Shown here: positions 1-64,000 of the stretch, one piece after another | Position numbering within the stretch: position 1 is the stretch's first letter | Layout: the number at the start of each line of letters is the position of its first letter | Source: Candidatus Multivoradales bacterium | GTDB lineage: Bacteria; Acidobacteriota; Thermoanaerobaculia; Multivoradales; JAHEKO01 | Length of the DNA stretch: 64,000 bases | Assembly: GCA_965223155.1 (NCBI GenBank) | Contig: CBDCVR010000015.1 | Span: forward strand, 288,001 to 352,000 | Reading direction: 5' to 3' | Position numbers and translations under genes: made by a program | The notes under the pieces: generated by a model | Databases searched by the model: none | Seen by the model: the letters and a program-made list of their open reading frames with translations, nothing else | What the model was told of the DNA's origin: nothing

Positions 1-2
1 CC

Positions 3-515
3 GAGCGTCGCATCCACCTGACCTACAAGAGCTCGACCGACGAGACCGCCCTGCTCCAAGCTCAGATCGTCCAGTCCATGCTGGCGGACGTCGGTATCGG
101 GATCGACATCCGCTCGTTTGATTTCGCCACCTTCTACAACGACATCAAGCAGGGCAACTTCCAGCTCTTCAGCTTGCGCTGGAAAGGCATCGTGGACCCG
201 AACATCTACAAGCTGACCTTGCACTCGGCGAGCATCCCGCCCGCCGGCGCCAACCGCGGCCGCTTTCGCAACGCCCGCTTCGATGAGCTGATCGATCAGG
301 GCGCCCGCCTCTCAGCACCCGAGGAACGGCGCCCAATGTACCTGGAGGCCCAGGAGATCGTCCACCGCGAGCTGCCCTACATCAGCCTCATGACCCACGC
401 CACCGTGGCGGTCATGAACTGCGCCGTCGAAGGCTACGAAAACTACCCGACCGGCGAGTTCTACGGTCTGCCGGCCGTCGCCCTCGACTTCCAGTCACCC
501 GGCTGTTCGGGCTGA
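3..515 (+). CDS. ABC transporter substrate-binding protein, peptide/nickel family 5 (5' truncated by window edge)
   Basis: Frame open from position 3; C-terminal SBP_bac_5-like sequence GANRGRFRNARFDELID...EERRPMYLEAQEIVHRELPYISL. Confidence 0.85.
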   Translation, partial: ERRIHLTYKSSTDETALLQAQIVQSMLADVGIGIDIRSFDFATFYNDIKQGNFQLFSLRWKGIVDPNIYKLTLHSASIPPAGANRGRFRNARFDELIDQGARLSAPEERRPMYLEAQEIVHRELPYISLMTHATVAVMNCAVEGYENYPTGEFYGLPAVALDFQSPGCSG

Positions 516-626
516 GAGAGAGCCGCGGCCCTTGCGAGTCGACAACAACGTCCGCAGGATGCCCGTTCGACCGGCCGCGGCCGACGGAACTTCCTGATTC
601 CCGGGACCGGCGCAACCGGCCCGGCT

Positions 627-971
627 CTAGCTGACCTCGAAGGAGGCGATCGCCTCCTCCTCGTCGTCGAACACCTCGAAGACGGTGATGAGCTGGGTGA
701 TCTGCAGAATGTCCGCGACCTTGGGCGGCAGGTCGCAGAGCTTGAGCGCTCCGCCCCCGTTGGTGACGGTCGTGTAGGCGGACACCATCTCCCCGACTCC
801 CGAGGAATCGATCGTGCTGACCTCTCCGAGGTTGACCAGAATGTGCTTCGAGCCGGCGTCTACCGCCTCGCGCACCGCGTCGCGGAGCGCGACGTCTCCG
901 GCTCCGATCGTGATCTTGCCCTTGGGCTCCAAAATCGTGACGCCACCAGCGTGGCGAACTGACATTTTCAT
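627..971 (-). CDS. STAS-domain anti-sigma factor antagonist (RsbV/SpoIIAA family)
   Basis: 114 aa; ILVNLGEVSTIDSSGVGEMV with the phosphoacceptor Ser motif DSSG; LQITQLITVFEVF. Confidence 0.93.
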   Translation of the reverse strand: MKMSVRHAGGVTILEPKGKITIGAGDVALRDAVREAVDAGSKHILVNLGEVSTIDSSGVGEMVSAYTTVTNGGGALKLCDLPPKVADILQITQLITVFEVFDDEEEAIASFEVS

Positions 972-1412
972 CTATGAATCCTCCTTCAGTCCCGGATCGG
1001 AGGAATACCGCTTCGTCAACCGAACCTCGGTACCACCGTCCTCATGGAAAGTGTAGTCGATCTCGTCCATAAATTCCTTCATGAACAGCAAACCGCGTCC
1101 GCTCGTCTGCATCAAATTGAGCGGCGCGCACGGATCGGGGACCTCTTCGAGGTCGAATCCGTTGCCCTCGTCGGTCACTGTGACCACGAGCTCGTCGTCG
1201 GCCACCTCGAGGCGCAACGCGACCTTCTTGTGTTGGATCGAATCGTTGCCGTGCTCGATGGCGTTGACCACCGCTTCCCGCACCGCCATGCCCACCGCGT
1301 ACGAGATCTTGTCGTCCACCGCCAAGCGGCTCATGGTCTCTTCCAGCACCGCCTGGACCAGATCTACGTTTTCCAGGCTGCTGGGTACGGTGAGCTCGGC
1401 TTCGACGCTCAT
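972..1412 (-). CDS. Anti-sigma factor / Ser kinase (RsbW/SpoIIAB family, HATPase_c_2)
   Basis: Start MSVEAEL at 1412 (ATGA overlap with upstream stop); EAVVNAIEHGN N-box, DEGNGFD, SGRGLLFM, GGTEVRL. Confidence 0.92.
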   Translation of the reverse strand: MSVEAELTVPSSLENVDLVQAVLEETMSRLAVDDKISYAVGMAVREAVVNAIEHGNDSIQHKKVALRLEVADDELVVTVTDEGNGFDLEEVPDPCAPLNLMQTSGRGLLFMKEFMDEIDYTFHEDGGTEVRLTKRYSSDPGLKEDS

Positions 1413-2293
1413 AGGACGAGGTCGAGAATTGTAGCAACCGGCAGCTCGACTCCACTCTCGAGAAGATCGATCGCCCGCGGAATAACCACCGTCAACTGCA
1501 AGGCGTCGAAGACCGCGTGGGCGACGACCGCGGCCCAGATGCTCTGCCGCCATCGCACCAGAAAGGCGAAGATCAACGACAGCAGGGTCACCCCCACCAG
1601 CATCAGCGGCTGCTGGTAGCCGGCGTGGGCGAGGACGAAGAGCACGGTCGAGAACAGAACGCCGGATCGCGGCTGGAGAAATCCCCGGAAGAACAGTTCC
1701 TCGAAGATTCCCGCCGAAGCGCTGAGCGCCAGGCGGACCGCCACCGGCAACCCGACCATCCAGGGCACGATCGCCGGCGGCTCTTGCGGCAGGACGTCGG
1801 CTCCTCCCAGAGTCGTGATCAGGAGGCCCAGAATCACCAAGACCGCCAGCACTCCCAGCCAGGCGGCAACCCCGGCGGCGGCACCCAGTCCAATCTCGAC
1901 GGCGGGACGCGCCGCCGCCAACCCGAACTGGCGGCTCCAGCCCGAGCCCGCACCGGAACCCAGACCCCAGAAGCCCAGGAAGTACCAGAGTACTAGAACC
2001 ACCAGCAGCATGGCATGAACCAGAAACAGACTGGGCCAGGCGACGCCGGTCAGGTCCGGAGGCGCCTGACCGATCGTGGCGAGCGGCGCGAAGACCGCGA
2101 TCCAGAAAAGCCCTGCCAAGAGTGCCGCCGCCAGGGCGCGGCGCAGGGCGAAGCTCCAGGCATCTCCCGTGTCGCGCGAAGCGGAGAAGCCGGGAGGCAA
2201 GAGCCCGCGCAATGCCATGCTCCGGTCCAGGTACAGGACGGCCAGCACGGCGAGAACCGCCGGAGCTACGACCTTGATCAGCGCGGCCGCCAC
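1409..2293 (-). CDS. CPBP (CAAX protease/Abi family) intramembrane metalloprotease
   Basis: Multi-TM; motifs EELFFRG, FVLAH, HAVFD. Confidence 0.9.
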   Translation of the reverse strand: MAAALIKVVAPAVLAVLAVLYLDRSMALRGLLPPGFSASRDTGDAWSFALRRALAAALLAGLFWIAVFAPLATIGQAPPDLTGVAWPSLFLVHAMLLVVLVLWYFLGFWGLGSGAGSGWSRQFGLAAARPAVEIGLGAAAGVAAWLGVLAVLVILGLLITTLGGADVLPQEPPAIVPWMVGLPVAVRLALSASAGIFEELFFRGFLQPRSGVLFSTVLFVLAHAGYQQPLMLVGVTLLSLIFAFLVRWRQSIWAAVVAHAVFDALQLTVVIPRAIDLLESGVELPVATILDLVL

Positions 2294-2346
2294 GAACTCA
2301 GGAACGACCTGCGGCAGGGAAAGGAGGCTGACGGCCGGGACACGCT

Positions 2347-2616
2347 CTACATCCTCCGCCTGCGCCGGAAGGCCTGCAGGATCGTGCGCGCTTGGGACAA
2401 ACGCATGAGTCTGCGGTTCCGGTCCGTAAGCGCTGGAATGTCTTCCAGGTCGAGCTGCTCACCCCGGATCTCGCGCTGCCGTCGTTCCATCTCGAAGCCG
2501 ATCTTCTGGAGATCAGCGACCGTCATCCGCGCGAAGGTGCGCTCGGTGACCAGGACGTATCCGGCCGCAATGTCCCGGGCCATGGCCCACGCGCTACCTC
2601 CCGGAAAAGCTCCCAT
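2347..2616 (-). CDS. Small hypothetical protein (about 89 aa; alternative start 2583)
   Basis: Protein-like 3' end of ORF 2347..4041 (MGAFPGGSAWAMARDIAAGYVLVTERTF...), fills the gap before the acyl-CoA dehydrogenase. Confidence 0.65.
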   Translation of the reverse strand: MGAFPGGSAWAMARDIAAGYVLVTERTFARMTVADLQKIGFEMERRQREIRGEQLDLEDIPALTDRNRRLMRLSQARTILQAFRRRRRM

Positions 2617-2742
2617 CACAACGAATGATACTCCAGCCACCGTGCTATGATCGAGGTGGGCTCGCGACCCGATTCGCCCCCTCCGAACACCCATTCCTTG
2701 CAGCCCGCCCGATGGCGTGCTTTGCTCAGCAGGAGGTTCGTC

Positions 2743-3960
2743 ATGAGCCGTTTTCACGGCGTTGATTACGTCGATTTCGATTCGCTGCTTTCCGAAGAAG
2801 AGCGCCTGGTGCGCGAAACCGTTCGCGCCTTCGTGGACGATCAGGTGCTGCCGATCATCGAGGAATGCCACCGCGAGGCGCGGTTCCCGATCGAGCTGGT
2901 TCCGGACCTGGCCCGCCTCAACGTCTTCGGCTCGACGATTTCCGAGTACGACCTCCCCGGCTTGAACAACGTCGCCTACGGCTTGATCATGCAGGAGCTC
3001 GAGCGCGGCGATTCGGGCCTGCGGAGCTTCGTTTCCGTCCAGAGCGCTCTCGTCATGTACCCGATCTACGCCTTCGGCTCCGAGGAGCAGAAGGACCGCT
3101 GGATTCCGGCGCTCGGCTCGGGCACGGCGATCGGCTGCTTCGGCCTGACCGAACCGGATTTCGGCTCGAACCCCGGTGGCATGCGGACGACGGCGCGCCG
3201 CGACGGGAACGGCTGGATCCTGAACGGAGCCAAGCAGTGGATCACCAGCGGCACGATCGCCGACGTCGCCGTGGTCTGGGCCCAGACCGAGGACGGCGTC
3301 CGTGGCTTTCTGGTCGAGAAAGGCACGCCGGGCTTTGCCGCCACCGACCAGCACGGAAAGTTTTCGCTCAGGGCGTCGATCACCTCCGAGCTGGGCTTCC
3401 AGGACTGCCGCATTCCGGCCGAGAACCTCTTGCCCAAGACCGAAGGCCTCAAGAACGCGCTCATGTGTCTCAATCAAGCGCGCTACGGAATCGCCTGGGG
3501 GGCTCTGGGCGCGGCCATGGACTGCTACGCCACGGCACTCGACTACGCCAAGGAGCGCAAGCAGTTTGGCGGCCAGCCGATCGCCTGCCACCAGCTCGTC
3601 CAGGACAAGCTGGTCTGGATGATCTCCGAGATCTCCAAGGGCCAGCTCCTGGCGCTCCAGCTGGGCCGGCTCAAGGACGACGGCAAGCTCAAGCACCAGC
3701 AGGTTTCGCTCGGCAAGCGCAATAACGTCTGGGTCGCCCGCGAGTCGGCCAAGCTGGCCCGCGAGATCCTGGGCGCCAACGGCATCGTGGACGACTACCC
3801 CGTGATCCGCCACATGCTCAACATCGAATCCGTGTACACCTACGAAGGCACCCACGACATCCACGGCCTGGTGATCGGCAATGCCATCACCGGCATCCCG
3901 GCCTTCAATCCGCCGGTCATCGAAGAAGCGGCCGCCGAGCTGGCTCGCACCGAGCGCTGA
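2743..3960 (+). CDS. Acyl-CoA dehydrogenase, glutaryl-CoA dehydrogenase-like
   Basis: SD AGGAGG 2731-2736; [27 protein letters not shown]...YEGTHDIH. Confidence 0.92.
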
Positions 3961-3961
3961 G

Positions 3962-4951
3962 ATGAGCGGACTCGACCATACGCTGGAGCCGGGCTTCGTC
4001 CGGGTCACTGAGGCCGCCGCGGTGGCCGCCGCCCACACCATGGGCTACGGCGACCGCAAGCACTCCGACAAGGTGGCGGTCGAAGCCATGCGCTCGGAGA
4101 TGAATGGCCTGCCCATTCGCGGACGGATCGTCATCGGCGAGGGCGAGCGCGACAAGGCGCCCATGCTCTTCGTCGGCGAGGAGGTCGGCGCTCTCCTGGG
4201 CCAAGACAACGGCCTGGAAGTCGATATCGCGGTCGACCCCCTCGAGGGGACGAACCTGTGCGCGACCGGCGAGCCGGGCGCCATCGCGGTCCTGGCCGCC
4301 TCCGAGCGCGGCGGGCTGCTCCACGCCCCGGATATCTATATGGACAAGATCGTGGTCGGGCCGACGGCACGAAACGCCGGCGTCCACCTGGACGCGCCGG
4401 TGGCCGAGAATCTGCGCAACATTGCCGAGGCCTACGGCCGCGAGGTCTCCGACTTGACCGTCGTGGTCCTCGACCGGCATCGTCACGCCGAGCTCATCGA
4501 CGACATTCGTACGGCGGGGGCCCGCATCCGGCTGATCGGCGATGGAGACCTCTCGGCCGGCATCGCCGCCGCGGTACGGGGCACCGGAATCCACGCGGTC
4601 ATGGGCATAGGCGGGGCGCCGGAGGGCGTCTTGACGGCCGCCGCCATGCGCTGCCTGGGCGGTGAGATCCACGCCCGTCTGACGCCCATCGGCGAAGACC
4701 AGGAGCAGCGCTTGGCGGAGATGGGCATCGACGACCCCGAGCGCATCTACCGCCGCGGCGATCTCGCCTGCGGTGACGAGATTCTCTTCTGCTGCACCGG
4801 TATTACCGACGGCCAGTTGCTGCGTGGCATCCGCTTCTTCGGCGGCGGCTACCGTTCCTCGACCTTGTTCATGTCGCTCAACCGCCGCTTGATCCGGTTC
4901 GTGGACTCGATCCGTCGCGACGATCCGGACGCTCCCGTCCTTTTCAAGTAG
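3962..4951 (+). CDS. glpX: Fructose-1,6-bisphosphatase class II
   Basis: [36 protein letters not shown]. Confidence 0.96.
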
Positions 4952-5005
4952 CCGTCTCCGCCGCCGCTGGAGTGCCGGCCCTCGGCTAGAATCTCGACGC
5001 ACCCG

Positions 5006-6133
5006 ATGAGCATTACCGGCAACCTGAACACGATGGAGCTGGGCGAGCTGCTGCAGTGGCTCGGACATACCGGCAAGACAGGCACTCTCGTGCTCAGTAA
5101 CGGCGCCGTCGAGAAGCGGGTCGTGTTCCGAAACGGCGAGGTCATCGTCACCGCCTCCAGCGATCCCAAGGAGTACCTGGGCCATTTCCTTGTCAGCCAC
5201 GGTCTGATCGACGAGCTCACCTTGGCCAAGGCAATGGACATGCAGGAAAAAAACAGCATGCTCCTGGGCAAGATCCTGGTCACCATCGGCGCTCTGACCG
5301 AGAGCCAGCTGGAACACATGCTACGCCTCAAGCTGGAGGAGAGCGTCTACGAGATCTTCACCTGGCAGGAGGGAGAGTTCCGTTTCGTTGATGGCGAGCT
5401 GGCGGCCGACCGCTTGATCCCGCTACGTTTCAACGTCAACGCACTAGTGCTGGAAGGCTCCCGCCGCGCCGACGAGTGGCACTCCATTCGCGCCCGCATC
5501 CCATCCAAGGACTGTGTGGTCGTCTCGACCCGGCCCTTGACCTCGAGCGGCGCCGACGCACTCACCAGCAAGATTCTCTCCCTGGTCAACGATGACCGCA
5601 CCCTCGAGGAAATCGCGCTCCACGCGCACGCCAGCGAGTTTCAGGTCTGCCGAACGCTCCTGGGGCAGATCGAGGACGGAGCGGTCAAGGTGGTGCGCCC
5701 GCGGCAGAGCGGCCCGGCCGAGCCGCAACCGAGCGCGGCCGAGGCCTTGCCGGACGCCAATTCCTTGATTGGCAAGGCCGAGGCTCTGCTGGAAACCGGC
5801 GATTACGAACAGGCTCTGGGCCACTTCCGCGCCGCTCTCAACCTACATCCGAAAAACGAAGAGATCCGGCAACGAACCGCTCAGGTCGAAAGCGACGTCA
5901 CCCGCCACCTGAGCGACGAAGGCATCCGGCCCGAGGCCGTGCCGACCCTGTTACGGAGCATGGAAGACTTGGCCGCCCTCGACATCGCGCCCCAGGACGG
6001 GTTCATCCTGAGCCGGGTCAACGGCACCTACGACATCCAGACGATCCTGAAGATCAGTCCCATGGCCGCCATCGACGCGCTGCTCGTCTTTCGGCGGCTC
6101 CTGCGCGAGCGGCACATCAAGCTCGCGGGCTGA
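5006..6133 (+). CDS. DUF4388 (PatA_N) domain protein with TPR and C-terminal winged-helix-like region
   Basis: N-term SITGNLNTMELGELLQWL...KTGTL, LGKILV, FTWQEGEFRF; TPR-like GDYEQALGHFRAALNLHP. Confidence 0.85.
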   Translation: MSITGNLNTMELGELLQWLGHTGKTGTLVLSNGAVEKRVVFRNGEVIVTASSDPKEYLGHFLVSHGLIDELTLAKAMDMQEKNSMLLGKILVTIGALTESQLEHMLRLKLEESVYEIFTWQEGEFRFVDGELAADRLIPLRFNVNALVLEGSRRADEWHSIRARIPSKDCVVVSTRPLTSSGADALTSKILSLVNDDRTLEEIALHAHASEFQVCRTLLGQIEDGAVKVVRPRQSGPAEPQPSAAEALPDANSLIGKAEALLETGDYEQALGHFRAALNLHPKNEEIRQRTAQVESDVTRHLSDEGIRPEAVPTLLRSMEDLAALDIAPQDGFILSRVNGTYDIQTILKISPMAAIDALLVFRRLLRERHIKLAG

Positions 6134-6181
6134 GCAAGCCGCGCCTGGACCTGAACCTCGAGCTAGCGCCGGCGGCCGGAC

Positions 6182-6886
6182 CTACCACGGCCACGGTCGG
6201 GAAACGTGCCGATTGCCGGCCTCGGCGAAGCGTAGCGGCCAGAGGGCGGCGGCACCGGCGTAGTCGATGCCGATCCGAGTCCCGACGGCAACGTGCCGCT
6301 CGGCAACCCTTCGGCCCCGGCAGATGACGAGCGGCTCGCCGCCGCCCGACCCGGCGCCAAGAGCCAAACCATTGCACCCGCGATCCACGGCCAGAGCCTG
6401 ACAGAGCTTGCCCGGGCCGCTCGCGAGTGCCTCGGTGCCGGTACCCGGCCCCAGGCCGCGGAGCTCCCGCATGCGCTCCGCTCCCGCGATGGGCTGACCG
6501 GCCCGCACCAAGACCGCGCTGCCGTCCCCGCGCCGGCCGGCGACGACGTTCAGCATCGAGTGCAGTCCGTAGATCAGGTAGACGTAGGCAACACCCCCCG
6601 GCTCGAAAAGCACGCGCGTCCGGTCCGTGGGTCGTCCCCGCCAGGCGTGACTCGCCCGATCGCCCACCCCCAGATAGGCCTCGGTCTCGACGATCCGCAA
6701 GACCAGAGGCTCGGGCGAACGGCTCGAATCCGGGTCCGGCTCACGCCGCACCACGTACCGGCCCAGGAGATCGCGGGCCAGAGTCTCGGCGGAACGCCGG
6801 AAGAACCGCGTCGCGAGCGGCCGCAGGGCGGCGGATCCTTCGGAAGCGGAGCTCACGGCAACGACTCTACCGGCCACGGCCGCCAC
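6182..6886 (-). CDS. mpg: DNA-3-methyladenine glycosylase (AAG/MPG family)
   Basis: RIVETEAY, AYVYLIYGLH, AVLVRA, SGPGKLCQAL, RIGI..A...PLRF; start uncertain. Confidence 0.93.
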   Translation of the reverse strand: MAAVAGRVVAVSSASEGSAALRPLATRFFRRSAETLARDLLGRYVVRREPDPDSSRSPEPLVLRIVETEAYLGVGDRASHAWRGRPTDRTRVLFEPGGVAYVYLIYGLHSMLNVVAGRRGDGSAVLVRAGQPIAGAERMRELRGLGPGTGTEALASGPGKLCQALAVDRGCNGLALGAGSGGGEPLVICRGRRVAERHVAVGTRIGIDYAGAAALWPLRFAEAGNRHVSRPWPW

Positions 6887-6942
6887 CGCGCGCGCGATCT
6901 TTCGCCGGACCCGGTGCCTATTCGATGCTCCATAATGGAGCC

Positions 6943-7632
6943 ATGCTCGCCGCCGAGCCGCTGCCGTCGCTGTTCGCCGACCTGCCTTCGATCTGGACCG
7001 AAGAGCTCGATGGGGACGCCCCCTGGCGCCTTCTGGGCGAGCCGCTGGATCGGGTCTTGGGGGAGTTGCCGGACGAGCGCATCGATGGACTTCTGGAACC
7101 CCACGTCGCTCTGGCGGGCACCGGCATCGTGATCGCCAAGGGGGCTCGAATCCACTCGGGCGCCGCCATCACCGGGCCGGTCTACGTCGGGCCCGACGCC
7201 GAGGTGCGTCCCGGGGCTTGGATTCGCGGCGGCGCCTGGATCGGCCCGGCAGCCGTTGTCGGAGCCAATTGCGAGGTCAAGCGCGCCATCTTTCTCGCCG
7301 GAGCTCGGGCCCCGCACCTCAACTACGTCGGTGATTCCATCCTGGGCGCCGGTGTCAATCTGGGCGCCGGCACGGTCCTGTCGAACTTCCGCCACGACGG
7401 AGCCGAAATCGCGGTGCCGGGGCTGGGAGCCACCGGCCGCCGCAAGCTCGGCGCGATTCTCGGCGACGGCGTCCGCACCGGCTGCAACTGCACGCTCCAT
7501 CCGGGCACCGTCGTTGGCGCCGGCACCTCGATCTATCCGGGCGTGCAGCTACGCGCCGGCGTTTACGATCGAGACCGCATCATCAAGCTGCGTCAAGAGA
7601 TCGACGTGATACCGCGGCAAGGGCCCCCGTAG
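6943..7632 (+). CDS. Hexapeptide-repeat (LbH) acyltransferase resembling the GlmU C-terminal domain
   Basis: GPVYVG, APHLNYVGDSILG..VNLGAGT, RRKLGAILGD..RTGCN; no nucleotidyltransferase domain. Confidence 0.85.
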   Translation: MLAAEPLPSLFADLPSIWTEELDGDAPWRLLGEPLDRVLGELPDERIDGLLEPHVALAGTGIVIAKGARIHSGAAITGPVYVGPDAEVRPGAWIRGGAWIGPAAVVGANCEVKRAIFLAGARAPHLNYVGDSILGAGVNLGAGTVLSNFRHDGAEIAVPGLGATGRRKLGAILGDGVRTGCNCTLHPGTVVGAGTSIYPGVQLRAGVYDRDRIIKLRQEIDVIPRQGPP

Positions 7633-7664
7633 CGAGAGCGGTAGCCGAGATCATCGTCGCCAAC

Positions 7665-9140
7665 CTAGCCGTGGTCGATCAGGGCCCGGACGACGTCGTC
7701 TTGGGCCCGACGGGCGTCGGCAACGCTGGGCACGCCGTTGCACAAGATCGAGAAACCGTACACCCTGCCAGAGCGGGCCTTGGCGTAGCCCGAGAGCGTC
7801 GAGACCGAGCGCAAAGATCCGGTCTTGGCGAAAACGTTCGCGCCGTAGGGGGCTTCCGCAAGCCGGGTACGCCAGCGGTAATGGTCCTCCAAACCGCTGT
7901 AGGGCAGGGTCAGGACGAACTCGCGCGCGTGGCGATGGCCGAACATGTAGGTCAGCAGCCGGGTCAATTGACGCGCCGAGAACCGGTTGCCACGCGACAT
8001 CCCCGAGCCGTCCACCAAGCGGTAGCCGGGCTCGACGCCGGCTTCCTCCAGAAACTCGCGTACCGCCCGCACCCCGGCCCGCCAACTGCCCTCGAGACAG
8101 AGGCGGGCTCCCAGGAGCTTGATCAGGGCCTCGGCGAAGAAGTTCTGGCTCCGCCGGTTCGTGACCTCGAGCGCCGACATCAGGTCGGTGCGATGCTCCG
8201 TCACCCGCCACCAGGCGCCCTCGGGCATGGTCTCCGCGGGCACGGGGTGGCCCCGGACGGCTACGCCCTCGCTGGCAAAGGCCTCGACTACCGCCGCACC
8301 GAAGTAGAGCGGCGGATCATCGACGCTCACCCAAACCTCGATCGGCCGCGACCGAGCCAGCAACATGCCACCAACCTCGATGATGTTGGTGCCAGGTCGC
8401 CGATCCACCGCCAGCTTGTGACGCCGCGGCGACGAGGTGGTCACCGCCGTATTCCGGATCGTGAAGATGTCCAGATCCGGCAGCACCCGGACCGCGACAG
8501 GCTTTCCCGGCCGGCTGCCGGGGATAACCCGCACCAGGACGCAATTGTCGCTGAAGGAAAGCGCGTCGACCGGCGCTTCGTACCAGCGGGCAAGCTGGTC
8601 GCGCGGCCAGTCCGGATGCACCCGGCGATCGTCGTAGAGGCCGTGGAGCAGGATCACGTCGCCGGCGATCTCCCGGATTCCCAGCGCCTTGAGCTCCCTA
8701 GCCCAGCGGCGGAAGACCGCGTAGACGTCGGCGTCGTGGTCCCGCCCCGAGATATTGGGGTCGCCGCTGCCGCGGATGGCGAGCCGGCCCTGGAGAACGC
8801 CGTCCCGGATCTCTCCCTCGACAAAGACCGGGGTCTCGAAGAAAAAGCCCGGTCCCAAGCGGTCAAGCGCCGTGGCCGTGGTCAGAAGCTTGGTATTGGA
8901 GGCGATGATGCGCAGCGAGTCCGCCTGCCGCTCGAAGACCGAGCGGCCATCGGGCAAGGTCACGACGTGGACCGAGAGCTCAGGCGCGGCACGGCGGGCA
9001 CGCTGGGTGGCTGCGGCCAGAGCCGTTTCGAGCGAGGCAGTCGCCGGCAAGGCAGCCGGAAGCACGCAGGCCGCCGCAACGAGGATCCGGGCGACGCCTG
9101 GCCGCCGGTGCCGGGAATGAGCCGCTGCCTCCGGCTTCAC
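7665..9140 (-). CDS. dacB: D-alanyl-D-alanine carboxypeptidase/endopeptidase (PBP4, peptidase S13)
   Basis: SxxK ASNTK, SxN SQN, KTG; GSGDP, DGSGMSR; GTG start overlapping the hflC stop. Confidence 0.92.
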   Translation of the reverse strand: MKPEAAAHSRHRRPGVARILVAAACVLPAALPATASLETALAAATQRARRAAPELSVHVVTLPDGRSVFERQADSLRIIASNTKLLTTATALDRLGPGFFFETPVFVEGEIRDGVLQGRLAIRGSGDPNISGRDHDADVYAVFRRWARELKALGIREIAGDVILLHGLYDDRRVHPDWPRDQLARWYEAPVDALSFSDNCVLVRVIPGSRPGKPVAVRVLPDLDIFTIRNTAVTTSSPRRHKLAVDRRPGTNIIEVGGMLLARSRPIEVWVSVDDPPLYFGAAVVEAFASEGVAVRGHPVPAETMPEGAWWRVTEHRTDLMSALEVTNRRSQNFFAEALIKLLGARLCLEGSWRAGVRAVREFLEEAGVEPGYRLVDGSGMSRGNRFSARQLTRLLTYMFGHRHAREFVLTLPYSGLEDHYRWRTRLAEAPYGANVFAKTGSLRSVSTLSGYAKARSGRVYGFSILCNGVPSVADARRAQDDVVRALIDHG

Positions 9141-10069
9141 GGAGTGCTGCGATCCAGAAACCGGTAGAGCTCGCCCTCGGTCGACATCCACAGGGACGTG
9201 GACTCGTCCGTCGTCGACGCCAGGGTCTCCATGCTCTTCAAGAACTCGTAGAAGCGGCGGGCGTCGGCCGACCGATCGTACGCCGCGGCGTAGATCTCCG
9301 TGGCCTCGGCATCCGCCCGGCCGACGATCTCCTGCGCTTTCCGGTAGGCCTCGGACTCGATCCGCTTGAGCTCGCGCTCGAGATCGCCGCGGATGCTCGC
9401 GGCCTGTCCCTCGCCCTCCGACCGGTAGCGCTCGGCGATGCGGCGGCGTTCGGCGGTCATGCGGTCGTAGACCTTGCGCCGCACCTCTTCGACGTAGCTG
9501 ATGCGCTTGAGTTGCACGTCCAGCACCTCGATCCCTAGGTCGAGGGTCCGGCTCTGCGCCTTCTCGAGAATCTCGAGGCGGATGTTCTCGCGGCCGACTT
9601 GGACCGGCTCGAGCCGGGTCACGACGTCGGGCTGAGACTCGTCCTGGGCTGGCTCGCGGTTGGACGAGCGCACGATCTCGACCAGATTGTGCTTGGCGAT
9701 CGCGTTCCGGGTCTCGCCGTCCAGGATGTCGTCGAGCCGGCTCTGGGCCCTGCGCTCGTCCTGGAGACGCTGGAAGAAGAGCAAGGGATTGCTGATCCGC
9801 CAGCGCGCGTAGGTATCGACAAAGATGAACCGCTTGTCCTTGGTGGTGAGCTCGGTCGCGTCTCCGTCCCACTCCAGGAACCGTTTGTCGAACCGGTGCA
9901 CCTTCTCGAAGATCGGCAGCTTGAAGTGGAGCCCGGGCTCGGAGATCGGCGCCCCGACCGGCTTGCCGAACCGGGTCTTGATGACCTGCTCGGTCTCCTG
10001 GACGACAAACGCCGCGCTCGCCAGCGCGATTAGCGCGACCGCCAGAATCAGCACCCCCAGCGCCCTCAT
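9137..10069 (-). CDS. hflC: FtsH modulator HflC
   Basis: SPFH domain; PGLHFKLP, FDKRFL, RMTAERRRIA..YRSEG, FYEFLKSME. Confidence 0.95.
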   Translation of the reverse strand: MRALGVLILAVALIALASAAFVVQETEQVIKTRFGKPVGAPISEPGLHFKLPIFEKVHRFDKRFLEWDGDATELTTKDKRFIFVDTYARWRISNPLLFFQRLQDERRAQSRLDDILDGETRNAIAKHNLVEIVRSSNREPAQDESQPDVVTRLEPVQVGRENIRLEILEKAQSRTLDLGIEVLDVQLKRISYVEEVRRKVYDRMTAERRRIAERYRSEGEGQAASIRGDLERELKRIESEAYRKAQEIVGRADAEATEIYAAAYDRSADARRFYEFLKSMETLASTTDESTSLWMSTEGELYRFLDRSTP

Positions 10070-11073
10070 CGCTGGGCACCTTCCTTGGGTCCGCTCAAGC
10101 TGTCGAGGTTCAGCAACGGCACGATCCCTTCCAGGCCGTCGTCGAAGATGATCTTGCCGCCGGTCCGCGACAGAACGTCGTTCATGGTCTCGAGATAGAT
10201 GCGCCGCCGGGTCACCTCCGGCGCCTTGCGGTACTCCCCGTACAGACTGTCGAATCGGGCGGCCTCGCCCCGCGCCCGGTTGACCCGGTCGAGGGCATAG
10301 CCCTCGGCGGAGCTGACCGTCTTCTCGGCCTCTCCCTGGGCCCGGAAGATCACCTTGTTGTACTGGGACTGGGCCTGGTTGATCTTGGTCTCACGCTCCT
10401 GTTCCGCCTGATTGACCTCATTGAAGGAGGGTTTGACCTGATCCGGCGGGTTCACGTCCTGGAGCACGACCTGCTCGATCTTGATCCCGTTCTCGTACTG
10501 ATCGCACAAGCTCTGGAGGTTGAGCCCGACCAGATCGGCCACCTCTTGCCGGCCCACGGTCAGGACCTCGTCCACGGTCCGGTCTCCGACCACCTGGCGC
10601 ATCACCGCCTCGCTCATGTCGCGCAAGGTCTCCTCGACGCGACGGACCTTGAACAGAAACCGCTTGGGATCGTCGATCCGGTACTGGACCACCCACTCGA
10701 CCACCGCCGCGTTGAGGTCCCCGGTCAGCATGTTCGATTCGTCTCCGAGGCCGCGGGTAGTGAACTCGCTGCGCACATCCGCCCGCTGCGTGCGAAATCC
10801 GAACTCTTGCTTCAACTGACGTTGGACAGGCAGCTTGATGACGCGTTCGATCCCGAGCGGAATCTTGAAATGCAGGCCCGGCTGCGTGGTTCGGGAGTAC
10901 GCCCCAAACCGGATCACCACCCCCATCTCCTCGGGATCGACGGTGTAGAACGAGCCCAGGGCCGTAAACACCAGCAGAGCGGCCAGGAGCAGGATCCGCA
11001 GCCGGCCCGGTGGCAGACGGGGCAGGTCGATCTGGGAAACGTCAATGACGTTCCTGGGCGGCCGAACCGACAT
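10066..11073 (-). CDS. hflK: FtsH modulator HflK
   Basis: MLTGDLN, LQDVNPPDQVKPSF, APEVTRRRIYLETM. Confidence 0.95.
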   Translation of the reverse strand: MSVRPPRNVIDVSQIDLPRLPPGRLRILLLAALLVFTALGSFYTVDPEEMGVVIRFGAYSRTTQPGLHFKIPLGIERVIKLPVQRQLKQEFGFRTQRADVRSEFTTRGLGDESNMLTGDLNAAVVEWVVQYRIDDPKRFLFKVRRVEETLRDMSEAVMRQVVGDRTVDEVLTVGRQEVADLVGLNLQSLCDQYENGIKIEQVVLQDVNPPDQVKPSFNEVNQAEQERETKINQAQSQYNKVIFRAQGEAEKTVSSAEGYALDRVNRARGEAARFDSLYGEYRKAPEVTRRRIYLETMNDVLSRTGGKIIFDDGLEGIVPLLNLDSLSGPKEGAQR

Positions 11074-11205
11074 CCCACAAAGCTACCGCAGCGCTGGGCA
11101 CGAGGCAAACCGAACGAGCCCTGCCGGCTCCGGTCGTCCCGCATGGCCGCGCCGCTCCGGCGCAGCCGGCTCCACGTCCGACCACGCACCCGTATACTGC
11201 GCACC

Positions 11206-13671
11206 ATGGCACCTCGGTTCGACGCCGACGACCACCGGATCGAGCTCGCCGTCGCCGACCTCCTGGACGCCAAGCTCTTCCGCCATCTTGGTTTCGGCCA
11301 GCGCGGCGGCTACGAGCGCATGTGGGTCGGGCAGGCGATCCACAGCCACTACCAGGACGAGGCCCGCCTCGAGGACCCCTCGTACCGGGCCGAGATAGCC
11401 GTCACCGCCGAGTTCCTCCACCGCGGCTGGCAGGTCCAGATTCGCGGCCGAATCGATGGACTGCGAACCGAAGCGGACGGGACCCGGGTTCTGGAAGAGA
11501 TCAAGTCGATCCGGCGCGAGGCCGAGCTGCCCGAGGCGACGCGGGCGATCTACGAACAGCAGGCGCTTCTCTACGCCTGGATGCTGTCCCTGGATCAGCC
11601 GCCTGAGCAGGCTGACGACCGGCCGGAGCAAGTAGCCGCCGAGCTGGTGCTGATCGAGATCGGTTCGCGCGCGGTCCGTCGAGAGCCGATCCCGGTGGAC
11701 CTGGACGACGTCGAACGCCGGGTCAAGAGCCGGCTCAACCGCTTGATCCGCGAGTTCGAGGATGGGCGCCGCGCCCTCGCGGAGCAACGCGAGGCCGGCC
11801 GGCGCCTGGTCTTTCCCCACGCCAGCACCCGCCCCGGCCAGGACGCCATCATCGAAGCCGTCGCTCGCAGCCTCGAGCAGGCCGAGCATCTCCTACTCGA
11901 AGCTCCCACCGGTCTCGGCAAGACGGTAGCCGCTTTGTTCCCGACCCTTCGCTACGCCTTGGAGCACCGGAAGCGGGTGTTCGTCCTGACCGCCAAGACC
12001 CTGCAGCAGGAGCTGGCCACGGCGGTGGTCGACCAGTTGAACGCCGACGGCACGTTTCGTTCCCTACGGCTCCGGGCCAAGGCCAAGATGTGCGCCAACG
12101 ACGAGGTCATCTGCCACGAGGAATTCTGCCCGTATGCCCGCGACTTCTACCTGAAGCTCCACCGATCGCGCGTTACCGAGGAGCTGCTCTTCGACCACCC
12201 GACTCTGCTCCCGGACCAGATCTTCGCGGCGGCGCGGACCGAAGAAGTGTGCCCATTCGAGGTCAGCTTGCAGCTCGCGGGCAAGGTCCAGGTCATGGTT
12301 TGCGACTACAACTACGCCTTCGATCCCTATGTCGCGCTCCAGGAATTCGGTCCGGACAGCGATCTCGACGACACCATCCTGGTCATCGACGAGATCCACA
12401 ACCTGGTCGATCGAGGGCGCGAATACTACTCGCCGAGCCTGTCGGCGAGCGCTCTCGAGCGGGCGGCCGCCGCACTCGCCGGGGTCGAGCAGCCGGCGCC
12501 ACGGCGCGCCGCGGGGCTGTGCCGCGAGCTGGCCGCGTGGATCCGCCGGGCCGTCGCCGACGGGCTCGGCGGCGACTCGGGCACCGATCGGCCGGGTTCA
12601 CCCGCAGCCGAGACCGCGCTCAGCGAAGATGAACTCTGGGACCTTCGCCCGGACTTCGACGACGCCTTCGTCGACTACCTGGAACATCAGCGCAGTCACA
12701 ACTCATACCGCGCCGAGGATCCCTTCGTGTCGAGCTATTTCGACCTGCTCCGGTTCCAGGACGGGCTGGCTCTCTCGCGAGGTTCGGAGTTCAGCCACGT
12801 CGTGAGCAAGCGCGGTTCCGACGACCGGACCGGCATCCTGTGCAAGGACCCCTCCCGCTTCCTGGGCGGAATCATCAACCGGACCCACGCCACCATCGGG
12901 CTATCGGCCACTCTGTCTCCGACCGATTTCTACCGCGACCTGCTCGGCTTTGACGCCGAGCGCACGGCGACCTTGGCCTTGCCGAGTCCTTTCCCGCGCG
13001 AGAACCGGGTGCTGGTCATCGACGATTCCGTCTCGACCGTCTACCGGGAGCGCGACCGCAACTATGGTCCGATCGCCAAGAGCCTCTCGGCCTACGTCGA
13101 GTCGGTGCCGGGAAATACCCTGGCGCTCTTCCCCAGCTACGCCTTCGCCGAACGGGTCGCCGAGCACCTCCAAGTGGCCTCGAAGCGGGTGCTGGTGCAG
13201 AACCGGGACGACAGCGACAGCACCCGGGAAGAGATCCTGGACATGCTGCGCTCGCCCTTTACCGGCGACAACCTCCTCGTGGCCGTGGCCGGCGGCGTCT
13301 ATGCCGAGGGCGTCGATTATCCCGGCGACACCTTGCGGGCGGTCGCGGTGATCGGTCCATGCCTGCCGGCGGTGACCCTCGAGCGCGAGCTCTTGCGGCG
13401 CTACTTCGACGAACGTTTCGAGCGCGGCTTCGAGTACGCCTACGTGGTGCCGGGCATGACCCGGGTGGTCCAGGCGGCGGGACGGCTCATCCGGTCGGCC
13501 GACGACACCGGAGTTATCGCCCTTCTGGACCGCCGCTTCTTGAACCCACCGTATCTCGGGCACCTGCCCGAGGACTGGGCCGCGAACGGGTCGTTTCAGG
13601 CCCTGGCCGGATCGCCCGCCGAGGCCGCGTCACGCTTCTTCGCCGGCCTCGAGAGCTGCCGCAGCGCCTGA
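11206..13671 (+). CDS. DinG/XPD-family Fe-S helicase with N-terminal PD-(D/E)XK nuclease domain
   Basis: GQAIH, GRIDG, EEIKS nuclease motifs; RPGQ, EAPTGLGKT, Cys cluster CANDEVICHEEFC...CPFE, IDEIHNL, SATL, EGVDYPG, QAAGRLIRS. Confidence 0.9.
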   Translation: MAPRFDADDHRIELAVADLLDAKLFRHLGFGQRGGYERMWVGQAIHSHYQDEARLEDPSYRAEIAVTAEFLHRGWQVQIRGRIDGLRTEADGTRVLEEIKSIRREAELPEATRAIYEQQALLYAWMLSLDQPPEQADDRPEQVAAELVLIEIGSRAVRREPIPVDLDDVERRVKSRLNRLIREFEDGRRALAEQREAGRRLVFPHASTRPGQDAIIEAVARSLEQAEHLLLEAPTGLGKTVAALFPTLRYALEHRKRVFVLTAKTLQQELATAVVDQLNADGTFRSLRLRAKAKMCANDEVICHEEFCPYARDFYLKLHRSRVTEELLFDHPTLLPDQIFAAARTEEVCPFEVSLQLAGKVQVMVCDYNYAFDPYVALQEFGPDSDLDDTILVIDEIHNLVDRGREYYSPSLSASALERAAAALAGVEQPAPRRAAGLCRELAAWIRRAVADGLGGDSGTDRPGSPAAETALSEDELWDLRPDFDDAFVDYLEHQRSHNSYRAEDPFVSSYFDLLRFQDGLALSRGSEFSHVVSKRGSDDRTGILCKDPSRFLGGIINRTHATIGLSATLSPTDFYRDLLGFDAERTATLALPSPFPRENRVLVIDDSVSTVYRERDRNYGPIAKSLSAYVESVPGNTLALFPSYAFAERVAEHLQVASKRVLVQNRDDSDSTREEILDMLRSPFTGDNLLVAVAGGVYAEGVDYPGDTLRAVAVIGPCLPAVTLERELLRRYFDERFERGFEYAYVVPGMTRVVQAAGRLIRSADDTGVIALLDRRFLNPPYLGHLPEDWAANGSFQALAGSPAEAASRFFAGLESCRSA

Positions 13672-13725
13672 AGCGGTCCCCGGCCCGAGTCGATTCGAGC
13701 CGATCCGGCGCTCCGAAGCGCTCGC

Positions 13726-13953
13726 CTACTTGCGGTACTGAAACTTGTCGAGGTGCTCTTCGACCAGGCGATGGACTCCCAGCCGCTGCAACTCGGCCGC
13801 CAGCACCAGCAGCTGATTGGCCGTGAGCGGGTGGTCCTTGTAGACGACAGTCAGCGTCTTCTTGAGCGCCGCGGCGAGCTCGGGATCCTGAAGCTGGGCG
13901 TCGGCGGCCACGGCGTCGGCGGGGAACTCAAGAACGTCCTTCGGCGGCTTCAT
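13726..13953 (-). CDS. Small hypothetical protein (75 aa)
   Basis: High-GC3 codon usage, helical composition, overlaps the ferredoxin 3' end. Confidence 0.7.
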   Translation of the reverse strand: MKPPKDVLEFPADAVAADAQLQDPELAAALKKTLTVVYKDHPLTANQLLVLAAELQRLGVHRLVEEHLDKFQYRK

Positions 13954-14296
13954 GCATCTCTTCGGGATCGTAGTCGTAGATGAGGGACCGAACCGTCAGG
14001 CTGGGAGCGGCTTCGACGCCTTCTTCCCATCCCCACATGTCGATCGTCTCCCAGGGACAGTAGCGGGCGCAAAGCTGGCAGCCGATGCAGCGCTCGAGAT
14101 CTACTTCGACCAGCTTCATGAACTCCGGATGCTCCGGACCGGGCACGATCTCGATGCAGTCCACCGGACAGAAGGCGATGCACGCTTCGCAGCCGGTGCA
14201 CCCGGTCTGGTCGATCACCGCCACCTGCTTGGGCGGCTTCGGCCTCGGGGCCTTGTCGATCTCGATCTTCTTGGAGTACGGAAAGTCGCCGGACAT
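13928..14296 (-). CDS. 2x[4Fe-4S] dicluster ferredoxin (RnfB C-terminal-like)
   Basis: CTGCEACIAFCPVDC and CIGCQLCARYCPWE; start MSGDF at 14296. Confidence 0.92.
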   Translation of the reverse strand: MSGDFPYSKKIEIDKAPRPKPPKQVAVIDQTGCTGCEACIAFCPVDCIEIVPGPEHPEFMKLVEVDLERCIGCQLCARYCPWETIDMWGWEEGVEAAPSLTVRSLIYDYDPEEMHEAAEGRS

Positions 14297-14437
14297 GGCG
14301 GGCATCATAGCCTGGAACCGAAGGGCGTGCCAGGCGCTAGCGGGCTGCCGGTCCGGGTCGCGCGGAGCTACTCGGCACGGGACTTGGCCGGGCGTTTCAG
14401 AACCGCCTGGCGCTGGAACCCGTGGCAAAATCCACCC

Positions 14438-15280
14438 GTGCCGACCGGACTCGAAGACCGCATCTTGGATTGCATCCGGTCCGGGAGCCGCGCCGAATTC
14501 GAGAACCTGGCGGCCGAGCTCATCGGTCGGCAACGCAGCCCGGATAACCGCGTGAGCTGGCGCAAGCTCGAGCCCGAGCCGCCAAATACCACCCGGCCCC
14601 GGGCCGAGCCGGCTCTCCTTCGTGCCGCCCTCGACCTACAGTTGCCGCCGGCTCCAGCCTCGGGTCTCCGGGTACTGCTCGTGGCACCCGCTGACAACAC
14701 CGCCGCTGATACCACCGGTCGGGACGCCCTGATCGAGACGGTCTCCGAAATCCACCCGCTCGAGGAGCTCAACCCGCCCGGTGCCGCCACGGACCTCGTG
14801 GCGCTCCGCTCCTGGCTGGGTTCGCGGCAACGGGACGGGCGACCACTCGAGTTTGTAGCCACCTCCGCGGGCCTGGCCCGCGCTCTGGCGTTCCTGGAGC
14901 GGCGCAGGCTTCGGTTCCGGCTGCCGGCCGAGTCGCGGCTCTGGCTCCTGGTTGCCGGCCGCCCCCGATTGAATCAGGACCCGGCCGACGAGTCGGACTG
15001 GTGGCCAGCGGCCCAGGAGCGGCTAGGCCTCGCTCCGGAACGAATCCGGCGGCTTCTCTACCGATCCGAAGGCTCGGCCCTGGTGGAACGGCCTTCCGCA
15101 GGTGCCGACGGCCGGGGCGTCTTCCCGCTGCCGCACTGGATGGCCGCCGTTGAGACTTCCTCGGGAATCGCTCTCCTAGACCTCGTGCGGACCAGCGGCG
15201 GCGCCTACCGGATCGAAGAGCTCGACGTCGAACTCGACACCGAGCTCGAAAACGGCTCCTTGCGACTTCGGAACGGCTAG
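14438..15280 (+). CDS. Hypothetical protein, degenerate LuxE/acyl-protein synthetase-like
   Basis: GTG start; FENLAAEL, VSWRK, RFRLPAESR, ERLGL, FPLPHWM and IALLDL echo LuxE-family segments, catalytic motifs absent. Confidence 0.55.
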   Translation: MPTGLEDRILDCIRSGSRAEFENLAAELIGRQRSPDNRVSWRKLEPEPPNTTRPRAEPALLRAALDLQLPPAPASGLRVLLVAPADNTAADTTGRDALIETVSEIHPLEELNPPGAATDLVALRSWLGSRQRDGRPLEFVATSAGLARALAFLERRRLRFRLPAESRLWLLVAGRPRLNQDPADESDWWPAAQERLGLAPERIRRLLYRSEGSALVERPSAGADGRGVFPLPHWMAAVETSSGIALLDLVRTSGGAYRIEELDVELDTELENGSLRLRNG

Positions 15281-15312
15281 CCGCCCGGTCTCAAAGCTCG
15301 TTTCCGTGCCGC

Positions 15313-16170
15313 TCAGCGGCCAGCCGCGAACCGTTCGAGAGCGGTCTCGGGGCTGCGCCAATCGTTGCCGGACAGCCGGCCGACCTCTCGGCCGTCGACG
15401 AAGATGACGCCCGTGGGTACCGACTTGATGTTGTAGCGTTCGGCCTCCGGCTCGCCCGAGAAGCCGCGCGCCAGCCCGTAGAACTCGAGGTCGAGGCCCG
15501 CGTCTTCGAGCTCCTGTCCCAGCCTCATGATCCGCGGCACCATCTGGCCGCAGGCCGGACACCAACTGCCGAAGAAAACCCGGACGCGAATCTCGGCGTC
15601 CGAAGTGCGGAGCTTCTCGACCATGTCCGCGGACGGCTGGTAGACCTCGGCCCGCCGGGAGTAGATCTTGGAGCTGTCGAACATGCTGCTCAGGTCGAAC
15701 AGGCCCAGAAGCGGGGGCTTGGGCTTGAGACGCAGCTCCTTACCAGCCACCTGGAAGACGACGTTCGATCCCAGAACCTGGAACGGCGCGTGCCGCGCGA
15801 GCACCGGATCGGGAAGCAGATCGACGTGATCGGAGCCCTTCTTGACCATCTTCAGAATATGAATCGACTCCACCGCGCGGGTTCGCGGCCAGAGTAGAAC
15901 CGGCGCTTCCAGGGAAGAAGACCTCAGGAGGATCGCGCGCGAACCGTGTGCCGCGTAGATCGAAGCACCGGCATCGTCCGCGCCATCCACCACCAGAATG
16001 TAGTCGTCGATGAGCTCGAAACCGGGGTTCGCCTGGCCGGGCTGCGATTCCGCGGCAACCGGGCCTCCGAAGGCGAGCAGCAAGGCCAGCGCGCAAGCGG
16101 CCAACCAAAAGCTGGCCGGCCCGCTACGCCTGGAGGGATTGGTGGTTGCGGCAAGTCGAGTACGTAGCAT
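15313..16170 (-). CDS. Exported thioredoxin-family protein
   Basis: Signal peptide; FFGSWCPAC, cis-Pro motif SVPT. Confidence 0.85.
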   Translation of the reverse strand: MLRTRLAATTNPSRRSGPASFWLAACALALLLAFGGPVAAESQPGQANPGFELIDDYILVVDGADDAGASIYAAHGSRAILLRSSSLEAPVLLWPRTRAVESIHILKMVKKGSDHVDLLPDPVLARHAPFQVLGSNVVFQVAGKELRLKPKPPLLGLFDLSSMFDSSKIYSRRAEVYQPSADMVEKLRTSDAEIRVRVFFGSWCPACGQMVPRIMRLGQELEDAGLDLEFYGLARGFSGEPEAERYNIKSVPTGVIFVDGREVGRLSGNDWRSPETALERFAAGR

Positions 16171-16257
16171 GGTCGGAATCCTCGTCGGGTCGGGCGTCGG
16201 GTCGAACGGGACGCTCCCCTACCGGAGGGCCCGTGGCGGCGATCTTACCTGCGAAGT

Positions 16258-17364
16258 TCATTCCAGGCCCATACCGGAGCTATCAGAGTCATTGGAGCTA
16301 TCAGAGCCAGCGGAGCCATCGAAGCCAGCGGAGCCAGCGGACTCGGCGAAACCCGTCCAGGTGGCGGTGACCGTTCCGGAGCTAACCGCGAAACTCCGCG
16401 GCAGCTCGCGATAGAGAGGCCGCATCAAGGGTTCGGGTACCTCCCGGACCTCGAATCTGGGGCCCCAGGTCCAGAAGAATCCCTGGATCTCGTCCTCGGG
16501 AGCGGTGGTGAGGAGCCAAACCGACGCCTCCCCGCCGGCTTGGCGGTTGAGCGCGTCCACCATCGCCTCGGTGTCGCCGGCCTCGAGAGCGGCCATCGTG
16601 ACCAGATGCTCGCCCTCCAGGAGCTCCGGAACGAGCAGGTCCAGACAGGCTCGCTCGGCGCCCTCCCGCTCCGATCCCACGCACAGGGCCTCGATCTCGA
16701 CCCCCGGCGCCAGCCGCGTCGCGACGTCGTCCAAGGGCAGCGACGGCGCCAGCCAGGTGAAGAGTCCGGTAGCCGCGGCTACCGCCACCGCCAAGCCCCG
16801 CCGCCAGCGGCCGGCAAGCGAGCGCAATGGCCGCAACGCGACTGCCAGCAGGTAGGGCGGCACCAGCAGCAACAGGTCCTGCCAGAAGGCCTGGGCCGGC
16901 GTCCGATCGACCAGATTGCCGAAACAGCCACAGGCCGCGGCCTCGTCCAACTCGCCGCTTAGAAACTTGAGATACGTACGCGCCGTCAACAGCACGAAGA
17001 CCAGCACGAGCGCGCCAACCGGCAATAACGTCTTGCGGCGCAAGCCGAGAACCAGCGCGGCCCCGAGTCCGGCCTCCAGAACGACTGCGATCCAGGCCAC
17101 CCAGGGGGCCGGCAGCAGAACATCCAGTCCCTCAAAGCGAATCTGCTCGGCAAAGGCGGCCGGATCGACCGCCTTGGCGGCCGCGGCAACCAGAAACACG
17201 ACGCCGAGAAGGGCGGCCGCGAGTCTTCCGATGGTTTGGCCGATGTGTTGGCCGCCGGGTCGACCAGCAGATTGGCCGGTGGGCTGGCCGTTCCCGGAAG
17301 CGGGACCCACGACGGGCTCCGATTCCACAGGATCGTCCGAGACAGCTTGTTGAAGGTCGGTCAT
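16258..17364 (-). CDS. MauE/DoxX-family redox-associated membrane protein with C-terminal soluble domain
   Basis: LGVVFLVAAAAK, LEAGLG, CGCFG motif, several TM helices. Confidence 0.85.
   Translation of the reverse strand: MTDLQQAVSDDPVESEPVVGPASGNGQPTGQSAGRPGGQHIGQTIGRLAAALLGVVFLVAAAAKAVDPAAFAEQIRFEGLDVLLPAPWVAWIAVVLEAGLGAALVLGLRRKTLLPVGALVLVFVLLTARTYLKFLSGELDEAAACGCFGNLVDRTPAQAFWQDLLLLVPPYLLAVALRPLRSLAGRWRRGLAVAVAAATGLFTWLAPSLPLDDVATRLAPGVEIEALCVGSEREGAERACLDLLVPELLEGEHLVTMAALEAGDTEAMVDALNRQAGGEASVWLLTTAPEDEIQGFFWTWGPRFEVREVPEPLMRPLYRELPRSFAVSSGTVTATWTGFAESAGSAGFDGSAGSDSSNDSDSSGMGLE
16275..16346. repeat. Degenerate 18-bp tandem repeat, 4 units, in the 3' end of the MauE-like gene
   Basis: cggagctatcagagtcat / tggagctatcagagccag / cggagccatcgaagccag / cggagccagcggactcgg. 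Confidence 0.75.
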
Positions 17365-17369
17365 GGTGG

Positions 17370-20246
17370 TCAGCCGGCGGCCGCTAGCGTATCGCCGGTC
17401 CCCGCTCCGTCGCTCCGGTGCCAGCGCACGTGCCGGCGCAACTCATCGGCGGTGGCGCCCTCGCCCGAGCGCAGAAACTCGGAAACCGGCCCCGAGAACA
17501 CCAGACGGCCGCCATGGTGACCGCCACCGGGCCCGAGATCGACGACCCAGTCGCAACGGGCGATGAAGTCGGAGCTGTGCTCGACGACCAGCACCGAGTG
17601 ACCGGCCTCGACCAGCCGGCCCAGAGTCCGGCTGAGCAGATCGATGTCGGCAAAATGGAGCCCCGTCGTGGGCTCATCGAAGAGGAACAGGCGGGACTTG
17701 TCGGACGCGCGCTCGCCCAGAAACGACGCCAGCTTCAGACGTTGGGCCTCCCCGCCGGACAGGGTCGACGTCGGCTGGCCGAGGCGCAGATATCCGAGGC
17801 CGGCGTCGGCCAGAAGCTGGAGACGCCGGCACAGGCGCGGGTGGGCGGCGAAGTGCTCCAGAGCTCCGTCCACCGAAAGATCCAGCGTCTCGGCGACGGT
17901 CAGGTCCCGGAAGCGCACGGTCAGGATCTCCGGCCGGAAGCGCCGCCCCTGGCACTCATCGCACGGGATGGTCACCGGGGCCATGAACTGCATGTCCACC
18001 TCGACCTCGCCAGAGCCTTCGCAGACCGGGCACCGTCCCTTGTTCACGTTGAAGGAGAAATGGCCGGCCGTGATTCCCCGCCGGCGCGCGCTGGGGGTCG
18101 CGGCAAACAGCTTCCGGATCTCATCGTAGGCCTTGATCGAGGTCGCCGGATTCGACCGCTTGGACCGGCCCAGGGGCCGCTGATCCACCAGCACCACGTC
18201 TTCGAGGCCTTCGAACCCGAAAAGCCCGGTCACCGCTCCGCGTTCCTGATCGACCGAGCGCTTGCGGCCGGCCAGGTTGGCGTAGATGACGTTCTCGACC
18301 AGAGTCGACTTGCCCGAGCCGGAGACCCCGGTCACCGCCACCAGAGCGTTCTGCGGGAACTCGACGTCCAGGCATTGCAGGTTGTGGGCTCGCGCTCCTT
18401 CGACCCGGAAACTGGGCCCGCTGGCTCCCCTGGCCCGGCGCTCGCCGCTCGGCCGCCGCCGCTCGCGCCGGAAGCGCTCGACGTGCCGGCGGGCGTCGGT
18501 CGGCAGCCGCCGCAAGTACTTGCCAGTCGCCGACTCGGGACACGCGGCGATCTCTTCGACCGTGCCCTCGGCAACCACTTCGCCTCCCTTCTCGCCCGCC
18601 ACCGGTCCTAGATCGATGACGTGATCGGCCCGTTCGATCACCGTCCGGTCGTGTTCGACCACCAGCACCGTATTGCCGCGGTCGGCGAGAGCTCGCAGAA
18701 TCGAGACCAGCCGTCCACTGTCGGCCGGGTGGAGTCCCACCGTCGGCTCGTCCAGGACGTAGAGCGTGCTGGTGAGGCCGGAGCCGAGAGCGGCGGCGAG
18801 TTGAATGCGCTGGATCTCGCCTCCGGAAAGAGTGCGCGCCTGCCGGTCCAGGGTCAGGTAGTCGAGACCGACCCGTTCGAGAATTCCGACCCGGCGCTCC
18901 AGTTCCTCGAGCAGGCGGGCGCCGACCTCGCGCTCGCGATCCGACCACTCGCCGCCGGCGACCCAGGCCGCGAGCTCCCCGACGCTCATCGCCATCAACT
19001 TCGCCAGAGGCGCGTCGCGTACGAACACCGCCCGGGCCGCCGGCTTCAAACGGCTGCCGCCGCAGTCCGGACAGGCGTCGTAGGAGCGGTAGCGCGCCAG
19101 CAGCACGCGGACGTGGACACGATACGACTTGCGCTCCAACCGACGAAAGAACCGATCCAGATTGACGAAATCGCCGGTGCCGCTCCACACGAACTCCCGC
19201 TCGCCGGCGCTGAGCTCGCGCCACGGCCGGTCCGTGGGCACGCCTTCTTCCGCGCAAGCGGCCAGTAGCCGTTTGAGGTACTTGCGCTTCGAGTCGGTGG
19301 TCCAGGGCGCGATCGCGCCGCTCTCCAGAGTCAGATCCTCGTCGGGCACCACCCGGCGCCGGTCGACGCCGATCACCCGGCCGAAGCCCTGGCAGGTCGA
19401 ACAGGCCCCGAGCGGCGAGTTGAACGAGAACAGCGCCGGCTGGGGCCGGACGAAGTCCCGGCCGCAGCTCGGGCAAGCCGGACTGGTGGCGAGGAACCTG
19501 CGCCCGCCACCCTCGAGGTCTAGAAGCTCGAGCCGGCCTCGGCCCAAGGCCAGCGCCTCCTCCACCGCTCCGGCCAGGCGCTCCGGCGAAGAGTCGGTCG
19601 TGAGCTTGGCGACGACGACCGTGAGCTCAGACTGGTCCTTGGTCCAGGTGGATCGCGAATTCAGTGTCTCGATCTCTCCGCCCCGCCATCTCCGGCGATA
19701 TCCCTGCCGGACCAGCTCGCGCAAGGCGATGGTTGCGGCCCGCTTCGGTCGGGGAACGGAAGCCGCGAGTACGAAGCGCTCGCCGGCCCCGCCCGTGGCG
19801 AGCTCGGTCACGATCTCGTCGACGCTCATGGCTCGAGCGGGGAGATCGTGCTCCGGACAGCGAACCTCACCCAGGTGGGTGTAGAGAAGTCGCAGCACGT
19901 CGGCCAGCTCGCTCAACGTAGCCACGGTCGAGCGCGCGTTGCGCACCGTGTTCTTGGCTTCGAGCGCCACCGCCGGCAGGACGTTGCACACCTCATCGAC
20001 CGGCGGCCGCTCCATCTGGCGCAGGAACTGGCGAGCGTAGGTCGAGATCGACTCGACGAACCGACGCTGACCCTCGGCGTAGATCGTGTCGAAAGCCAGC
20101 GACGACTTGCCCGCGCCGGAAAGGCCCGTGACCACGGTGAGCCGGCCGTGCGGGATCCGGCAATCCACGTTCTTGAGATTGTGGGTACGGGCGCCCCGAA
20201 CCTGGATCGCCGGATGCGGAACCGCTTCTTCTCTCGTTGCCGCCAT
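17370..20246 (-). CDS. uvrA: Excinuclease ABC subunit A (possibly a second paralog)
   Basis: [34 protein letters not shown] twice, zinc fingers, GPGGGHHGG. Confidence 0.95.
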
Positions 20247-20357
20247 GACCGTGGGTTTCCAGCGCGAGCCGCTGCTCGCCCAGCCCCCGATCCTATCGCT
20301 CCTCCAAGTCGGCCTCCGCGTCCGCTTCGCCAGAAGCTAGAGGCGCTGGCGCGCCGG

Positions 20358-22772
20358 TCAGGGACGCCGGCCGGCGCGGCCGCGGCCGAACACTTTGGAC
20401 AGCCAGCGCCAAGGCCGGCGCCGCTCGCTGTCCACCGATCCGGAATCGACGGCGACCGCCCACTCAGGCCAATCGCCATGCAGCCGGCACAGCTGCGAGG
20501 GAACGTCCTCGGGCACGAAGTACTCGGTCAGGATCTTTGGGCAGGCATCGGTCGCCAGATCGCCGGTGGCCGGATCGACCACCGCAGTGACCACCCCCGC
20601 CGGTTGCCTGGGAAGCCCGTAGCCCGCGGCCGGACGCACCTTGGCGACGTAGCGCGCCCAGATCGGCAGCGCCGCGCGGGCACCCGAGAGCCGCGTCGGG
20701 GCGTTGTCGTCGTAGCCGACCCAGACCAGCGTCGCGAGCTCGGGCGAGAAGCCCCCGAACCAGCTGTCGCGCCGGTCGTTGGTGGTGCCGGTCTTGCCGG
20801 CCAACCGGTCCTCGATGCCCAGCTTCCGCACGCTCCTGGCAGTGCCCCGATCCAGGACCCCCTGCATCATGGTGGTCAGAACGAAGCTGATCTCCTGGCT
20901 CAGGACCCGTTCGGGCTCCGGCAACGCCTGGCCTTCGATCGCCCCCCCGGACTCGTTCAGGACTCCGCGCAGACCGTGCACGGGCGGCCTGACGCCGGCG
21001 GCGCCGAAGGTCGCGTACACCGTGGCCAGGTCGAGCGGCGTCACCTCGAAAGCGCCCAACGCCAGCGCCGGCACCCGCTCCATCGGCGTGCGCACTCCCA
21101 GAGCGCGAGCCGTTGCGATGACCTCGGGCAAGCCCACGTCTAGGGCGACCCGGACGGTCGGGATGTTGAGACTGCGCTCGAAGGCTTCGCGCACGCTCAC
21201 CCAGCCGCGGAAATCCCCGTCCGAGTTGCTCGGCGACCAGCGCCGGCCGGCCAGCGCCACCGTGATGGGCGCGTCTTCGACGAAGGAGGCGGGCGAAACC
21301 GTCCCGGCTTCCAGGGCCGCCGCGTAGACGATTGGCTTGAACGCGCTGCCGGCCTGACGGTGGGCGGTCGCGGCCCGGTCGAACTGGCTCGAGCCGTAGT
21401 CTCTGCCGCCCAGGTAGGCCCGCACGGCGCCCGTGCGCGGATCGATCGACACCAGCGCCGCCTGGAGCTCGCCGGTCCGTCCCCGGCCCTTCTCCCAGCC
21501 GGACTCGAGCGCTTCGACGCCCCAGTCCACCGCCGCTTCGGCGGCCGCCTGCATCCTGTGGTCGAGGGTCGAGAGCAGCGCCAGGCCAGCGTCTTCGATC
21601 TCTCCGACACCGAAGCGCTCCCGGGCTTCGCTCCGAACCCAATCGGCGAAGTAGGGCGCGGCGCGTAGCGGCGTCGAGCGCGGCTCGAAGCAAAGCGGCT
21701 CGGCCTTACCGCTCTCGGCGGCCTCGGCGGGCAACCACTCGAGCTCGGCCATTCGATCCAAGACCCAGTTGCGCCGCGCCAGCGCCCGCTCGGGAGCCGC
21801 CTCCGGCGAGTAGCGGCCCGGGGATCGAATGACCGCGGCCAGGAGCGCGGACTCGCACAGATCGAGCTCGGCCACGTCCTTGCCGAAATAGGCCCAGGCC
21901 GCCGCTCCCACGCCGATCACGTTGACCGAACCGTCCGAGCCCCAGTAGATCTCGTTCAGGTAGGCGCTCAGGATCGCTTCCTTGGCATAGCGGAGATCCA
22001 CCAGGACCGCCAGCAGCACCTCCCGCAGCTTCCGCGCCAGCGTGCGCTCGTGAGTCAGGAAGAGGTTCTTGACCAACTGCTGGGTCAAGGTGCTGCCTCC
22101 CTGCTGGAGCTCCCGGCCGCGCAGGTTGATCCAGAAAGCGCGGGCGATGCCACGCACCGACAACCCCGCGTGCTGGAAGAATCCGGCGTCTTCCGCGGCC
22201 AGGACTGCATGAATCAGAGACTGGGGAACGCGTTCGAGAGCCACCGGCCGCTTGTCGCGCCGGTCCTCCCCCAGGAAGGTGGTCAGGATCACCGGCTCGA
22301 GCTCGGCCCGGAGTACTTCCTGCCCGGCCCACGAGATCGCTTGCACCCGATCGCGGGCGAAGCGAACGCTCAGCCGGGCCGGCGCCAGCCAGCCGTCGGC
22401 CGTGGGACGCCGCCTCAGGAACACCTCGAGCTCACGGCCGCTCCAGCGAAACTCCCCGGTCCGCTCCGGCTGGCTCTCGACCTTCCGGTAGCCCAGACGG
22501 GCCAGCTCGTCCAGGAGCTCACCCGATCGAACCCGGGCGCCGAGCTCCAGGTCCATTGCCCGGGCGTACAGCCGCGAAGGCTGCTCCGAGCGCACCGCCT
22601 CGAGCTGGGTCGCAAGCTGCCAAAACGGCCAGATCAGCCAGCCCGCGGCGACCAGGGCGGCCACCAAGGCGGCGCCTCCGACGACTCGCCAGTGCCGGCC
22701 GAGCCAAGCCACAGGCCCGCCCGGGGCGGACTTCTTCGTGTTCCGCCGCGCGCCTCGCCGTTTCCGAGTCAT
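20358..22772 (-). CDS. mrcB: Class A penicillin-binding protein (PBP1B-like)
   Basis: N-term TM and UB2H-like region; AEDAGF, GGSTLTQQL, YLNEIY; GSAFK, SLN, KTGT. Confidence 0.9.
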   Translation of the reverse strand: MTRKRRGARRNTKKSAPGGPVAWLGRHWRVVGGAALVAALVAAGWLIWPFWQLATQLEAVRSEQPSRLYARAMDLELGARVRSGELLDELARLGYRKVESQPERTGEFRWSGRELEVFLRRRPTADGWLAPARLSVRFARDRVQAISWAGQEVLRAELEPVILTTFLGEDRRDKRPVALERVPQSLIHAVLAAEDAGFFQHAGLSVRGIARAFWINLRGRELQQGGSTLTQQLVKNLFLTHERTLARKLREVLLAVLVDLRYAKEAILSAYLNEIYWGSDGSVNVIGVGAAAWAYFGKDVAELDLCESALLAAVIRSPGRYSPEAAPERALARRNWVLDRMAELEWLPAEAAESGKAEPLCFEPRSTPLRAAPYFADWVRSEARERFGVGEIEDAGLALLSTLDHRMQAAAEAAVDWGVEALESGWEKGRGRTGELQAALVSIDPRTGAVRAYLGGRDYGSSQFDRAATAHRQAGSAFKPIVYAAALEAGTVSPASFVEDAPITVALAGRRWSPSNSDGDFRGWVSVREAFERSLNIPTVRVALDVGLPEVIATARALGVRTPMERVPALALGAFEVTPLDLATVYATFGAAGVRPPVHGLRGVLNESGGAIEGQALPEPERVLSQEISFVLTTMMQGVLDRGTARSVRKLGIEDRLAGKTGTTNDRRDSWFGGFSPELATLVWVGYDDNAPTRLSGARAALPIWARYVAKVRPAAGYGLPRQPAGVVTAVVDPATGDLATDACPKILTEYFVPEDVPSQLCRLHGDWPEWAVAVDSGSVDSERRRPWRWLSKVFGRGRAGRRP

Positions 22773-22836
22773 GCCGGGCCCCGAAAAGTGCAACTTCCAC
22801 GCCACCTTACGGGCCGCGTGCTATCCTCCCCGCCCC

Positions 22837-24759
22837 ATGATCTCGGTGTCGGGCCTGGCCAAGAGTTTCGGGTCCCAGATCCTGTTCCGAGACGTCACCG
22901 TCCAGCTCAACCCGGGAGAGCGATACGGGCTGGTGGGAGCCAACGGCGCCGGCAAGTCGACGCTGCTGCGCATCCTGACCGGCGACGAGCCGCCCAGCGA
23001 AGGCACGGTCTCGATCGCCAAGAAGCTGAGGCTCGGAGTCTTGCGCCAGGATCACTTCGCCTTCGAGGACAAGCGCATCCTGGACGTGGCGCTGATGGGA
23101 GACCCGATCCTGTATGGCGCGATGGAGGAGAAGGAACGCCTGCTCGAGAACGCCGATCGGGAGTTCGACGCCGAGCGCTACGCCGAGCTGGAAGAGATCA
23201 TCCTCGCCAACGACGGGTACAGCGCCGAGGCCCGAGCCGGCGAGATTCTCGAGGGCCTCGGCATCGTCAGCGCCGTCCACCAGCAGCCCCTGTCGACGCT
23301 TTCCGGCGGCTTCAAGCTCCGTGTCCTGCTGGCCCAAACGCTCGCCGCCCAGCCCGACGCGCTGCTCTTGGACGAGCCCACGAACCATCTCGACATCCTG
23401 TCGATTCGGTGGCTCGAGAAGTTCCTGCAGAGCTTCCCCGGCGTGGTGACGGTCATCTCCCACGACCATCGCTTCCTGGACAATGTCGCCACCTACATCC
23501 TGGATTTCGATTACGAGACGGTCACTCTGTACAAAGGCGCCTACACCGACTTCCAGCGGCAGAAGACCGAGGCGCGCGAGCGCAAGGAAAAGGAGATCGA
23601 CAAGCGCGAGCGCGAGATCGCCCATCACAAGGCCTTCGTCGACCGCTTCCGAGCCAAAGCCACCAAGGCGCGCCAGGCCAAGAGCAAACAGAAGGTGCTG
23701 GACCGCATCGTGCTCGAGCCGCTGCCCCAGAGCTCGCGCCGCTATCCCCGCTTCCGCTTCGACCAGGTGCGGGCGAGCGGACGGGAGGTCCTGGGCCTCG
23801 AAGGCATCGGCAAGGCCTTCGGAGACAACGTCGTGCTGCGCGACGTCGGGCTGAGCGTCGAGCGCGGCGACCGGCTGGCGATCATCGGCCCCAACGGAAT
23901 CGGCAAGTCGACCTTGCTCAAGATCGCCATGGGCGAGCTCGAGCCCGACACCGGGACCGTCGCATGGGGCTACGAGGCCCACCCCGGCTACTTTGCCCAG
24001 GACCACCACCAGTCCCTCGAGCCGGCCAAGGCCACGATCGAGAGCTGGCTCTGGGAATTCTGCCCCGGCGAGCCGGTGGGCTTCGTCCGTGGCCAGCTGG
24101 CCGCGGTCCTGTTCCGCAAGGACGAGGTCGACAAGCGCCTCGGCAGCCTGTCCGGGGGCGAAGCGGCGCGGCTGGTCTTCGCCCGGCTAGCGGTCGAAAA
24201 GCCCAACGTCATGGTTCTGGACGAGCCCACCAATCATCTCGACCTCGAGGCCATCGAGGCCCTGGTGCACGGCCTCGAGGCGTTCCCCGGAACCCTGATC
24301 CTGGTATCGCACGACCGCTGGTTCGTTTCCCGGTTGGCCAACCGGATTCTGGAGATCACGGCCTCAGGCATCCGCGACTACCGCGGAACCTACGAGGAGT
24401 ACGTCACCGACTGCGGCGACGACCACCTGGACGCCGAGGTGGTCCTGCGCCAAGCCAGGAAGAGGTCCAAGAAGGCGGGCTCCTCACGCCCGGCGGGCGC
24501 GTCCGAGGCGAAGCGGCGGAAGCTGACCACGGAGCGCGACCGGCTGGCCGAGAGCATCGAACGGGCCGAGACTCGGATCCACGAGATCAACGAGACCTTC
24601 TGCGACCCCAGCTACTTCGAGCGCACTCCCCAGAAAGCCGTCCGCAAGCTCGAGCAAGAACAGGTCGAGCTCAAGGCCCGGATCGAGACCTGGATGTCCG
24701 AATGGGAGCAAGCCGAGTCCGCCCTGGAGGCGCTCGAGGACCCTAAGGCCATCGGCTAG
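22837..24759 (+). CDS. ABC-F family ATPase with C-terminal coiled coil
   Basis: Two ABC domains (GANGAGKST/LSGG/DEPTNHLD; GPNGIGKST/LSGGE/DEPTNHLD), no TM segments. Confidence 0.95.
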   Translation: MISVSGLAKSFGSQILFRDVTVQLNPGERYGLVGANGAGKSTLLRILTGDEPPSEGTVSIAKKLRLGVLRQDHFAFEDKRILDVALMGDPILYGAMEEKERLLENADREFDAERYAELEEIILANDGYSAEARAGEILEGLGIVSAVHQQPLSTLSGGFKLRVLLAQTLAAQPDALLLDEPTNHLDILSIRWLEKFLQSFPGVVTVISHDHRFLDNVATYILDFDYETVTLYKGAYTDFQRQKTEARERKEKEIDKREREIAHHKAFVDRFRAKATKARQAKSKQKVLDRIVLEPLPQSSRRYPRFRFDQVRASGREVLGLEGIGKAFGDNVVLRDVGLSVERGDRLAIIGPNGIGKSTLLKIAMGELEPDTGTVAWGYEAHPGYFAQDHHQSLEPAKATIESWLWEFCPGEPVGFVRGQLAAVLFRKDEVDKRLGSLSGGEAARLVFARLAVEKPNVMVLDEPTNHLDLEAIEALVHGLEAFPGTLILVSHDRWFVSRLANRILEITASGIRDYRGTYEEYVTDCGDDHLDAEVVLRQARKRSKKAGSSRPAGASEAKRRKLTTERDRLAESIERAETRIHEINETFCDPSYFERTPQKAVRKLEQEQVELKARIETWMSEWEQAESALEALEDPKAIG

Positions 24760-24855
24760 GCCCGATCGGTTGGGCCGACTGGCTGACCCGCGATCAGCAC
24801 GTCCAATCGTCGTCCCAAGCGGCAGTAGGCGCCTGGCAATCTGGGTTCGACCGCG

Positions 24856-27800
24856 TCAGTTCCTTCCGCTCGGCAGTGCGACCTTGCGTCCTGGCGTCCA
24901 AGGCGCGCCGGCGGCCTCGAGCCGCTCCTCGTAGGCTGGCAGCCTCGTCTCCAGGAGCTCGATCAGCTCGGCACCGACCTCGACGAACTGGGTGCGCGCG
25001 ATCGCCAGGCTGTCCCGCTGGGTCGCGGTCGGCGGCTGCCGCGTGTTCCAAGTGCCGCCGGCCACCTGGCCGACGCGGCGTGAGATTGTCGGCGTCGAGG
25101 GCTCGTCGTGACGCCCCAGGACACGGTCACCGAGAAGCTTCAAACGCAGGCCGGCAACCGCGGCCTCGAGCTCGGCCAGGCCGGTCCACAGATCGGCGTC
25201 GGCTGCCGGAGCCTCGACCAGGGCCGCGCGGATATGGCGCAACCTCTCCTCAGCCCGCTGGATCTCTTGACCGGCGCCCGCCACCCGCCGTGCCAGGTCG
25301 GCGGTCTCCTGATGGAACGCCGTCAGCACGCCAAAGTCGGGCTCGCCCAGGCTGAAGCTCGGCACCGGCCGCACTGCAAACGACCGGGGCTCGGCCGCCG
25401 GCCGCACGCCGGCGCCCGTCACCAGTGCCATCTCCACGGTATACGTCCCGGGAGGAGCGAGCGGACCCTGGGGATCGCTGTGCCACGGCGGCCTGAAGCC
25501 GGGGGTTGTCAGGCTCACCGGATCCGGCGGCGGGCGGCGGAGGTCCCAACTCACCCTGTGAATGCCCTTCTTCGCCGGACCCTCGATCAGCCGCACCGGC
25601 GAGCCCGCCGCGTCCCGCACCGTCAGCAGCACCTTGGGCCCGTGCTCGAGTGCCTCGTCTCGGAGCGTTTCCCAGCCGGGGAAGGGCACGTCCCTGCCCT
25701 CCTCGGCCAGCTCGCTCTCCCCACTCTTGCGGGCGTCCTTGGCGGTCTCGAGATCCTTCTCGAGGTAGTAGGAAATGACCGCGCCGAAGGGAGGATTGGG
25801 CGCGGTGTAGTCGTCGCTCCCAAGCGACGGCTTGCCCTTGGCCTGCCCCGGCACCCACGGCACGTACCACCAGGCATCGCGGACCGAAAAAAGCGCGGCT
25901 TCACCCGCCAGCGCGCCCGCGGCGATCTCGCGCAAGGCCGAGTAGTCGTCGAGCACGTAGAAACCGCGGCCGAAGGTAGCGCCCACCAGGTCGTCGTCCC
26001 TGCGTTGGATCGCGAGATCCCGAAACGAGATCGTGGGCGCGCCGGCGAGCCGGCTCCAGTCCTCGCCGCCGTCGAGCGAAACGTAGAGCCCGAACTCGGT
26101 GCCGGCGAACAGCAGCTCCGGCGTGACGTGGTCCTGCGCCAGAGACCAGACCACGCCCCGCTCGGGCAGATCGCCGGAGATCGAGCGCCAGCTACGGCCC
26201 CGGTCGCGGCTCTCGACGACGAGCGGCCGCAAGTCGCCCTCCTTGTGGGCGTCGAGAACCGCGAAGACGGTATCGGCGTCATGGAGCGAAGCCACGACAT
26301 CGTTGACAAAGGCAAGCTCGGGCACGTCCCGTACCGCGGCCGCGCGGCGCCAGGTGGCGCCGCCGTCCTCGCTCACCTGGACCAGACCGTCGTCGGTGCC
26401 GGCGTAGAGCAGCCCTTCGACGAGCGGCGATTCGGAGACCGCGCTGACAGTCGAGTACCAGGACATCGCTCCGTTGTCGTAGAGCGCATCGATGCTCCTC
26501 ACCCGGCCCGCGACCGGCAGCTCGTAGCGATTCCGGCCGCGAGTCAGATCGCCGCTGACCGCGGTCCAGGAATCACCGCGGTCGTCGCTGCGCCAAAGCC
26601 GCTGGGAAGCGAAGTACAGACGCGTCGAGGCGTGCGGACTGACGATCAGAGGCGCGTCCCAGTTCCAGCGCTCCGGCGGCTCGCCTGGAGCCGGCACCGG
26701 CTGGATGTCGAGGTTCTCGCCGCTGGCACGGTCCCAGCGCTGGAGCCGGCCCACCTGCCACTCCATGTAGGCGATCGACGGGTTCTCGGGATCGAAGGCG
26801 CAAGCGTAGCCGTCGGCGCCGAGGGGTACGAACCAGTCGCCGTTGCGGACCCCCTCGGCGTTGGTCGTGCGCGAGGGTCCGAAAAGGGTGCCGAGGTCCT
26901 GAGCGCCGCCCAAGATGTTGTAGAAGGGCTCCGAGTTGTCCAGGGCCAGCTTGTAGAACTGGGAGATCGGTAGGTTGGGAAACTGGCGCCAGGTAGCGCC
27001 GTCGTCGAAGCTCTCGTACAAGCTCGCGTCGGTGCCCGCCAAGAGGTGCCTCGGGTCGTCCGGGTCGATCCAGAGGGCGTGGTTGTCGCTGTGCTTCTGC
27101 CGGCCGTCGCCCAGCACCTCGAAGTTGGCGCCGCCGTCGCGAGTCACGTGCAGGAAGACGTCCATCTGGTAGACGGTGTCAACGTCGTGAGGCGAGGCCT
27201 CGATTTCCTGGTAGTAGTGCGGACCGGTGCCGTTCGAGATGTAGCCGTTGCGCCGGCTCCAGCTCTCGCCGCGGTCCACGGAGCGGTAGAGGCCACGATT
27301 GTCCTCGTCGGCCTCGATCGTCGCATACACGACCGACGGATCGGCCGGCGAGACGGCGAGGCCGATCTTGCCCATGTCGCCATCGGGCAGCCCGGTCGCG
27401 ATGCGGCGCCAGGTCTCACCACCGTCGGTCGACTTGTGAATCCCCGAGCCCGGGCCGCCGGCGAGATGCGACCAGACCTGGCGGCGCCGCTCGTAGGTGG
27501 CCGCGTACAGGACGCGCGGGTTGCCGGGCTCGATCTCGACGTCGGTCACACCGGTGTTTTCATCCACCGTCAGGACCGAACGCCAAGTCTCGCCGCCGTC
27601 GGTGGTCTTGAACAGACCCCGGTCGCCCCCGGCCGACCAGAGCGGCCCTTCCGCCGCGACCCAGACGGTGTCGCCATCCTCGGGATGAACGACAACCTTG
27701 CCAACGTGCTGGGATTCCGCGAGCCCCATGTTGCGCCACGTCGCTCCACCGTCCAGACTCTTGTAAACGCCGTCGCCCCAGCTCACGTGACGTCCGCTGA

Positions 27801-28155
27801 CGTTCTCGCCCGTGCCCACCCAAACGACGTTCGGGCTGGACGGATCCAAGGTCACCGAGCCCGTGGAATAGACCGCCTGGTCGCCGAAGATCGGGTCCCA
27901 GGTGACACCGGCGTTCTTCGTCTTCCAGACTCCGCCCGAACCGACCGCCAGATACCAGGTGCTGGAGTCGTCCGGATGAACCGCGATGTCGGCAATCCGG
28001 CCGCCCATGAGCGCCGGGCCGATCGAACGCAGCTCGAGGCCGGCCAGGACTTCGGCATCTGCCAGGCCCTCCCCGGCAGCCGAAACGCCGGAAACGAAGA
28101 CGAGAAGGAGAAGGAACACCGCAGACAGCGACACGGGCAGGGAGCGGTTGCGCAA
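24856..28155 (-). CDS. Secreted BNR/VPS10 repeat glycosyl hydrolase-like beta-propeller protein
   Basis: SD AGGAGG plus TTG start at 28155, signal peptide, RSIGPALMGGRI, many SxDGGxTW Asp-boxes. Confidence 0.9.
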   Translation of the reverse strand: MRNRSLPVSLSAVFLLLLVFVSGVSAAGEGLADAEVLAGLELRSIGPALMGGRIADIAVHPDDSSTWYLAVGSGGVWKTKNAGVTWDPIFGDQAVYSTGSVTLDPSSPNVVWVGTGENVSGRHVSWGDGVYKSLDGGATWRNMGLAESQHVGKVVVHPEDGDTVWVAAEGPLWSAGGDRGLFKTTDGGETWRSVLTVDENTGVTDVEIEPGNPRVLYAATYERRRQVWSHLAGGPGSGIHKSTDGGETWRRIATGLPDGDMGKIGLAVSPADPSVVYATIEADEDNRGLYRSVDRGESWSRRNGYISNGTGPHYYQEIEASPHDVDTVYQMDVFLHVTRDGGANFEVLGDGRQKHSDNHALWIDPDDPRHLLAGTDASLYESFDDGATWRQFPNLPISQFYKLALDNSEPFYNILGGAQDLGTLFGPSRTTNAEGVRNGDWFVPLGADGYACAFDPENPSIAYMEWQVGRLQRWDRASGENLDIQPVPAPGEPPERWNWDAPLIVSPHASTRLYFASQRLWRSDDRGDSWTAVSGDLTRGRNRYELPVAGRVRSIDALYDNGAMSWYSTVSAVSESPLVEGLLYAGTDDGLVQVSEDGGATWRRAAAVRDVPELAFVNDVVASLHDADTVFAVLDAHKEGDLRPLVVESRDRGRSWRSISGDLPERGVVWSLAQDHVTPELLFAGTEFGLYVSLDGGEDWSRLAGAPTISFRDLAIQRRDDDLVGATFGRGFYVLDDYSALREIAAGALAGEAALFSVRDAWWYVPWVPGQAKGKPSLGSDDYTAPNPPFGAVISYYLEKDLETAKDARKSGESELAEEGRDVPFPGWETLRDEALEHGPKVLLTVRDAAGSPVRLIEGPAKKGIHRVSWDLRRPPPDPVSLTTPGFRPPWHSDPQGPLAPPGTYTVEMALVTGAGVRPAAEPRSFAVRPVPSFSLGEPDFGVLTAFHQETADLARRVAGAGQEIQRAEERLRHIRAALVEAPAADADLWTGLAELEAAVAGLRLKLLGDRVLGRHDEPSTPTISRRVGQVAGGTWNTRQPPTATQRDSLAIARTQFVEVGAELIELLETRLPAYEERLEAAGAPWTPGRKVALPSGRN

Positions 28156-28384
28156 GAAACACCTCCTGGTTCTGAAGCTCGGGACGCCCGAGCCTATCTC
28201 GCCGCTGGCGTCCCGATCGGGAGGTTTGTCGCTCGGTCCCCCCATTGGCCACCACGTCCGGAACCGAAGGACTCGGACCTCCTGGGAGGTCGTCGAGGCA
28301 AACGGGCCACCTCTTCCGAAGCTCGAGCCCGCGGCAGCCGGCACCTCCTTGGCGCTTGCCGGAAACCTCCTCTTCAGCAAGCCC

Positions 28385-31882
<3,498 letters not shown>

Positions 31883-31928
31883 GACGAATCCTCCGCTTCT
31901 CGCACTACGAAGCGGCTCGTCGCCCGCC

Positions 31929-32054
31929 GGACACTTAGTTGCCGCCAAGATCGTTTGGCGACCACATCCCCGCTGCTGTTGCGGCGGGTTGGCACCTTGG
32001 GTGTCCGCCCCAGGTTGCCGAGTTCGACTCGAGATCGAACCGCTCCGAATGCGG
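31929..32054 (-). ncRNA. SAM-I/IV riboswitch upstream of metH
   Basis: Minus strand: P1 CCGCAU/AUGUGG, short P2 GUUCGA/UCGAAC, GGCAACC...AAGGUGCC P3 core, P4, P5 CGCCAA/UUGGCG, PK-2 GGACAC/GUGUCC. Confidence 0.88.
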
Positions 32055-32058
32055 ACTC

Positions 32059-32087
32059 AGGCTAGCTTACGGGTTTCGCCGTGTCAA
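32059..32087 (-). promoter_or_regulatory. Sigma70-like promoter for the riboswitch-metH transcript
   Basis: TTGACA (32087-32082), 17 nt spacer, TAGCCT (32064-32059). Confidence 0.65.
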
Positions 32088-32136
32088 CGCGCCGGGCGGC
32101 CGCGGCCTACCGGCCGAGCCTTGGAGGGCAATCCGG

Positions 32137-33093
32137 CTAGAGATCCAGGCCGTCCAGGACCCGGGACACCGCCCGCGCGCTCTGCATCACGTAGAAGTGC
32201 ACCGAGGGCACGCCCCGGTTGAGCAGTTCTTCGGTCTGCTTGCGGGCCCAGTCGATCCCGATCTCCTGAACCTCGCGCTTGTCGGCCGCGTCGACCACGG
32301 CGTCGGCCAGAGCGGCCGGCAGCTCGCAATGGAAGAGCTTGGGCAGGGTCGATACGTGGCGCTTCGTGGTCAAGACCTTGATGCCCGGAATGATGGGGAC
32401 GTCGATGCCAAAGCTGCGGCAGCGGTCGACGTACTCGAAGTAGTGCTCGTTGTTGAAGAACATCTGGGTGACGATGTACGCGCCGCCCGCTTCGACCTTG
32501 TTCTTAGTGTGCCGCAGATCGGTGTCCAGATTGGGCGCCTCGAAGTGCTTCTCGGGGTAGCCGGCCACGCCCACGCAGAAGTTCGAGGGCTCGGCGTCGA
32601 TCAGGGTCTCCCCCTCGAGATACCGGCCTTGATTCATGCCTACGATCTGCTCGACCAGATCGGCCGCGAACCGGTTGGCCGAACGGCCCGGCTGGATCGG
32701 CTTCTGGTAGCCGTTGTCGTCGCCTTTGATCGCCAGCACGTTCTGGATTCCCAGGTACTTCAACTCGATCAGGAAGTCCTCGGTCTCCTCGCGCGTGAAT
32801 CCCTGGCAGAGCACGTGCGGCACCGCGTCGATCTCGTACTTGTTCTGCACCAGGGCGCAGATGCCGAGAGTGCCCGGGCGCTTGCGCTTGATCACCCTCC
32901 GGATCCCATCCTCGGTCTCGTTGTAGATCACCTGAGCCGCGTGGCTGGTGATGTCGATGAAGGGCGGCCGGTACTTGGACAGATCCTCGATCAGCTCGAG
33001 GACCTTGCGCAGATTGCCGCCGCGCAGGGGCGGAATGATCTCGAAGCTGATGAGCGGCTTGCCGGCGCCCTCGAGATGCTCGATGACTTTCAT
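32137..33093 (-). CDS. metF: Methylenetetrahydrofolate reductase
   Basis: SFEIIPP, VPHVLC, VAGYPEKH, IVTQMFF, IIPGI, VHFY. Confidence 0.95.
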   Translation of the reverse strand: MKVIEHLEGAGKPLISFEIIPPLRGGNLRKVLELIEDLSKYRPPFIDITSHAAQVIYNETEDGIRRVIKRKRPGTLGICALVQNKYEIDAVPHVLCQGFTREETEDFLIELKYLGIQNVLAIKGDDNGYQKPIQPGRSANRFAADLVEQIVGMNQGRYLEGETLIDAEPSNFCVGVAGYPEKHFEAPNLDTDLRHTKNKVEAGGAYIVTQMFFNNEHYFEYVDRCRSFGIDVPIIPGIKVLTTKRHVSTLPKLFHCELPAALADAVVDAADKREVQEIGIDWARKQTEELLNRGVPSVHFYVMQSARAVSRVLDGLDL

Positions 33094-33115
33094 GGTCTCG
33101 TCCGGGAGTCTCGTT

Positions 33116-33595
33116 TCATCCTATCCGGCCCTCGCCGCGAGTGCCGGGCGGCGCAGTATACGGCAGCTCGCGGCGCCGCCACGGTAGAAAGCCGACCGCG
33201 AGTCCGAGCCAGCCCGCCAGGACGTCGATGAGCTCGAAGCCGCGGTGGGGCACCGGGATCTGGAGGACTTCCAAAGCAACGCAGAAGACGGCCAGGATCC
33301 AGAGCCACGGGCGCAGGCGAGCCGCGCCAAGCGCGGGACCTGGATCGGAAGCTCGACCCGCCCCGAGCCAGCCGCGACTGACGAGGATCGCCTGGACGAG
33401 AAACAGGATCACGTGCGCCGAGAGCTCCAGGGCCTCGATCCAACGCTCGTCCGCTTCCTTCCCGATCGGGACCGGAGAACCGGGCATCAGGAGCAGCACA
33501 GTGGTCCCGACCGCCCACAGCCCGGCCGCCGCCCGCCACAATCCCGCACGGCCCGGCCGGCTGAGTGGCGCACCTTCGCTCGACTCGATCGCCAT
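33116..33595 (-). CDS. VanZ-like membrane protein
   Basis: 4 TM; AHVILF and LEVLQIPVPHRGFELIDVLAGWLG (E-x2-Q-x-P-R...D motif). Confidence 0.75.
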   Translation of the reverse strand: MAIESSEGAPLSRPGRAGLWRAAAGLWAVGTTVLLLMPGSPVPIGKEADERWIEALELSAHVILFLVQAILVSRGWLGAGRASDPGPALGAARLRPWLWILAVFCVALEVLQIPVPHRGFELIDVLAGWLGLAVGFLPWRRRELPYTAPPGTRGEGRIG

Positions 33596-33675
33596 CCTTT
33601 CCTTTCCGCGTGTGATGGAATTCAGTGGTTCGGCCGATGATTTGGGAAAATCGGTCGACCGGCCCGTCGTTTCGC

Positions 33676-35292
33676 ATGATAGCCCGCAAGACCGCAGGAT
33701 CCACTTCGCCTTCGCGCCTCGGATTCCGGGTCGCGATCGGCCTCGCGGCCGCCGTCCTGGCGGTCGTAGCCGTCACTCAGTTCCGGGCGCTCCGGGGTAC
33801 CCAGGACAGCACGGCGAAAAGGCTCCGGTCCGCCGGATCCGCCGCGCGCAACCCCGAGGTTCTGACCGACATCGGCCGCGAGACCGACCGCGGCTTCGTC
33901 GCCCTACGCGCGGCACGCCTGCTTCTGGCCGAGGAGCTCGACCGGTCCTGGATGGACGAGCTTCCGGACGACGAGCGGCGGCAAGCCGAAGCCGGCGCCC
34001 GCCAGCGCCTGGAACGGGCCGGCGCTGCCGCTCGCGAAGTCCTGGCGAGCCGACCGGCGTCGTGGCAGGCACACATGGTCGCCGGCGCCTCCCAGTACCT
34101 GCTGGCCTCTCGCTACGGTTCGCGCAATCCGTGGAGCTCGCGCGCCGCGTGGGAGCCGCCTCTGCGGGCAGCGATTGGAATTGCGCCCGCTCAGCCCGAG
34201 CCCAGGCGGCTGCTGGCCGCGCTGCTCTTGAACGAATGGTCTCTGGCCACCCCGGCCCAGCGTGCGGAGGCCGTGGCCCTCCTGGCCAAAGCCTTCGAAG
34301 ACCGTACAACCTTCAAGCTCTACCTCCCGGTGTGGCTACGCCTCGCGGCCACCTTCGATCAGCTGGTCGAGGTGATTCCCAACCGTCCCGCCAACTGGAA
34401 CGATCTGGAACAGCTCTTGGCGTCCAAAGGCGACTGGGAGCGCTACGCGCGCGTTCGCTCGCTGCGCGACCTCAGCTCTCTGGCCGCGGCAGAAACACTG
34501 ATCGAACTGGGCATCGAGCAGCGCCGTTTTGGCGACCGCTCGGGAGCGCAGCGCAGCATCCTGGCCGCGGTCGATCTTCTGCCGGTTCGACTGGACGCCT
34601 TTCCGCTCCTGGAGCGTGCGGCACGAGAGCTGCCCAGCGCTCCCGAGCGGCCGGCGGCACAGCGCCGGTTCTCACGATGGTTCGACTGGATCTGGGAGCA
34701 GTGCTCTCTGGCGGCCTGCCCCGCCGCCGAGACCGCCGCGACGCTGGCCCGCCTGGGGAGCCGCACGTCGGCCGCCGAACAGGCCCTGTGCCACCTGATC
34801 GGAGGCGATGAAGCCGCCGCGGCCGAGCTGGAGGCCCGCTCGCTACGCTCGGGCGACCCGGCCTGGACGCGCTACCTGCTCCTCAAGGCCCGCCTTGCGC
34901 TGACCGACGACGACGCGGAGACGGCCGCAACCGCGCTCGATCGGGTGCCGCGTGCCTGGCGGCACCGCGGCGCCTGGTTCGCGGCGGCACGCGGCAAAGC
35001 CCGCGCCGACGGCATCGCCGTGGCCGATCGTGGTGATTCGGGCTGGATCGAAGAGGAAGTCCTCCGCCGGGAGTTTCTGCGCGGCGAAGCCAGCCGCGTG
35101 GAGCTGCGCTTCCCCCCCGAGACGGTTCCCGGGGTGATCGAGATCGACCTCAACGGCGGGCTCGCCCAGTACCGAGTCGTCGGGCCCGGCACCGTTCTCC
35201 GGGTGCCCCTGCCGGCCGCCGAGCTCTGCTACCTGGACCTGCGCTGGCTGACCTCCCGATCGGGACCGCCACCCCGCTTCGAGCTCGCCTGA
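33676..35292 (+). CDS. Membrane-anchored helical/TPR-like hypothetical protein
   Basis: One N-terminal TM (VAIGLAAAVLAVVAV), Ala/Leu/Arg/Glu-rich helical repeats; start uncertain. Confidence 0.65.
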   Translation: MIARKTAGSTSPSRLGFRVAIGLAAAVLAVVAVTQFRALRGTQDSTAKRLRSAGSAARNPEVLTDIGRETDRGFVALRAARLLLAEELDRSWMDELPDDERRQAEAGARQRLERAGAAAREVLASRPASWQAHMVAGASQYLLASRYGSRNPWSSRAAWEPPLRAAIGIAPAQPEPRRLLAALLLNEWSLATPAQRAEAVALLAKAFEDRTTFKLYLPVWLRLAATFDQLVEVIPNRPANWNDLEQLLASKGDWERYARVRSLRDLSSLAAAETLIELGIEQRRFGDRSGAQRSILAAVDLLPVRLDAFPLLERAARELPSAPERPAAQRRFSRWFDWIWEQCSLAACPAAETAATLARLGSRTSAAEQALCHLIGGDEAAAAELEARSLRSGDPAWTRYLLLKARLALTDDDAETAATALDRVPRAWRHRGAWFAAARGKARADGIAVADRGDSGWIEEEVLRREFLRGEASRVELRFPPETVPGVIEIDLNGGLAQYRVVGPGTVLRVPLPAAELCYLDLRWLTSRSGPPPRFELA

Positions 35293-36698
35293 GAACCGGA
35301 CGGGGCCGTCTTCGCGGCCGGCCCAGGCCGGATCGCCAGCGCCGCGCCGGTCAGCGCCGCCAGCCCAAGCGCGTTGCCAAGAAGACTCAGACCGAAGTCG
35401 AAGGCCGCATGGACGCCGGTCGCGGCGATGCAGCCCAGCACCGCCACGGCGAACCAGCGATCCTCGCTCACGCGTGCCGTCAACGCCCGGCGCCTCAGGC
35501 TCCAGGCAAGCCAGCCCAGGGCGAATGCGGCGACGGCTCCTCCAAGGACTCCTCCCGTCGCCAGGAGCTCGACATATTCGTTGTGGGCCTTGATCCAGAC
35601 GGTGCCGCCAAGCTGCGGTCGCTGCACCATCGGGTAGGCATCCCGAAACGTTCCGAGGCCCGTGCCCAAGACGGGGAATCGGCGGACCAGATCCCAGGAG
35701 TCGGTCCAGACCAGCAGCCGCTCGCTCCAGGCCACGTCGGCCAGGGTCGTCGTCGACAGCCGCTCGAAGAAGCGGCCGGGCCCGACCCAGGCGAGAAAGC
35801 CAGCGACGCCGGTCACCGGTATGGCGAGAGCCAGGAGCGCCCGTTTGCGGTCGGTGCCTCCGAGCAGAAAGAGCAGCTCGACGATGGCCGCGACAACGAC
35901 CGCGGCAAGCGCCGCGCGCGATCCGGTCAAGGTCAGGCCGGCGACGGTCAGGACCACAACCGCGGTCGCCACGATCACCCAGATCGCTCGCCGGTCGGGC
36001 AGTCCGGCCCAACGCTTCGACGTGGCCGTCCACAGGACGCAGCCGAGAGCGCAGGCAAAGCCCATCTCGAGCAGCGTGGCGAGATGGTCGGGATTGACGT
36101 ACGTGCCTCGCAACCGCGGCACTTCGCCCCGAACGTAAGGGACCAGCCCGAGGCCGAGCTGGAGCAGCGCCGTGCCTCCGATCGTCCCCATCAGAACGCG
36201 CCGGTAGCGGCGGCCGGAACCAGCTCCGCCTCGCGAGCCGTCGGCGCAGACCACGCAGGCGGCCAGAACCGCCAACCCGAGCACGAGGCACCTGGCGGCA
36301 TAGGTCCGCGACAAAGCCGGCGACAGCGACAGGGGCAGCAGGGCGGAAGTCTCATCGGGCGCGAGTACTTCCCGAGCCAATCCGGCCAGGCGCGCATGTT
36401 CTGGAGACACCAGACCGACGAATCCGGCCGGCCAGGACGCACTCTGAAGAAGCGCCTGACCGGCTAGCAGTCCGAACGCGGCCACCAGCCAGAGCGCCGC
36501 CTTGGTGCCGCCCCCCGAAGCCGCTGCCAAAGCCGCCAGCAGACCCAGCACGGCCACCGCCAGACGGCCCAGCAAGATGCCCATCGGCGTGGCGCCGCCG
36601 TACAGCAGCGACAGGCCCAAGAGCGCCGCCGCGAGCAGCACCACACCCGCCAGGCGGGGTGTGGGACAGAACGGTATGATCCGGCGGTCCCTGGTCAC
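35229..36698 (-). CDS. O-antigen ligase / O-OTase (Wzy_C) family membrane protein
   Basis: About 11 TM; RLRGTYVNPDHLA, LTGSRA, GTGLGTF, AHNEYVE. Confidence 0.88.
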   Translation of the reverse strand: MTRDRRIIPFCPTPRLAGVVLLAAALLGLSLLYGGATPMGILLGRLAVAVLGLLAALAAASGGGTKAALWLVAAFGLLAGQALLQSASWPAGFVGLVSPEHARLAGLAREVLAPDETSALLPLSLSPALSRTYAARCLVLGLAVLAACVVCADGSRGGAGSGRRYRRVLMGTIGGTALLQLGLGLVPYVRGEVPRLRGTYVNPDHLATLLEMGFACALGCVLWTATSKRWAGLPDRRAIWVIVATAVVVLTVAGLTLTGSRAALAAVVVAAIVELLFLLGGTDRKRALLALAIPVTGVAGFLAWVGPGRFFERLSTTTLADVAWSERLLVWTDSWDLVRRFPVLGTGLGTFRDAYPMVQRPQLGGTVWIKAHNEYVELLATGGVLGGAVAAFALGWLAWSLRRRALTARVSEDRWFAVAVLGCIAATGVHAAFDFGLSLLGNALGLAALTGAALAIRPGPAAKTAPSGSQASSKRGGGPDREVSQRRSR

Positions 36699-36727
36699 GG
36701 CCCGCCAAGAATACCGCTGGAGACACC

Positions 36728-38020
36728 ATGCCCCGAAGCGCCCACCTCGCCGCCCTGACCCTCGCCGGCCTGGCCCTCTTGCCCTTCAGCGCCCCGGCTC
36801 TCCGCGCTCAGTACGAGCAGTTCTCCCCCACAGGCTCGGGCAGCGAGTCGGACGCCACGACCTCCGACAAGGCGCAGGACACCTTCGAGAACGCCCGGTG
36901 GAAGATCGGCAACCTCCGACTCGAGCCGTCCCTCGAGCTCCGCAACGTGGGAGTGTTCGTCAACGTCTTCTCCGATTCGGATACCGAGACCGAAGCCACC
37001 GACGACGCCCGAGCAACCCTGGGCGCCGGCCTGACCGCCGCCGTGGGTGTCGGCCCCAAGTCCTTCCTGTCTGCCTACGTGGCGCCGGAGTACTCCTGGT
37101 GGCGCGATACCGAGGAGCTGCGCCAGTTCAATCTAAACTACGGCGTCGGCTGGTTCGCCTACTTCAACCGCTTGACCCTGGCGATCGATGTCGCGGACCA
37201 CGAGAGGGAGCGAGAGCTGGCCACTGAGGTGGACGTGCCAGTCCAGATCGCGAACGAGACCCAGCGCCTCAGGGCCGACCTCCACGTCACCGACCGTCTG
37301 GATCTGGTCGCCTCAGCGTCGGCCTCCACGATCCGGCATTCCCGAGAGATCGAGGACTTCGTATCGGGCATTCGTCCGGACTTCCTCGATCGGGAGACCG
37401 AGACTACAGCCGCGGGCTTTCTCTACAGCGCCGACAAATGGCGATTCGGCGCGGGCGCCGAGCGGCTACGCACCGAGTTGGACGACCCCACCGACCCCCG
37501 CACCGGCGAGAGCACCAGCCCGTACGTGATCTGGGGCTTGACTGGCAATCGCATCGATATCCACGCCAGAATCGAAGAGCGTCGTCTGGAATTCGACCGG
37601 GGCGATCTCGAAAGCTCCGATCAGACAGTGGGCTCGGTGCGGGCCGAGATCGAAGCCGGAAGCAAGACGCGACTCTCGGCCTACGCGCTCCGGAGCGTGG
37701 CGCTGGCCGTGCGCGACCGCGAAGCGATCCTCCGAAACGACACGTTCGGCGTCCGGGCGGCGCTGCAGCCGGCGGAACGTTGGAATTTCGCGCTGACCGC
37801 CGAGACCACTGACTTGAATTTCTCGCTAGCGTCGAGCTCGACTCGTAACGACACTCTGGATTCGTATTCCGCGCACCTGAATTGGGACATCTCACCCAAG
37901 CTCACGGCCATCTTGCGGGCTGGACGGCTGGAGTGGCAGTCGACGCTGGAGGAGTTCAACCGCTCCGAGACCCAAGTCGGCCTGGGTCTGAGCCTGACCG
38001 AGGACCTTCTCCCCTGGTAG
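36728..38020 (+). CDS. Outer-membrane beta-barrel protein (EPS/capsule export associated)
   Basis: Signal peptide, alternating beta-strand pattern, directly upstream of wza-wzc. Confidence 0.75.
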   Translation: MPRSAHLAALTLAGLALLPFSAPALRAQYEQFSPTGSGSESDATTSDKAQDTFENARWKIGNLRLEPSLELRNVGVFVNVFSDSDTETEATDDARATLGAGLTAAVGVGPKSFLSAYVAPEYSWWRDTEELRQFNLNYGVGWFAYFNRLTLAIDVADHERERELATEVDVPVQIANETQRLRADLHVTDRLDLVASASASTIRHSREIEDFVSGIRPDFLDRETETTAAGFLYSADKWRFGAGAERLRTELDDPTDPRTGESTSPYVIWGLTGNRIDIHARIEERRLEFDRGDLESSDQTVGSVRAEIEAGSKTRLSAYALRSVALAVRDREAILRNDTFGVRAALQPAERWNFALTAETTDLNFSLASSSTRNDTLDSYSAHLNWDISPKLTAILRAGRLEWQSTLEEFNRSETQVGLGLSLTEDLLPW

Positions 38021-38051
38021 GGCCGCAAGCGCCAGCCGGTATACTTGCCGG

Positions 38052-38888
38052 ATGGCGCGCTGGGCTCGCGGAACCTTCATCCTCCTGAGCGGCCTCTGCG
38101 CCGTTGCACCGGCTCTTGCGCAGTCGGCAGACGGCTCGGCAACCGCCTACCGCATCGGCGCCAAGGACAAGGTCCGCATCGAGGTCCTGGAGGACAGCGC
38201 CCTCAATACCGAGACCCGTGTCGATGAGCTGGGCGATATCGAGATCCCGCGGGTCGGAACGGTCCGCGTCAACGGCCTGACTCGAGACGAGGCGAGGCTC
38301 GCAGTCCAGGAGCGGCTCGAACGCTACCTACAAAGGGCGACCGTTACCCTCGAGATCACCGAGTATCGAGCGCAGCCGATCACGGTTCTCGGAGCCGTCG
38401 CCAGACCTGGGCCTCTGCCGTTCTCCAGCCGCTGGACCCTGCTCGAGGCGATCATGGAAGCCGGCGGCCCCGAGGCACAAGCAGGAGACACGATCTTCGT
38501 CACCCGGCGTGCCAATACCGGGCTTTCCGACCAGATCGCGATCTCGCGGCGGGACCTGCTGGACCGTGCCGACCCCACGGTCGACATCCCTCTGGCTCCC
38601 AACGATCTCGTCAATCTGGCGCCCGCGACCAAGGTCATCATCTACTCCATGGGAGAGTTCAACAAGGCCGGTGAGATCATCTTCCAAAGCAACGAGCGGA
38701 TCACGCTCTTGAGCCTGCTGGCCCGAGCCAACGGCCTGACCGACCGCGCGGCCGATGTCTTGATCATCAGGCGGGGCCAAACCGGGCAGGAGATCCGCAT
38801 CAGCGCCAAGAAGCTCATCGCCGGCAAGGTCGATGACGTCCCGCTCCACGACGGAGACGTGGTCCGAGCCAAGGAATCTTTCTTTTGA
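38052..38888 (+). CDS. wza: Polysaccharide export protein (OPX, Poly_export plus SLBB)
   Basis: YRIGAKDKVRIEV, VDELGDIEIPRVGTVRVNGLT, VLGAVARPG. Confidence 0.9.
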   Translation: MARWARGTFILLSGLCAVAPALAQSADGSATAYRIGAKDKVRIEVLEDSALNTETRVDELGDIEIPRVGTVRVNGLTRDEARLAVQERLERYLQRATVTLEITEYRAQPITVLGAVARPGPLPFSSRWTLLEAIMEAGGPEAQAGDTIFVTRRANTGLSDQIAISRRDLLDRADPTVDIPLAPNDLVNLAPATKVIIYSMGEFNKAGEIIFQSNERITLLSLLARANGLTDRAADVLIIRRGQTGQEIRISAKKLIAGKVDDVPLHDGDVVRAKESFF

Positions 38889-41113
38889 AGACCGAAGACA
38901 TCCTGACCGGAGGAGCGCCGCCGGCCGAGGAGGCGACCTTCAACTTCGATCTGCGCGAGTACCTGCGGATCGTCACCTCCCGCTGGCCGCTGATCCTGGC
39001 GATCACCTTGGCGTCGCTGGTCCTGGCCCTGGTACGTTTCTACCTGACGCCTCCGGCGTATCGGGCCACGGCTCTGTTGCAGATCGAGCAGCGCAGTCCG
39101 GTGGCGCTGAGCGGCGAGCGCAATCCCTACGTCGAGGCCTATCTGCGCCAGACCTACTTCCCGACCCAGTTCCGCCTCTTGCGCAGCCGCAACCTGGCCG
39201 AGCGCACGGTCCGGAGCCTGGAGTTCCAGGTCGACGACGGCGCGGACACGCCGGCCGAGGACGAAGCCGAGATCGCCGCCAAGGCTCGCAGGATTCTCTC
39301 GGCGATTACCGTCGACCCCGTCTCGGGCACCGAGTTGGTCTCGATTCATCACATCTCTTCCGATCCGAAGCACAGCGCGGACGTCGTCAACACCCTCGCC
39401 CAGGAATTCATCAGCTGGAACATCGAGAACCGCGCGGGCATCGTGGATCGCACCTCGAACTTCCTGAACCTCGAGTTGGACCGGCTACGCCAGGAGATCA
39501 CGGACAAGGAAGCTCAACTCGCCGAGTACCAGCGCCGCTCGGACATCGTCTCGGCCGATCCGGGATCCAATCTGACGCTGCGCCGGCTGGAACAGCTCAA
39601 CTCGGACCTCCTGTCGGCGCGAAGTGAGACCCGAGCCCGGTTGAGCGCCCTGCGCGAGCTTTCCTCGCGTTCGCAAGAAGCGGTCGCCGACGCCGAGTCC
39701 AACGGGCTCGTGGGCGACATGCGGCGCAACCAGGTGCGGCTCGAGGCCGACTACGATTCGAAACTTCAGACCTATAAGCCCGACTGGCCCGACATGGTCG
39801 AGCTCAAGGCCTCCATCGACGACGCCGAGCGCGAGATCCTCGCGGCCATCGACCGCTACGTCGGCGAAGCCCGCACCCGGCTCCGCGGCGAGTACCAAGC
39901 CGCCCTGGGCAAGGAACGGGGGATCGAACGCGAGATCGATACCGTCAAGTCCCAGGCACTGGACTTCAACTCGGCCTCGGTCGAGTACAACAGCCTGCGG
40001 CTCGAGATCGACACCCGCCGGGAGCGCCAGGACGAGCTCCTGCGTCAGCTGGAAACCGCCGCCATGTCGGCGCGGATGTTCGACGACCGCCAGTCGAACG
40101 TGCGCGTCATCGAGAGCGCGCTGGTGCCGACCCGGCCCTTCCGGCCCTCGTTTCGCAATTCGGTGGTTTCGGGTTTGGCCCTCGGCCTGGCGCTGGGTAT
40201 CGGCCTGGCTCTCTTGCTGCATCTCCTGGACCGAACCGTCAAGACTCCGGAGGAGTTGGAGCGCTTACTGAAGCTGCCCCTCCTGGGCGTCATCCCCGAC
40301 GTCAGCGAGGGTTCCCGCGGCAGCGCCTACTACGGTTACTACGGCTATGGCCGCAAGCGCGGCAGCCGCTCGCGCGACAAGACCTCCGAGGCCATCGAAC
40401 AGGTCGAGCTGCTGCCGGCGATCCGGCCCCGCCTGGCCATCTGCGAGGCCTACCGGTCGCTACGTACCGCCTTGCTTCTGTCGAGCGCCGAAAAGCTGCG
40501 GCTCATCTCCATTACCTCCGCCGAGTCGGGAGAAGGCAAGACCACGACCGCCACCAACCTGGCCGTGGTGCTGGCCCAGCTCGGCAAGCAGGTCCTGCTG
40601 ATCGATGCCGACCTGCGCAAGCCTCGTCTTCACAAGGTCTTCGGCGAGTCCAACCAGGCGGGACTCGTCAACTCGTTGACCGGCACGGTGCAACCCGAGG
40701 AGCTCATCCGGTCGACTTCGGTGCCCAACCTGTTCCTCAGCCCCGCGGGTCCCCATCCGCCGAATCCCTCCGAGCTCTTGGCCTCCGAGCGAATGCGCGC
40801 CTTCCTGGAGTTCGCGCAGCAGAAGTTCGACATGGTGGTCATCGACACGCCGCCGGTTCTGGCGGTGACCGACGCGGTTATCGTGGCTCGATTCTGTGAC
40901 GGCGTCGTACTCTGCTTCCGGGCCGAGAAGGTTCTCCGGGAGGACGTCAAGAGCTGCCGCAACCGCTTGCAGATGGCCGACACTCGCATCCTCGGCGCGA
41001 TCTTGAACCGGCATCAGCCGGCCAAGGGAGGTGGGTACGGTCGCCGGTACCGCCACTACTACGAAGCCTACGGCGAAGGCGAAGACGACGCCCGCGACTC
41101 GTCGGCAGCCTGA
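38885..41113 (+). CDS. wzc: Polysaccharide co-polymerase / BY tyrosine autokinase
   Basis: Two TM, coiled coil, EAYRSLRT, Walker A GEGKTT, IDADLRKP, IDTPP, Tyr-rich tail. Confidence 0.93.
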   Translation: MKTEDILTGGAPPAEEATFNFDLREYLRIVTSRWPLILAITLASLVLALVRFYLTPPAYRATALLQIEQRSPVALSGERNPYVEAYLRQTYFPTQFRLLRSRNLAERTVRSLEFQVDDGADTPAEDEAEIAAKARRILSAITVDPVSGTELVSIHHISSDPKHSADVVNTLAQEFISWNIENRAGIVDRTSNFLNLELDRLRQEITDKEAQLAEYQRRSDIVSADPGSNLTLRRLEQLNSDLLSARSETRARLSALRELSSRSQEAVADAESNGLVGDMRRNQVRLEADYDSKLQTYKPDWPDMVELKASIDDAEREILAAIDRYVGEARTRLRGEYQAALGKERGIEREIDTVKSQALDFNSASVEYNSLRLEIDTRRERQDELLRQLETAAMSARMFDDRQSNVRVIESALVPTRPFRPSFRNSVVSGLALGLALGIGLALLLHLLDRTVKTPEELERLLKLPLLGVIPDVSEGSRGSAYYGYYGYGRKRGSRSRDKTSEAIEQVELLPAIRPRLAICEAYRSLRTALLLSSAEKLRLISITSAESGEGKTTTATNLAVVLAQLGKQVLLIDADLRKPRLHKVFGESNQAGLVNSLTGTVQPEELIRSTSVPNLFLSPAGPHPPNPSELLASERMRAFLEFAQQKFDMVVIDTPPVLAVTDAVIVARFCDGVVLCFRAEKVLREDVKSCRNRLQMADTRILGAILNRHQPAKGGGYGRRYRHYYEAYGEGEDDARDSSAA

Positions 41114-41254
41114 CGCGTTTCGATCCACCCGCTCGCGAGCCGGCCTCATTCCAGCCCACGTGAGGGCCTTGGTACACTGCTTGCTGGCTACGCGGCCGAG
41201 GGCGCGAGGCCTCGGCCGCGGATCTTCCGGCCGATCCACAACCCCGCGACAGCC

Positions 41255-42703
41255 ATGATCGAGCGCATTTCGCAAGGAGTACTCAGCCCGGTCCTCGTCC
41301 TCGGCCTGCTGGTGCTTGCTCCGGCCGAACCTCTGGCCGCCGCCGACCCGTTCTACGAATCTCTCGCCACCCGCGGCGCACGCGAGCTGGCCCGCGGGAA
41401 CCCGGCCGAAGCCGCCCGGCTCCTTCGACTCGCCTGTTTCGGCATGCTCGAAGAACCGGTCGAGCTAGCCGGATGCCTCGTCGACCTGGCCGAAAGCCAG
41501 GCCGCCGCCGGGGACGAGCAGGCTCTCCGCCAAACCCTGGACCGCGTCCTCGAGATCGAGGATCGCTTTGCCACCCTCGACCGGCTCCCCCAAGACGACC
41601 AAGAAACCTTCGCCGAGTTGGCATCGGATCGACTTCCGGCCGCCGTCCTGCGGGCCTATCCAGGCCTTGCCACCCTTGTTCCCGAAGCACCCGCTCCGGT
41701 CATCCGCATGCCGCCGAAGCAGGCTCGCCGCGCCCTGGAGCGAGCGCTCCGCGCCAATCCCGGAAACACCGAGGCGATGTACCGGCTCGCCGTGCTCGAG
41801 CGTGGGCGCGGCAAGCGGGGCCGGGCGATCGAGCTCTTGGAGCGGCTCCTGGCCGCTGAGCCGGAGCACGGACCGGGCCGCTGCCTACGCGCCGACCTTG
41901 GGATCGAAGAACGATCCTGCCAGCCTGCCGTAGCGACATTCGCGACCTGCACCGAGCTGGGCCGGCGCACCGAGGACCGCATCTTCCTGCTCGAGTGCCT
42001 TGCCGGAGCCGAACGCTGGAACGAGGCGGACCACCTCTGGACGCGGCTCACCAGCGTCGAGCGTCAGCTCCCGCGCGCTGCCAGAGTCCACCAAGAGCTC
42101 GAGGCGCACTCCCCGCGGCAAGCCGCCGCGCAACCTGGGCCTGGGACGGAGCCCGAAGCCGAGCCCGCAAACGGGGACCCCGCCCCGGGAACCGAAGGGC
42201 CGGTCGATGCGGCTGCCCCCAACGCTTCCGCGGACGCCGAGACCATCCAACCCGGGCCCGACCCAACCGGAGGAGCCGCGACCGAGGCGCCGGCCGATCC
42301 GGACGACGCGCCCCGAGATCTTCCCTCAGACCTCGACGGCCGCTTGGCCGCCATCCGCGAGGCACTCGAGAACGCCACCACCCCCGCGGATCTCGCGGAT
42401 CCCGGCTCCGAGGTGTCGCGGCTGGCGGACGCATACCCCCGAGCCACCGAGGCCCAGCTTCTGGCCGGCGAAGCCGCCTACCTGGGAGCGGACTGGGGCT
42501 CGGCCGCTGCCTATTTTCGCCGCGCCGGTGAGCTTCCGACCGACCGCCCCCTGCTGCTTTTCTACATAGCGGTGAGCCTCTACGAGAGCGGCGATCGGGA
42601 AGCCGCAGAGCCGGTGCTTCAGCTTGCCCTGCCTCACCTGAGCCGCAATTCCTTCGTGGACCGATACATCGGGCGGATCCTGGGGGGAACGGAACTCGAA
42701 TGA
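41255..42703 (+). CDS. Exported TPR-repeat protein with Pro/Ala/Thr/acidic linker
   Basis: Signal peptide, TPR-like helices, low-complexity linker 42122-42313. Confidence 0.8.
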   Translation: MIERISQGVLSPVLVLGLLVLAPAEPLAAADPFYESLATRGARELARGNPAEAARLLRLACFGMLEEPVELAGCLVDLAESQAAAGDEQALRQTLDRVLEIEDRFATLDRLPQDDQETFAELASDRLPAAVLRAYPGLATLVPEAPAPVIRMPPKQARRALERALRANPGNTEAMYRLAVLERGRGKRGRAIELLERLLAAEPEHGPGRCLRADLGIEERSCQPAVATFATCTELGRRTEDRIFLLECLAGAERWNEADHLWTRLTSVERQLPRAARVHQELEAHSPRQAAAQPGPGTEPEAEPANGDPAPGTEGPVDAAAPNASADAETIQPGPDPTGGAATEAPADPDDAPRDLPSDLDGRLAAIREALENATTPADLADPGSEVSRLADAYPRATEAQLLAGEAAYLGADWGSAAAYFRRAGELPTDRPLLLFYIAVSLYESGDREAAEPVLQLALPHLSRNSFVDRYIGRILGGTELE

Positions 42704-42742
42704 AGAGGCCGACCGGATCGGCTGAGCCCTGTCGGCCTCCGC

Positions 42743-42772
42743 TTGACGAAACCGCGTCTTGCCCCTTACCCT
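42743..42772 (+). promoter_or_regulatory. Putative sigma70 promoter for 42818..43567
   Basis: TTGACG (42743-42748), 18 nt spacer, TACCCT; SD AAGGAG before the GTG start. Confidence 0.5.
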
Positions 42773-42817
42773 TAAGGTGTCTGTTCGCGGACCCGGCCGG
42801 AAAAAAGGAGACTCCCC

Positions 42818-43567
42818 GTGCGTAAGACCGTCCTAGGTGTATTTGCCATACTCGCCGCCTCACTAGGCGCCGCCGAGGCCATGACGATCACTACCGGAGT
42901 TCTCGAGTGCCTGCCCAACGAAGCCAACACGGCGGTCACCGCCATGGTCACGCCCGAGGTCGCGGGCAGCGAAGAGGTGCGCCTCTACTTCAGGCGCCTC
43001 CATCCGAACGGCGCCTACTACTGGAACGAGATGACCCCGCAGGGCGACGGCGCCTACTGGGCGGTTTTTCCCAAGGCCGAGAAGCGGGAGCAGCAGGGGC
43101 TCAACGACGAATGGTGGGACATCCTGAAGGACCGTGACTGGGTCGAAGACCGTGACCGGGAGTGGCTCGAGGACTTTTTCGACGAGCAGGACCACGAAGC
43201 GGCCGAGTTCTACGTCGGCGTGGCCGATGCCAACGGTCGAGTCATCGCCAAGTCTCCGACCCAGCTGGTCCGTGTGCTCGATCGCGATGACTGCGAGCAC
43301 GGCATCACGGTGCGACAGATCGGCGCCGCCCGCAATATGACCGTCGGCGAGACCACCGCCCTCCAGGAAGGCAAGGAGGTCTTCCACTGGCTTTGCGACG
43401 GCATCGTCACTCGGGTCAACGTGGACGGCATCTTGCGCGGAGACGAAACCTGCCGAGGCTGCGTCATTGCCGGGTGGTTTCCTGTAGCGGCCAGCGCCGG
43501 CGGCATCGTGGCGAGCACCACGATCGAAAAGCGCGAGCCTCGCCGGGCATCCGATATCCAGCCGTAG
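42818..43567 (+). CDS. Secreted hypothetical protein with C-terminal Gly/Ala hydrophobic segment and charged tail
   Basis: Signal peptide MRKTVLGVFAILAASLGAAEA; 5 Cys; C-term CRGCVIAGWFPVAASAGGIVASTTIEKREPRRASDIQP. Confidence 0.8.
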   Translation: MRKTVLGVFAILAASLGAAEAMTITTGVLECLPNEANTAVTAMVTPEVAGSEEVRLYFRRLHPNGAYYWNEMTPQGDGAYWAVFPKAEKREQQGLNDEWWDILKDRDWVEDRDREWLEDFFDEQDHEAAEFYVGVADANGRVIAKSPTQLVRVLDRDDCEHGITVRQIGAARNMTVGETTALQEGKEVFHWLCDGIVTRVNVDGILRGDETCRGCVIAGWFPVAASAGGIVASTTIEKREPRRASDIQP

Positions 43568-43592
43568 CCCGGCCGCCGGCAGATCCTTGGTG

Positions 43593-43626
43593 AAAGCTGT
43601 CGTCCGGGCGACAGCTTTTTCTTTCT
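43593..43626 (+). terminator. Rho-independent terminator
   Basis: aaagctgtcg-tccggg-cgacagcttt followed by ttctttct. Confidence 0.85.
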
Positions 43627-43640
43627 GAACCGCACAATCG

Positions 43641-44966
43641 ATGGCGCCTCCGACTCGCCTCCAGCTACTCGACTTGATCGAGTCACGGACCGCCACCGTT
43701 GGGGTCGTCGGCCTGGGCTACGTCGGCCTGCCGTTGGCCCTGGCCTTCGGAGAAGCCGGATTCGGGGTGCTCGGCTTCGACGTGGACGAGGCCAAGGTGG
43801 CGAGTCTCAACGGCGGACGAAGCTACCTCCTCCACTTCCCATCCGAGAGGATCGGCAGGCTGCGTGAATCCGAACGGCTCGAGGCCACCGCCAACTTCGA
43901 CCGGCTTTCCGAACCCGACGCCATTATCGTGTGCGTTCCGACCCCGCTCGACGAAGGCGGAGAACCGGATCTCGGCTACGTCCGGGCCACGACCGAGGCC
44001 ATCGCACCGTGCCTTCGACCCGGTCAGCTCGTCGTGCTCGAGTCAACGACCTACCCCGGCACGACTGAAGAGATTCTGAAGCCACAGCTCGACGCTTCCG
44101 GCCTCGAATGCGGGACCGACTATTTTCTGGCCTACTCCCCGGAGCGGGAAGACCCCGGCAACCCCGACTTCGGCATGGCCACGATCCCCAAGGTCGTCGG
44201 CGGCGCCGACGCCGAGTCGCTGGAGACGGCCCTGGCGCTCTACGGAAGCGTCGTCCGTACCACGGTTCCCGTGTCGAGCACTCGGGTGGCCGAAGCCTCG
44301 AAGCTCACCGAGAACATCTTTCGCGCCGTCAACATCGCCTTGGTCAACGAGCTCAAGATGATCTTCGACAGCATGGAAATCGACGTCAACGAGGTTCTGG
44401 ACGCGGCGTCGACCAAGCCCTTCGGGTTCATGCGCTTCACCCCCGGGCCAGGCTGGGGCGGACACTGCATCCCCGTCGATCCCTTCTACCTGGCCTGGAA
44501 GGCCGAGCGCAGCGGGAACCAGGCCCGTTTTATTCGACTTGCCGGCGAGATCAACCGCGAGGTTCCCGAGTTCGTTCTCGGCAAGCTGGGGTCCGCCCTC
44601 GAAGCTCGCGGGCGGGAGCTCGCCGGCGCCCGCGTTCTCATCGTCGGCCTAGCCTACAAGAAGGACGTGGCCGACCCGCGCGAGAGTCCGGCCTTCGAGA
44701 TCTTGAGCCGGCTCGAAGAGCTCGGCGCCGAGGTCTCGTACCACGATCCCTACATCCCCGAACTGCCCGCGATGCGCAGCTGGCCCGCGCTGGCGCCGAG
44801 GACCTCCGTCGATCTGACGCCGGAGGTCCTCACGGCGGCCGACGCGGCCATCCTGGTCACCGACCATTCTTGCCTCGACTACGAGCTCATTGGCGAACAC
44901 GCCCGACTCATCGTGGACACTCGGGGCACCTTCGACTCCACCAACACCCGGGTCGTCAAGGCCTAG
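43641..44966 (+). CDS. UDP-N-acetylhexosamine 6-dehydrogenase (WbpA/WecC family)
   Basis: GLGYVGLP, CVPTP, ESTTYPG, SPEREDPG, KLTENIFR, GGHCIPVDP, D.RESP. Confidence 0.93.
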   Translation: MAPPTRLQLLDLIESRTATVGVVGLGYVGLPLALAFGEAGFGVLGFDVDEAKVASLNGGRSYLLHFPSERIGRLRESERLEATANFDRLSEPDAIIVCVPTPLDEGGEPDLGYVRATTEAIAPCLRPGQLVVLESTTYPGTTEEILKPQLDASGLECGTDYFLAYSPEREDPGNPDFGMATIPKVVGGADAESLETALALYGSVVRTTVPVSSTRVAEASKLTENIFRAVNIALVNELKMIFDSMEIDVNEVLDAASTKPFGFMRFTPGPGWGGHCIPVDPFYLAWKAERSGNQARFIRLAGEINREVPEFVLGKLGSALEARGRELAGARVLIVGLAYKKDVADPRESPAFEILSRLEELGAEVSYHDPYIPELPAMRSWPALAPRTSVDLTPEVLTAADAAILVTDHSCLDYELIGEHARLIVDTRGTFDSTNTRVVKA

Positions 44967-44974
44967 ACGCTCCG

Positions 44975-45943
44975 ATGCGGATCCTGGTTTCGACCTCGAG
45001 TTTCGGAAAGGTGGGTCCCGAGCCCCTGGAGCGCCTGCGCGCCTTCGCCTCCGAGGTCCGGCTCAACCCGCACGGCCGAACGCTGACCGAAGACGAGATC
45101 ACAGGGCTCCTGCAAGGAATCGATGGACTAGTGGCCGGCGTCGAGCCCCTGACCCGCGACGTTCTCGCCGGAGCCGCCGGCCTCAAGGTGATCTCGCGCT
45201 GCGGCGTCGGACTCGACCGCGTCGACACAGAGGCCGCCGAAGAGCTCGGGATCGCCGTCCGGAACACCCCGGACGCGCCCACCCAGGCGGTGGCCGAGCT
45301 CGCGCTGGCGGGACTGCTCTCGGTCCTCCGGCGCGTGGCGAGCGCGGATCGAGCGGTCCGATCCGGGCTTTGGACCAAGACCATGGGGGCCTGCCTCGCC
45401 GGCAAGACGGTCGGCATCATCGGATTCGGACGCGTCGGCCGCCGCTTCGCGGGACTCCTGGCCCCGTTCTCGGTTCGCATCCTGGTCTACGATCCCCTGC
45501 AACTCGAGAGAGCCCAGCTCGAAACACCGTCCGAGCCGGCGCTCGGGCCGGCGTCCGGATCGGCCTCCGAGCCCGAGTACCAAGCGGCCGAGCTCGACCA
45601 TCTCCTGGCCGAGGCCGACGTCGTCAGCCTTCACGCCGCGCTCACCGACGAGACCCGAGATCTGCTCGATGCCGGAGCCTTCGGCCGGATGCGGCCGGGC
45701 GCAGTACTCGTCAACACGGCTCGGGGGGAGCTTGTGGATGAGGCCGCGTTGGTCGAGAATCTGGAAGCAGGCCGGATTGGCGGAGCCTACCTGGACGTCT
45801 TTCGAGAAGAACCCTACCGGGGTCTTCTCGGGACGTTCGACAACGTCGTCCTGACGCCCCACGTCGGCTCCTATGCGCGCGAAGCCCGGCTGGCGATGGA
45901 GCTCGAAGCCGTCAACAACTTGATCGGAGCGTTTGGTGCCTGA
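44975..45943 (+). CDS. D-isomer 2-hydroxyacid dehydrogenase (SerA-like, no ACT domain)
   Basis: SRCGVGLD, GIIGFGRVG, VNTARG, LDVF.EEP, TPHVGS. Confidence 0.9.
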   Translation: MRILVSTSSFGKVGPEPLERLRAFASEVRLNPHGRTLTEDEITGLLQGIDGLVAGVEPLTRDVLAGAAGLKVISRCGVGLDRVDTEAAEELGIAVRNTPDAPTQAVAELALAGLLSVLRRVASADRAVRSGLWTKTMGACLAGKTVGIIGFGRVGRRFAGLLAPFSVRILVYDPLQLERAQLETPSEPALGPASGSASEPEYQAAELDHLLAEADVVSLHAALTDETRDLLDAGAFGRMRPGAVLVNTARGELVDEAALVENLEAGRIGGAYLDVFREEPYRGLLGTFDNVVLTPHVGSYAREARLAMELEAVNNLIGAFGA

Positions 45944-46853
45944 AACTACGACCCCTGGAAGGCGCGCTCTGGTCACGGGCGGGTCTGGTTTTCTCGGCAG
46001 CTTCATCGCCGACGAGCTCAGCCGACGCGGCCTCGAGGTCAGAATCTTCGACCGCCGCGAGTCGAAGTGGCTCCAACCCGGCCAGGAGATGGTTCTGGGA
46101 GACATCGCCGATGCCGACGCCCTGGCCGCTGCCGCGGACGGATGCGGCGCGGTCTTCCACCTGGCGGCGCTGGCCGATCTCGACACCGCCCACGGCGCCG
46201 CCAGAGAGGCGGCCGAGCTCAACATCCTGGGCACGATCAACGCTCTGGAAGCCGCACGCCGGGCCGGAGCGACGAGGTTTCTCCTGGCCAGCACGGTCTA
46301 CGTGTACAGCCGGGCCGGCGGCTTCTACCGCTGCAGCAAGCAGTCGGCCGAGGCCTTCGCTGAGGAGTTCGGCAAGCAGTACGAGCTGCCGTTCACGGTC
46401 CTGCGCTACGGCAGCCTGTACGGGCAGCGCTCGGACGACAGCAACGGCGTCTTCCGGTTGTTGCGCCAAGCGATTCGCAAAGGTTCGATCTCGGTGCCCG
46501 GCACCCCGGACGACACCCGGGAATACGTCCACGTGGAGGACGCGGCGCGGCTCAGCGTAGACGCTCTAGAGCCCGAGTTCGCCGGCGAACACCTGGTCAT
46601 CACCGGGCACCATCCGACCCGGCTGCGCGATCTTTTCGTGATGTTCTCGGAGATCCTGGGCCGCGAGATCGAGGTGCGCTACGAGGACAGTGCCGGCGAC
46701 CGCCACACCGCTCACTACCGGATGACTCCCTACGCCTACACCCCGCGAGCCGGGCGCAAGCTCACCGCTCGGCACTACGTGGACATGGGGCAGGGCCTGC
46801 TGCAGCTCATTCACGACCTCGAAGCGAACGCCGAGTCGCCGTCTTCCAAATGA
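45936..46853 (+). CDS. NAD-dependent epimerase/dehydratase (extended SDR)
   Basis: TGGSGFLG, HLAA, YRCSK, RYGSLYG. Confidence 0.9.
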   Translation: MPETTTPGRRALVTGGSGFLGSFIADELSRRGLEVRIFDRRESKWLQPGQEMVLGDIADADALAAAADGCGAVFHLAALADLDTAHGAAREAAELNILGTINALEAARRAGATRFLLASTVYVYSRAGGFYRCSKQSAEAFAEEFGKQYELPFTVLRYGSLYGQRSDDSNGVFRLLRQAIRKGSISVPGTPDDTREYVHVEDAARLSVDALEPEFAGEHLVITGHHPTRLRDLFVMFSEILGREIEVRYEDSAGDRHTAHYRMTPYAYTPRAGRKLTARHYVDMGQGLLQLIHDLEANAESPSSK

Positions 46854-47575
46854 ACGCCGCCATCATCACCGCCCGCGCCGGTTCGAAGTCGATCCAGGAC
46901 AAGAACGTCCATCCCGTAGGCGGGCGGCCCCTGGTGGCCTACCCGGCTCGGGCCGCGCTCGAAGCCGCCTCGGTCGACAAGACGTTCGTGTCCACCGACG
47001 GCGAGTCGATCGCCGAAGCCTGTTCCGAGCTGGGTGTCGAGGTCATCTGGCGTCCCGACGAGTTCGGCGGCGACCACGTCAACCATGGAGACGTGATCCG
47101 GCACGCGGTCGAATGGGTGGACGCCGGCTACGAAGGGTTGGCGAACGTCGTCCTCTTGCTCGGCAACACGGTGATGATCGATGGCGAGATCCTCGATCGC
47201 TGCCTCGGGGAGCTGGCTGCCGACAGCTCGCTCGACTCGGTCATGACCGTCTGGGAAGCGGCCGACGATCACCCGCTGCGGGCGCTCGAGATCCACGATG
47301 GACTCCTGCGGCCGTACGGAGACCCGGACCGAAACGTCTCGACCGAGCGCCAGTCCTATGCCAAGGCCTACTATTACGACCAGGGCGTATGGGCCTTCCG
47401 CAAGGAGTGCGTGCGCGAGCGCTCCGGTCCCAACCCCTGGTGGTGGATGGGCAAGCGCTCGAAGCCAATCGTGCGCGAATGGGTCACCGGCCGGGACGTT
47501 CACGGAGCGCTCGATCTCGAGATCGCCGAGTGGTGGCTGGGGCGGCGAGTCGAGCAGGCCACCGAAGGCTCGTGA
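46850..47575 (+). CDS. Acylneuraminate/ulosonate cytidylyltransferase (NeuA/KdsB family)
   Basis: AIITARAGSKSIQDKN, VSTD, C-terminal DVH...D. Confidence 0.88.
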   Translation: MNAAIITARAGSKSIQDKNVHPVGGRPLVAYPARAALEAASVDKTFVSTDGESIAEACSELGVEVIWRPDEFGGDHVNHGDVIRHAVEWVDAGYEGLANVVLLLGNTVMIDGEILDRCLGELAADSSLDSVMTVWEAADDHPLRALEIHDGLLRPYGDPDRNVSTERQSYAKAYYYDQGVWAFRKECVRERSGPNPWWWMGKRSKPIVREWVTGRDVHGALDLEIAEWWLGRRVEQATEGS

Positions 47576-48231
47576 CCTACCGCCTACCGCTGGCGAGTTT
47601 CGACGCCATCATCTTCGACTTCGATGGCGTCATCCTGGAATCCGGAGCCATCAAGACCCAGGCTTTCCTGGACCTCTTCAGCGAACACGACGAGCACCGG
47701 GATTCGATCCTGGCGCACCATCTTCAGAATCTGGGGGTCTCCCGATTCGAGAAGTTCGCGTGGATCTATCGCGAACTGCTCCGGGAACCCCTGCCGTCAG
47801 AACTCCGCGCCGAGCTCGGTCGGCGCTACTCGCGCCTGGTCTTCGACCGGATGCTGGCCTGTCCAATGGTACCCGGCGCCGGCGAGCTCCTGGATCGTCT
47901 CGGCGGCCGGCTGCCCTGCTTTGTCGCCTCGGCCACGCCCCACGAAGAGCTTGTCGCAATCATCGAGACCCGAGGATTGGCCGACGCCTTCGAAGCCGTC
48001 TTCGGCTCGCCACCCGGGAAGAACGAGCTCGTCTCCACAATCGTCCGGACGCGCGACTTCGCCCCCGACCGGGTGCTGATGATCGGCGACGGCGTCACAG
48101 ACCTCGAAGCCGCCACCGCTGCCGGCTGCAGGTTTCTTGCCCGTTTCGACCAAGCCGCGCCTCGACAATCCTGGCCGCCCGAGACCCTCTGTGTCGATGA
48201 CCTGCGCCAGATCGAGGTCATCGCGTGCTAG
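47572..48231 (+). CDS. HAD-family phosphatase
   Basis: FDFDGV, VASAT, K, MIGDGVTD. Confidence 0.9.
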   Translation: MTYRLPLASFDAIIFDFDGVILESGAIKTQAFLDLFSEHDEHRDSILAHHLQNLGVSRFEKFAWIYRELLREPLPSELRAELGRRYSRLVFDRMLACPMVPGAGELLDRLGGRLPCFVASATPHEELVAIIETRGLADAFEAVFGSPPGKNELVSTIVRTRDFAPDRVLMIGDGVTDLEAATAAGCRFLARFDQAAPRQSWPPETLCVDDLRQIEVIAC

Positions 48232-49367
48232 ACACGGCGAAACGCCTCTGGACCGGCTGCGCGCTTCTACTTCTCAACACTCTGGTCGTCTTCGCGCTCG
48301 CCAACCTTGTGGCGGCCGCCATCCTGTCGTGGCTGCCGCCCGCGGACATACCGCCCGCGCTTTCCGACGAAGAGATCGCGCAGGTCTATCCCGGCAAGAG
48401 CTCCGAAGACGTCCGGCAGCTTCTGGAAGAAACCTGGGGACGACGCTACGCCTATGAGACCTTCACCGAGTTCAAGGAAGGGACGACGAGCGGACGCTTC
48501 GTCACCGTTGAGGACACGGGCTTTCGCCGCTCGCCTGAAGACTACCCTTGGCCCCCGGCACCCGACGCGGACAACATTTTCGTCTTTGGCGGCTCGACCG
48601 CATTCGGGTACGGCGTAGGCGACGACGAGACCATTCCCGTCGCTCTCGATCGGGCCTTGAGGAACGAGGGTTGCTCCGAGACTCGGGTCTACAACCTGGC
48701 GCGCTCGAACTACTACAGCTCTCAAGAACGAGCTCTTTTCGAACGCTTGCTCGTCGACGGGATCGCGCCGCGGCTCGCACTTTTCCTCGACGGTCTCAAC
48801 GAAGCCGGCCATCCCGATGGCGGCGCCAAGTACTCGAACCGCCTCAGCTACTTGATGGCCGAGACACACTCGCAGACCGCCCGGCGCGCCCTCAAGTGGC
48901 TGCCGCTTGGCCGCCTGATCTCACGATTGCGGCCAGATCCCGATCCAGCATCCCCGATCGCCGCGCCGGCAGGTACCGCGCAAACCGTCATCGCTCGCTG
49001 GGCGGCCAACCGGCGGCTGATCGAGGCGGCCGCCGATGCCCATGGAACCGAAGTCCTCTTCGTCTGGCAGCCGGTGCCGACCTACCGCTACGACCTGCGT
49101 TTCCATCTCTTCGCCGAACGTCTTGCGGGCAAGAACTGGGACCTCTTGGATGCAATCTACGGCCAGATGCGCGACCGTCACGGAGACGGCGGCATCGGAG
49201 AGCCCTCGGAGGACTCCGACCGGTTCCTGTGGCTCGCAGACCTGCAAACCGACCGCAACGAACCCCTGTACGTCGATAGCGTCCACTACACGGCGGCGTT
49301 CTCCGAGACGATCGCGCGAGCTCTCGCCAAGCACATCGGGGCCACCCTGTGCGATTCGGCACCCTGA
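48225..49367 (+). CDS. Membrane-anchored SGNH/GDSL hydrolase-fold protein
   Basis: N-term TM; FGGST, DGLNE, DSVH. Confidence 0.8.
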   Translation: MLDTAKRLWTGCALLLLNTLVVFALANLVAAAILSWLPPADIPPALSDEEIAQVYPGKSSEDVRQLLEETWGRRYAYETFTEFKEGTTSGRFVTVEDTGFRRSPEDYPWPPAPDADNIFVFGGSTAFGYGVGDDETIPVALDRALRNEGCSETRVYNLARSNYYSSQERALFERLLVDGIAPRLALFLDGLNEAGHPDGGAKYSNRLSYLMAETHSQTARRALKWLPLGRLISRLRPDPDPASPIAAPAGTAQTVIARWAANRRLIEAAADAHGTEVLFVWQPVPTYRYDLRFHLFAERLAGKNWDLLDAIYGQMRDRHGDGGIGEPSEDSDRFLWLADLQTDRNEPLYVDSVHYTAAFSETIARALAKHIGATLCDSAP

Positions 49368-49479
49368 CTCTCGGCAACCCGCCCAAGAAGCCTGCCTTGG
49401 GAACCACGGGGTTGTTCGCTATTCTCTCGGAGCCGCCCGCGTCCGTAGGCCCCCTCGTCTCGACCTCCACAAGAATCCG

Positions 49480-50598
49480 ATGAGCGAAACCATTCTCGTA
49501 ACCGGTGGTTGCGGCTTCATCGGCTCCCACCTCGTCGATGACCTCATCGCGGCCGGCAGGAACGTCCGCGTCATCGACAACCTGACCGCCCAGGTGCACC
49601 CCGGCGGCCGGAAACCCGAATATCTCAATCCAGGAGCCGAGTACGTCGTCGCCGACATCACTGACGATGGTGTCCTGGAAACGACTCTGGCCGGGGTCGA
49701 CGTCCTCGTGCATTTCGCGGCCGCCGTGGGCGTCGGGCAGTCCATGTACGAGCCCGAACACTATGTCCATACGAACTCCGTTGGCACGGCGAAACTGTGG
49801 CAAGCGGTGCTCGGACTCGAAAAGAAACCCCGCAAGGTGCTGGTCGCGTCATCGATGAGCATCTACGGCGAGGGCCGCTACGTCTGCAAGAACTGCGGCC
49901 CGGCCCGCGGGCACCGAAGCGAAGAAGCCCTTCGAGAGGGCCACTGGGAGCCCACGTGCGCAACCTGCCAAGGCCCGCTCGAAGCCTTGCCGACAGACGA
50001 GGCTCATCATCAAGATCCGACGTCGATCTACGCTCTCTCCAAGTACGACCAAGAACGAATGTCTCTGGCGCTTGGAGCTGCCTATTCGATTCCTACCGTT
50101 GCCTTGAGGTTTTTCAATGTGTACGGCACCCGCCAGTCACTGTCGAACCCCTATACCGGCGTTGGAGCCATCTTCTCCTCGCGGATTCGGTCGGACAGCC
50201 CGCCGACCGTCTACGAAGACGGAATGCAGCAGCGCGACTTCGTCCACGTTCGGGACATTGTTCAGGCCTGCCGACTCGTCATGGATTCCGATGGCGCCGA
50301 CGGCCGCGCGTTCAACGTCGGTAGCGGCCGCGCCATTACCATTCGGGACCTGGCCAAGCTCCTGATCGACCTTCACGGCAAGACAGGTTCGCTCCAGCCC
50401 GAGATCACAGGACGGTTCCGAACCGGAGACATTCGGCACTGCTTCGCCGACATCTCCAAGATTCGAGAACTGGGCTACGAGCCCAAGGTGTCCCTCGAAT
50501 CAGGCTTGCGCGAGCTCGAAGACTGGAGTCAGACGGCGCCTACCGACGACAAGTTCGACGCGGCCCAAGGCGAGCTTCATCGGCGCGGTCTCGCGTAG
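49480..50598 (+). CDS. NAD-dependent epimerase with CxxC...CxxC insert (WbiB-like SDR)
   Basis: TGGCGFIG, GVGQSMY, SSMSIYGEG, CKNC...CATC, YALSK, RFFNVYG..Q.LSNPYTG. Confidence 0.9.
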   Translation: MSETILVTGGCGFIGSHLVDDLIAAGRNVRVIDNLTAQVHPGGRKPEYLNPGAEYVVADITDDGVLETTLAGVDVLVHFAAAVGVGQSMYEPEHYVHTNSVGTAKLWQAVLGLEKKPRKVLVASSMSIYGEGRYVCKNCGPARGHRSEEALREGHWEPTCATCQGPLEALPTDEAHHQDPTSIYALSKYDQERMSLALGAAYSIPTVALRFFNVYGTRQSLSNPYTGVGAIFSSRIRSDSPPTVYEDGMQQRDFVHVRDIVQACRLVMDSDGADGRAFNVGSGRAITIRDLAKLLIDLHGKTGSLQPEITGRFRTGDIRHCFADISKIRELGYEPKVSLESGLRELEDWSQTAPTDDKFDAAQGELHRRGLA

Positions 50599-50604
50599 AC
50601 GCCG

Positions 50605-51654
50605 ATGCGCGTCGTCTTCGTCCCCAAAGGTGGTCCCGACGTTCCAAGTAGCAAGTACCGTTGCCACTTCTTCGCCGAGGCCCTCGGATCCTGCGGCATA
50701 GCCACGCGCATCTTGGCTCCTCCGGCCCGCCTCGGCTGGCGGCCACGCGCGGGCGCTCTCGCCGACCTACGCAGGCTCCGAGCGGATCTCCGGACGGTGG
50801 TCGAGGGGGACGTTCTGTATCTTCAGCGTCCAACCCAGAATCACTGGTTCGTCGCCATGCTCGCGGCCTTCAAACGGCGCCGACCCAGCGTCCCGGTGGT
50901 GTTCGACTTTTGCGACCCGATTTGGCTTCACTCGCCGTTCAAGACGCGAACGCTCGCTCGGCTCGCGGACCTGGTTGTCACTAGTTGCGAGGATCTGGCC
51001 GAATGGGCGCAAGACCACGGCGACCGCGTTGTCGTAGTGCCCAATAGCCTGCCGTCGCTGCCGCTACCGCGTCCAGAGCCACAATCGATCTCCAGCCTGC
51101 CGACGCTCGGTTGGGTGGGCAACGCAACGGTCCATCGTCAGAATCTGACGCTTCTCGCCGAGGCTCTCGACGAGCTTCGTCGGCCCGCGCGGTTTTGCCT
51201 TGTCGGGAGCCGGGGCGCCGAGGACCTGGTCGACCGATTCGCCACGATTCCCAATCTCGAGGTGCAAAACCACCCCTGGCTTGGGCCCGACGAGGTCGCG
51301 ACGATTCTCGAGCGAGTCGACATCGCACTCTTGCCGGTCCGGGACGTTCCATGGAATCGAAAGCTCCTGACCAAGTTGATCGAATACCTGGGAGCCGGCC
51401 TCCCGGTGATCGCGAGCCCGGTGGGAGACAATCGGCGGGCGATCCACCATGGCGTCAACGGGATGCTCGCCGCGACGGCCAGCGAATGGCGTGACTGCTT
51501 GGGTCGGCTGATCGACGAGCCCGAGCTCCGAGCGTCCCTTGGCCGAGCAGCCAGGGAAACGGCCGCGGGCCGATACGGCTTGGAAGTCAACGGGCCCAAG
51601 CTTGCTCGGGCGCTACGCGAACTGGTGTCGGTTTCCAACCTCCAGGTCGGCTGA
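50605..51654 (+). CDS. Glycosyltransferase family 4
   Basis: LGWVG, KLIEYLGAGLPVIASPVG. Confidence 0.88.
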   Translation: MRVVFVPKGGPDVPSSKYRCHFFAEALGSCGIATRILAPPARLGWRPRAGALADLRRLRADLRTVVEGDVLYLQRPTQNHWFVAMLAAFKRRRPSVPVVFDFCDPIWLHSPFKTRTLARLADLVVTSCEDLAEWAQDHGDRVVVVPNSLPSLPLPRPEPQSISSLPTLGWVGNATVHRQNLTLLAEALDELRRPARFCLVGSRGAEDLVDRFATIPNLEVQNHPWLGPDEVATILERVDIALLPVRDVPWNRKLLTKLIEYLGAGLPVIASPVGDNRRAIHHGVNGMLAATASEWRDCLGRLIDEPELRASLGRAARETAAGRYGLEVNGPKLARALRELVSVSNLQVG

Positions 51655-51662
51655 ACTCGACG

Positions 51663-52793
51663 ATGACGCGAATCCTGTACCTGTCGCAATCCTACGTACC
51701 CTCACGTCGAGCGAACTCGGTTCAAGTCATGCAGATGTGCGCTGCCATCTCCGACTTGGGACACGAGGTCGAATTGCTCACGAAGGGAGCCGATCAGGGC
51801 CTTGACGCCGGCACGGATGTCCATGGGTTCTACGGGGTTCGGCCATCTTTCCCCGTCGTGTCTCGTCCGCGACCTCGATTCCCGGGTGGAGGCACCGCGT
51901 ATGCTCTTGCGCTGGCGCAATCGCTCAATGGCAGGAAGAAGGCGATCGACCTGGCCTACAGCCGTGACCCCGTAGGCGTCTGGCTCGCCCCCCGGCTGGG
52001 GGTCCCCACCGTCGCCGAGGTGCATGCCATGCCCAAGCCCGGCTGGCAGGCAAGCTGGTTTCGGTCGATGCTCCGCCAAGACAATCTGGTGCGGGTTGTC
52101 GCCATCACCGAGGCGCTTCGCCGCGACCTCGAAGATGGGTTCGGCCAACTCGGAGACCGCATTCTGGTGGCCCCGGACGCCGTGCGCGACGATTTCTGTC
52201 CGGACTTCGGCGCCCAGAGACGCGAGCGGGCCGCCGGCGCCGGCACGCCTCGGGTGGGCTATGTCGGCAACCTCTATTCCGGCCGGGGCATCGAGCTCAT
52301 CGCCGAGCTGGCGTCTTCGATGCCCGATGTCGCCTTTCACGTCGTCGGCGGCAGCGATCAGGCGGTGGCCCGCTTTCGGGCCAGGTACCCACGGCCGAAT
52401 CTGACCTTCGCAGGCTTCGTCCCGCCCGCCCATTTGGCACGGGAGTTCGCCAAGCTGGACGTGCTCCTGATGCCCCATCAGTATCGCGTCGGGACGGGCA
52501 AGGAACGAAGCGACATCGCCCGCTGGACCTCGCCGATGAAGATGTTCGAGTACATGGCCACCGGACTGCCGATCGTCGCGTCTGATCTGCCAGTGCTTGG
52601 AGAGGTTCTACGCCACGGAGATAACGCTTTGCTGGTCCCGCCGGACGCCGCCGCCGCCTGGCAGGACACGATCCGCCGGGTCCTGACCGACCGGGATCTC
52701 GCCACGCGGCTAGGCGCCACGGCGCGAAGCGAGGTCCTGGCCAACTACACCTGGCATCGCCGAGCCGAACGGGTCCTGCATGGCCTCGTCTGA
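51663..52793 (+). CDS. Glycosyltransferase family 4
   Basis: YVGNLYSGRG, SPMKMFEYMATGLPIVASDLP. Confidence 0.9.
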   Translation: MTRILYLSQSYVPSRRANSVQVMQMCAAISDLGHEVELLTKGADQGLDAGTDVHGFYGVRPSFPVVSRPRPRFPGGGTAYALALAQSLNGRKKAIDLAYSRDPVGVWLAPRLGVPTVAEVHAMPKPGWQASWFRSMLRQDNLVRVVAITEALRRDLEDGFGQLGDRILVAPDAVRDDFCPDFGAQRRERAAGAGTPRVGYVGNLYSGRGIELIAELASSMPDVAFHVVGGSDQAVARFRARYPRPNLTFAGFVPPAHLAREFAKLDVLLMPHQYRVGTGKERSDIARWTSPMKMFEYMATGLPIVASDLPVLGEVLRHGDNALLVPPDAAAAWQDTIRRVLTDRDLATRLGATARSEVLANYTWHRRAERVLHGLV

Positions 52794-53892
52794 CGCTCCC
52801 CGGAGCGTTTTCATCGTCCGGCCGGCTTTGAGCCAGGGCGGAGCGGATCGCGTAACCCTGACTCTCCTCGAACGGCTCGACCGTTCCCGCTTTCGTCCCG
52901 TCTTGGTCCTTCTTCGCCGAGATGGCGAGCTTCTCGACCTCGTTCCAGACGACGTCCCTATCCTTCGATTGCACACCTCGAGTCTAGGAACCGCTTGGCT
53001 CCCGCTGGCCCGGCTGCTGCGCGCTGAACGCCCGGAGATCATGCTGTCAACCTCAGGCGGGGCGAACGTCGCCGCCGCCCTGGCCCATCGGGCAACGCGG
53101 TCGGCCTCCCGGCTGGTCTTGTCCGAGCGCAACGTACTCTTCCGCCCACCCATGGACCTGAGACGCCGGCTCCTACTCCTGGCAAAGCGCCGGCTCTACG
53201 GGCGGGCGGATGCCGTGATCGCGGTTTCGAACCAAGTTCGGCAGGACCTTCTCGAACACCTCGATCTGGACGGTTCGAAGCTCCACGTCGTAGACAACCC
53301 CGTTGTGGATGATGCCTTTGCCGGGCGCGCCGCACAGCCCTGCGGGCATACCTGGTTTGACGAGGAAACGCCGGTCGTTCTCGCCGCCGGCCGCCTGGTT
53401 CCGGTCAAGGGCTTCGACACCCTGCTCCACGCTTTCGCCGCCGTCGCCAAGCGGCACCCAGCCCGGTTGATCCTCCTGGGCGAGGGTCCCGAGCGGGACC
53501 GTCTCGAAGCCCTCGCCGAGACGTTGGGCCTGGCCGACTCGGTTTCGATGCCGGGCTTTGCCGCCAACCCTCTGGCCTTCATGTCCCGCTGTGAGGTCTT
53601 CGTGCTAAGTTCCCGCGCGGAAGGCCTGCCGGGCGTCCTGATTCAGGCCATGGCCTGCGGCGCGGCCTCGGTTTCGACCGATTGCAAGGCGGGACCGTCC
53701 GAGATTCTCCGCCACGAAGAAACCGGTCTCCTTGTCCCCGTGGACGACTCCCACGCCCTGGCCGAAGCGATCTTGCGCTACCTGAAGGATTCCGACTACC
53801 GGCAGGCGACCGGCAAACGCGCTCGGGAATCCGTCGAGAGGTTTCATGTCGATCGGACCGTTCCTCGCTACGAGGAGATCCTCCTGGGATGA
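52780..53892 (+). CDS. Glycosyltransferase family 4 (WabH/PglH-like)
   Basis: GGADRV, GRLVPVKGF, SSRAEGLPGVLIQAMACG. Confidence 0.9.
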   Translation: MASSDAPRSVFIVRPALSQGGADRVTLTLLERLDRSRFRPVLVLLRRDGELLDLVPDDVPILRLHTSSLGTAWLPLARLLRAERPEIMLSTSGGANVAAALAHRATRSASRLVLSERNVLFRPPMDLRRRLLLLAKRRLYGRADAVIAVSNQVRQDLLEHLDLDGSKLHVVDNPVVDDAFAGRAAQPCGHTWFDEETPVVLAAGRLVPVKGFDTLLHAFAAVAKRHPARLILLGEGPERDRLEALAETLGLADSVSMPGFAANPLAFMSRCEVFVLSSRAEGLPGVLIQAMACGAASVSTDCKAGPSEILRHEETGLLVPVDDSHALAEAILRYLKDSDYRQATGKRARESVERFHVDRTVPRYEEILLG

Positions 53893-54950
53893 CCGAGCTG
53901 GCAGTCGGCCTCGCGGGTTGCGGCCATATTTCCGGAAAGCACGTCGAGGGTTGGCGACGAGCCAAAGGCTCCAAGCTGGTCGGCCTCTTCGACGTCCGCC
54001 GGCCGAGCGCCGAAACGCTGCGCGCTCGCTTCCCCGGGCTCGAGCTCACCGTCTTCGATTCCGTCGGCGAGCTGGCCGGCGAATGCGACATCCTCGACAT
54101 CTGCACCCCGCCCCAGACGCATCGCGATTTGCTCGAGCTCGCCATCAAGAACGACTGTCACATCCTGGTCGAAAAACCCGTGGTGACCTCGGTCGCGGAC
54201 TGGGATCGTCTGCTGCCGGCTCTCGAAGCCTCCGGACGCTCGCTCACCGTCGTTCATAACCTCAAGTTCTCGCGGAGCGCCGCGCGCGCCAAGCAATGGA
54301 TCGACGAGGGCCGGATCGGAGATCTGCTCAGGTTGGAATGGAGCTTCATGACCAGCCCCGCCAGCGACCGGATGCTGACCGATCCCGACCACTGGTCCCG
54401 GAGCCTTCCCGGAGGCCGTTGGTTCGAAACCCTGCCTCACAATCTCTACCTGACCCACTTCTTCGCCGGTCCCATGCGGCCGCGGTCGGCGGTGGTGCGC
54501 TCGGGCCGGCCTGAACACGCCGACGAAGCCTTGATCGTCTTGAAGAGCACGTCGTGCCTCGCTACCGTCCACTTCTCCTCAAACTGCGAGATCAACCATC
54601 GCTGGGGGACGCTCATCGGCAGCAAGGGCATCATCGACTTGGATCTTCTGGCCGACGCCGCGACTCTGCACACGGGAGCGGACTCGAAGGCGGGCCGGGC
54701 GGTGAGCCGGACTCTGACCGGCGCCCTCGGCACGCTAAGCCAGATCCTCCCCGACCGGGCCGCCTATCTGGCCGGAAAGACGACGGGCAGCTCGCCCCAC
54801 GCACGACTCATCGGCCTCCTGGACGAACATCTTGGCTCGGACGGACCGGCGCCGACACCCATCGACGAGGTCGACTACGTCATTCGCACCTGTCCCGAGA
54901 TCGGCGACCTCATCGACGGCGCGCTCGCGGCGGACCATGGCTCGCGTTGA
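53889..54950 (+). CDS. Gfo/Idh/MocA family oxidoreductase
   Basis: GCGHIS, ICTPPQTH, LVEKP. Confidence 0.88.
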   Translation: MTELAVGLAGCGHISGKHVEGWRRAKGSKLVGLFDVRRPSAETLRARFPGLELTVFDSVGELAGECDILDICTPPQTHRDLLELAIKNDCHILVEKPVVTSVADWDRLLPALEASGRSLTVVHNLKFSRSAARAKQWIDEGRIGDLLRLEWSFMTSPASDRMLTDPDHWSRSLPGGRWFETLPHNLYLTHFFAGPMRPRSAVVRSGRPEHADEALIVLKSTSCLATVHFSSNCEINHRWGTLIGSKGIIDLDLLADAATLHTGADSKAGRAVSRTLTGALGTLSQILPDRAAYLAGKTTGSSPHARLIGLLDEHLGSDGPAPTPIDEVDYVIRTCPEIGDLIDGALAADHGSR

Positions 54951-56130
54951 CTTTCTGATCGCCAACGGCGGACACCATACCGCCGCCGCGCTGCCGGTGA
55001 TCCGCGAGCTCCGGAAACGGGGCGACTGCATCTGCCGAGCGGCCTCCATCGCCGAGCTACGCGGCCTGGAGTCCCCCATCGGGCGGTTCGCCGAAGAGGG
55101 TGTGCCTCTGGTGCCGATCCTGCCGCTCAAGCTCAGGCCGTCGCCCGCCGCTGGCCGGTCGCTAGCGCTCGACGGTGCGGTGCCAGTGCGTAAGACCTTG
55201 CATCGAGCCGTTTGGCGGCTGCTCTTGCGCCCCGGTCTCGAGGACTTCTTCGATGCTGGCACCGACCTGGCCGTCTTGCCCAACGACGGCAACTTCCCCT
55301 ACGACCGGATCGCCGAGCTTCTCCATCGGCGTTCGATCCCGTTTCTGATTCTGCAAGAAGGCATTCGCTTCGACGTGCCGTACTGGACGCCCCGCGGGGG
55401 GAGCGGAGCCGCCGCATTCGCCCTGTGGGGCGAGACCAGCCGGGAATACTTTGCCGGCCGCGGCGTGCCGCCCGAGCGGCTGCACGTGACCGGGGCGCCG
55501 CGATTGGATCCGATCGTCAACCGCGACTGGACCGAAGAAGCCGCCGCGGTTCGGCACCGCCTGGGCGGCGAGATCGAGATCCTGCTCTTTCTGTCCAATC
55601 CGATCGACGACCTCGGCTACACGACCGCGACCGGCAAGGACGACTTGATCGTCGAGTTCGCGCGGGCCACTGCGCCGCGGGCCGAGGCGAATCCCCGGTT
55701 CCGCCTGGTCATCAAGCTCCACCCGAGAGAGTCCGAGGAAGCCCTCGCTCGAAGGCTCGAGCGCCTCGCTCACTACGACTCGATTGTCCTCACCACTCAC
55801 GAACCCCTTTACCCGCTCCTTGCCGCCAGCCGGGCAGCGGTAACGTTCGCCTCCACGGTCGGTCTCGAGGCCATGCTCCTGGACGTGCCGCTTGGGATCC
55901 TCGAGATTCCCGGCCATGGCTTCGTGCACGACTACGTGGCCAGCGGCGCCGCGGCCGGGATCGAGTGGGGACAAGCGCCTTCCACATCCCTGGCGGCCCT
56001 GCTGGACACGGTGGCCGGCGGTTCCTCGGCCGCTCGCGCCACCTACCTCGAGCGCAACACGGCTCATGCCGGAGGCGCGGCGGCCCGGGTGGCCGACCTG
56101 GTTCGAGATATGCTCGGCACGAAGCCGTGA
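54937..56130 (+). CDS. GT-B transferase of the Capsule_synth/TagF-like group (candidate CMP/CDP-donor transferase)
   Basis: LQEG, VTGAPRLD, IKLHPRE, ASTVGLEAMLLDVP. Confidence 0.7.
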   Translation: MARVDFLIANGGHHTAAALPVIRELRKRGDCICRAASIAELRGLESPIGRFAEEGVPLVPILPLKLRPSPAAGRSLALDGAVPVRKTLHRAVWRLLLRPGLEDFFDAGTDLAVLPNDGNFPYDRIAELLHRRSIPFLILQEGIRFDVPYWTPRGGSGAAAFALWGETSREYFAGRGVPPERLHVTGAPRLDPIVNRDWTEEAAAVRHRLGGEIEILLFLSNPIDDLGYTTATGKDDLIVEFARATAPRAEANPRFRLVIKLHPRESEEALARRLERLAHYDSIVLTTHEPLYPLLAASRAAVTFASTVGLEAMLLDVPLGILEIPGHGFVHDYVASGAAAGIEWGQAPSTSLAALLDTVAGGSSAARATYLERNTAHAGGAAARVADLVRDMLGTKP

Positions 56131-57518
56131 GTTCCATCCCGCGACCTGAGACTCTCCAAGTTCCCGGGCTGTCCCCCACACTCGCACCGCGGCCACTTCC
56201 CCGCATCTTCGCGATCGCAATCGGCCTCTGGTTCCTCTTTGCCTTCGTCACCAAGGTCAACCTGATCCCCGGGATGGTGCAGAACATCGGTCCGTTCGAA
56301 TTCCTCGGAGCGGTCATGTTCGGCGTCTTTCTCGCCTCTCCGGCGCGTAGAAGAGTCAATCCCAGACATCCCTTGATCGCAACCATGGCGATCCTTCTCG
56401 TCATGGCGGCCGCCTCCCAGGTCGTGCTGCCGCCCAACAGGGCCAAGTACGGAATGGTGCAAGTAGCCGTCTTGGCCTTCCTGCTTGCCTACTTGACGAT
56501 TTTCTCGGGCCTGACGCGGCGTCATCGTCTGCTCATGAACGCCCTGGTACCGGTCATCGTCCTCGCGGCCCTGGCCGCCGGCGCAGTGATCGTAAGCCAG
56601 GGGGTCGATGCCGGCATCGAGGAAGCCGGTATCTTCCGCGGCCGGGCCCACATGGCGACCTACATGCTGACCTCGTTCTGGCTGTGCCTGATCGGCTTTT
56701 TCTGGCCGCTCAGCCCGAGATGGGTGCGGCTGGCAGCGATTCCCGGTCTCGCCTTCGCCCTCTACTGCGTGGCCATCTCGGGCCGGCGCTCGGCCTATCT
56801 GGCTCTCTTCGCGGGTCTCGCGGCCCTGGGGGCGTCGGTGCTGGTGGCCCAGAAAGGCAAGCGCTTGCGCTGGCTGGTGGCAGCGACCGTCTCGTTCGGC
56901 GTCCTGATCGGCATGTACTCGGTGGGTTCGAATTTCTCGCGGCGAACAGCCTTTTTTCAGGCCCGCGTTCACCTGGTGGACGACCGGCTCCGATCCTTCC
57001 TGGGCACCGACGACGGTCCCGAGGTCGAAAACAGCTTTTACGCCCTGCAGCGCCAGGGTGTCCGAGCTGCTCTTCTCACCTCACCACTCATTGGCATCGG
57101 CTGGGGCGGGTTCGCAGGCTCCGAGTATTCCCCAACCGGGCACGAGATCCACAGCACGCCGCTGCGCTTCTTGGCCGAGCTCGGTGTGGTCGGTTTCGCC
57201 CTCTATCTAGCCTTCATGGGTTTCCTTCTAGCGGGCTCGGCCCGCTTGTTCTTGACCATGCGCGCTTCGCCCTATGGCAACGCCTACCTGGCGCTGGCGA
57301 TCGCCATCTGGAGCATGTCGATCAGTTACGTCTACAACCGCCACATCACGGAACGCACTTTCTGGATTTTCCTGGCGGTCTACCTGGCGATGGAAGCCTT
57401 CGCCGAGTACTGGCAGACCCTCAACCGGGCATCGCGCAACCGCGCTGGCGAAGCGCCGCGCCTGCGCTCGGTGCCGCCCACGCCGCTTGCGGACCCTGCC
57501 TTCGGCAATGCCCCTTGA
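56127..57518 (+). CDS. Wzy polymerase / O-antigen ligase family membrane protein
   Basis: About 11 TM; ISGRRSA, PLIGIGWGGF, HSTPLRFLAELG. Confidence 0.8.
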   Translation: MSSIPRPETLQVPGLSPTLAPRPLPRIFAIAIGLWFLFAFVTKVNLIPGMVQNIGPFEFLGAVMFGVFLASPARRRVNPRHPLIATMAILLVMAAASQVVLPPNRAKYGMVQVAVLAFLLAYLTIFSGLTRRHRLLMNALVPVIVLAALAAGAVIVSQGVDAGIEEAGIFRGRAHMATYMLTSFWLCLIGFFWPLSPRWVRLAAIPGLAFALYCVAISGRRSAYLALFAGLAALGASVLVAQKGKRLRWLVAATVSFGVLIGMYSVGSNFSRRTAFFQARVHLVDDRLRSFLGTDDGPEVENSFYALQRQGVRAALLTSPLIGIGWGGFAGSEYSPTGHEIHSTPLRFLAELGVVGFALYLAFMGFLLAGSARLFLTMRASPYGNAYLALAIAIWSMSISYVYNRHITERTFWIFLAVYLAMEAFAEYWQTLNRASRNRAGEAPRLRSVPPTPLADPAFGNAP

Positions 57519-58727
57519 CCCGCGGCCCGAGGATCGGGCTGCCGGTGCGAACCGGCCGCTTCTCGCCATCGCCGTGACGCATCCGATGACCGCCGACCTC
57601 CTCTTACGCGGCCAGCTCGGGTACCTTCGTCGTCAGGGATTCGCGCTCCACCTCATCTCTTCGCCGGGGGCCCAGTTGGACCGGGTCGCCGCCCGCGAGG
57701 GCGTTGAGCACACGGTCCTGCCCATGCGGCGGGACATGAGCCCGTTGGCCGATCTCATCGCCCTCGTCCGGTACCTGCGCCTCTTTCGCAAGCTTCGTCC
57801 CGACATCCTCTCCGCCGGCACCCCGAAGGCCGGCTTGCTGGCGACGCTCGGCGCGCGGCTGGCCGGCGTCGCCACCCGCATCTACACCGTCCGTGGGCTT
57901 CGTTCCGAGACCGCGCGCGGATGGCGCGCGGCGCTGCTCCGATTCGCCGAGCGGACCGCCGCGGCCTCGGCCACCCATGTCGTCTGTGTCAGCCCGAGCC
58001 TGGCTGCCGAGTACGCGAGCCGCGGCTTCGCCCCTCGAAACCGCATCCGAGTCCTGGGCTCCGGTTCCTCCAACGGAGTCGACACGGAACGTTTCTCACC
58101 ACCTGGAGCCGAGGATCGCGCGCGTGCCCGGGATCGCCTCCGGATTCCCGCCGACGCCTTGGTCGTCGGCTTCGTCGGGCGGCTGGTCCGGGACAAGGGC
58201 GTCGAGGACTTAGCCGCCGCCTTCCAGGCACTCTTCCGCGAGTACCCGGATGTCTACCTCCTCCTGGCCGGCGAGTTCGAGGACGGGGACGCCGTCTCCC
58301 GGAGGGTACGGACCGAGCTTGAAGAGCATCCGCGGGTCGCCGTCCTAGGCTTCGTCGAGGACCCCGTAGCCGCGTACCACGCGATGGATGTGCTGGTCCT
58401 GCCCTCCTCTCGCGAGGGATTCCCCAACGCCGTTCTCGAAGGCTCGGCCTGCGCTTTGCCGGTGGTCGCGTACGATGCCACCGGTAGCCGGGACGCGGTC
58501 GCTCCCGGCACCACCGGACAACTGGCGGAACTCGGGAACCCCGACGCCCTGGCCCGAGCGCTCGGCACCTACCTCGACGACCCCGCGCTCCGCGCCGCTC
58601 ACGGCCGGGCCGGCCGCAAACGGGTCCTCGATCACTTTCGAAACGAGACGGTCTGGGCCACCTGGGCCGATCTCTATCGAGAGCTCCTGGACACCTCGGA
58701 CCTCGCGACGGACCAGGTACGGACGTC

Positions 58728-58731
<4 letters not shown>
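57508..58731 (+). CDS. Glycosyltransferase family 4 (PglA/CapM-like)
   Basis: TPKAGLL, GSSNGVD, GRLVRDKG, REGFPNAVLE. Confidence 0.9.
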
Positions 58732-59419
<688 letters not shown>

Positions 59420-59423
<4 letters not shown>

Positions 59424-60037
59424 AGTCCCTCGTGTTGGGCGGAGGAGGCCACGCCAAGGTCGTGGTCAGCACGCTCCAGGCCGCCGGTACGGAGCCGGCC
59501 GCGGTCTACGACGACGACTCGACGAAGTGGGGCACGGAGCTCCTGGGCGTCCCGATCGCGGGCGCACTCGACGACGCCGCGGGCGCCGCCGGGGCAGCGA
59601 TTCTGGCTTTCGGCAACAACCGGCTGCGCCGCCGTTTCGCCGCGCGCTTCGAGCTCGACTGGACCTCGGTGATCCACCCCACGGCCTGGGTCCATTCTTC
59701 GGTGACTCTCGGGCAAGGCTCGATCGTTTGCGCCGGCGCCGTGATCCAGCCCGGCGCCCGCATCGGCGACCACGTAATCGTCAACACAGCGGCCTCGATC
59801 GACCATGATTGCCAGGTCCCGAGCTTCTGCCACGTGGCTCCGGGAGCGCGGCTGGCGGGAGGCGTCCGCCTGGGAGAAGGCTGTCTGGTCGGCATCGGAG
59901 CCGCCGTCCTGCCGGGTGTCATCGCCGGGCCATGGGCTCGGATCGGCGCCGGGGCGGCGGTCCTCGGCGACGTGCCGGCCGAAGCCACCGCCGTCGGTGT
60001 TCCGGCCCAGATCCTGGAAGCGAGTTCCGGTGGCTGA
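59420..60037 (+). CDS. Sugar N-acetyltransferase (PglD/NeuD/EpsM family)
   Basis: GGGGHAKVV, IHPTA, NTAASIDHDC, hexapeptide repeats, GVPA. Confidence 0.92.
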
Positions 60038-61178
60038 GTCCCCTATCTACCTTTCCCCGCCCCTGCTTGCGGGCTCGGAGCTGGACCGGATCCGGGAGGC
60101 GCTCGATTCGAACTGGATTGCTCCCCTGGGACCCCAGGTCGACGCCTTCGAACGCGAATTCGCCGCGGCCGTGGCCGTTCCCCATGCCGCGGCCCTGTCC
60201 TCCGGGACCGCCGCCCTCCACCTCGCCCTCCGGCTCGTCGGCGTTCAGCCGGGAGACGAGGTCCTGTGCTCGACGTTGACCTTCGTCGCCAGCACTAACG
60301 CGATTCGCTACCTGGGAGCGGAGCCGGTCCTGATCGACGCGTCTCGAGGCACCTGGAATCTGGATCCCGACCTGCTCGAGGCGGAGCTCGAGAGCTCGGC
60401 CCGGTCCGGGAAGCTGCCGAAGGCCGTGGTCGTTGTCGACCTCTACGGTCAGAGCGCCGACTACGACCGCATCGTGCCGATCTGCAAGCGCTTCGACGTC
60501 CCGGTGGTCGAAGACGCGGCCGAGGCCCTGGGCGCCACCTACCGCGGCCGGCCGGTGGGAAGCTTCGGACACGTCGGAACGTTCTCCTTCAACGGCAACA
60601 AGATCATCACCACGTCGGGTGGCGGCATGCTCGTTGCCTCCGACCCGGAGCTCGTCGCCAGGGCCCGCTTTCTGGCGGCACAGGCTCGCGAGCAGACCCA
60701 TCACTATGAGCACAAGGAGCTCGGCTACAACTACCGCATGTCCAATCTCCTGGCCGCGGTCGGGCGCGCTCAGCTCGCCGATCTCGAACGCCGGGTGAAG
60801 AAGCGCCGCAAGAACTTCGAGCTCTATCGCGAGGCCTTCGCCGGTTGCGAGGGGCTCGACTTCATGCCCGAAGCCGACTACGGCCGCTCGAACCGCTGGC
60901 TGACGTGCCTGCTGGTCGATCGCGAGCGCTTCGGCGCCTCGCCCGAGGCCATCCGCCTGGCCCTCGAAGCCGAGGCCATCGAAGCGCGTCCGGTCTGGAA
61001 ACCGATGCACCGGCAGCCTCTCTACGCGGGCTGCAGAGCAGTACTCAACGGCGTCGCCGACGAGCTTTTCGCCAACGGCCTGTGCCTGCCGAGCGGCACC
61101 GAGCTTCGCCCCGAACAGATCGAGCGGATCGCCGGCATTGTCCGTCACGCCCCCCAGCGGTCCACCGCGGCTCGATGA
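60030..61178 (+). CDS. DegT/DnrJ/EryC1/StrS aminotransferase (PglE/EpsN-like)
   Basis: SNWIAPLGP, SSGTAALHLAL, EDAAEALG, SFNGNKIITTSGGG, LCLPSG. Confidence 0.93.
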   Translation: MAESPIYLSPPLLAGSELDRIREALDSNWIAPLGPQVDAFEREFAAAVAVPHAAALSSGTAALHLALRLVGVQPGDEVLCSTLTFVASTNAIRYLGAEPVLIDASRGTWNLDPDLLEAELESSARSGKLPKAVVVVDLYGQSADYDRIVPICKRFDVPVVEDAAEALGATYRGRPVGSFGHVGTFSFNGNKIITTSGGGMLVASDPELVARARFLAAQAREQTHHYEHKELGYNYRMSNLLAAVGRAQLADLERRVKKRRKNFELYREAFAGCEGLDFMPEADYGRSNRWLTCLLVDRERFGASPEAIRLALEAEAIEARPVWKPMHRQPLYAGCRAVLNGVADELFANGLCLPSGTELRPEQIERIAGIVRHAPQRSTAAR

Positions 61179-62239
61179 GCCCGGCGCTTCCCGCCCGGAT
61201 CCCGGACCTCGAAGCCACACCTGATCTCGACTGGGTCCTGCGCGCGGCCTTCCTGAAAGCCACGGTACCGTTCCCGATCCCGACCGGCGCGGTCGCCATG
61301 GCACTTAGCCTGGGCCTGGGCGAGCGCATCTGGGCTCGCCACGGCCCCGATTTGCCGGACCAGGCGGACCAGGACGCCGGCCAGCCGCTCCGGCTCGCGC
61401 ATCACCGGGCGGCCGCTCTCGGGATGCTCCACTTGGAGCTCGCCGAACGGCTTGGCGAAGTTGGCGAGAGAGAGTCCATTCCCCTTGTCCTCTTGAAGGG
61501 AACCGCGCTTCTAGCGGCCGGCGATCTCGAGCCCGGAGCCAGAATCGTGACCGACTTGGACGTACTCGTGCCCGAGCCCCAGGCAGCGGCTTTCCAGCGG
61601 CTCCTGATCGAGACCGGCGCCCGCGAGGAAGACGAGCCCGGCACCGAGCATCATCTCCCCCGGCTCGCCTTCCCGACTGGAGCGGCCCTCGACATCCATG
61701 TCCGCCTGCCCGGTTTGAAGCTGGGGACTCCCCGGCGAGACGCCACCTACGATCTCTTGGAGGAAGCCGGAGGGATGGTGCCTCTTGAGAGCTTCGGCGC
61801 CGGAGTCTCGAGACCCAGCCGCCGCTCTCTGGCCGCCCACCTCCTGGTCCACGGCTTCGAGCAGCACCTGCTGCGTTCGGGCTACCCACTGATGCGAGCC
61901 GTCGGCGACCTCGCCGATCTCCTGGCCGACGACGACGATTGGAGCGCCTTCGAGCGACAATTCGGAGACGCCACCGAGCTGGCCGTGCCCCTGGGGCTTC
62001 GTCGCTCGGTGCGAAGTCTGGTTCGGGCACTGAAGGCCGGTGGGCTGGTCGATGAGCTCGCCAGCTCCCCGGACGAACCCGCGTCGCGCCTTCTCCGGCA
62101 CATTGTCGCCACCGCCACCAGGCCCGACTACACCGAATCGCTCCGCTGGCTCCATCGCTGGCGCAAGCTCTCGGCCTCCGCCCGCCAGGGCGAAGCGGCA
62201 AGCCACGTCCGCCGTAAGCTCCAGGACTGGCTGCGCTAG
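61175..62239 (+). CDS. Uncharacterised nucleotidyltransferase (NTP_transf_5 family)
   Basis: LLKGTAL...R...DLDVLV, LDIH, HLLVH, DL. Confidence 0.8.
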   Translation: MSPALPARIPDLEATPDLDWVLRAAFLKATVPFPIPTGAVAMALSLGLGERIWARHGPDLPDQADQDAGQPLRLAHHRAAALGMLHLELAERLGEVGERESIPLVLLKGTALLAAGDLEPGARIVTDLDVLVPEPQAAAFQRLLIETGAREEDEPGTEHHLPRLAFPTGAALDIHVRLPGLKLGTPRRDATYDLLEEAGGMVPLESFGAGVSRPSRRSLAAHLLVHGFEQHLLRSGYPLMRAVGDLADLLADDDDWSAFERQFGDATELAVPLGLRRSVRSLVRALKAGGLVDELASSPDEPASRLLRHIVATATRPDYTESLRWLHRWRKLSASARQGEAASHVRRKLQDWLR

Positions 62240-62388
62240 CCAAGATCACCGCTCGGCAACCGGCAATACAGCCGCTGGCGGCCGCGCGCAGTCGAGGCAG
62301 CGTTCCCCGGCCAAACCCTCCAGTGCCCCAGATCACAGGCCCCCGGGCGCCGTTTCGTTAGAATTACAGCTTCGCACGAGTTCCCGGC

Positions 62389-64000
62389 ATGAACACCCTC
62401 TTCTCATCGGACGCCGCCGACCGCCTTTCAGCCGCTCCGTTCTGGACCCGGCACCTGCGACGCGAAGTGCAGTTCCTGCTGGATTTCGTGGCGCTGTCCG
62501 CGGCCTTCGCGCTCGCCTATCTGTTTCGCTTCGACTTCCGGATTCCGGCCGAGCAATTCGACAATTGGCTGATCCAGTTGCCGCTGGTCGTGCTGCTCCA
62601 GTTTGGAGCTCTCCTGTTTCTCGGGATCTACAACTTCGTCTGGCGGTACATCTCGATCGCCGAGATCCAGGCGTTCGTCCGGGCCGCCGCCTATTCGTCG
62701 GTGCCGCTAGTCGTCTTGCGCCTGGGACTCTCGGACAAGTTCGACATCTGGCGCATTCCGCTGTCGGTGATCTTCATGGACACGGTGCTGGCCTTCGGCG
62801 GCCTCTTGGCGCTGCGCGTCGCGCGCAGGGCTCTCTACGAGCGGCACGAGCGCGTGCGCCGGGGCGCCGCGTCCGACGATTCCCGGCCCAAGCGGGTCCT
62901 GCTGGTCGGCGCCGGCCGTGCCGGGGTCCTGGCGGTACGCGAGGTTCGGGGACGGGGCGACCTGGACATCGAACCGGTCGGATTCGTGGACGACGCCCGC
63001 GAAAAGCAAGACTCGGTGATCGCGGGACTGAGGGTCTTCGGAACCACGGCCGACTTGCCCAGGCTCGCCGCCATTCACCGGATCGACGAGGTCGTCATCA
63101 CGATGGCCGACGCGGACGCGCAAACGATCCGCCGCATCGTCGAGCTCTGCGACGAGGCCGCGCTACCCGTCCGGATCATCCCCGGTTACTACGAAATCCT
63201 GGATGAGCGGGTCTCGATCAGCCGCTTCCGCGACGTGCAGATCGAGGACCTCCTGGGCCGGGAGCCCATCGAGCTGGACGAACGCCGCATTCGCGAGCTC
63301 CTGACCGGCAAGAGTGTGGTGGTGACCGGCGCCGGCGGCTCGATCGGCGGCGAGCTCCTGCGCCAGATCGCCCGCTACAACCCGCTCCGGCTGACCCTCG
63401 TCGAACGCGCCGAGCCGCTCCTCTTCTCGGTCGAGCAATCCCTGCGCCGCGCCTGGCCCCACCTCGACATCCGATCCTTCGTCGCCGACATCAACGACGT
63501 CCAGCGCATGCGCTCGCTTCTGAGCCGGCGGACGCCTCAGGTGATCTTTCACGCGGCCGCTCACAAGCATGTGCCCATGATGGAAGACAACCCGTGCGAA
63601 GCGGTCAAGAACAACGTCCTGGGCACCCACGCTCTCGCCAAGCTGGCCGCCGAGTCCGGCTGCGAGGTGTTCGTCCTGATCTCGACCGACAAGGCCGTGC
63701 GGCCGTCCTCGGTGATGGGCGCGTCGAAGCGCCTGGCCGAGTTGGTCGTTCAGGCGGTTGACCGCACGAGCGACTGCCGCTTCATCGCGGTGCGCTTTGG
63801 CAACGTCCTGGGTTCGACCGGATCCGTGGTACCCATCTTCCGCGAGCAGATCGAGCGCGGCGGTCCGGTGACCGTGACCCATCCGGAAGCCACCCGCTAC
63901 TTCATGACTCCATCCGAAGCCGCTCAGCTCGTCATGGAAGCCGGTGCCATCGGCGCCGGCGGCGAGATCATGATTCTGGACATGGGCGAGCCGGTCGGCA
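62389..64000 (+). CDS. Membrane-bound UDP-GlcNAc 4,6-dehydratase (PglF/CapD/WbpM family), 3' truncated by window edge
   Basis: Read directly from ATG 62389 (absent from the ORF track): N-term TMs, LVGAGRAG, IEDLLGRE, TGAGGSIGGEL, FHAAAHKHVP, STDKAV, RFGNVLGS. Confidence 0.95.
   Translation, partial: MNTLFSSDAADRLSAAPFWTRHLRREVQFLLDFVALSAAFALAYLFRFDFRIPAEQFDNWLIQLPLVVLLQFGALLFLGIYNFVWRYISIAEIQAFVRAAAYSSVPLVVLRLGLSDKFDIWRIPLSVIFMDTVLAFGGLLALRVARRALYERHERVRRGAASDDSRPKRVLLVGAGRAGVLAVREVRGRGDLDIEPVGFVDDAREKQDSVIAGLRVFGTTADLPRLAAIHRIDEVVITMADADAQTIRRIVELCDEAALPVRIIPGYYEILDERVSISRFRDVQIEDLLGREPIELDERRIRELLTGKSVVVTGAGGSIGGELLRQIARYNPLRLTLVERAEPLLFSVEQSLRRAWPHLDIRSFVADINDVQRMRSLLSRRTPQVIFHAAAHKHVPMMEDNPCEAVKNNVLGTHALAKLAAESGCEVFVLISTDKAVRPSSVMGASKRLAELVVQAVDRTSDCRFIAVRFGNVLGSTGSVVPIFREQIERGGPVTVTHPEATRYFMTPSEAAQLVMEAGAIGAGGEIMILDMGEPVG

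Follow-up and report, generated by a model that had tools for sequence, protein, structure and literature searches.

The window analysed here, a stretch of 64,000 nucleotides, carries a gene cassette which we read, at roughly even odds, as a horizontally spread, aldolase-independent route to a CMP-linked 2-ulosonic acid whose sugar would be added to the surrounding Wzy-dependent surface glycan. It comprises four core genes (g1 to g4, 44975-48231) and a candidate transferase gene (g11), with g0 and g5 to g10 as neighbours (Table 1). On this reading g1 would oxidise a phosphorylated aldonic acid at C2 to a 2-keto acid, the future anomeric centre, and this unfavourable step would be drawn forward by later ones as in serine synthesis; the HAD phosphatase g4 would remove the phosphate ahead of CMP activation, the NeuA-like g3 would join CMP to the anomeric hydroxyl, and g11 would attach the sugar acid to the repeat unit under assembly, a task that a small GT29-like enzyme may perform in some other genomes. 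The remaining core enzyme, g2, might supply the phospho-aldonate through C1 oxidation of a hexose-6-phosphate, or might epimerise the sugar. The reading draws on the linkage of the genes, minimal operons with GT29-like ORFs, the fold and conserved arginine of g3, a cytidylyltransferase-HAD fusion, the absent synthase and the homology of g11. If it is true, this is an undescribed surface sugar with its pathway, made without the usual sugar-acid synthase; a literature search found no description of the cassette in print.

Table 1. Genes of the cassette and its surroundings (positions in the window).
Gene	Position	Strand	Assignment
g0	43641-44966	+	Nucleotide-sugar 6-dehydrogenase, UDP-HexNAc dehydrogenase-like; accessory neighbour, outside core
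g1	44975-45943	+	D-2-hydroxyacid dehydrogenase
g2	45936-46853	+	Extended SDR, epimerase/dehydrogenase type; dehydratase signature absent
g3	46850-47575	+	Divergent NeuA/PseF-like cytidylyltransferase; module core
g4	47572-48231	+	HAD-IA (C1-cap) phosphatase
g5	48225-49367	+	TM plus SGNH/GDSL-like; context, outside core
g6	49480-50598	+	SDR with Cys-rich insert; context, outside core
g7 and g8	50605-52793	+	GT4; context, outside core
g9	52780-53892	+	GT4 glycosyltransferase; Glycos_transf_1 136.6 bits
g10	53889-54950	+	Gfo/Idh/MocA oxidoreductase between g9 and g11; PF01408 78.7 bits
g11	54937-56130	+	GT-B protein, 397 aa; QEG, HP, STVGLE motifs; candidate transferase
	56127-57518	+	Wzy-like protein; locus context
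	57586-58731	+	GT4; locus context
	58728-59423	+	Small phosphoglycosyl transferase; locus context
	59420-60037	+	NeuD/PglD-type acetyltransferase; locus context
	59805-61178	+	LegC/PglE-like aminotransferase; locus context
	61175-62239	+	NTP_transf_5; locus context
	62389 to window end (context block 56127-63999)	+	PglF-like dehydratase; locus context

An earlier note on this DNA had described four overlapping genes of the four named core families, and ORF coordinates and profile matches agree: g1 and g2 overlap by 8 nt, g2 and g3 share an ATGA and g3 and g4 a GTGA. The HP and STVGLEA motifs that it read in the transferase are likewise there, as KLHPRES and ASTVGLEA. Homologues of g3 with 62-80% identity occur in Acidobacteriota, Chloroflexota, Bacteroidota, Myxococcota, Planctomycetota and Gammaproteobacteria, and a survey of neighbourhood conservation, which the note had called for, shows the four core genes occurring together with a 54937-type protein in different phyla. 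Among 40 well-flanked loci, those with at least 6 kb on either side of the g3 homologue, the g1-type dehydrogenase is the most constant partner (36/40), followed by the SDR (35), the HAD (34) and a g11-type protein (25); g9 is found in 28, including all 25 with g11, and thus travels with it. Since the arrangement recurs in most of the 80 loci and in several phyla, it is not a product of chance. Within 10 kb, the HAD is missing in 6 and g11 in 15 of the 40, which counts against our reading. Three minimal operons (L018, L034 and L025) hold only the dehydrogenase, the cytidylyltransferase and the HAD, g11 and the SDR being absent, and one to three small ORFs matching PF00777 (GT29 sialyltransferase) lie upstream of each, which points to the core being linked, besides the g11 type, to another and unrelated family of transferases for CMP-sugar acids.

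Judged by its AF2 model (pLDDT 86), g3 has the fold of a CMP-nonulosonate synthetase: it lies closest to CMP-Neu5Ac and CMP-Pse synthetases (TM 0.79-0.85), then to CMP-Kdn synthetase and KdsB (TM 0.66-0.72), and the first non-ulosonate fold, IspD (1vpa), appears at rank 37 (TMq 0.68, E 1.4e-11). Profile matches are partial or weak, with CTP_transf_3 (PF02348) at 62.4 bits over profile positions 1-72 only, the PseF model at 89.6 bits against a cut-off of 205.7, and KdsB models at 32-41 against 155-281. R144, R167 and Q168 align with K142, R165 and Q166 of the Neisseria meningitidis enzyme (NmCNS), in which R165 forms a salt bridge to the sugar carboxylate (PMC2901514). Q104 of NmCNS is replaced by L104, beside an invariant G105-N106-T107, and the QPTSP motif becomes LGNT; because the Gln of QPTSP has an important part in how NeuA and KdsB bind their sugars, its loss counts against our reading. 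One natural cytidylyltransferase-HAD fusion was found (P0241, 491 aa), its HAD part 48% identical to g4.

The dehydrogenase g1 matches PF02826 (2-Hacid_dh_C, 176 bits) and PF00389 (2-Hacid_dh, 84 bits), and all 20 family members compared share its R250, E279 and H296. It was rejected as SerA, scoring 219.6 bits on the PGDH model (cut-off 454), and the true SerA (595 bits) lies apart on contig C13. C2 oxidation by g1 is plausible, since 2-ketogluconate reductases are among the members of its family, the D-2-hydroxyacid dehydrogenases; the 2-ketogluconate reductase PDB 9m0t matches it with 132 bits, and KguD, a member of the family that converts 2-keto-6-phosphogluconate to 6-phosphogluconate, carries out the proposed redox step in the reverse direction. 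Phosphoglycerate dehydrogenases have an RS motif in the substrate loop; that of g1 reads AGTE and gives no positive sign of phosphate binding, which counts against our reading. In g4 the residues D16, D18, S120, K150, D173 and D177 are invariant; it matches HAD_2 and Hydrolase, and among proteins of solved structure it comes closest to phosphatases that are generic or act on sugar phosphates (TM_1254, for example).

The SDR g2 would be a sugar-6-phosphate C1 dehydrogenase or an epimerase. It matches Epimerase (PF01370, 137 bits), with S119, Y131 and K135 invariant at an unusually short S-to-Y spacing of 12 residues; its nearest solved relatives are UDP-sugar 4-epimerases and the best is 6wjb/6wj9 (90 bits), and its scores against C1 dehydrogenases (uronate dehydrogenase about 38 bits, Azf 35) count against the dehydrogenase role. 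Neither zwf nor 6-phosphogluconate dehydrogenase was matched in its own genome and two congeners, one of them (G136) module-bearing, so 6-phosphogluconate would be available here only if made by g2, a further point against our reading. In its favour we count a hint on the role of g2: SDR-less modules fall in zwf-positive genomes in 8 of 8 cases, and 22 of 48 SDR-bearing modules in genomes without a zwf match, this one included (one-sided Fisher p = 0.013, uncorrected for relatedness and MAG incompleteness). All 9 Thermoanaerobaculia carriers are zwf-negative, and the pattern could arise through lineage effects. As to the sugar, we tentatively suggest that it may be D-arabino-hex-2-ulosonate (2-ketogluconate type), derived from glucose-6-phosphate via 6-phosphogluconate.

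The module recalls the SerA-then-SerB order of serine synthesis, with a PGDH-like dehydrogenase followed by a HAD phosphatase, where irreversible dephosphorylation would pull the unfavourable 2-hydroxy to 2-keto oxidation; it differs in that g1 is not SerA and the module lacks an aminotransferase. This pair of enzymes might instead supply a hydroxyacid, and g3 would then form a CDP- or CMP-linked non-sugar unit (glycerate or another hydroxyacid phosphate, or a polyol phosphate), which g11 would attach to the glycan as a TagF/TarL-like phosphotransferase. We consider this unlikely, though the top families of g1 are phosphoglycerate dehydrogenase and glyoxylate reductase (205 bits), those of g4 are phosphoglycolate-phosphatase-like, TarL (Z 22.4) and TagF (Z 21.9) are structural neighbours of g11, and 3-phosphoglycerate is present in every carrier by established metabolism. 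CDP-polyol teichoic systems (TarI/TarJ/TarL, TagD/TagF) likewise combine a dehydrogenase/reductase, a cytidylyltransferase and an HP-motif GT-B enzyme. However, g3 has the NeuA fold and not that of IspD or TagD, its closest folds being all CMP-ulosonate synthetases with IspD-type CDP-forming enzymes far lower by E-value; the phosphatase belongs to the module, and its position, fused to the cytidylyltransferase or beside it, speaks for a nucleophilic hydroxyl from which phosphate has been removed; the GT29-like partners in three loci are CMP-sugar-acid glycosyl transferases, not phosphotransferases; and g11 has no Glyphos_transf match at E up to 0.01. Of the two products the earlier note had proposed, the keto-acid sugar is the better supported, and the hydroxyacid/polyol substituent fares worse.

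Profile searches found no NeuB, KdsA, Epimerase_2 (NeuC/WecB), HpcH aldolase or PEP mutase within the window (C15:288001-352000), as the earlier note had observed for NeuB, NeuC, KdsA and aldolase genes. It had also asked for NeuB, KdsA and HpcH to be sought in the rest of the genome (98.66% complete), and whole-genome searches found no NeuB: the sole PF03102 match is weak (25 bits) and falls on the DAHP synthase at C15:253082-253819. KdsA, at C15:107434-108216, and the adjoining canonical KdsB, at C15:104954-105571, are the only such pair in the genome and lie upstream of the window at a distance of about 180 kb. The carrier genomes of L024, L066 and L043 (completeness not given) have neither NeuB nor KdsA above cut-off, and the annotated neighbour ORF clusters 7, 8, 14 and 15 include no aldolase (9 of the 17 most widespread clusters mapped to window genes; clusters 18-29, outside this annotation, each occur in at most 6 loci).

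Slightly less likely than the hydroxyacid reading is one in which the substrate of the module is a canonical ulosonic acid, or something simply derived from it, that another pathway supplies: Kdo made by the housekeeping KdsA, or DAHP once dephosphorylated. The dehydrogenase and SDR would then do no more than epimerise or oxidise it. The genome does encode KdsA and DAHP synthase, DAHP being a shikimate intermediate, g3 keeps the carboxylate-binding Arg, and a HAD followed by a cytidylyltransferase is the established order of KdsC and KdsB. The CMP-Kdo pathway (KdsA, KdsC, KdsB; WaaA, KpsS/KpsC) shares with the module HAD dephosphorylation, PF02348 activation of a free 2-keto acid and transfer from a CMP donor. 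In the module, however, a 2-hydroxyacid dehydrogenase stands in the place of the synthase and has no obvious role on a ready-made 2-keto acid; no KdsA-type synthase is linked to it or found in some carriers; its HAD is a C1-capped IA type and not KdsC-like (24 bits only with the KdsC homologue 2p9j); g3 is far below the KdsB cut-offs; and KdsA already has its own KdsB. CMP-nonulosonate systems (NeuB/NeuC/NeuA, PseF, LegF) resemble the module in that g3 is closest in fold and sequence to NeuA and CMP-Pse synthetase, and differ in their NeuB, in the PseF score and in QPTSP. The earlier suggestion of a non-canonical CMP keto-acid sugar module partnered with the 54937 protein gains support from the absent synthase, the NeuB/KdsA-less carriers, the co-occurrence, the g3 fold and the GT29 genes replacing the 54937-type gene.

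An alignment of 46 homologues of g11 (AF2 pLDDT 90.5) shows no variation at H262, S306, G309, L310 and E311. By sequence g11 is nearest to the TIGR04396/BFO_1060 group (hhalign with a true TIGR04396 member: probability 98.5%, E 3.9e-15), although far under both cut-offs (BFO_1060_trans 46.1 bits against 200, TIGR04396 41 against 125). KpsS/KpsC and TagF, which the earlier note had named as HP-motif enzymes, are less close to it, Capsule_synth (KpsS/KpsC) matching weakly at 16.9 bits (cut-off 20). BFO_1060 is the aligned homologue (about 81% identity) of the Tannerella forsythia Pse/Leg transferase Tanf_01245, whose knock-out loses the terminal Pse/Leg sugar and which carries D/E-D/E-G and HP motifs (PMC5420450); g11 shares HP and (D/E)-E-G-type motifs with this group. 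Its best structural neighbours, UDP-GlcNAc 2-epimerases and NeuC (Z 25.4-26.6, transferases 22-23.6), count against a transferase. It is nevertheless improbable that the co-location is a glycan-locus coincidence and g11 a divergent NDP-HexNAc(A) 2-epimerase (WbpI/WecB/NeuC type), no partner of g3, which with g0 (6-dehydrogenase) and g10 (3-dehydrogenase-like) would make a UDP-ManNAc(3NAc)A-type sugar. In favour of that view, no PF02350 epimerase was matched in the genome despite the WecC/TviB-like g0, g10 best matches UDP-GlcNAc 3-dehydrogenase, and hhalign with a true WecB pairs QEGIR with EAGLR, HP with HLNP and STVGLEA with SGGVQEEA. Against it, that alignment (62%, E 7.5e-5) is far weaker than that with TIGR04396, g11 has no PF02350 match at E up to 0.01, g11 accompanies g3 across phyla in 25 of 40 loci and g0 does so in only 11, GT29-like genes are present where g11 is missing, and the locus would be left without a candidate transferase for a CMP-linked donor.

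Around the cassette, g0 matches TIGR03026 (408 bits, cut-off 189.8) and the N, central and C domains of Pfam UDPG_MGDP_dh, with WecC and TviB models under their cut-offs, and occurs in 24 of the 80 loci. Homologues of g5, g6 and g7 are found in only 2 to 5 of the 80. The UDP-GlcNAc 3-dehydrogenase match of g10, its top NCBIfam match, scores 62.9 bits, far under the cut-off of 450; g10 is present in 14 of the 40 well-flanked loci, and the order GT4-Gfo-g11 is repeated in L046, L024 and L064. The motifs GPNPWWWMG and AYYYDQG are unique to g3.

The genes centred on a cytidylyltransferase in the window form a conserved, uncharacterised cassette that is predicted to serve CMP-activation and transfer, and its proposed precursor logic differs from that of all known CMP-sugar pathways. 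Four overlapping genes had been described in the earlier note, and Pfam and NCBIfam matches confirm them as a D-2-hydroxyacid dehydrogenase (g1), an SDR (g2), the cytidylyltransferase (g3) and a HAD phosphatase (g4). The HP and STVGLEA motifs ascribed to a GT-B protein further downstream (g11) are likewise present, as KLHPRES and ASTVGLEA, and the cautious reading of that note, in which the module makes and transfers a non-canonical CMP-activated keto-acid sugar, is supported. No description of this gene set was found among the titles and abstracts listed in the literature searches, which lay mostly outside subscription journals. The genes are part of a single surface-polysaccharide locus that occupies the plus strand from about 33.6 kb to the end of the window (G+C 63–71%), and its features are listed in the table together with those of selected loci from other genomes.

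Features of the surface-polysaccharide locus in the window, in gene order, and of selected loci with a g3 homologue elsewhere
Feature	Position	Strand	Remark
558-aa ORF	33616-35292		No Pfam match
Wzy_C/O-antigen-ligase-like membrane protein	35229-36785	-	First of two in the locus
EpsL-like outer-membrane protein, Wza, Wzc	36680-41113	+	Followed by a TPR protein
g0, nucleotide-sugar dehydrogenase	43641-44966	+	
g1-g4, core genes	44975-48231	+	Overlaps of 8, 4 and 4 nt
g5, SGNH-like membrane protein	48225-49367	+	7-nt overlap with the HAD gene
g6, second extended SDR	49480-50598	+	
Three GT4 proteins; Gfo/Idh/MocA oxidoreductase (g10)		+	
g11, GT-B protein	54937-56130	+	
Wzy-like protein (Wzy_C/O-antigen-ligase-like)	56127-57518	+	Second of two in the locus
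Another GT4 protein		+	
Small phosphoglycosyl transferase, NeuD/PglD acetyltransferase, LegC/PglE-like aminotransferase, PglF-like dehydratase		+	Bacillosamine-type initiation set
NTP_transf_5 'uncharacterised nucleotidyltransferase'	61175-62239	+	75 bits; between LegC/PglE-like aminotransferase and PglF-like dehydratase
Tandem GT29-like genes	L018:6874-9023; L034:6582-8896; L025:8239-8949		
Protein-kinase-fold kinase	L018:11517-12371; L034:11488-12285; L025:11248-12195		
Fused cytidylyltransferase and its surroundings	L046:747-2777; L046:5788-6828		
Module beside Wzm/Wzt genes	L043:11052-13327		

Several genes around the core have features of their own. The protein g5 combines a membrane helix at its N-terminus with an SGNH/GDSL-like domain that stays under the Pfam cut-off (29.1 vs 32.9); it could serve as an esterase or transferase of glycan O-acyl groups, and it is kept in close relatives only (5 of 80 loci). 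The second SDR, g6, carries a Cys-rich insert (CxxC...CxxC) of about 40 residues within its Rossmann domain, which gives a weak PknG rubredoxin-like match and may be a zinc ribbon; homologues with 58–59% identity occur in only two of the 80 loci. None of the window's proteins was recognised as a Wzx-type flippase. The dehydrogenase g0 is of the WecC/TviB-like UDP-HexNAc type, yet no PF02350 UDP-GlcNAc 2-epimerase reaches the cut-off anywhere in the genome; g0 either uses UDP-GlcNAc or depends on a different protein for epimerisation, g11 being the structural look-alike.

Homologues of g3 are widespread. There are 806 relatives in the database at E <= 1e-10, the best 120 of which are 68–100% identical and bear generic names only, and in the protein Atlas the cluster names are those of generic cytidylyltransferases. 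A scan of species-representative genomes gave 80 loci, with homologues 62–77% identical, in Thermoanaerobaculia/Acidobacteriota, Chloroflexota, Bacteroidota (Roseivirga, Neolewinella, Saprospiraceae), Myxococcota, Planctomycetota, Gammaproteobacteria, a Tectomicrobia MAG and Firmicutes-like MAGs. The dehydrogenase is found at 64, the SDR at 65 and the HAD phosphatase at 61 of all 80 loci; one locus in the count, L085, comes from a genome flagged as unpublished, and none of the conclusions rests on it. Among the 40 loci with 6 kb or more of flank on either side, the same three genes recur at 36, 35 and 34, and the GT4 gene g9 at 28, g11 at 25 (always with g9), g10 at 14 and g0 at 11. Conservation of the partner proteins is high as well, with a mean column identity of 52% for g1, 64% for g2 and 50% for g4. 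The g3 family is rare in its own phylum (3 of 301 genomes, the window's own included), which fits a horizontally moving cassette; no relative was found on viral contigs and plasmids gave no match at 1e-20. One unclassified bacterial MAG holds three g3-type copies on three contigs (L035, L036, L041), at least one of which has a distant dehydrogenase (38% identity) and neither SDR nor HAD nearby.

The own genome (4.0 Mb, 15 contigs, 98.66% complete) has no NeuB, the sole PF03102 match being a 25-bit cross-match on a DAHP synthase. Its one KdsA adjoins a canonical KdsB, the pair lying some 180 kb upstream of the window, and besides this KdsB, g3 is the only PF02348 protein of the genome. Within 10 kb of the g3 homologues, neither NeuB nor KdsA is a conserved neighbour among the annotated neighbour clusters. 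Of five carrier genomes searched, three (L024, L066, L043), whose completeness is not given, yielded neither NeuB nor KdsA above cut-off, and two of these three gave no DAHP-synthase-family candidate at all; the remaining two have NeuB elsewhere in the genome. A phosphonate pathway of the CMP-AEP type is ruled out in the own genome, which has no PEP mutase, and so is a linked HpcH aldolase, since the three PF03328 matches are located either on contig C14 or upstream of the window at a distance of about 100 kb.

The cytidylyltransferase itself matches PF02348 at 62.4 bits (gathering 22.6), over profile positions 1–72 of 217 only, that is, the CTP-binding N-terminus, and it remains far under the cut-offs of the named enzymes (PseF 89.6 vs 205.7; KdsB models 32–41 vs 155–281). 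Its AF2 model (pLDDT 86) has a fold like NeuA or PseF, including the dimerisation hairpin. The best folds are CMP-Neu5Ac and CMP-Pse synthetases (TM about 0.8, 24–26% identity), with TM 0.79–0.83 against 6ifd and 0.81–0.85 against 9ftc (rmsd 2.4); CMP-Kdn synthetase and KdsB rank next and IspD first appears at rank 37. Aligned by profile with the N. meningitidis enzyme (NmCNS), R167, Q168 and R144 of g3, invariant in 37 sequences, fall on R165, Q166 and K142. In NmCNS, R165 is described as forming a salt bridge to the sugar carboxylate and K142 as positioning it (PMC2901514). The Gln of the QPTSP/QGDEP motif (NmCNS Q104, KdsB Q98) is missing in g3, where L104 is followed by the invariant G105-N106-T107 (LLLGNT), and the family has invariant motifs of its own (WEAADDHPLRA, AYYYDQGVW, GPNPWWWMG). 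Judged from sequence and model, g3 is predicted to act as a CMP-ulosonate synthetase, but outside every named subfamily.

Each of the three partner enzymes can be placed by family. The g1 protein contains both D-2-hydroxyacid dehydrogenase Pfam domains (PF02826 at 176 bits, PF00389 at 84 bits), and R250, E279 and H296, which we take to be the catalytic Arg/Glu/His triad, are invariant. It is not SerA (TIGR01327, 219.6 vs cut-off 454), and a full-length SerA (595 bits) is encoded on contig C13. KguD, a member of the 2-hydroxyacid dehydrogenase family, reduces 2-keto-6-phosphogluconate. Within the same family there are also 2-ketogluconate reductases (PDB 9m0t). The g2 protein is an extended SDR without dehydratase signature. 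The g4 protein is a C1-capped HAD-IA phosphatase (HAD_2 56.1 bits) with all four HAD motifs (DxD, S/T, K, DD), represented by D16, D18, S120, K150, D173 and D177, which are invariant in 20 sequences.

Because no annotated conserved neighbour is able to form a C–C bond, the sugar skeleton must be preformed. The scheme that most simply assigns a role to every core enzyme is one of aldonate oxidation, dephosphorylation and activation, in which a phosphorylated aldonic acid would be oxidised at C2 by g1, the oxidised product would be dephosphorylated by g4 and would cyclise, and the cyclised keto acid would be CMP-activated by g3. The source of the phospho-aldonate is a matter of its own. Zwf-made 6-phosphogluconate is ruled out as an obligatory precursor here, since the own genome and two congeners (G136, which also carries the module, and G306) have no match to zwf or 6PGD. 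There is no zwf match in four further Thermoanaerobaculia carriers (L006, L010, L013, L015) either, and in this Thermoanaerobaculia-like lineage the oxidative branch of the pentose-phosphate pathway seems to be missing. In view of these results we propose that the SDR g2 may supply the phospho-aldonate, and the hexulosonate idea holds only if it does. Modules without SDR (at least 3 kb of flank) are in zwf-positive genomes in 8 of 8 cases, as is L025, and modules with SDR are divided between 26 zwf-positive and 22 zwf-negative genomes; the one-sided Fisher test gives p = 0.013, a value that ignores kinship and MAG incompleteness and rests on some 4–6 independent lineages. These data fit g2 as the supplier only weakly, and against this role g2 is closer to UDP-sugar 4-epimerases than to C1 dehydrogenases. 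Taken to its full extent, the proposal is a widespread route to a new CMP-activated hex-2-ulosonic acid, which would be analogous to Kdo or sialic acid but have six carbons and be non-deoxy, and in this route a hexose-6-phosphate is dehydrogenated twice (by the SDR at C1 and the 2-hydroxyacid dehydrogenase at C2) with no PEP aldol condensation, and the sugar is installed by g11/TIGR04396-like GT-B proteins and by small bacterial GT29 enzymes; we hold this to be possible and, as a whole, rather unlikely. The pneumococcal CDP-2-glycerol genes gtp1-3 were considered as an analogy (PMC1391919).

A strongly conserved NeuA-like enzyme (62–80% identity across phyla) with constant non-synthase partners and transferases of its own points to another biosynthetic logic, a second one, and probably to an undescribed acidic sugar that marine, sediment and soil bacteria carry on their surfaces. 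To our knowledge, every CMP-activated sugar in the textbooks (Kdo, sialic, legionaminic and pseudaminic acids, Kdn) is the product of a PEP-condensing synthase, and it is this synthase that genome surveys for CMP-activated sugars look for. If the hex-2-ulosonic acid reading were true, a whole class of acidic surface sugars would have been missed in environmental bacteria of at least six phyla. The core consists of four small soluble enzymes, and new donors and transferases for glycoengineering would result; generic labels ('N-acylneuraminate cytidylyltransferase', 'hypothetical') on hundreds of proteins would be corrected as well.

We read g11 as the candidate transferase for the g3 product, on the grounds that the locus needs a CMP-donor transferase, that at three loci without g11 GT29-like genes stand in its place, and that its sequence relationships point this way. 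Its AF2 model is a GT-B fold (pLDDT 90.5). By structure, UDP-GlcNAc 2-epimerases and NeuC come first (Z 25.4–26.6), ahead of glycosyltransferases, TarL and TagF (Z 21.9–23.6; TarL 22.4, TagF 21.9), and sequence gives the opposite ranking. An alignment of 46 g11-family sequences compared by hhalign with a true TIGR04396 member (378 bits) reaches a probability of 98.5% (E 3.9e-15, 232 columns), against 62% (E 7.5e-5) for a true WecB. A canonical 2-epimerase is ruled out, as g11 has no PF02350 match at E up to 0.01 and the genome search placed none in the window; a divergent 2-epimerase, to which the top of the fold ranking would correspond, has a low probability given the same missing match and the WecB comparison. 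The transferase reading of g11 draws further on a series of sub-threshold matches, namely NF046086 (BFO_1060_trans, 46.1 vs 200), TIGR04396 (41 vs 125), Capsule_synth PF05159 of KpsS/KpsC (16.9 bits vs gathering 20) and DUF6716; for some homologues PF05159 is given as a precomputed annotation, and at E up to 0.01 there is no Pfam match to TagF/TarL. In the g11 family H262 is invariant, with Pro as the next residue in the window protein, and the acidic motif reads Q140-E141-G142, all invariant. The motifs described for bacterial sialyltransferases are HP and D/E-D/E-G, both are present in the Tannerella protein Tanf_01245, whose acceptor is ManNAcA and whose aligned homologue at about 81% identity is BFO_1060, and deletion of Tanf_01245 led to loss of the terminal Pse/Leg derivative from the O-glycan (PMC5420450).

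The composition of the locus varies among hosts. In Aureliella (L064) the order is GT4-Gfo-cytidylyltransferase-dehydrogenase-HAD-g11, without SDR. Three loci (L018, L034, L025) retain only dehydrogenase, cytidylyltransferase and HAD, with g11 and SDR missing; 5' of this core are one to three paralogous proteins of 219–236 aa, and 3' is a small protein-kinase-fold kinase. The small ORFs match the sialyl-motif region of GT29 (PF00777) at 30.6–48.6 bits (cut-off 23), over profile positions of about 55–133 of 272 only, apart from one of the three in L034, which has no Pfam match. The GT29 family set is common to all 30 Atlas matches of these ORFs, and the Atlas clusters closest to them are for the most part of phage origin (Uroviricota); in L018 the genes adjoin a YheC/D ATP-grasp gene.

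A search for longer proteins as g3 fusions returned two, a cytidylyltransferase fused to a g4-type HAD, which is a natural and single case, and a 44%-identical g3 relative behind a partial acyltransferase-3 domain. In Roseivirga (L046) a separate NeuB and a fused cytidylyltransferase of its own lie upstream of the module, so the g3 homologue there is a second, independent activation enzyme. This fusion is a 676-aa protein of PF02348 cytidylyltransferase and class-III aminotransferase, with NeuB, a WbqC-like protein and a sulfotransferase near it, and the set gives the impression of a separate nonulosonate pathway of an unusual kind. Finally, in Anaerolineales and Chloroflexia (L043, L058, L066) the module, without HAD and g11, is found beside Wzm/Wzt ABC-transporter genes (in L043 the Wzt_C match has 25.2 bits vs cut-off 30.4), where the sugar might be a chain terminator recognised by Wzt.
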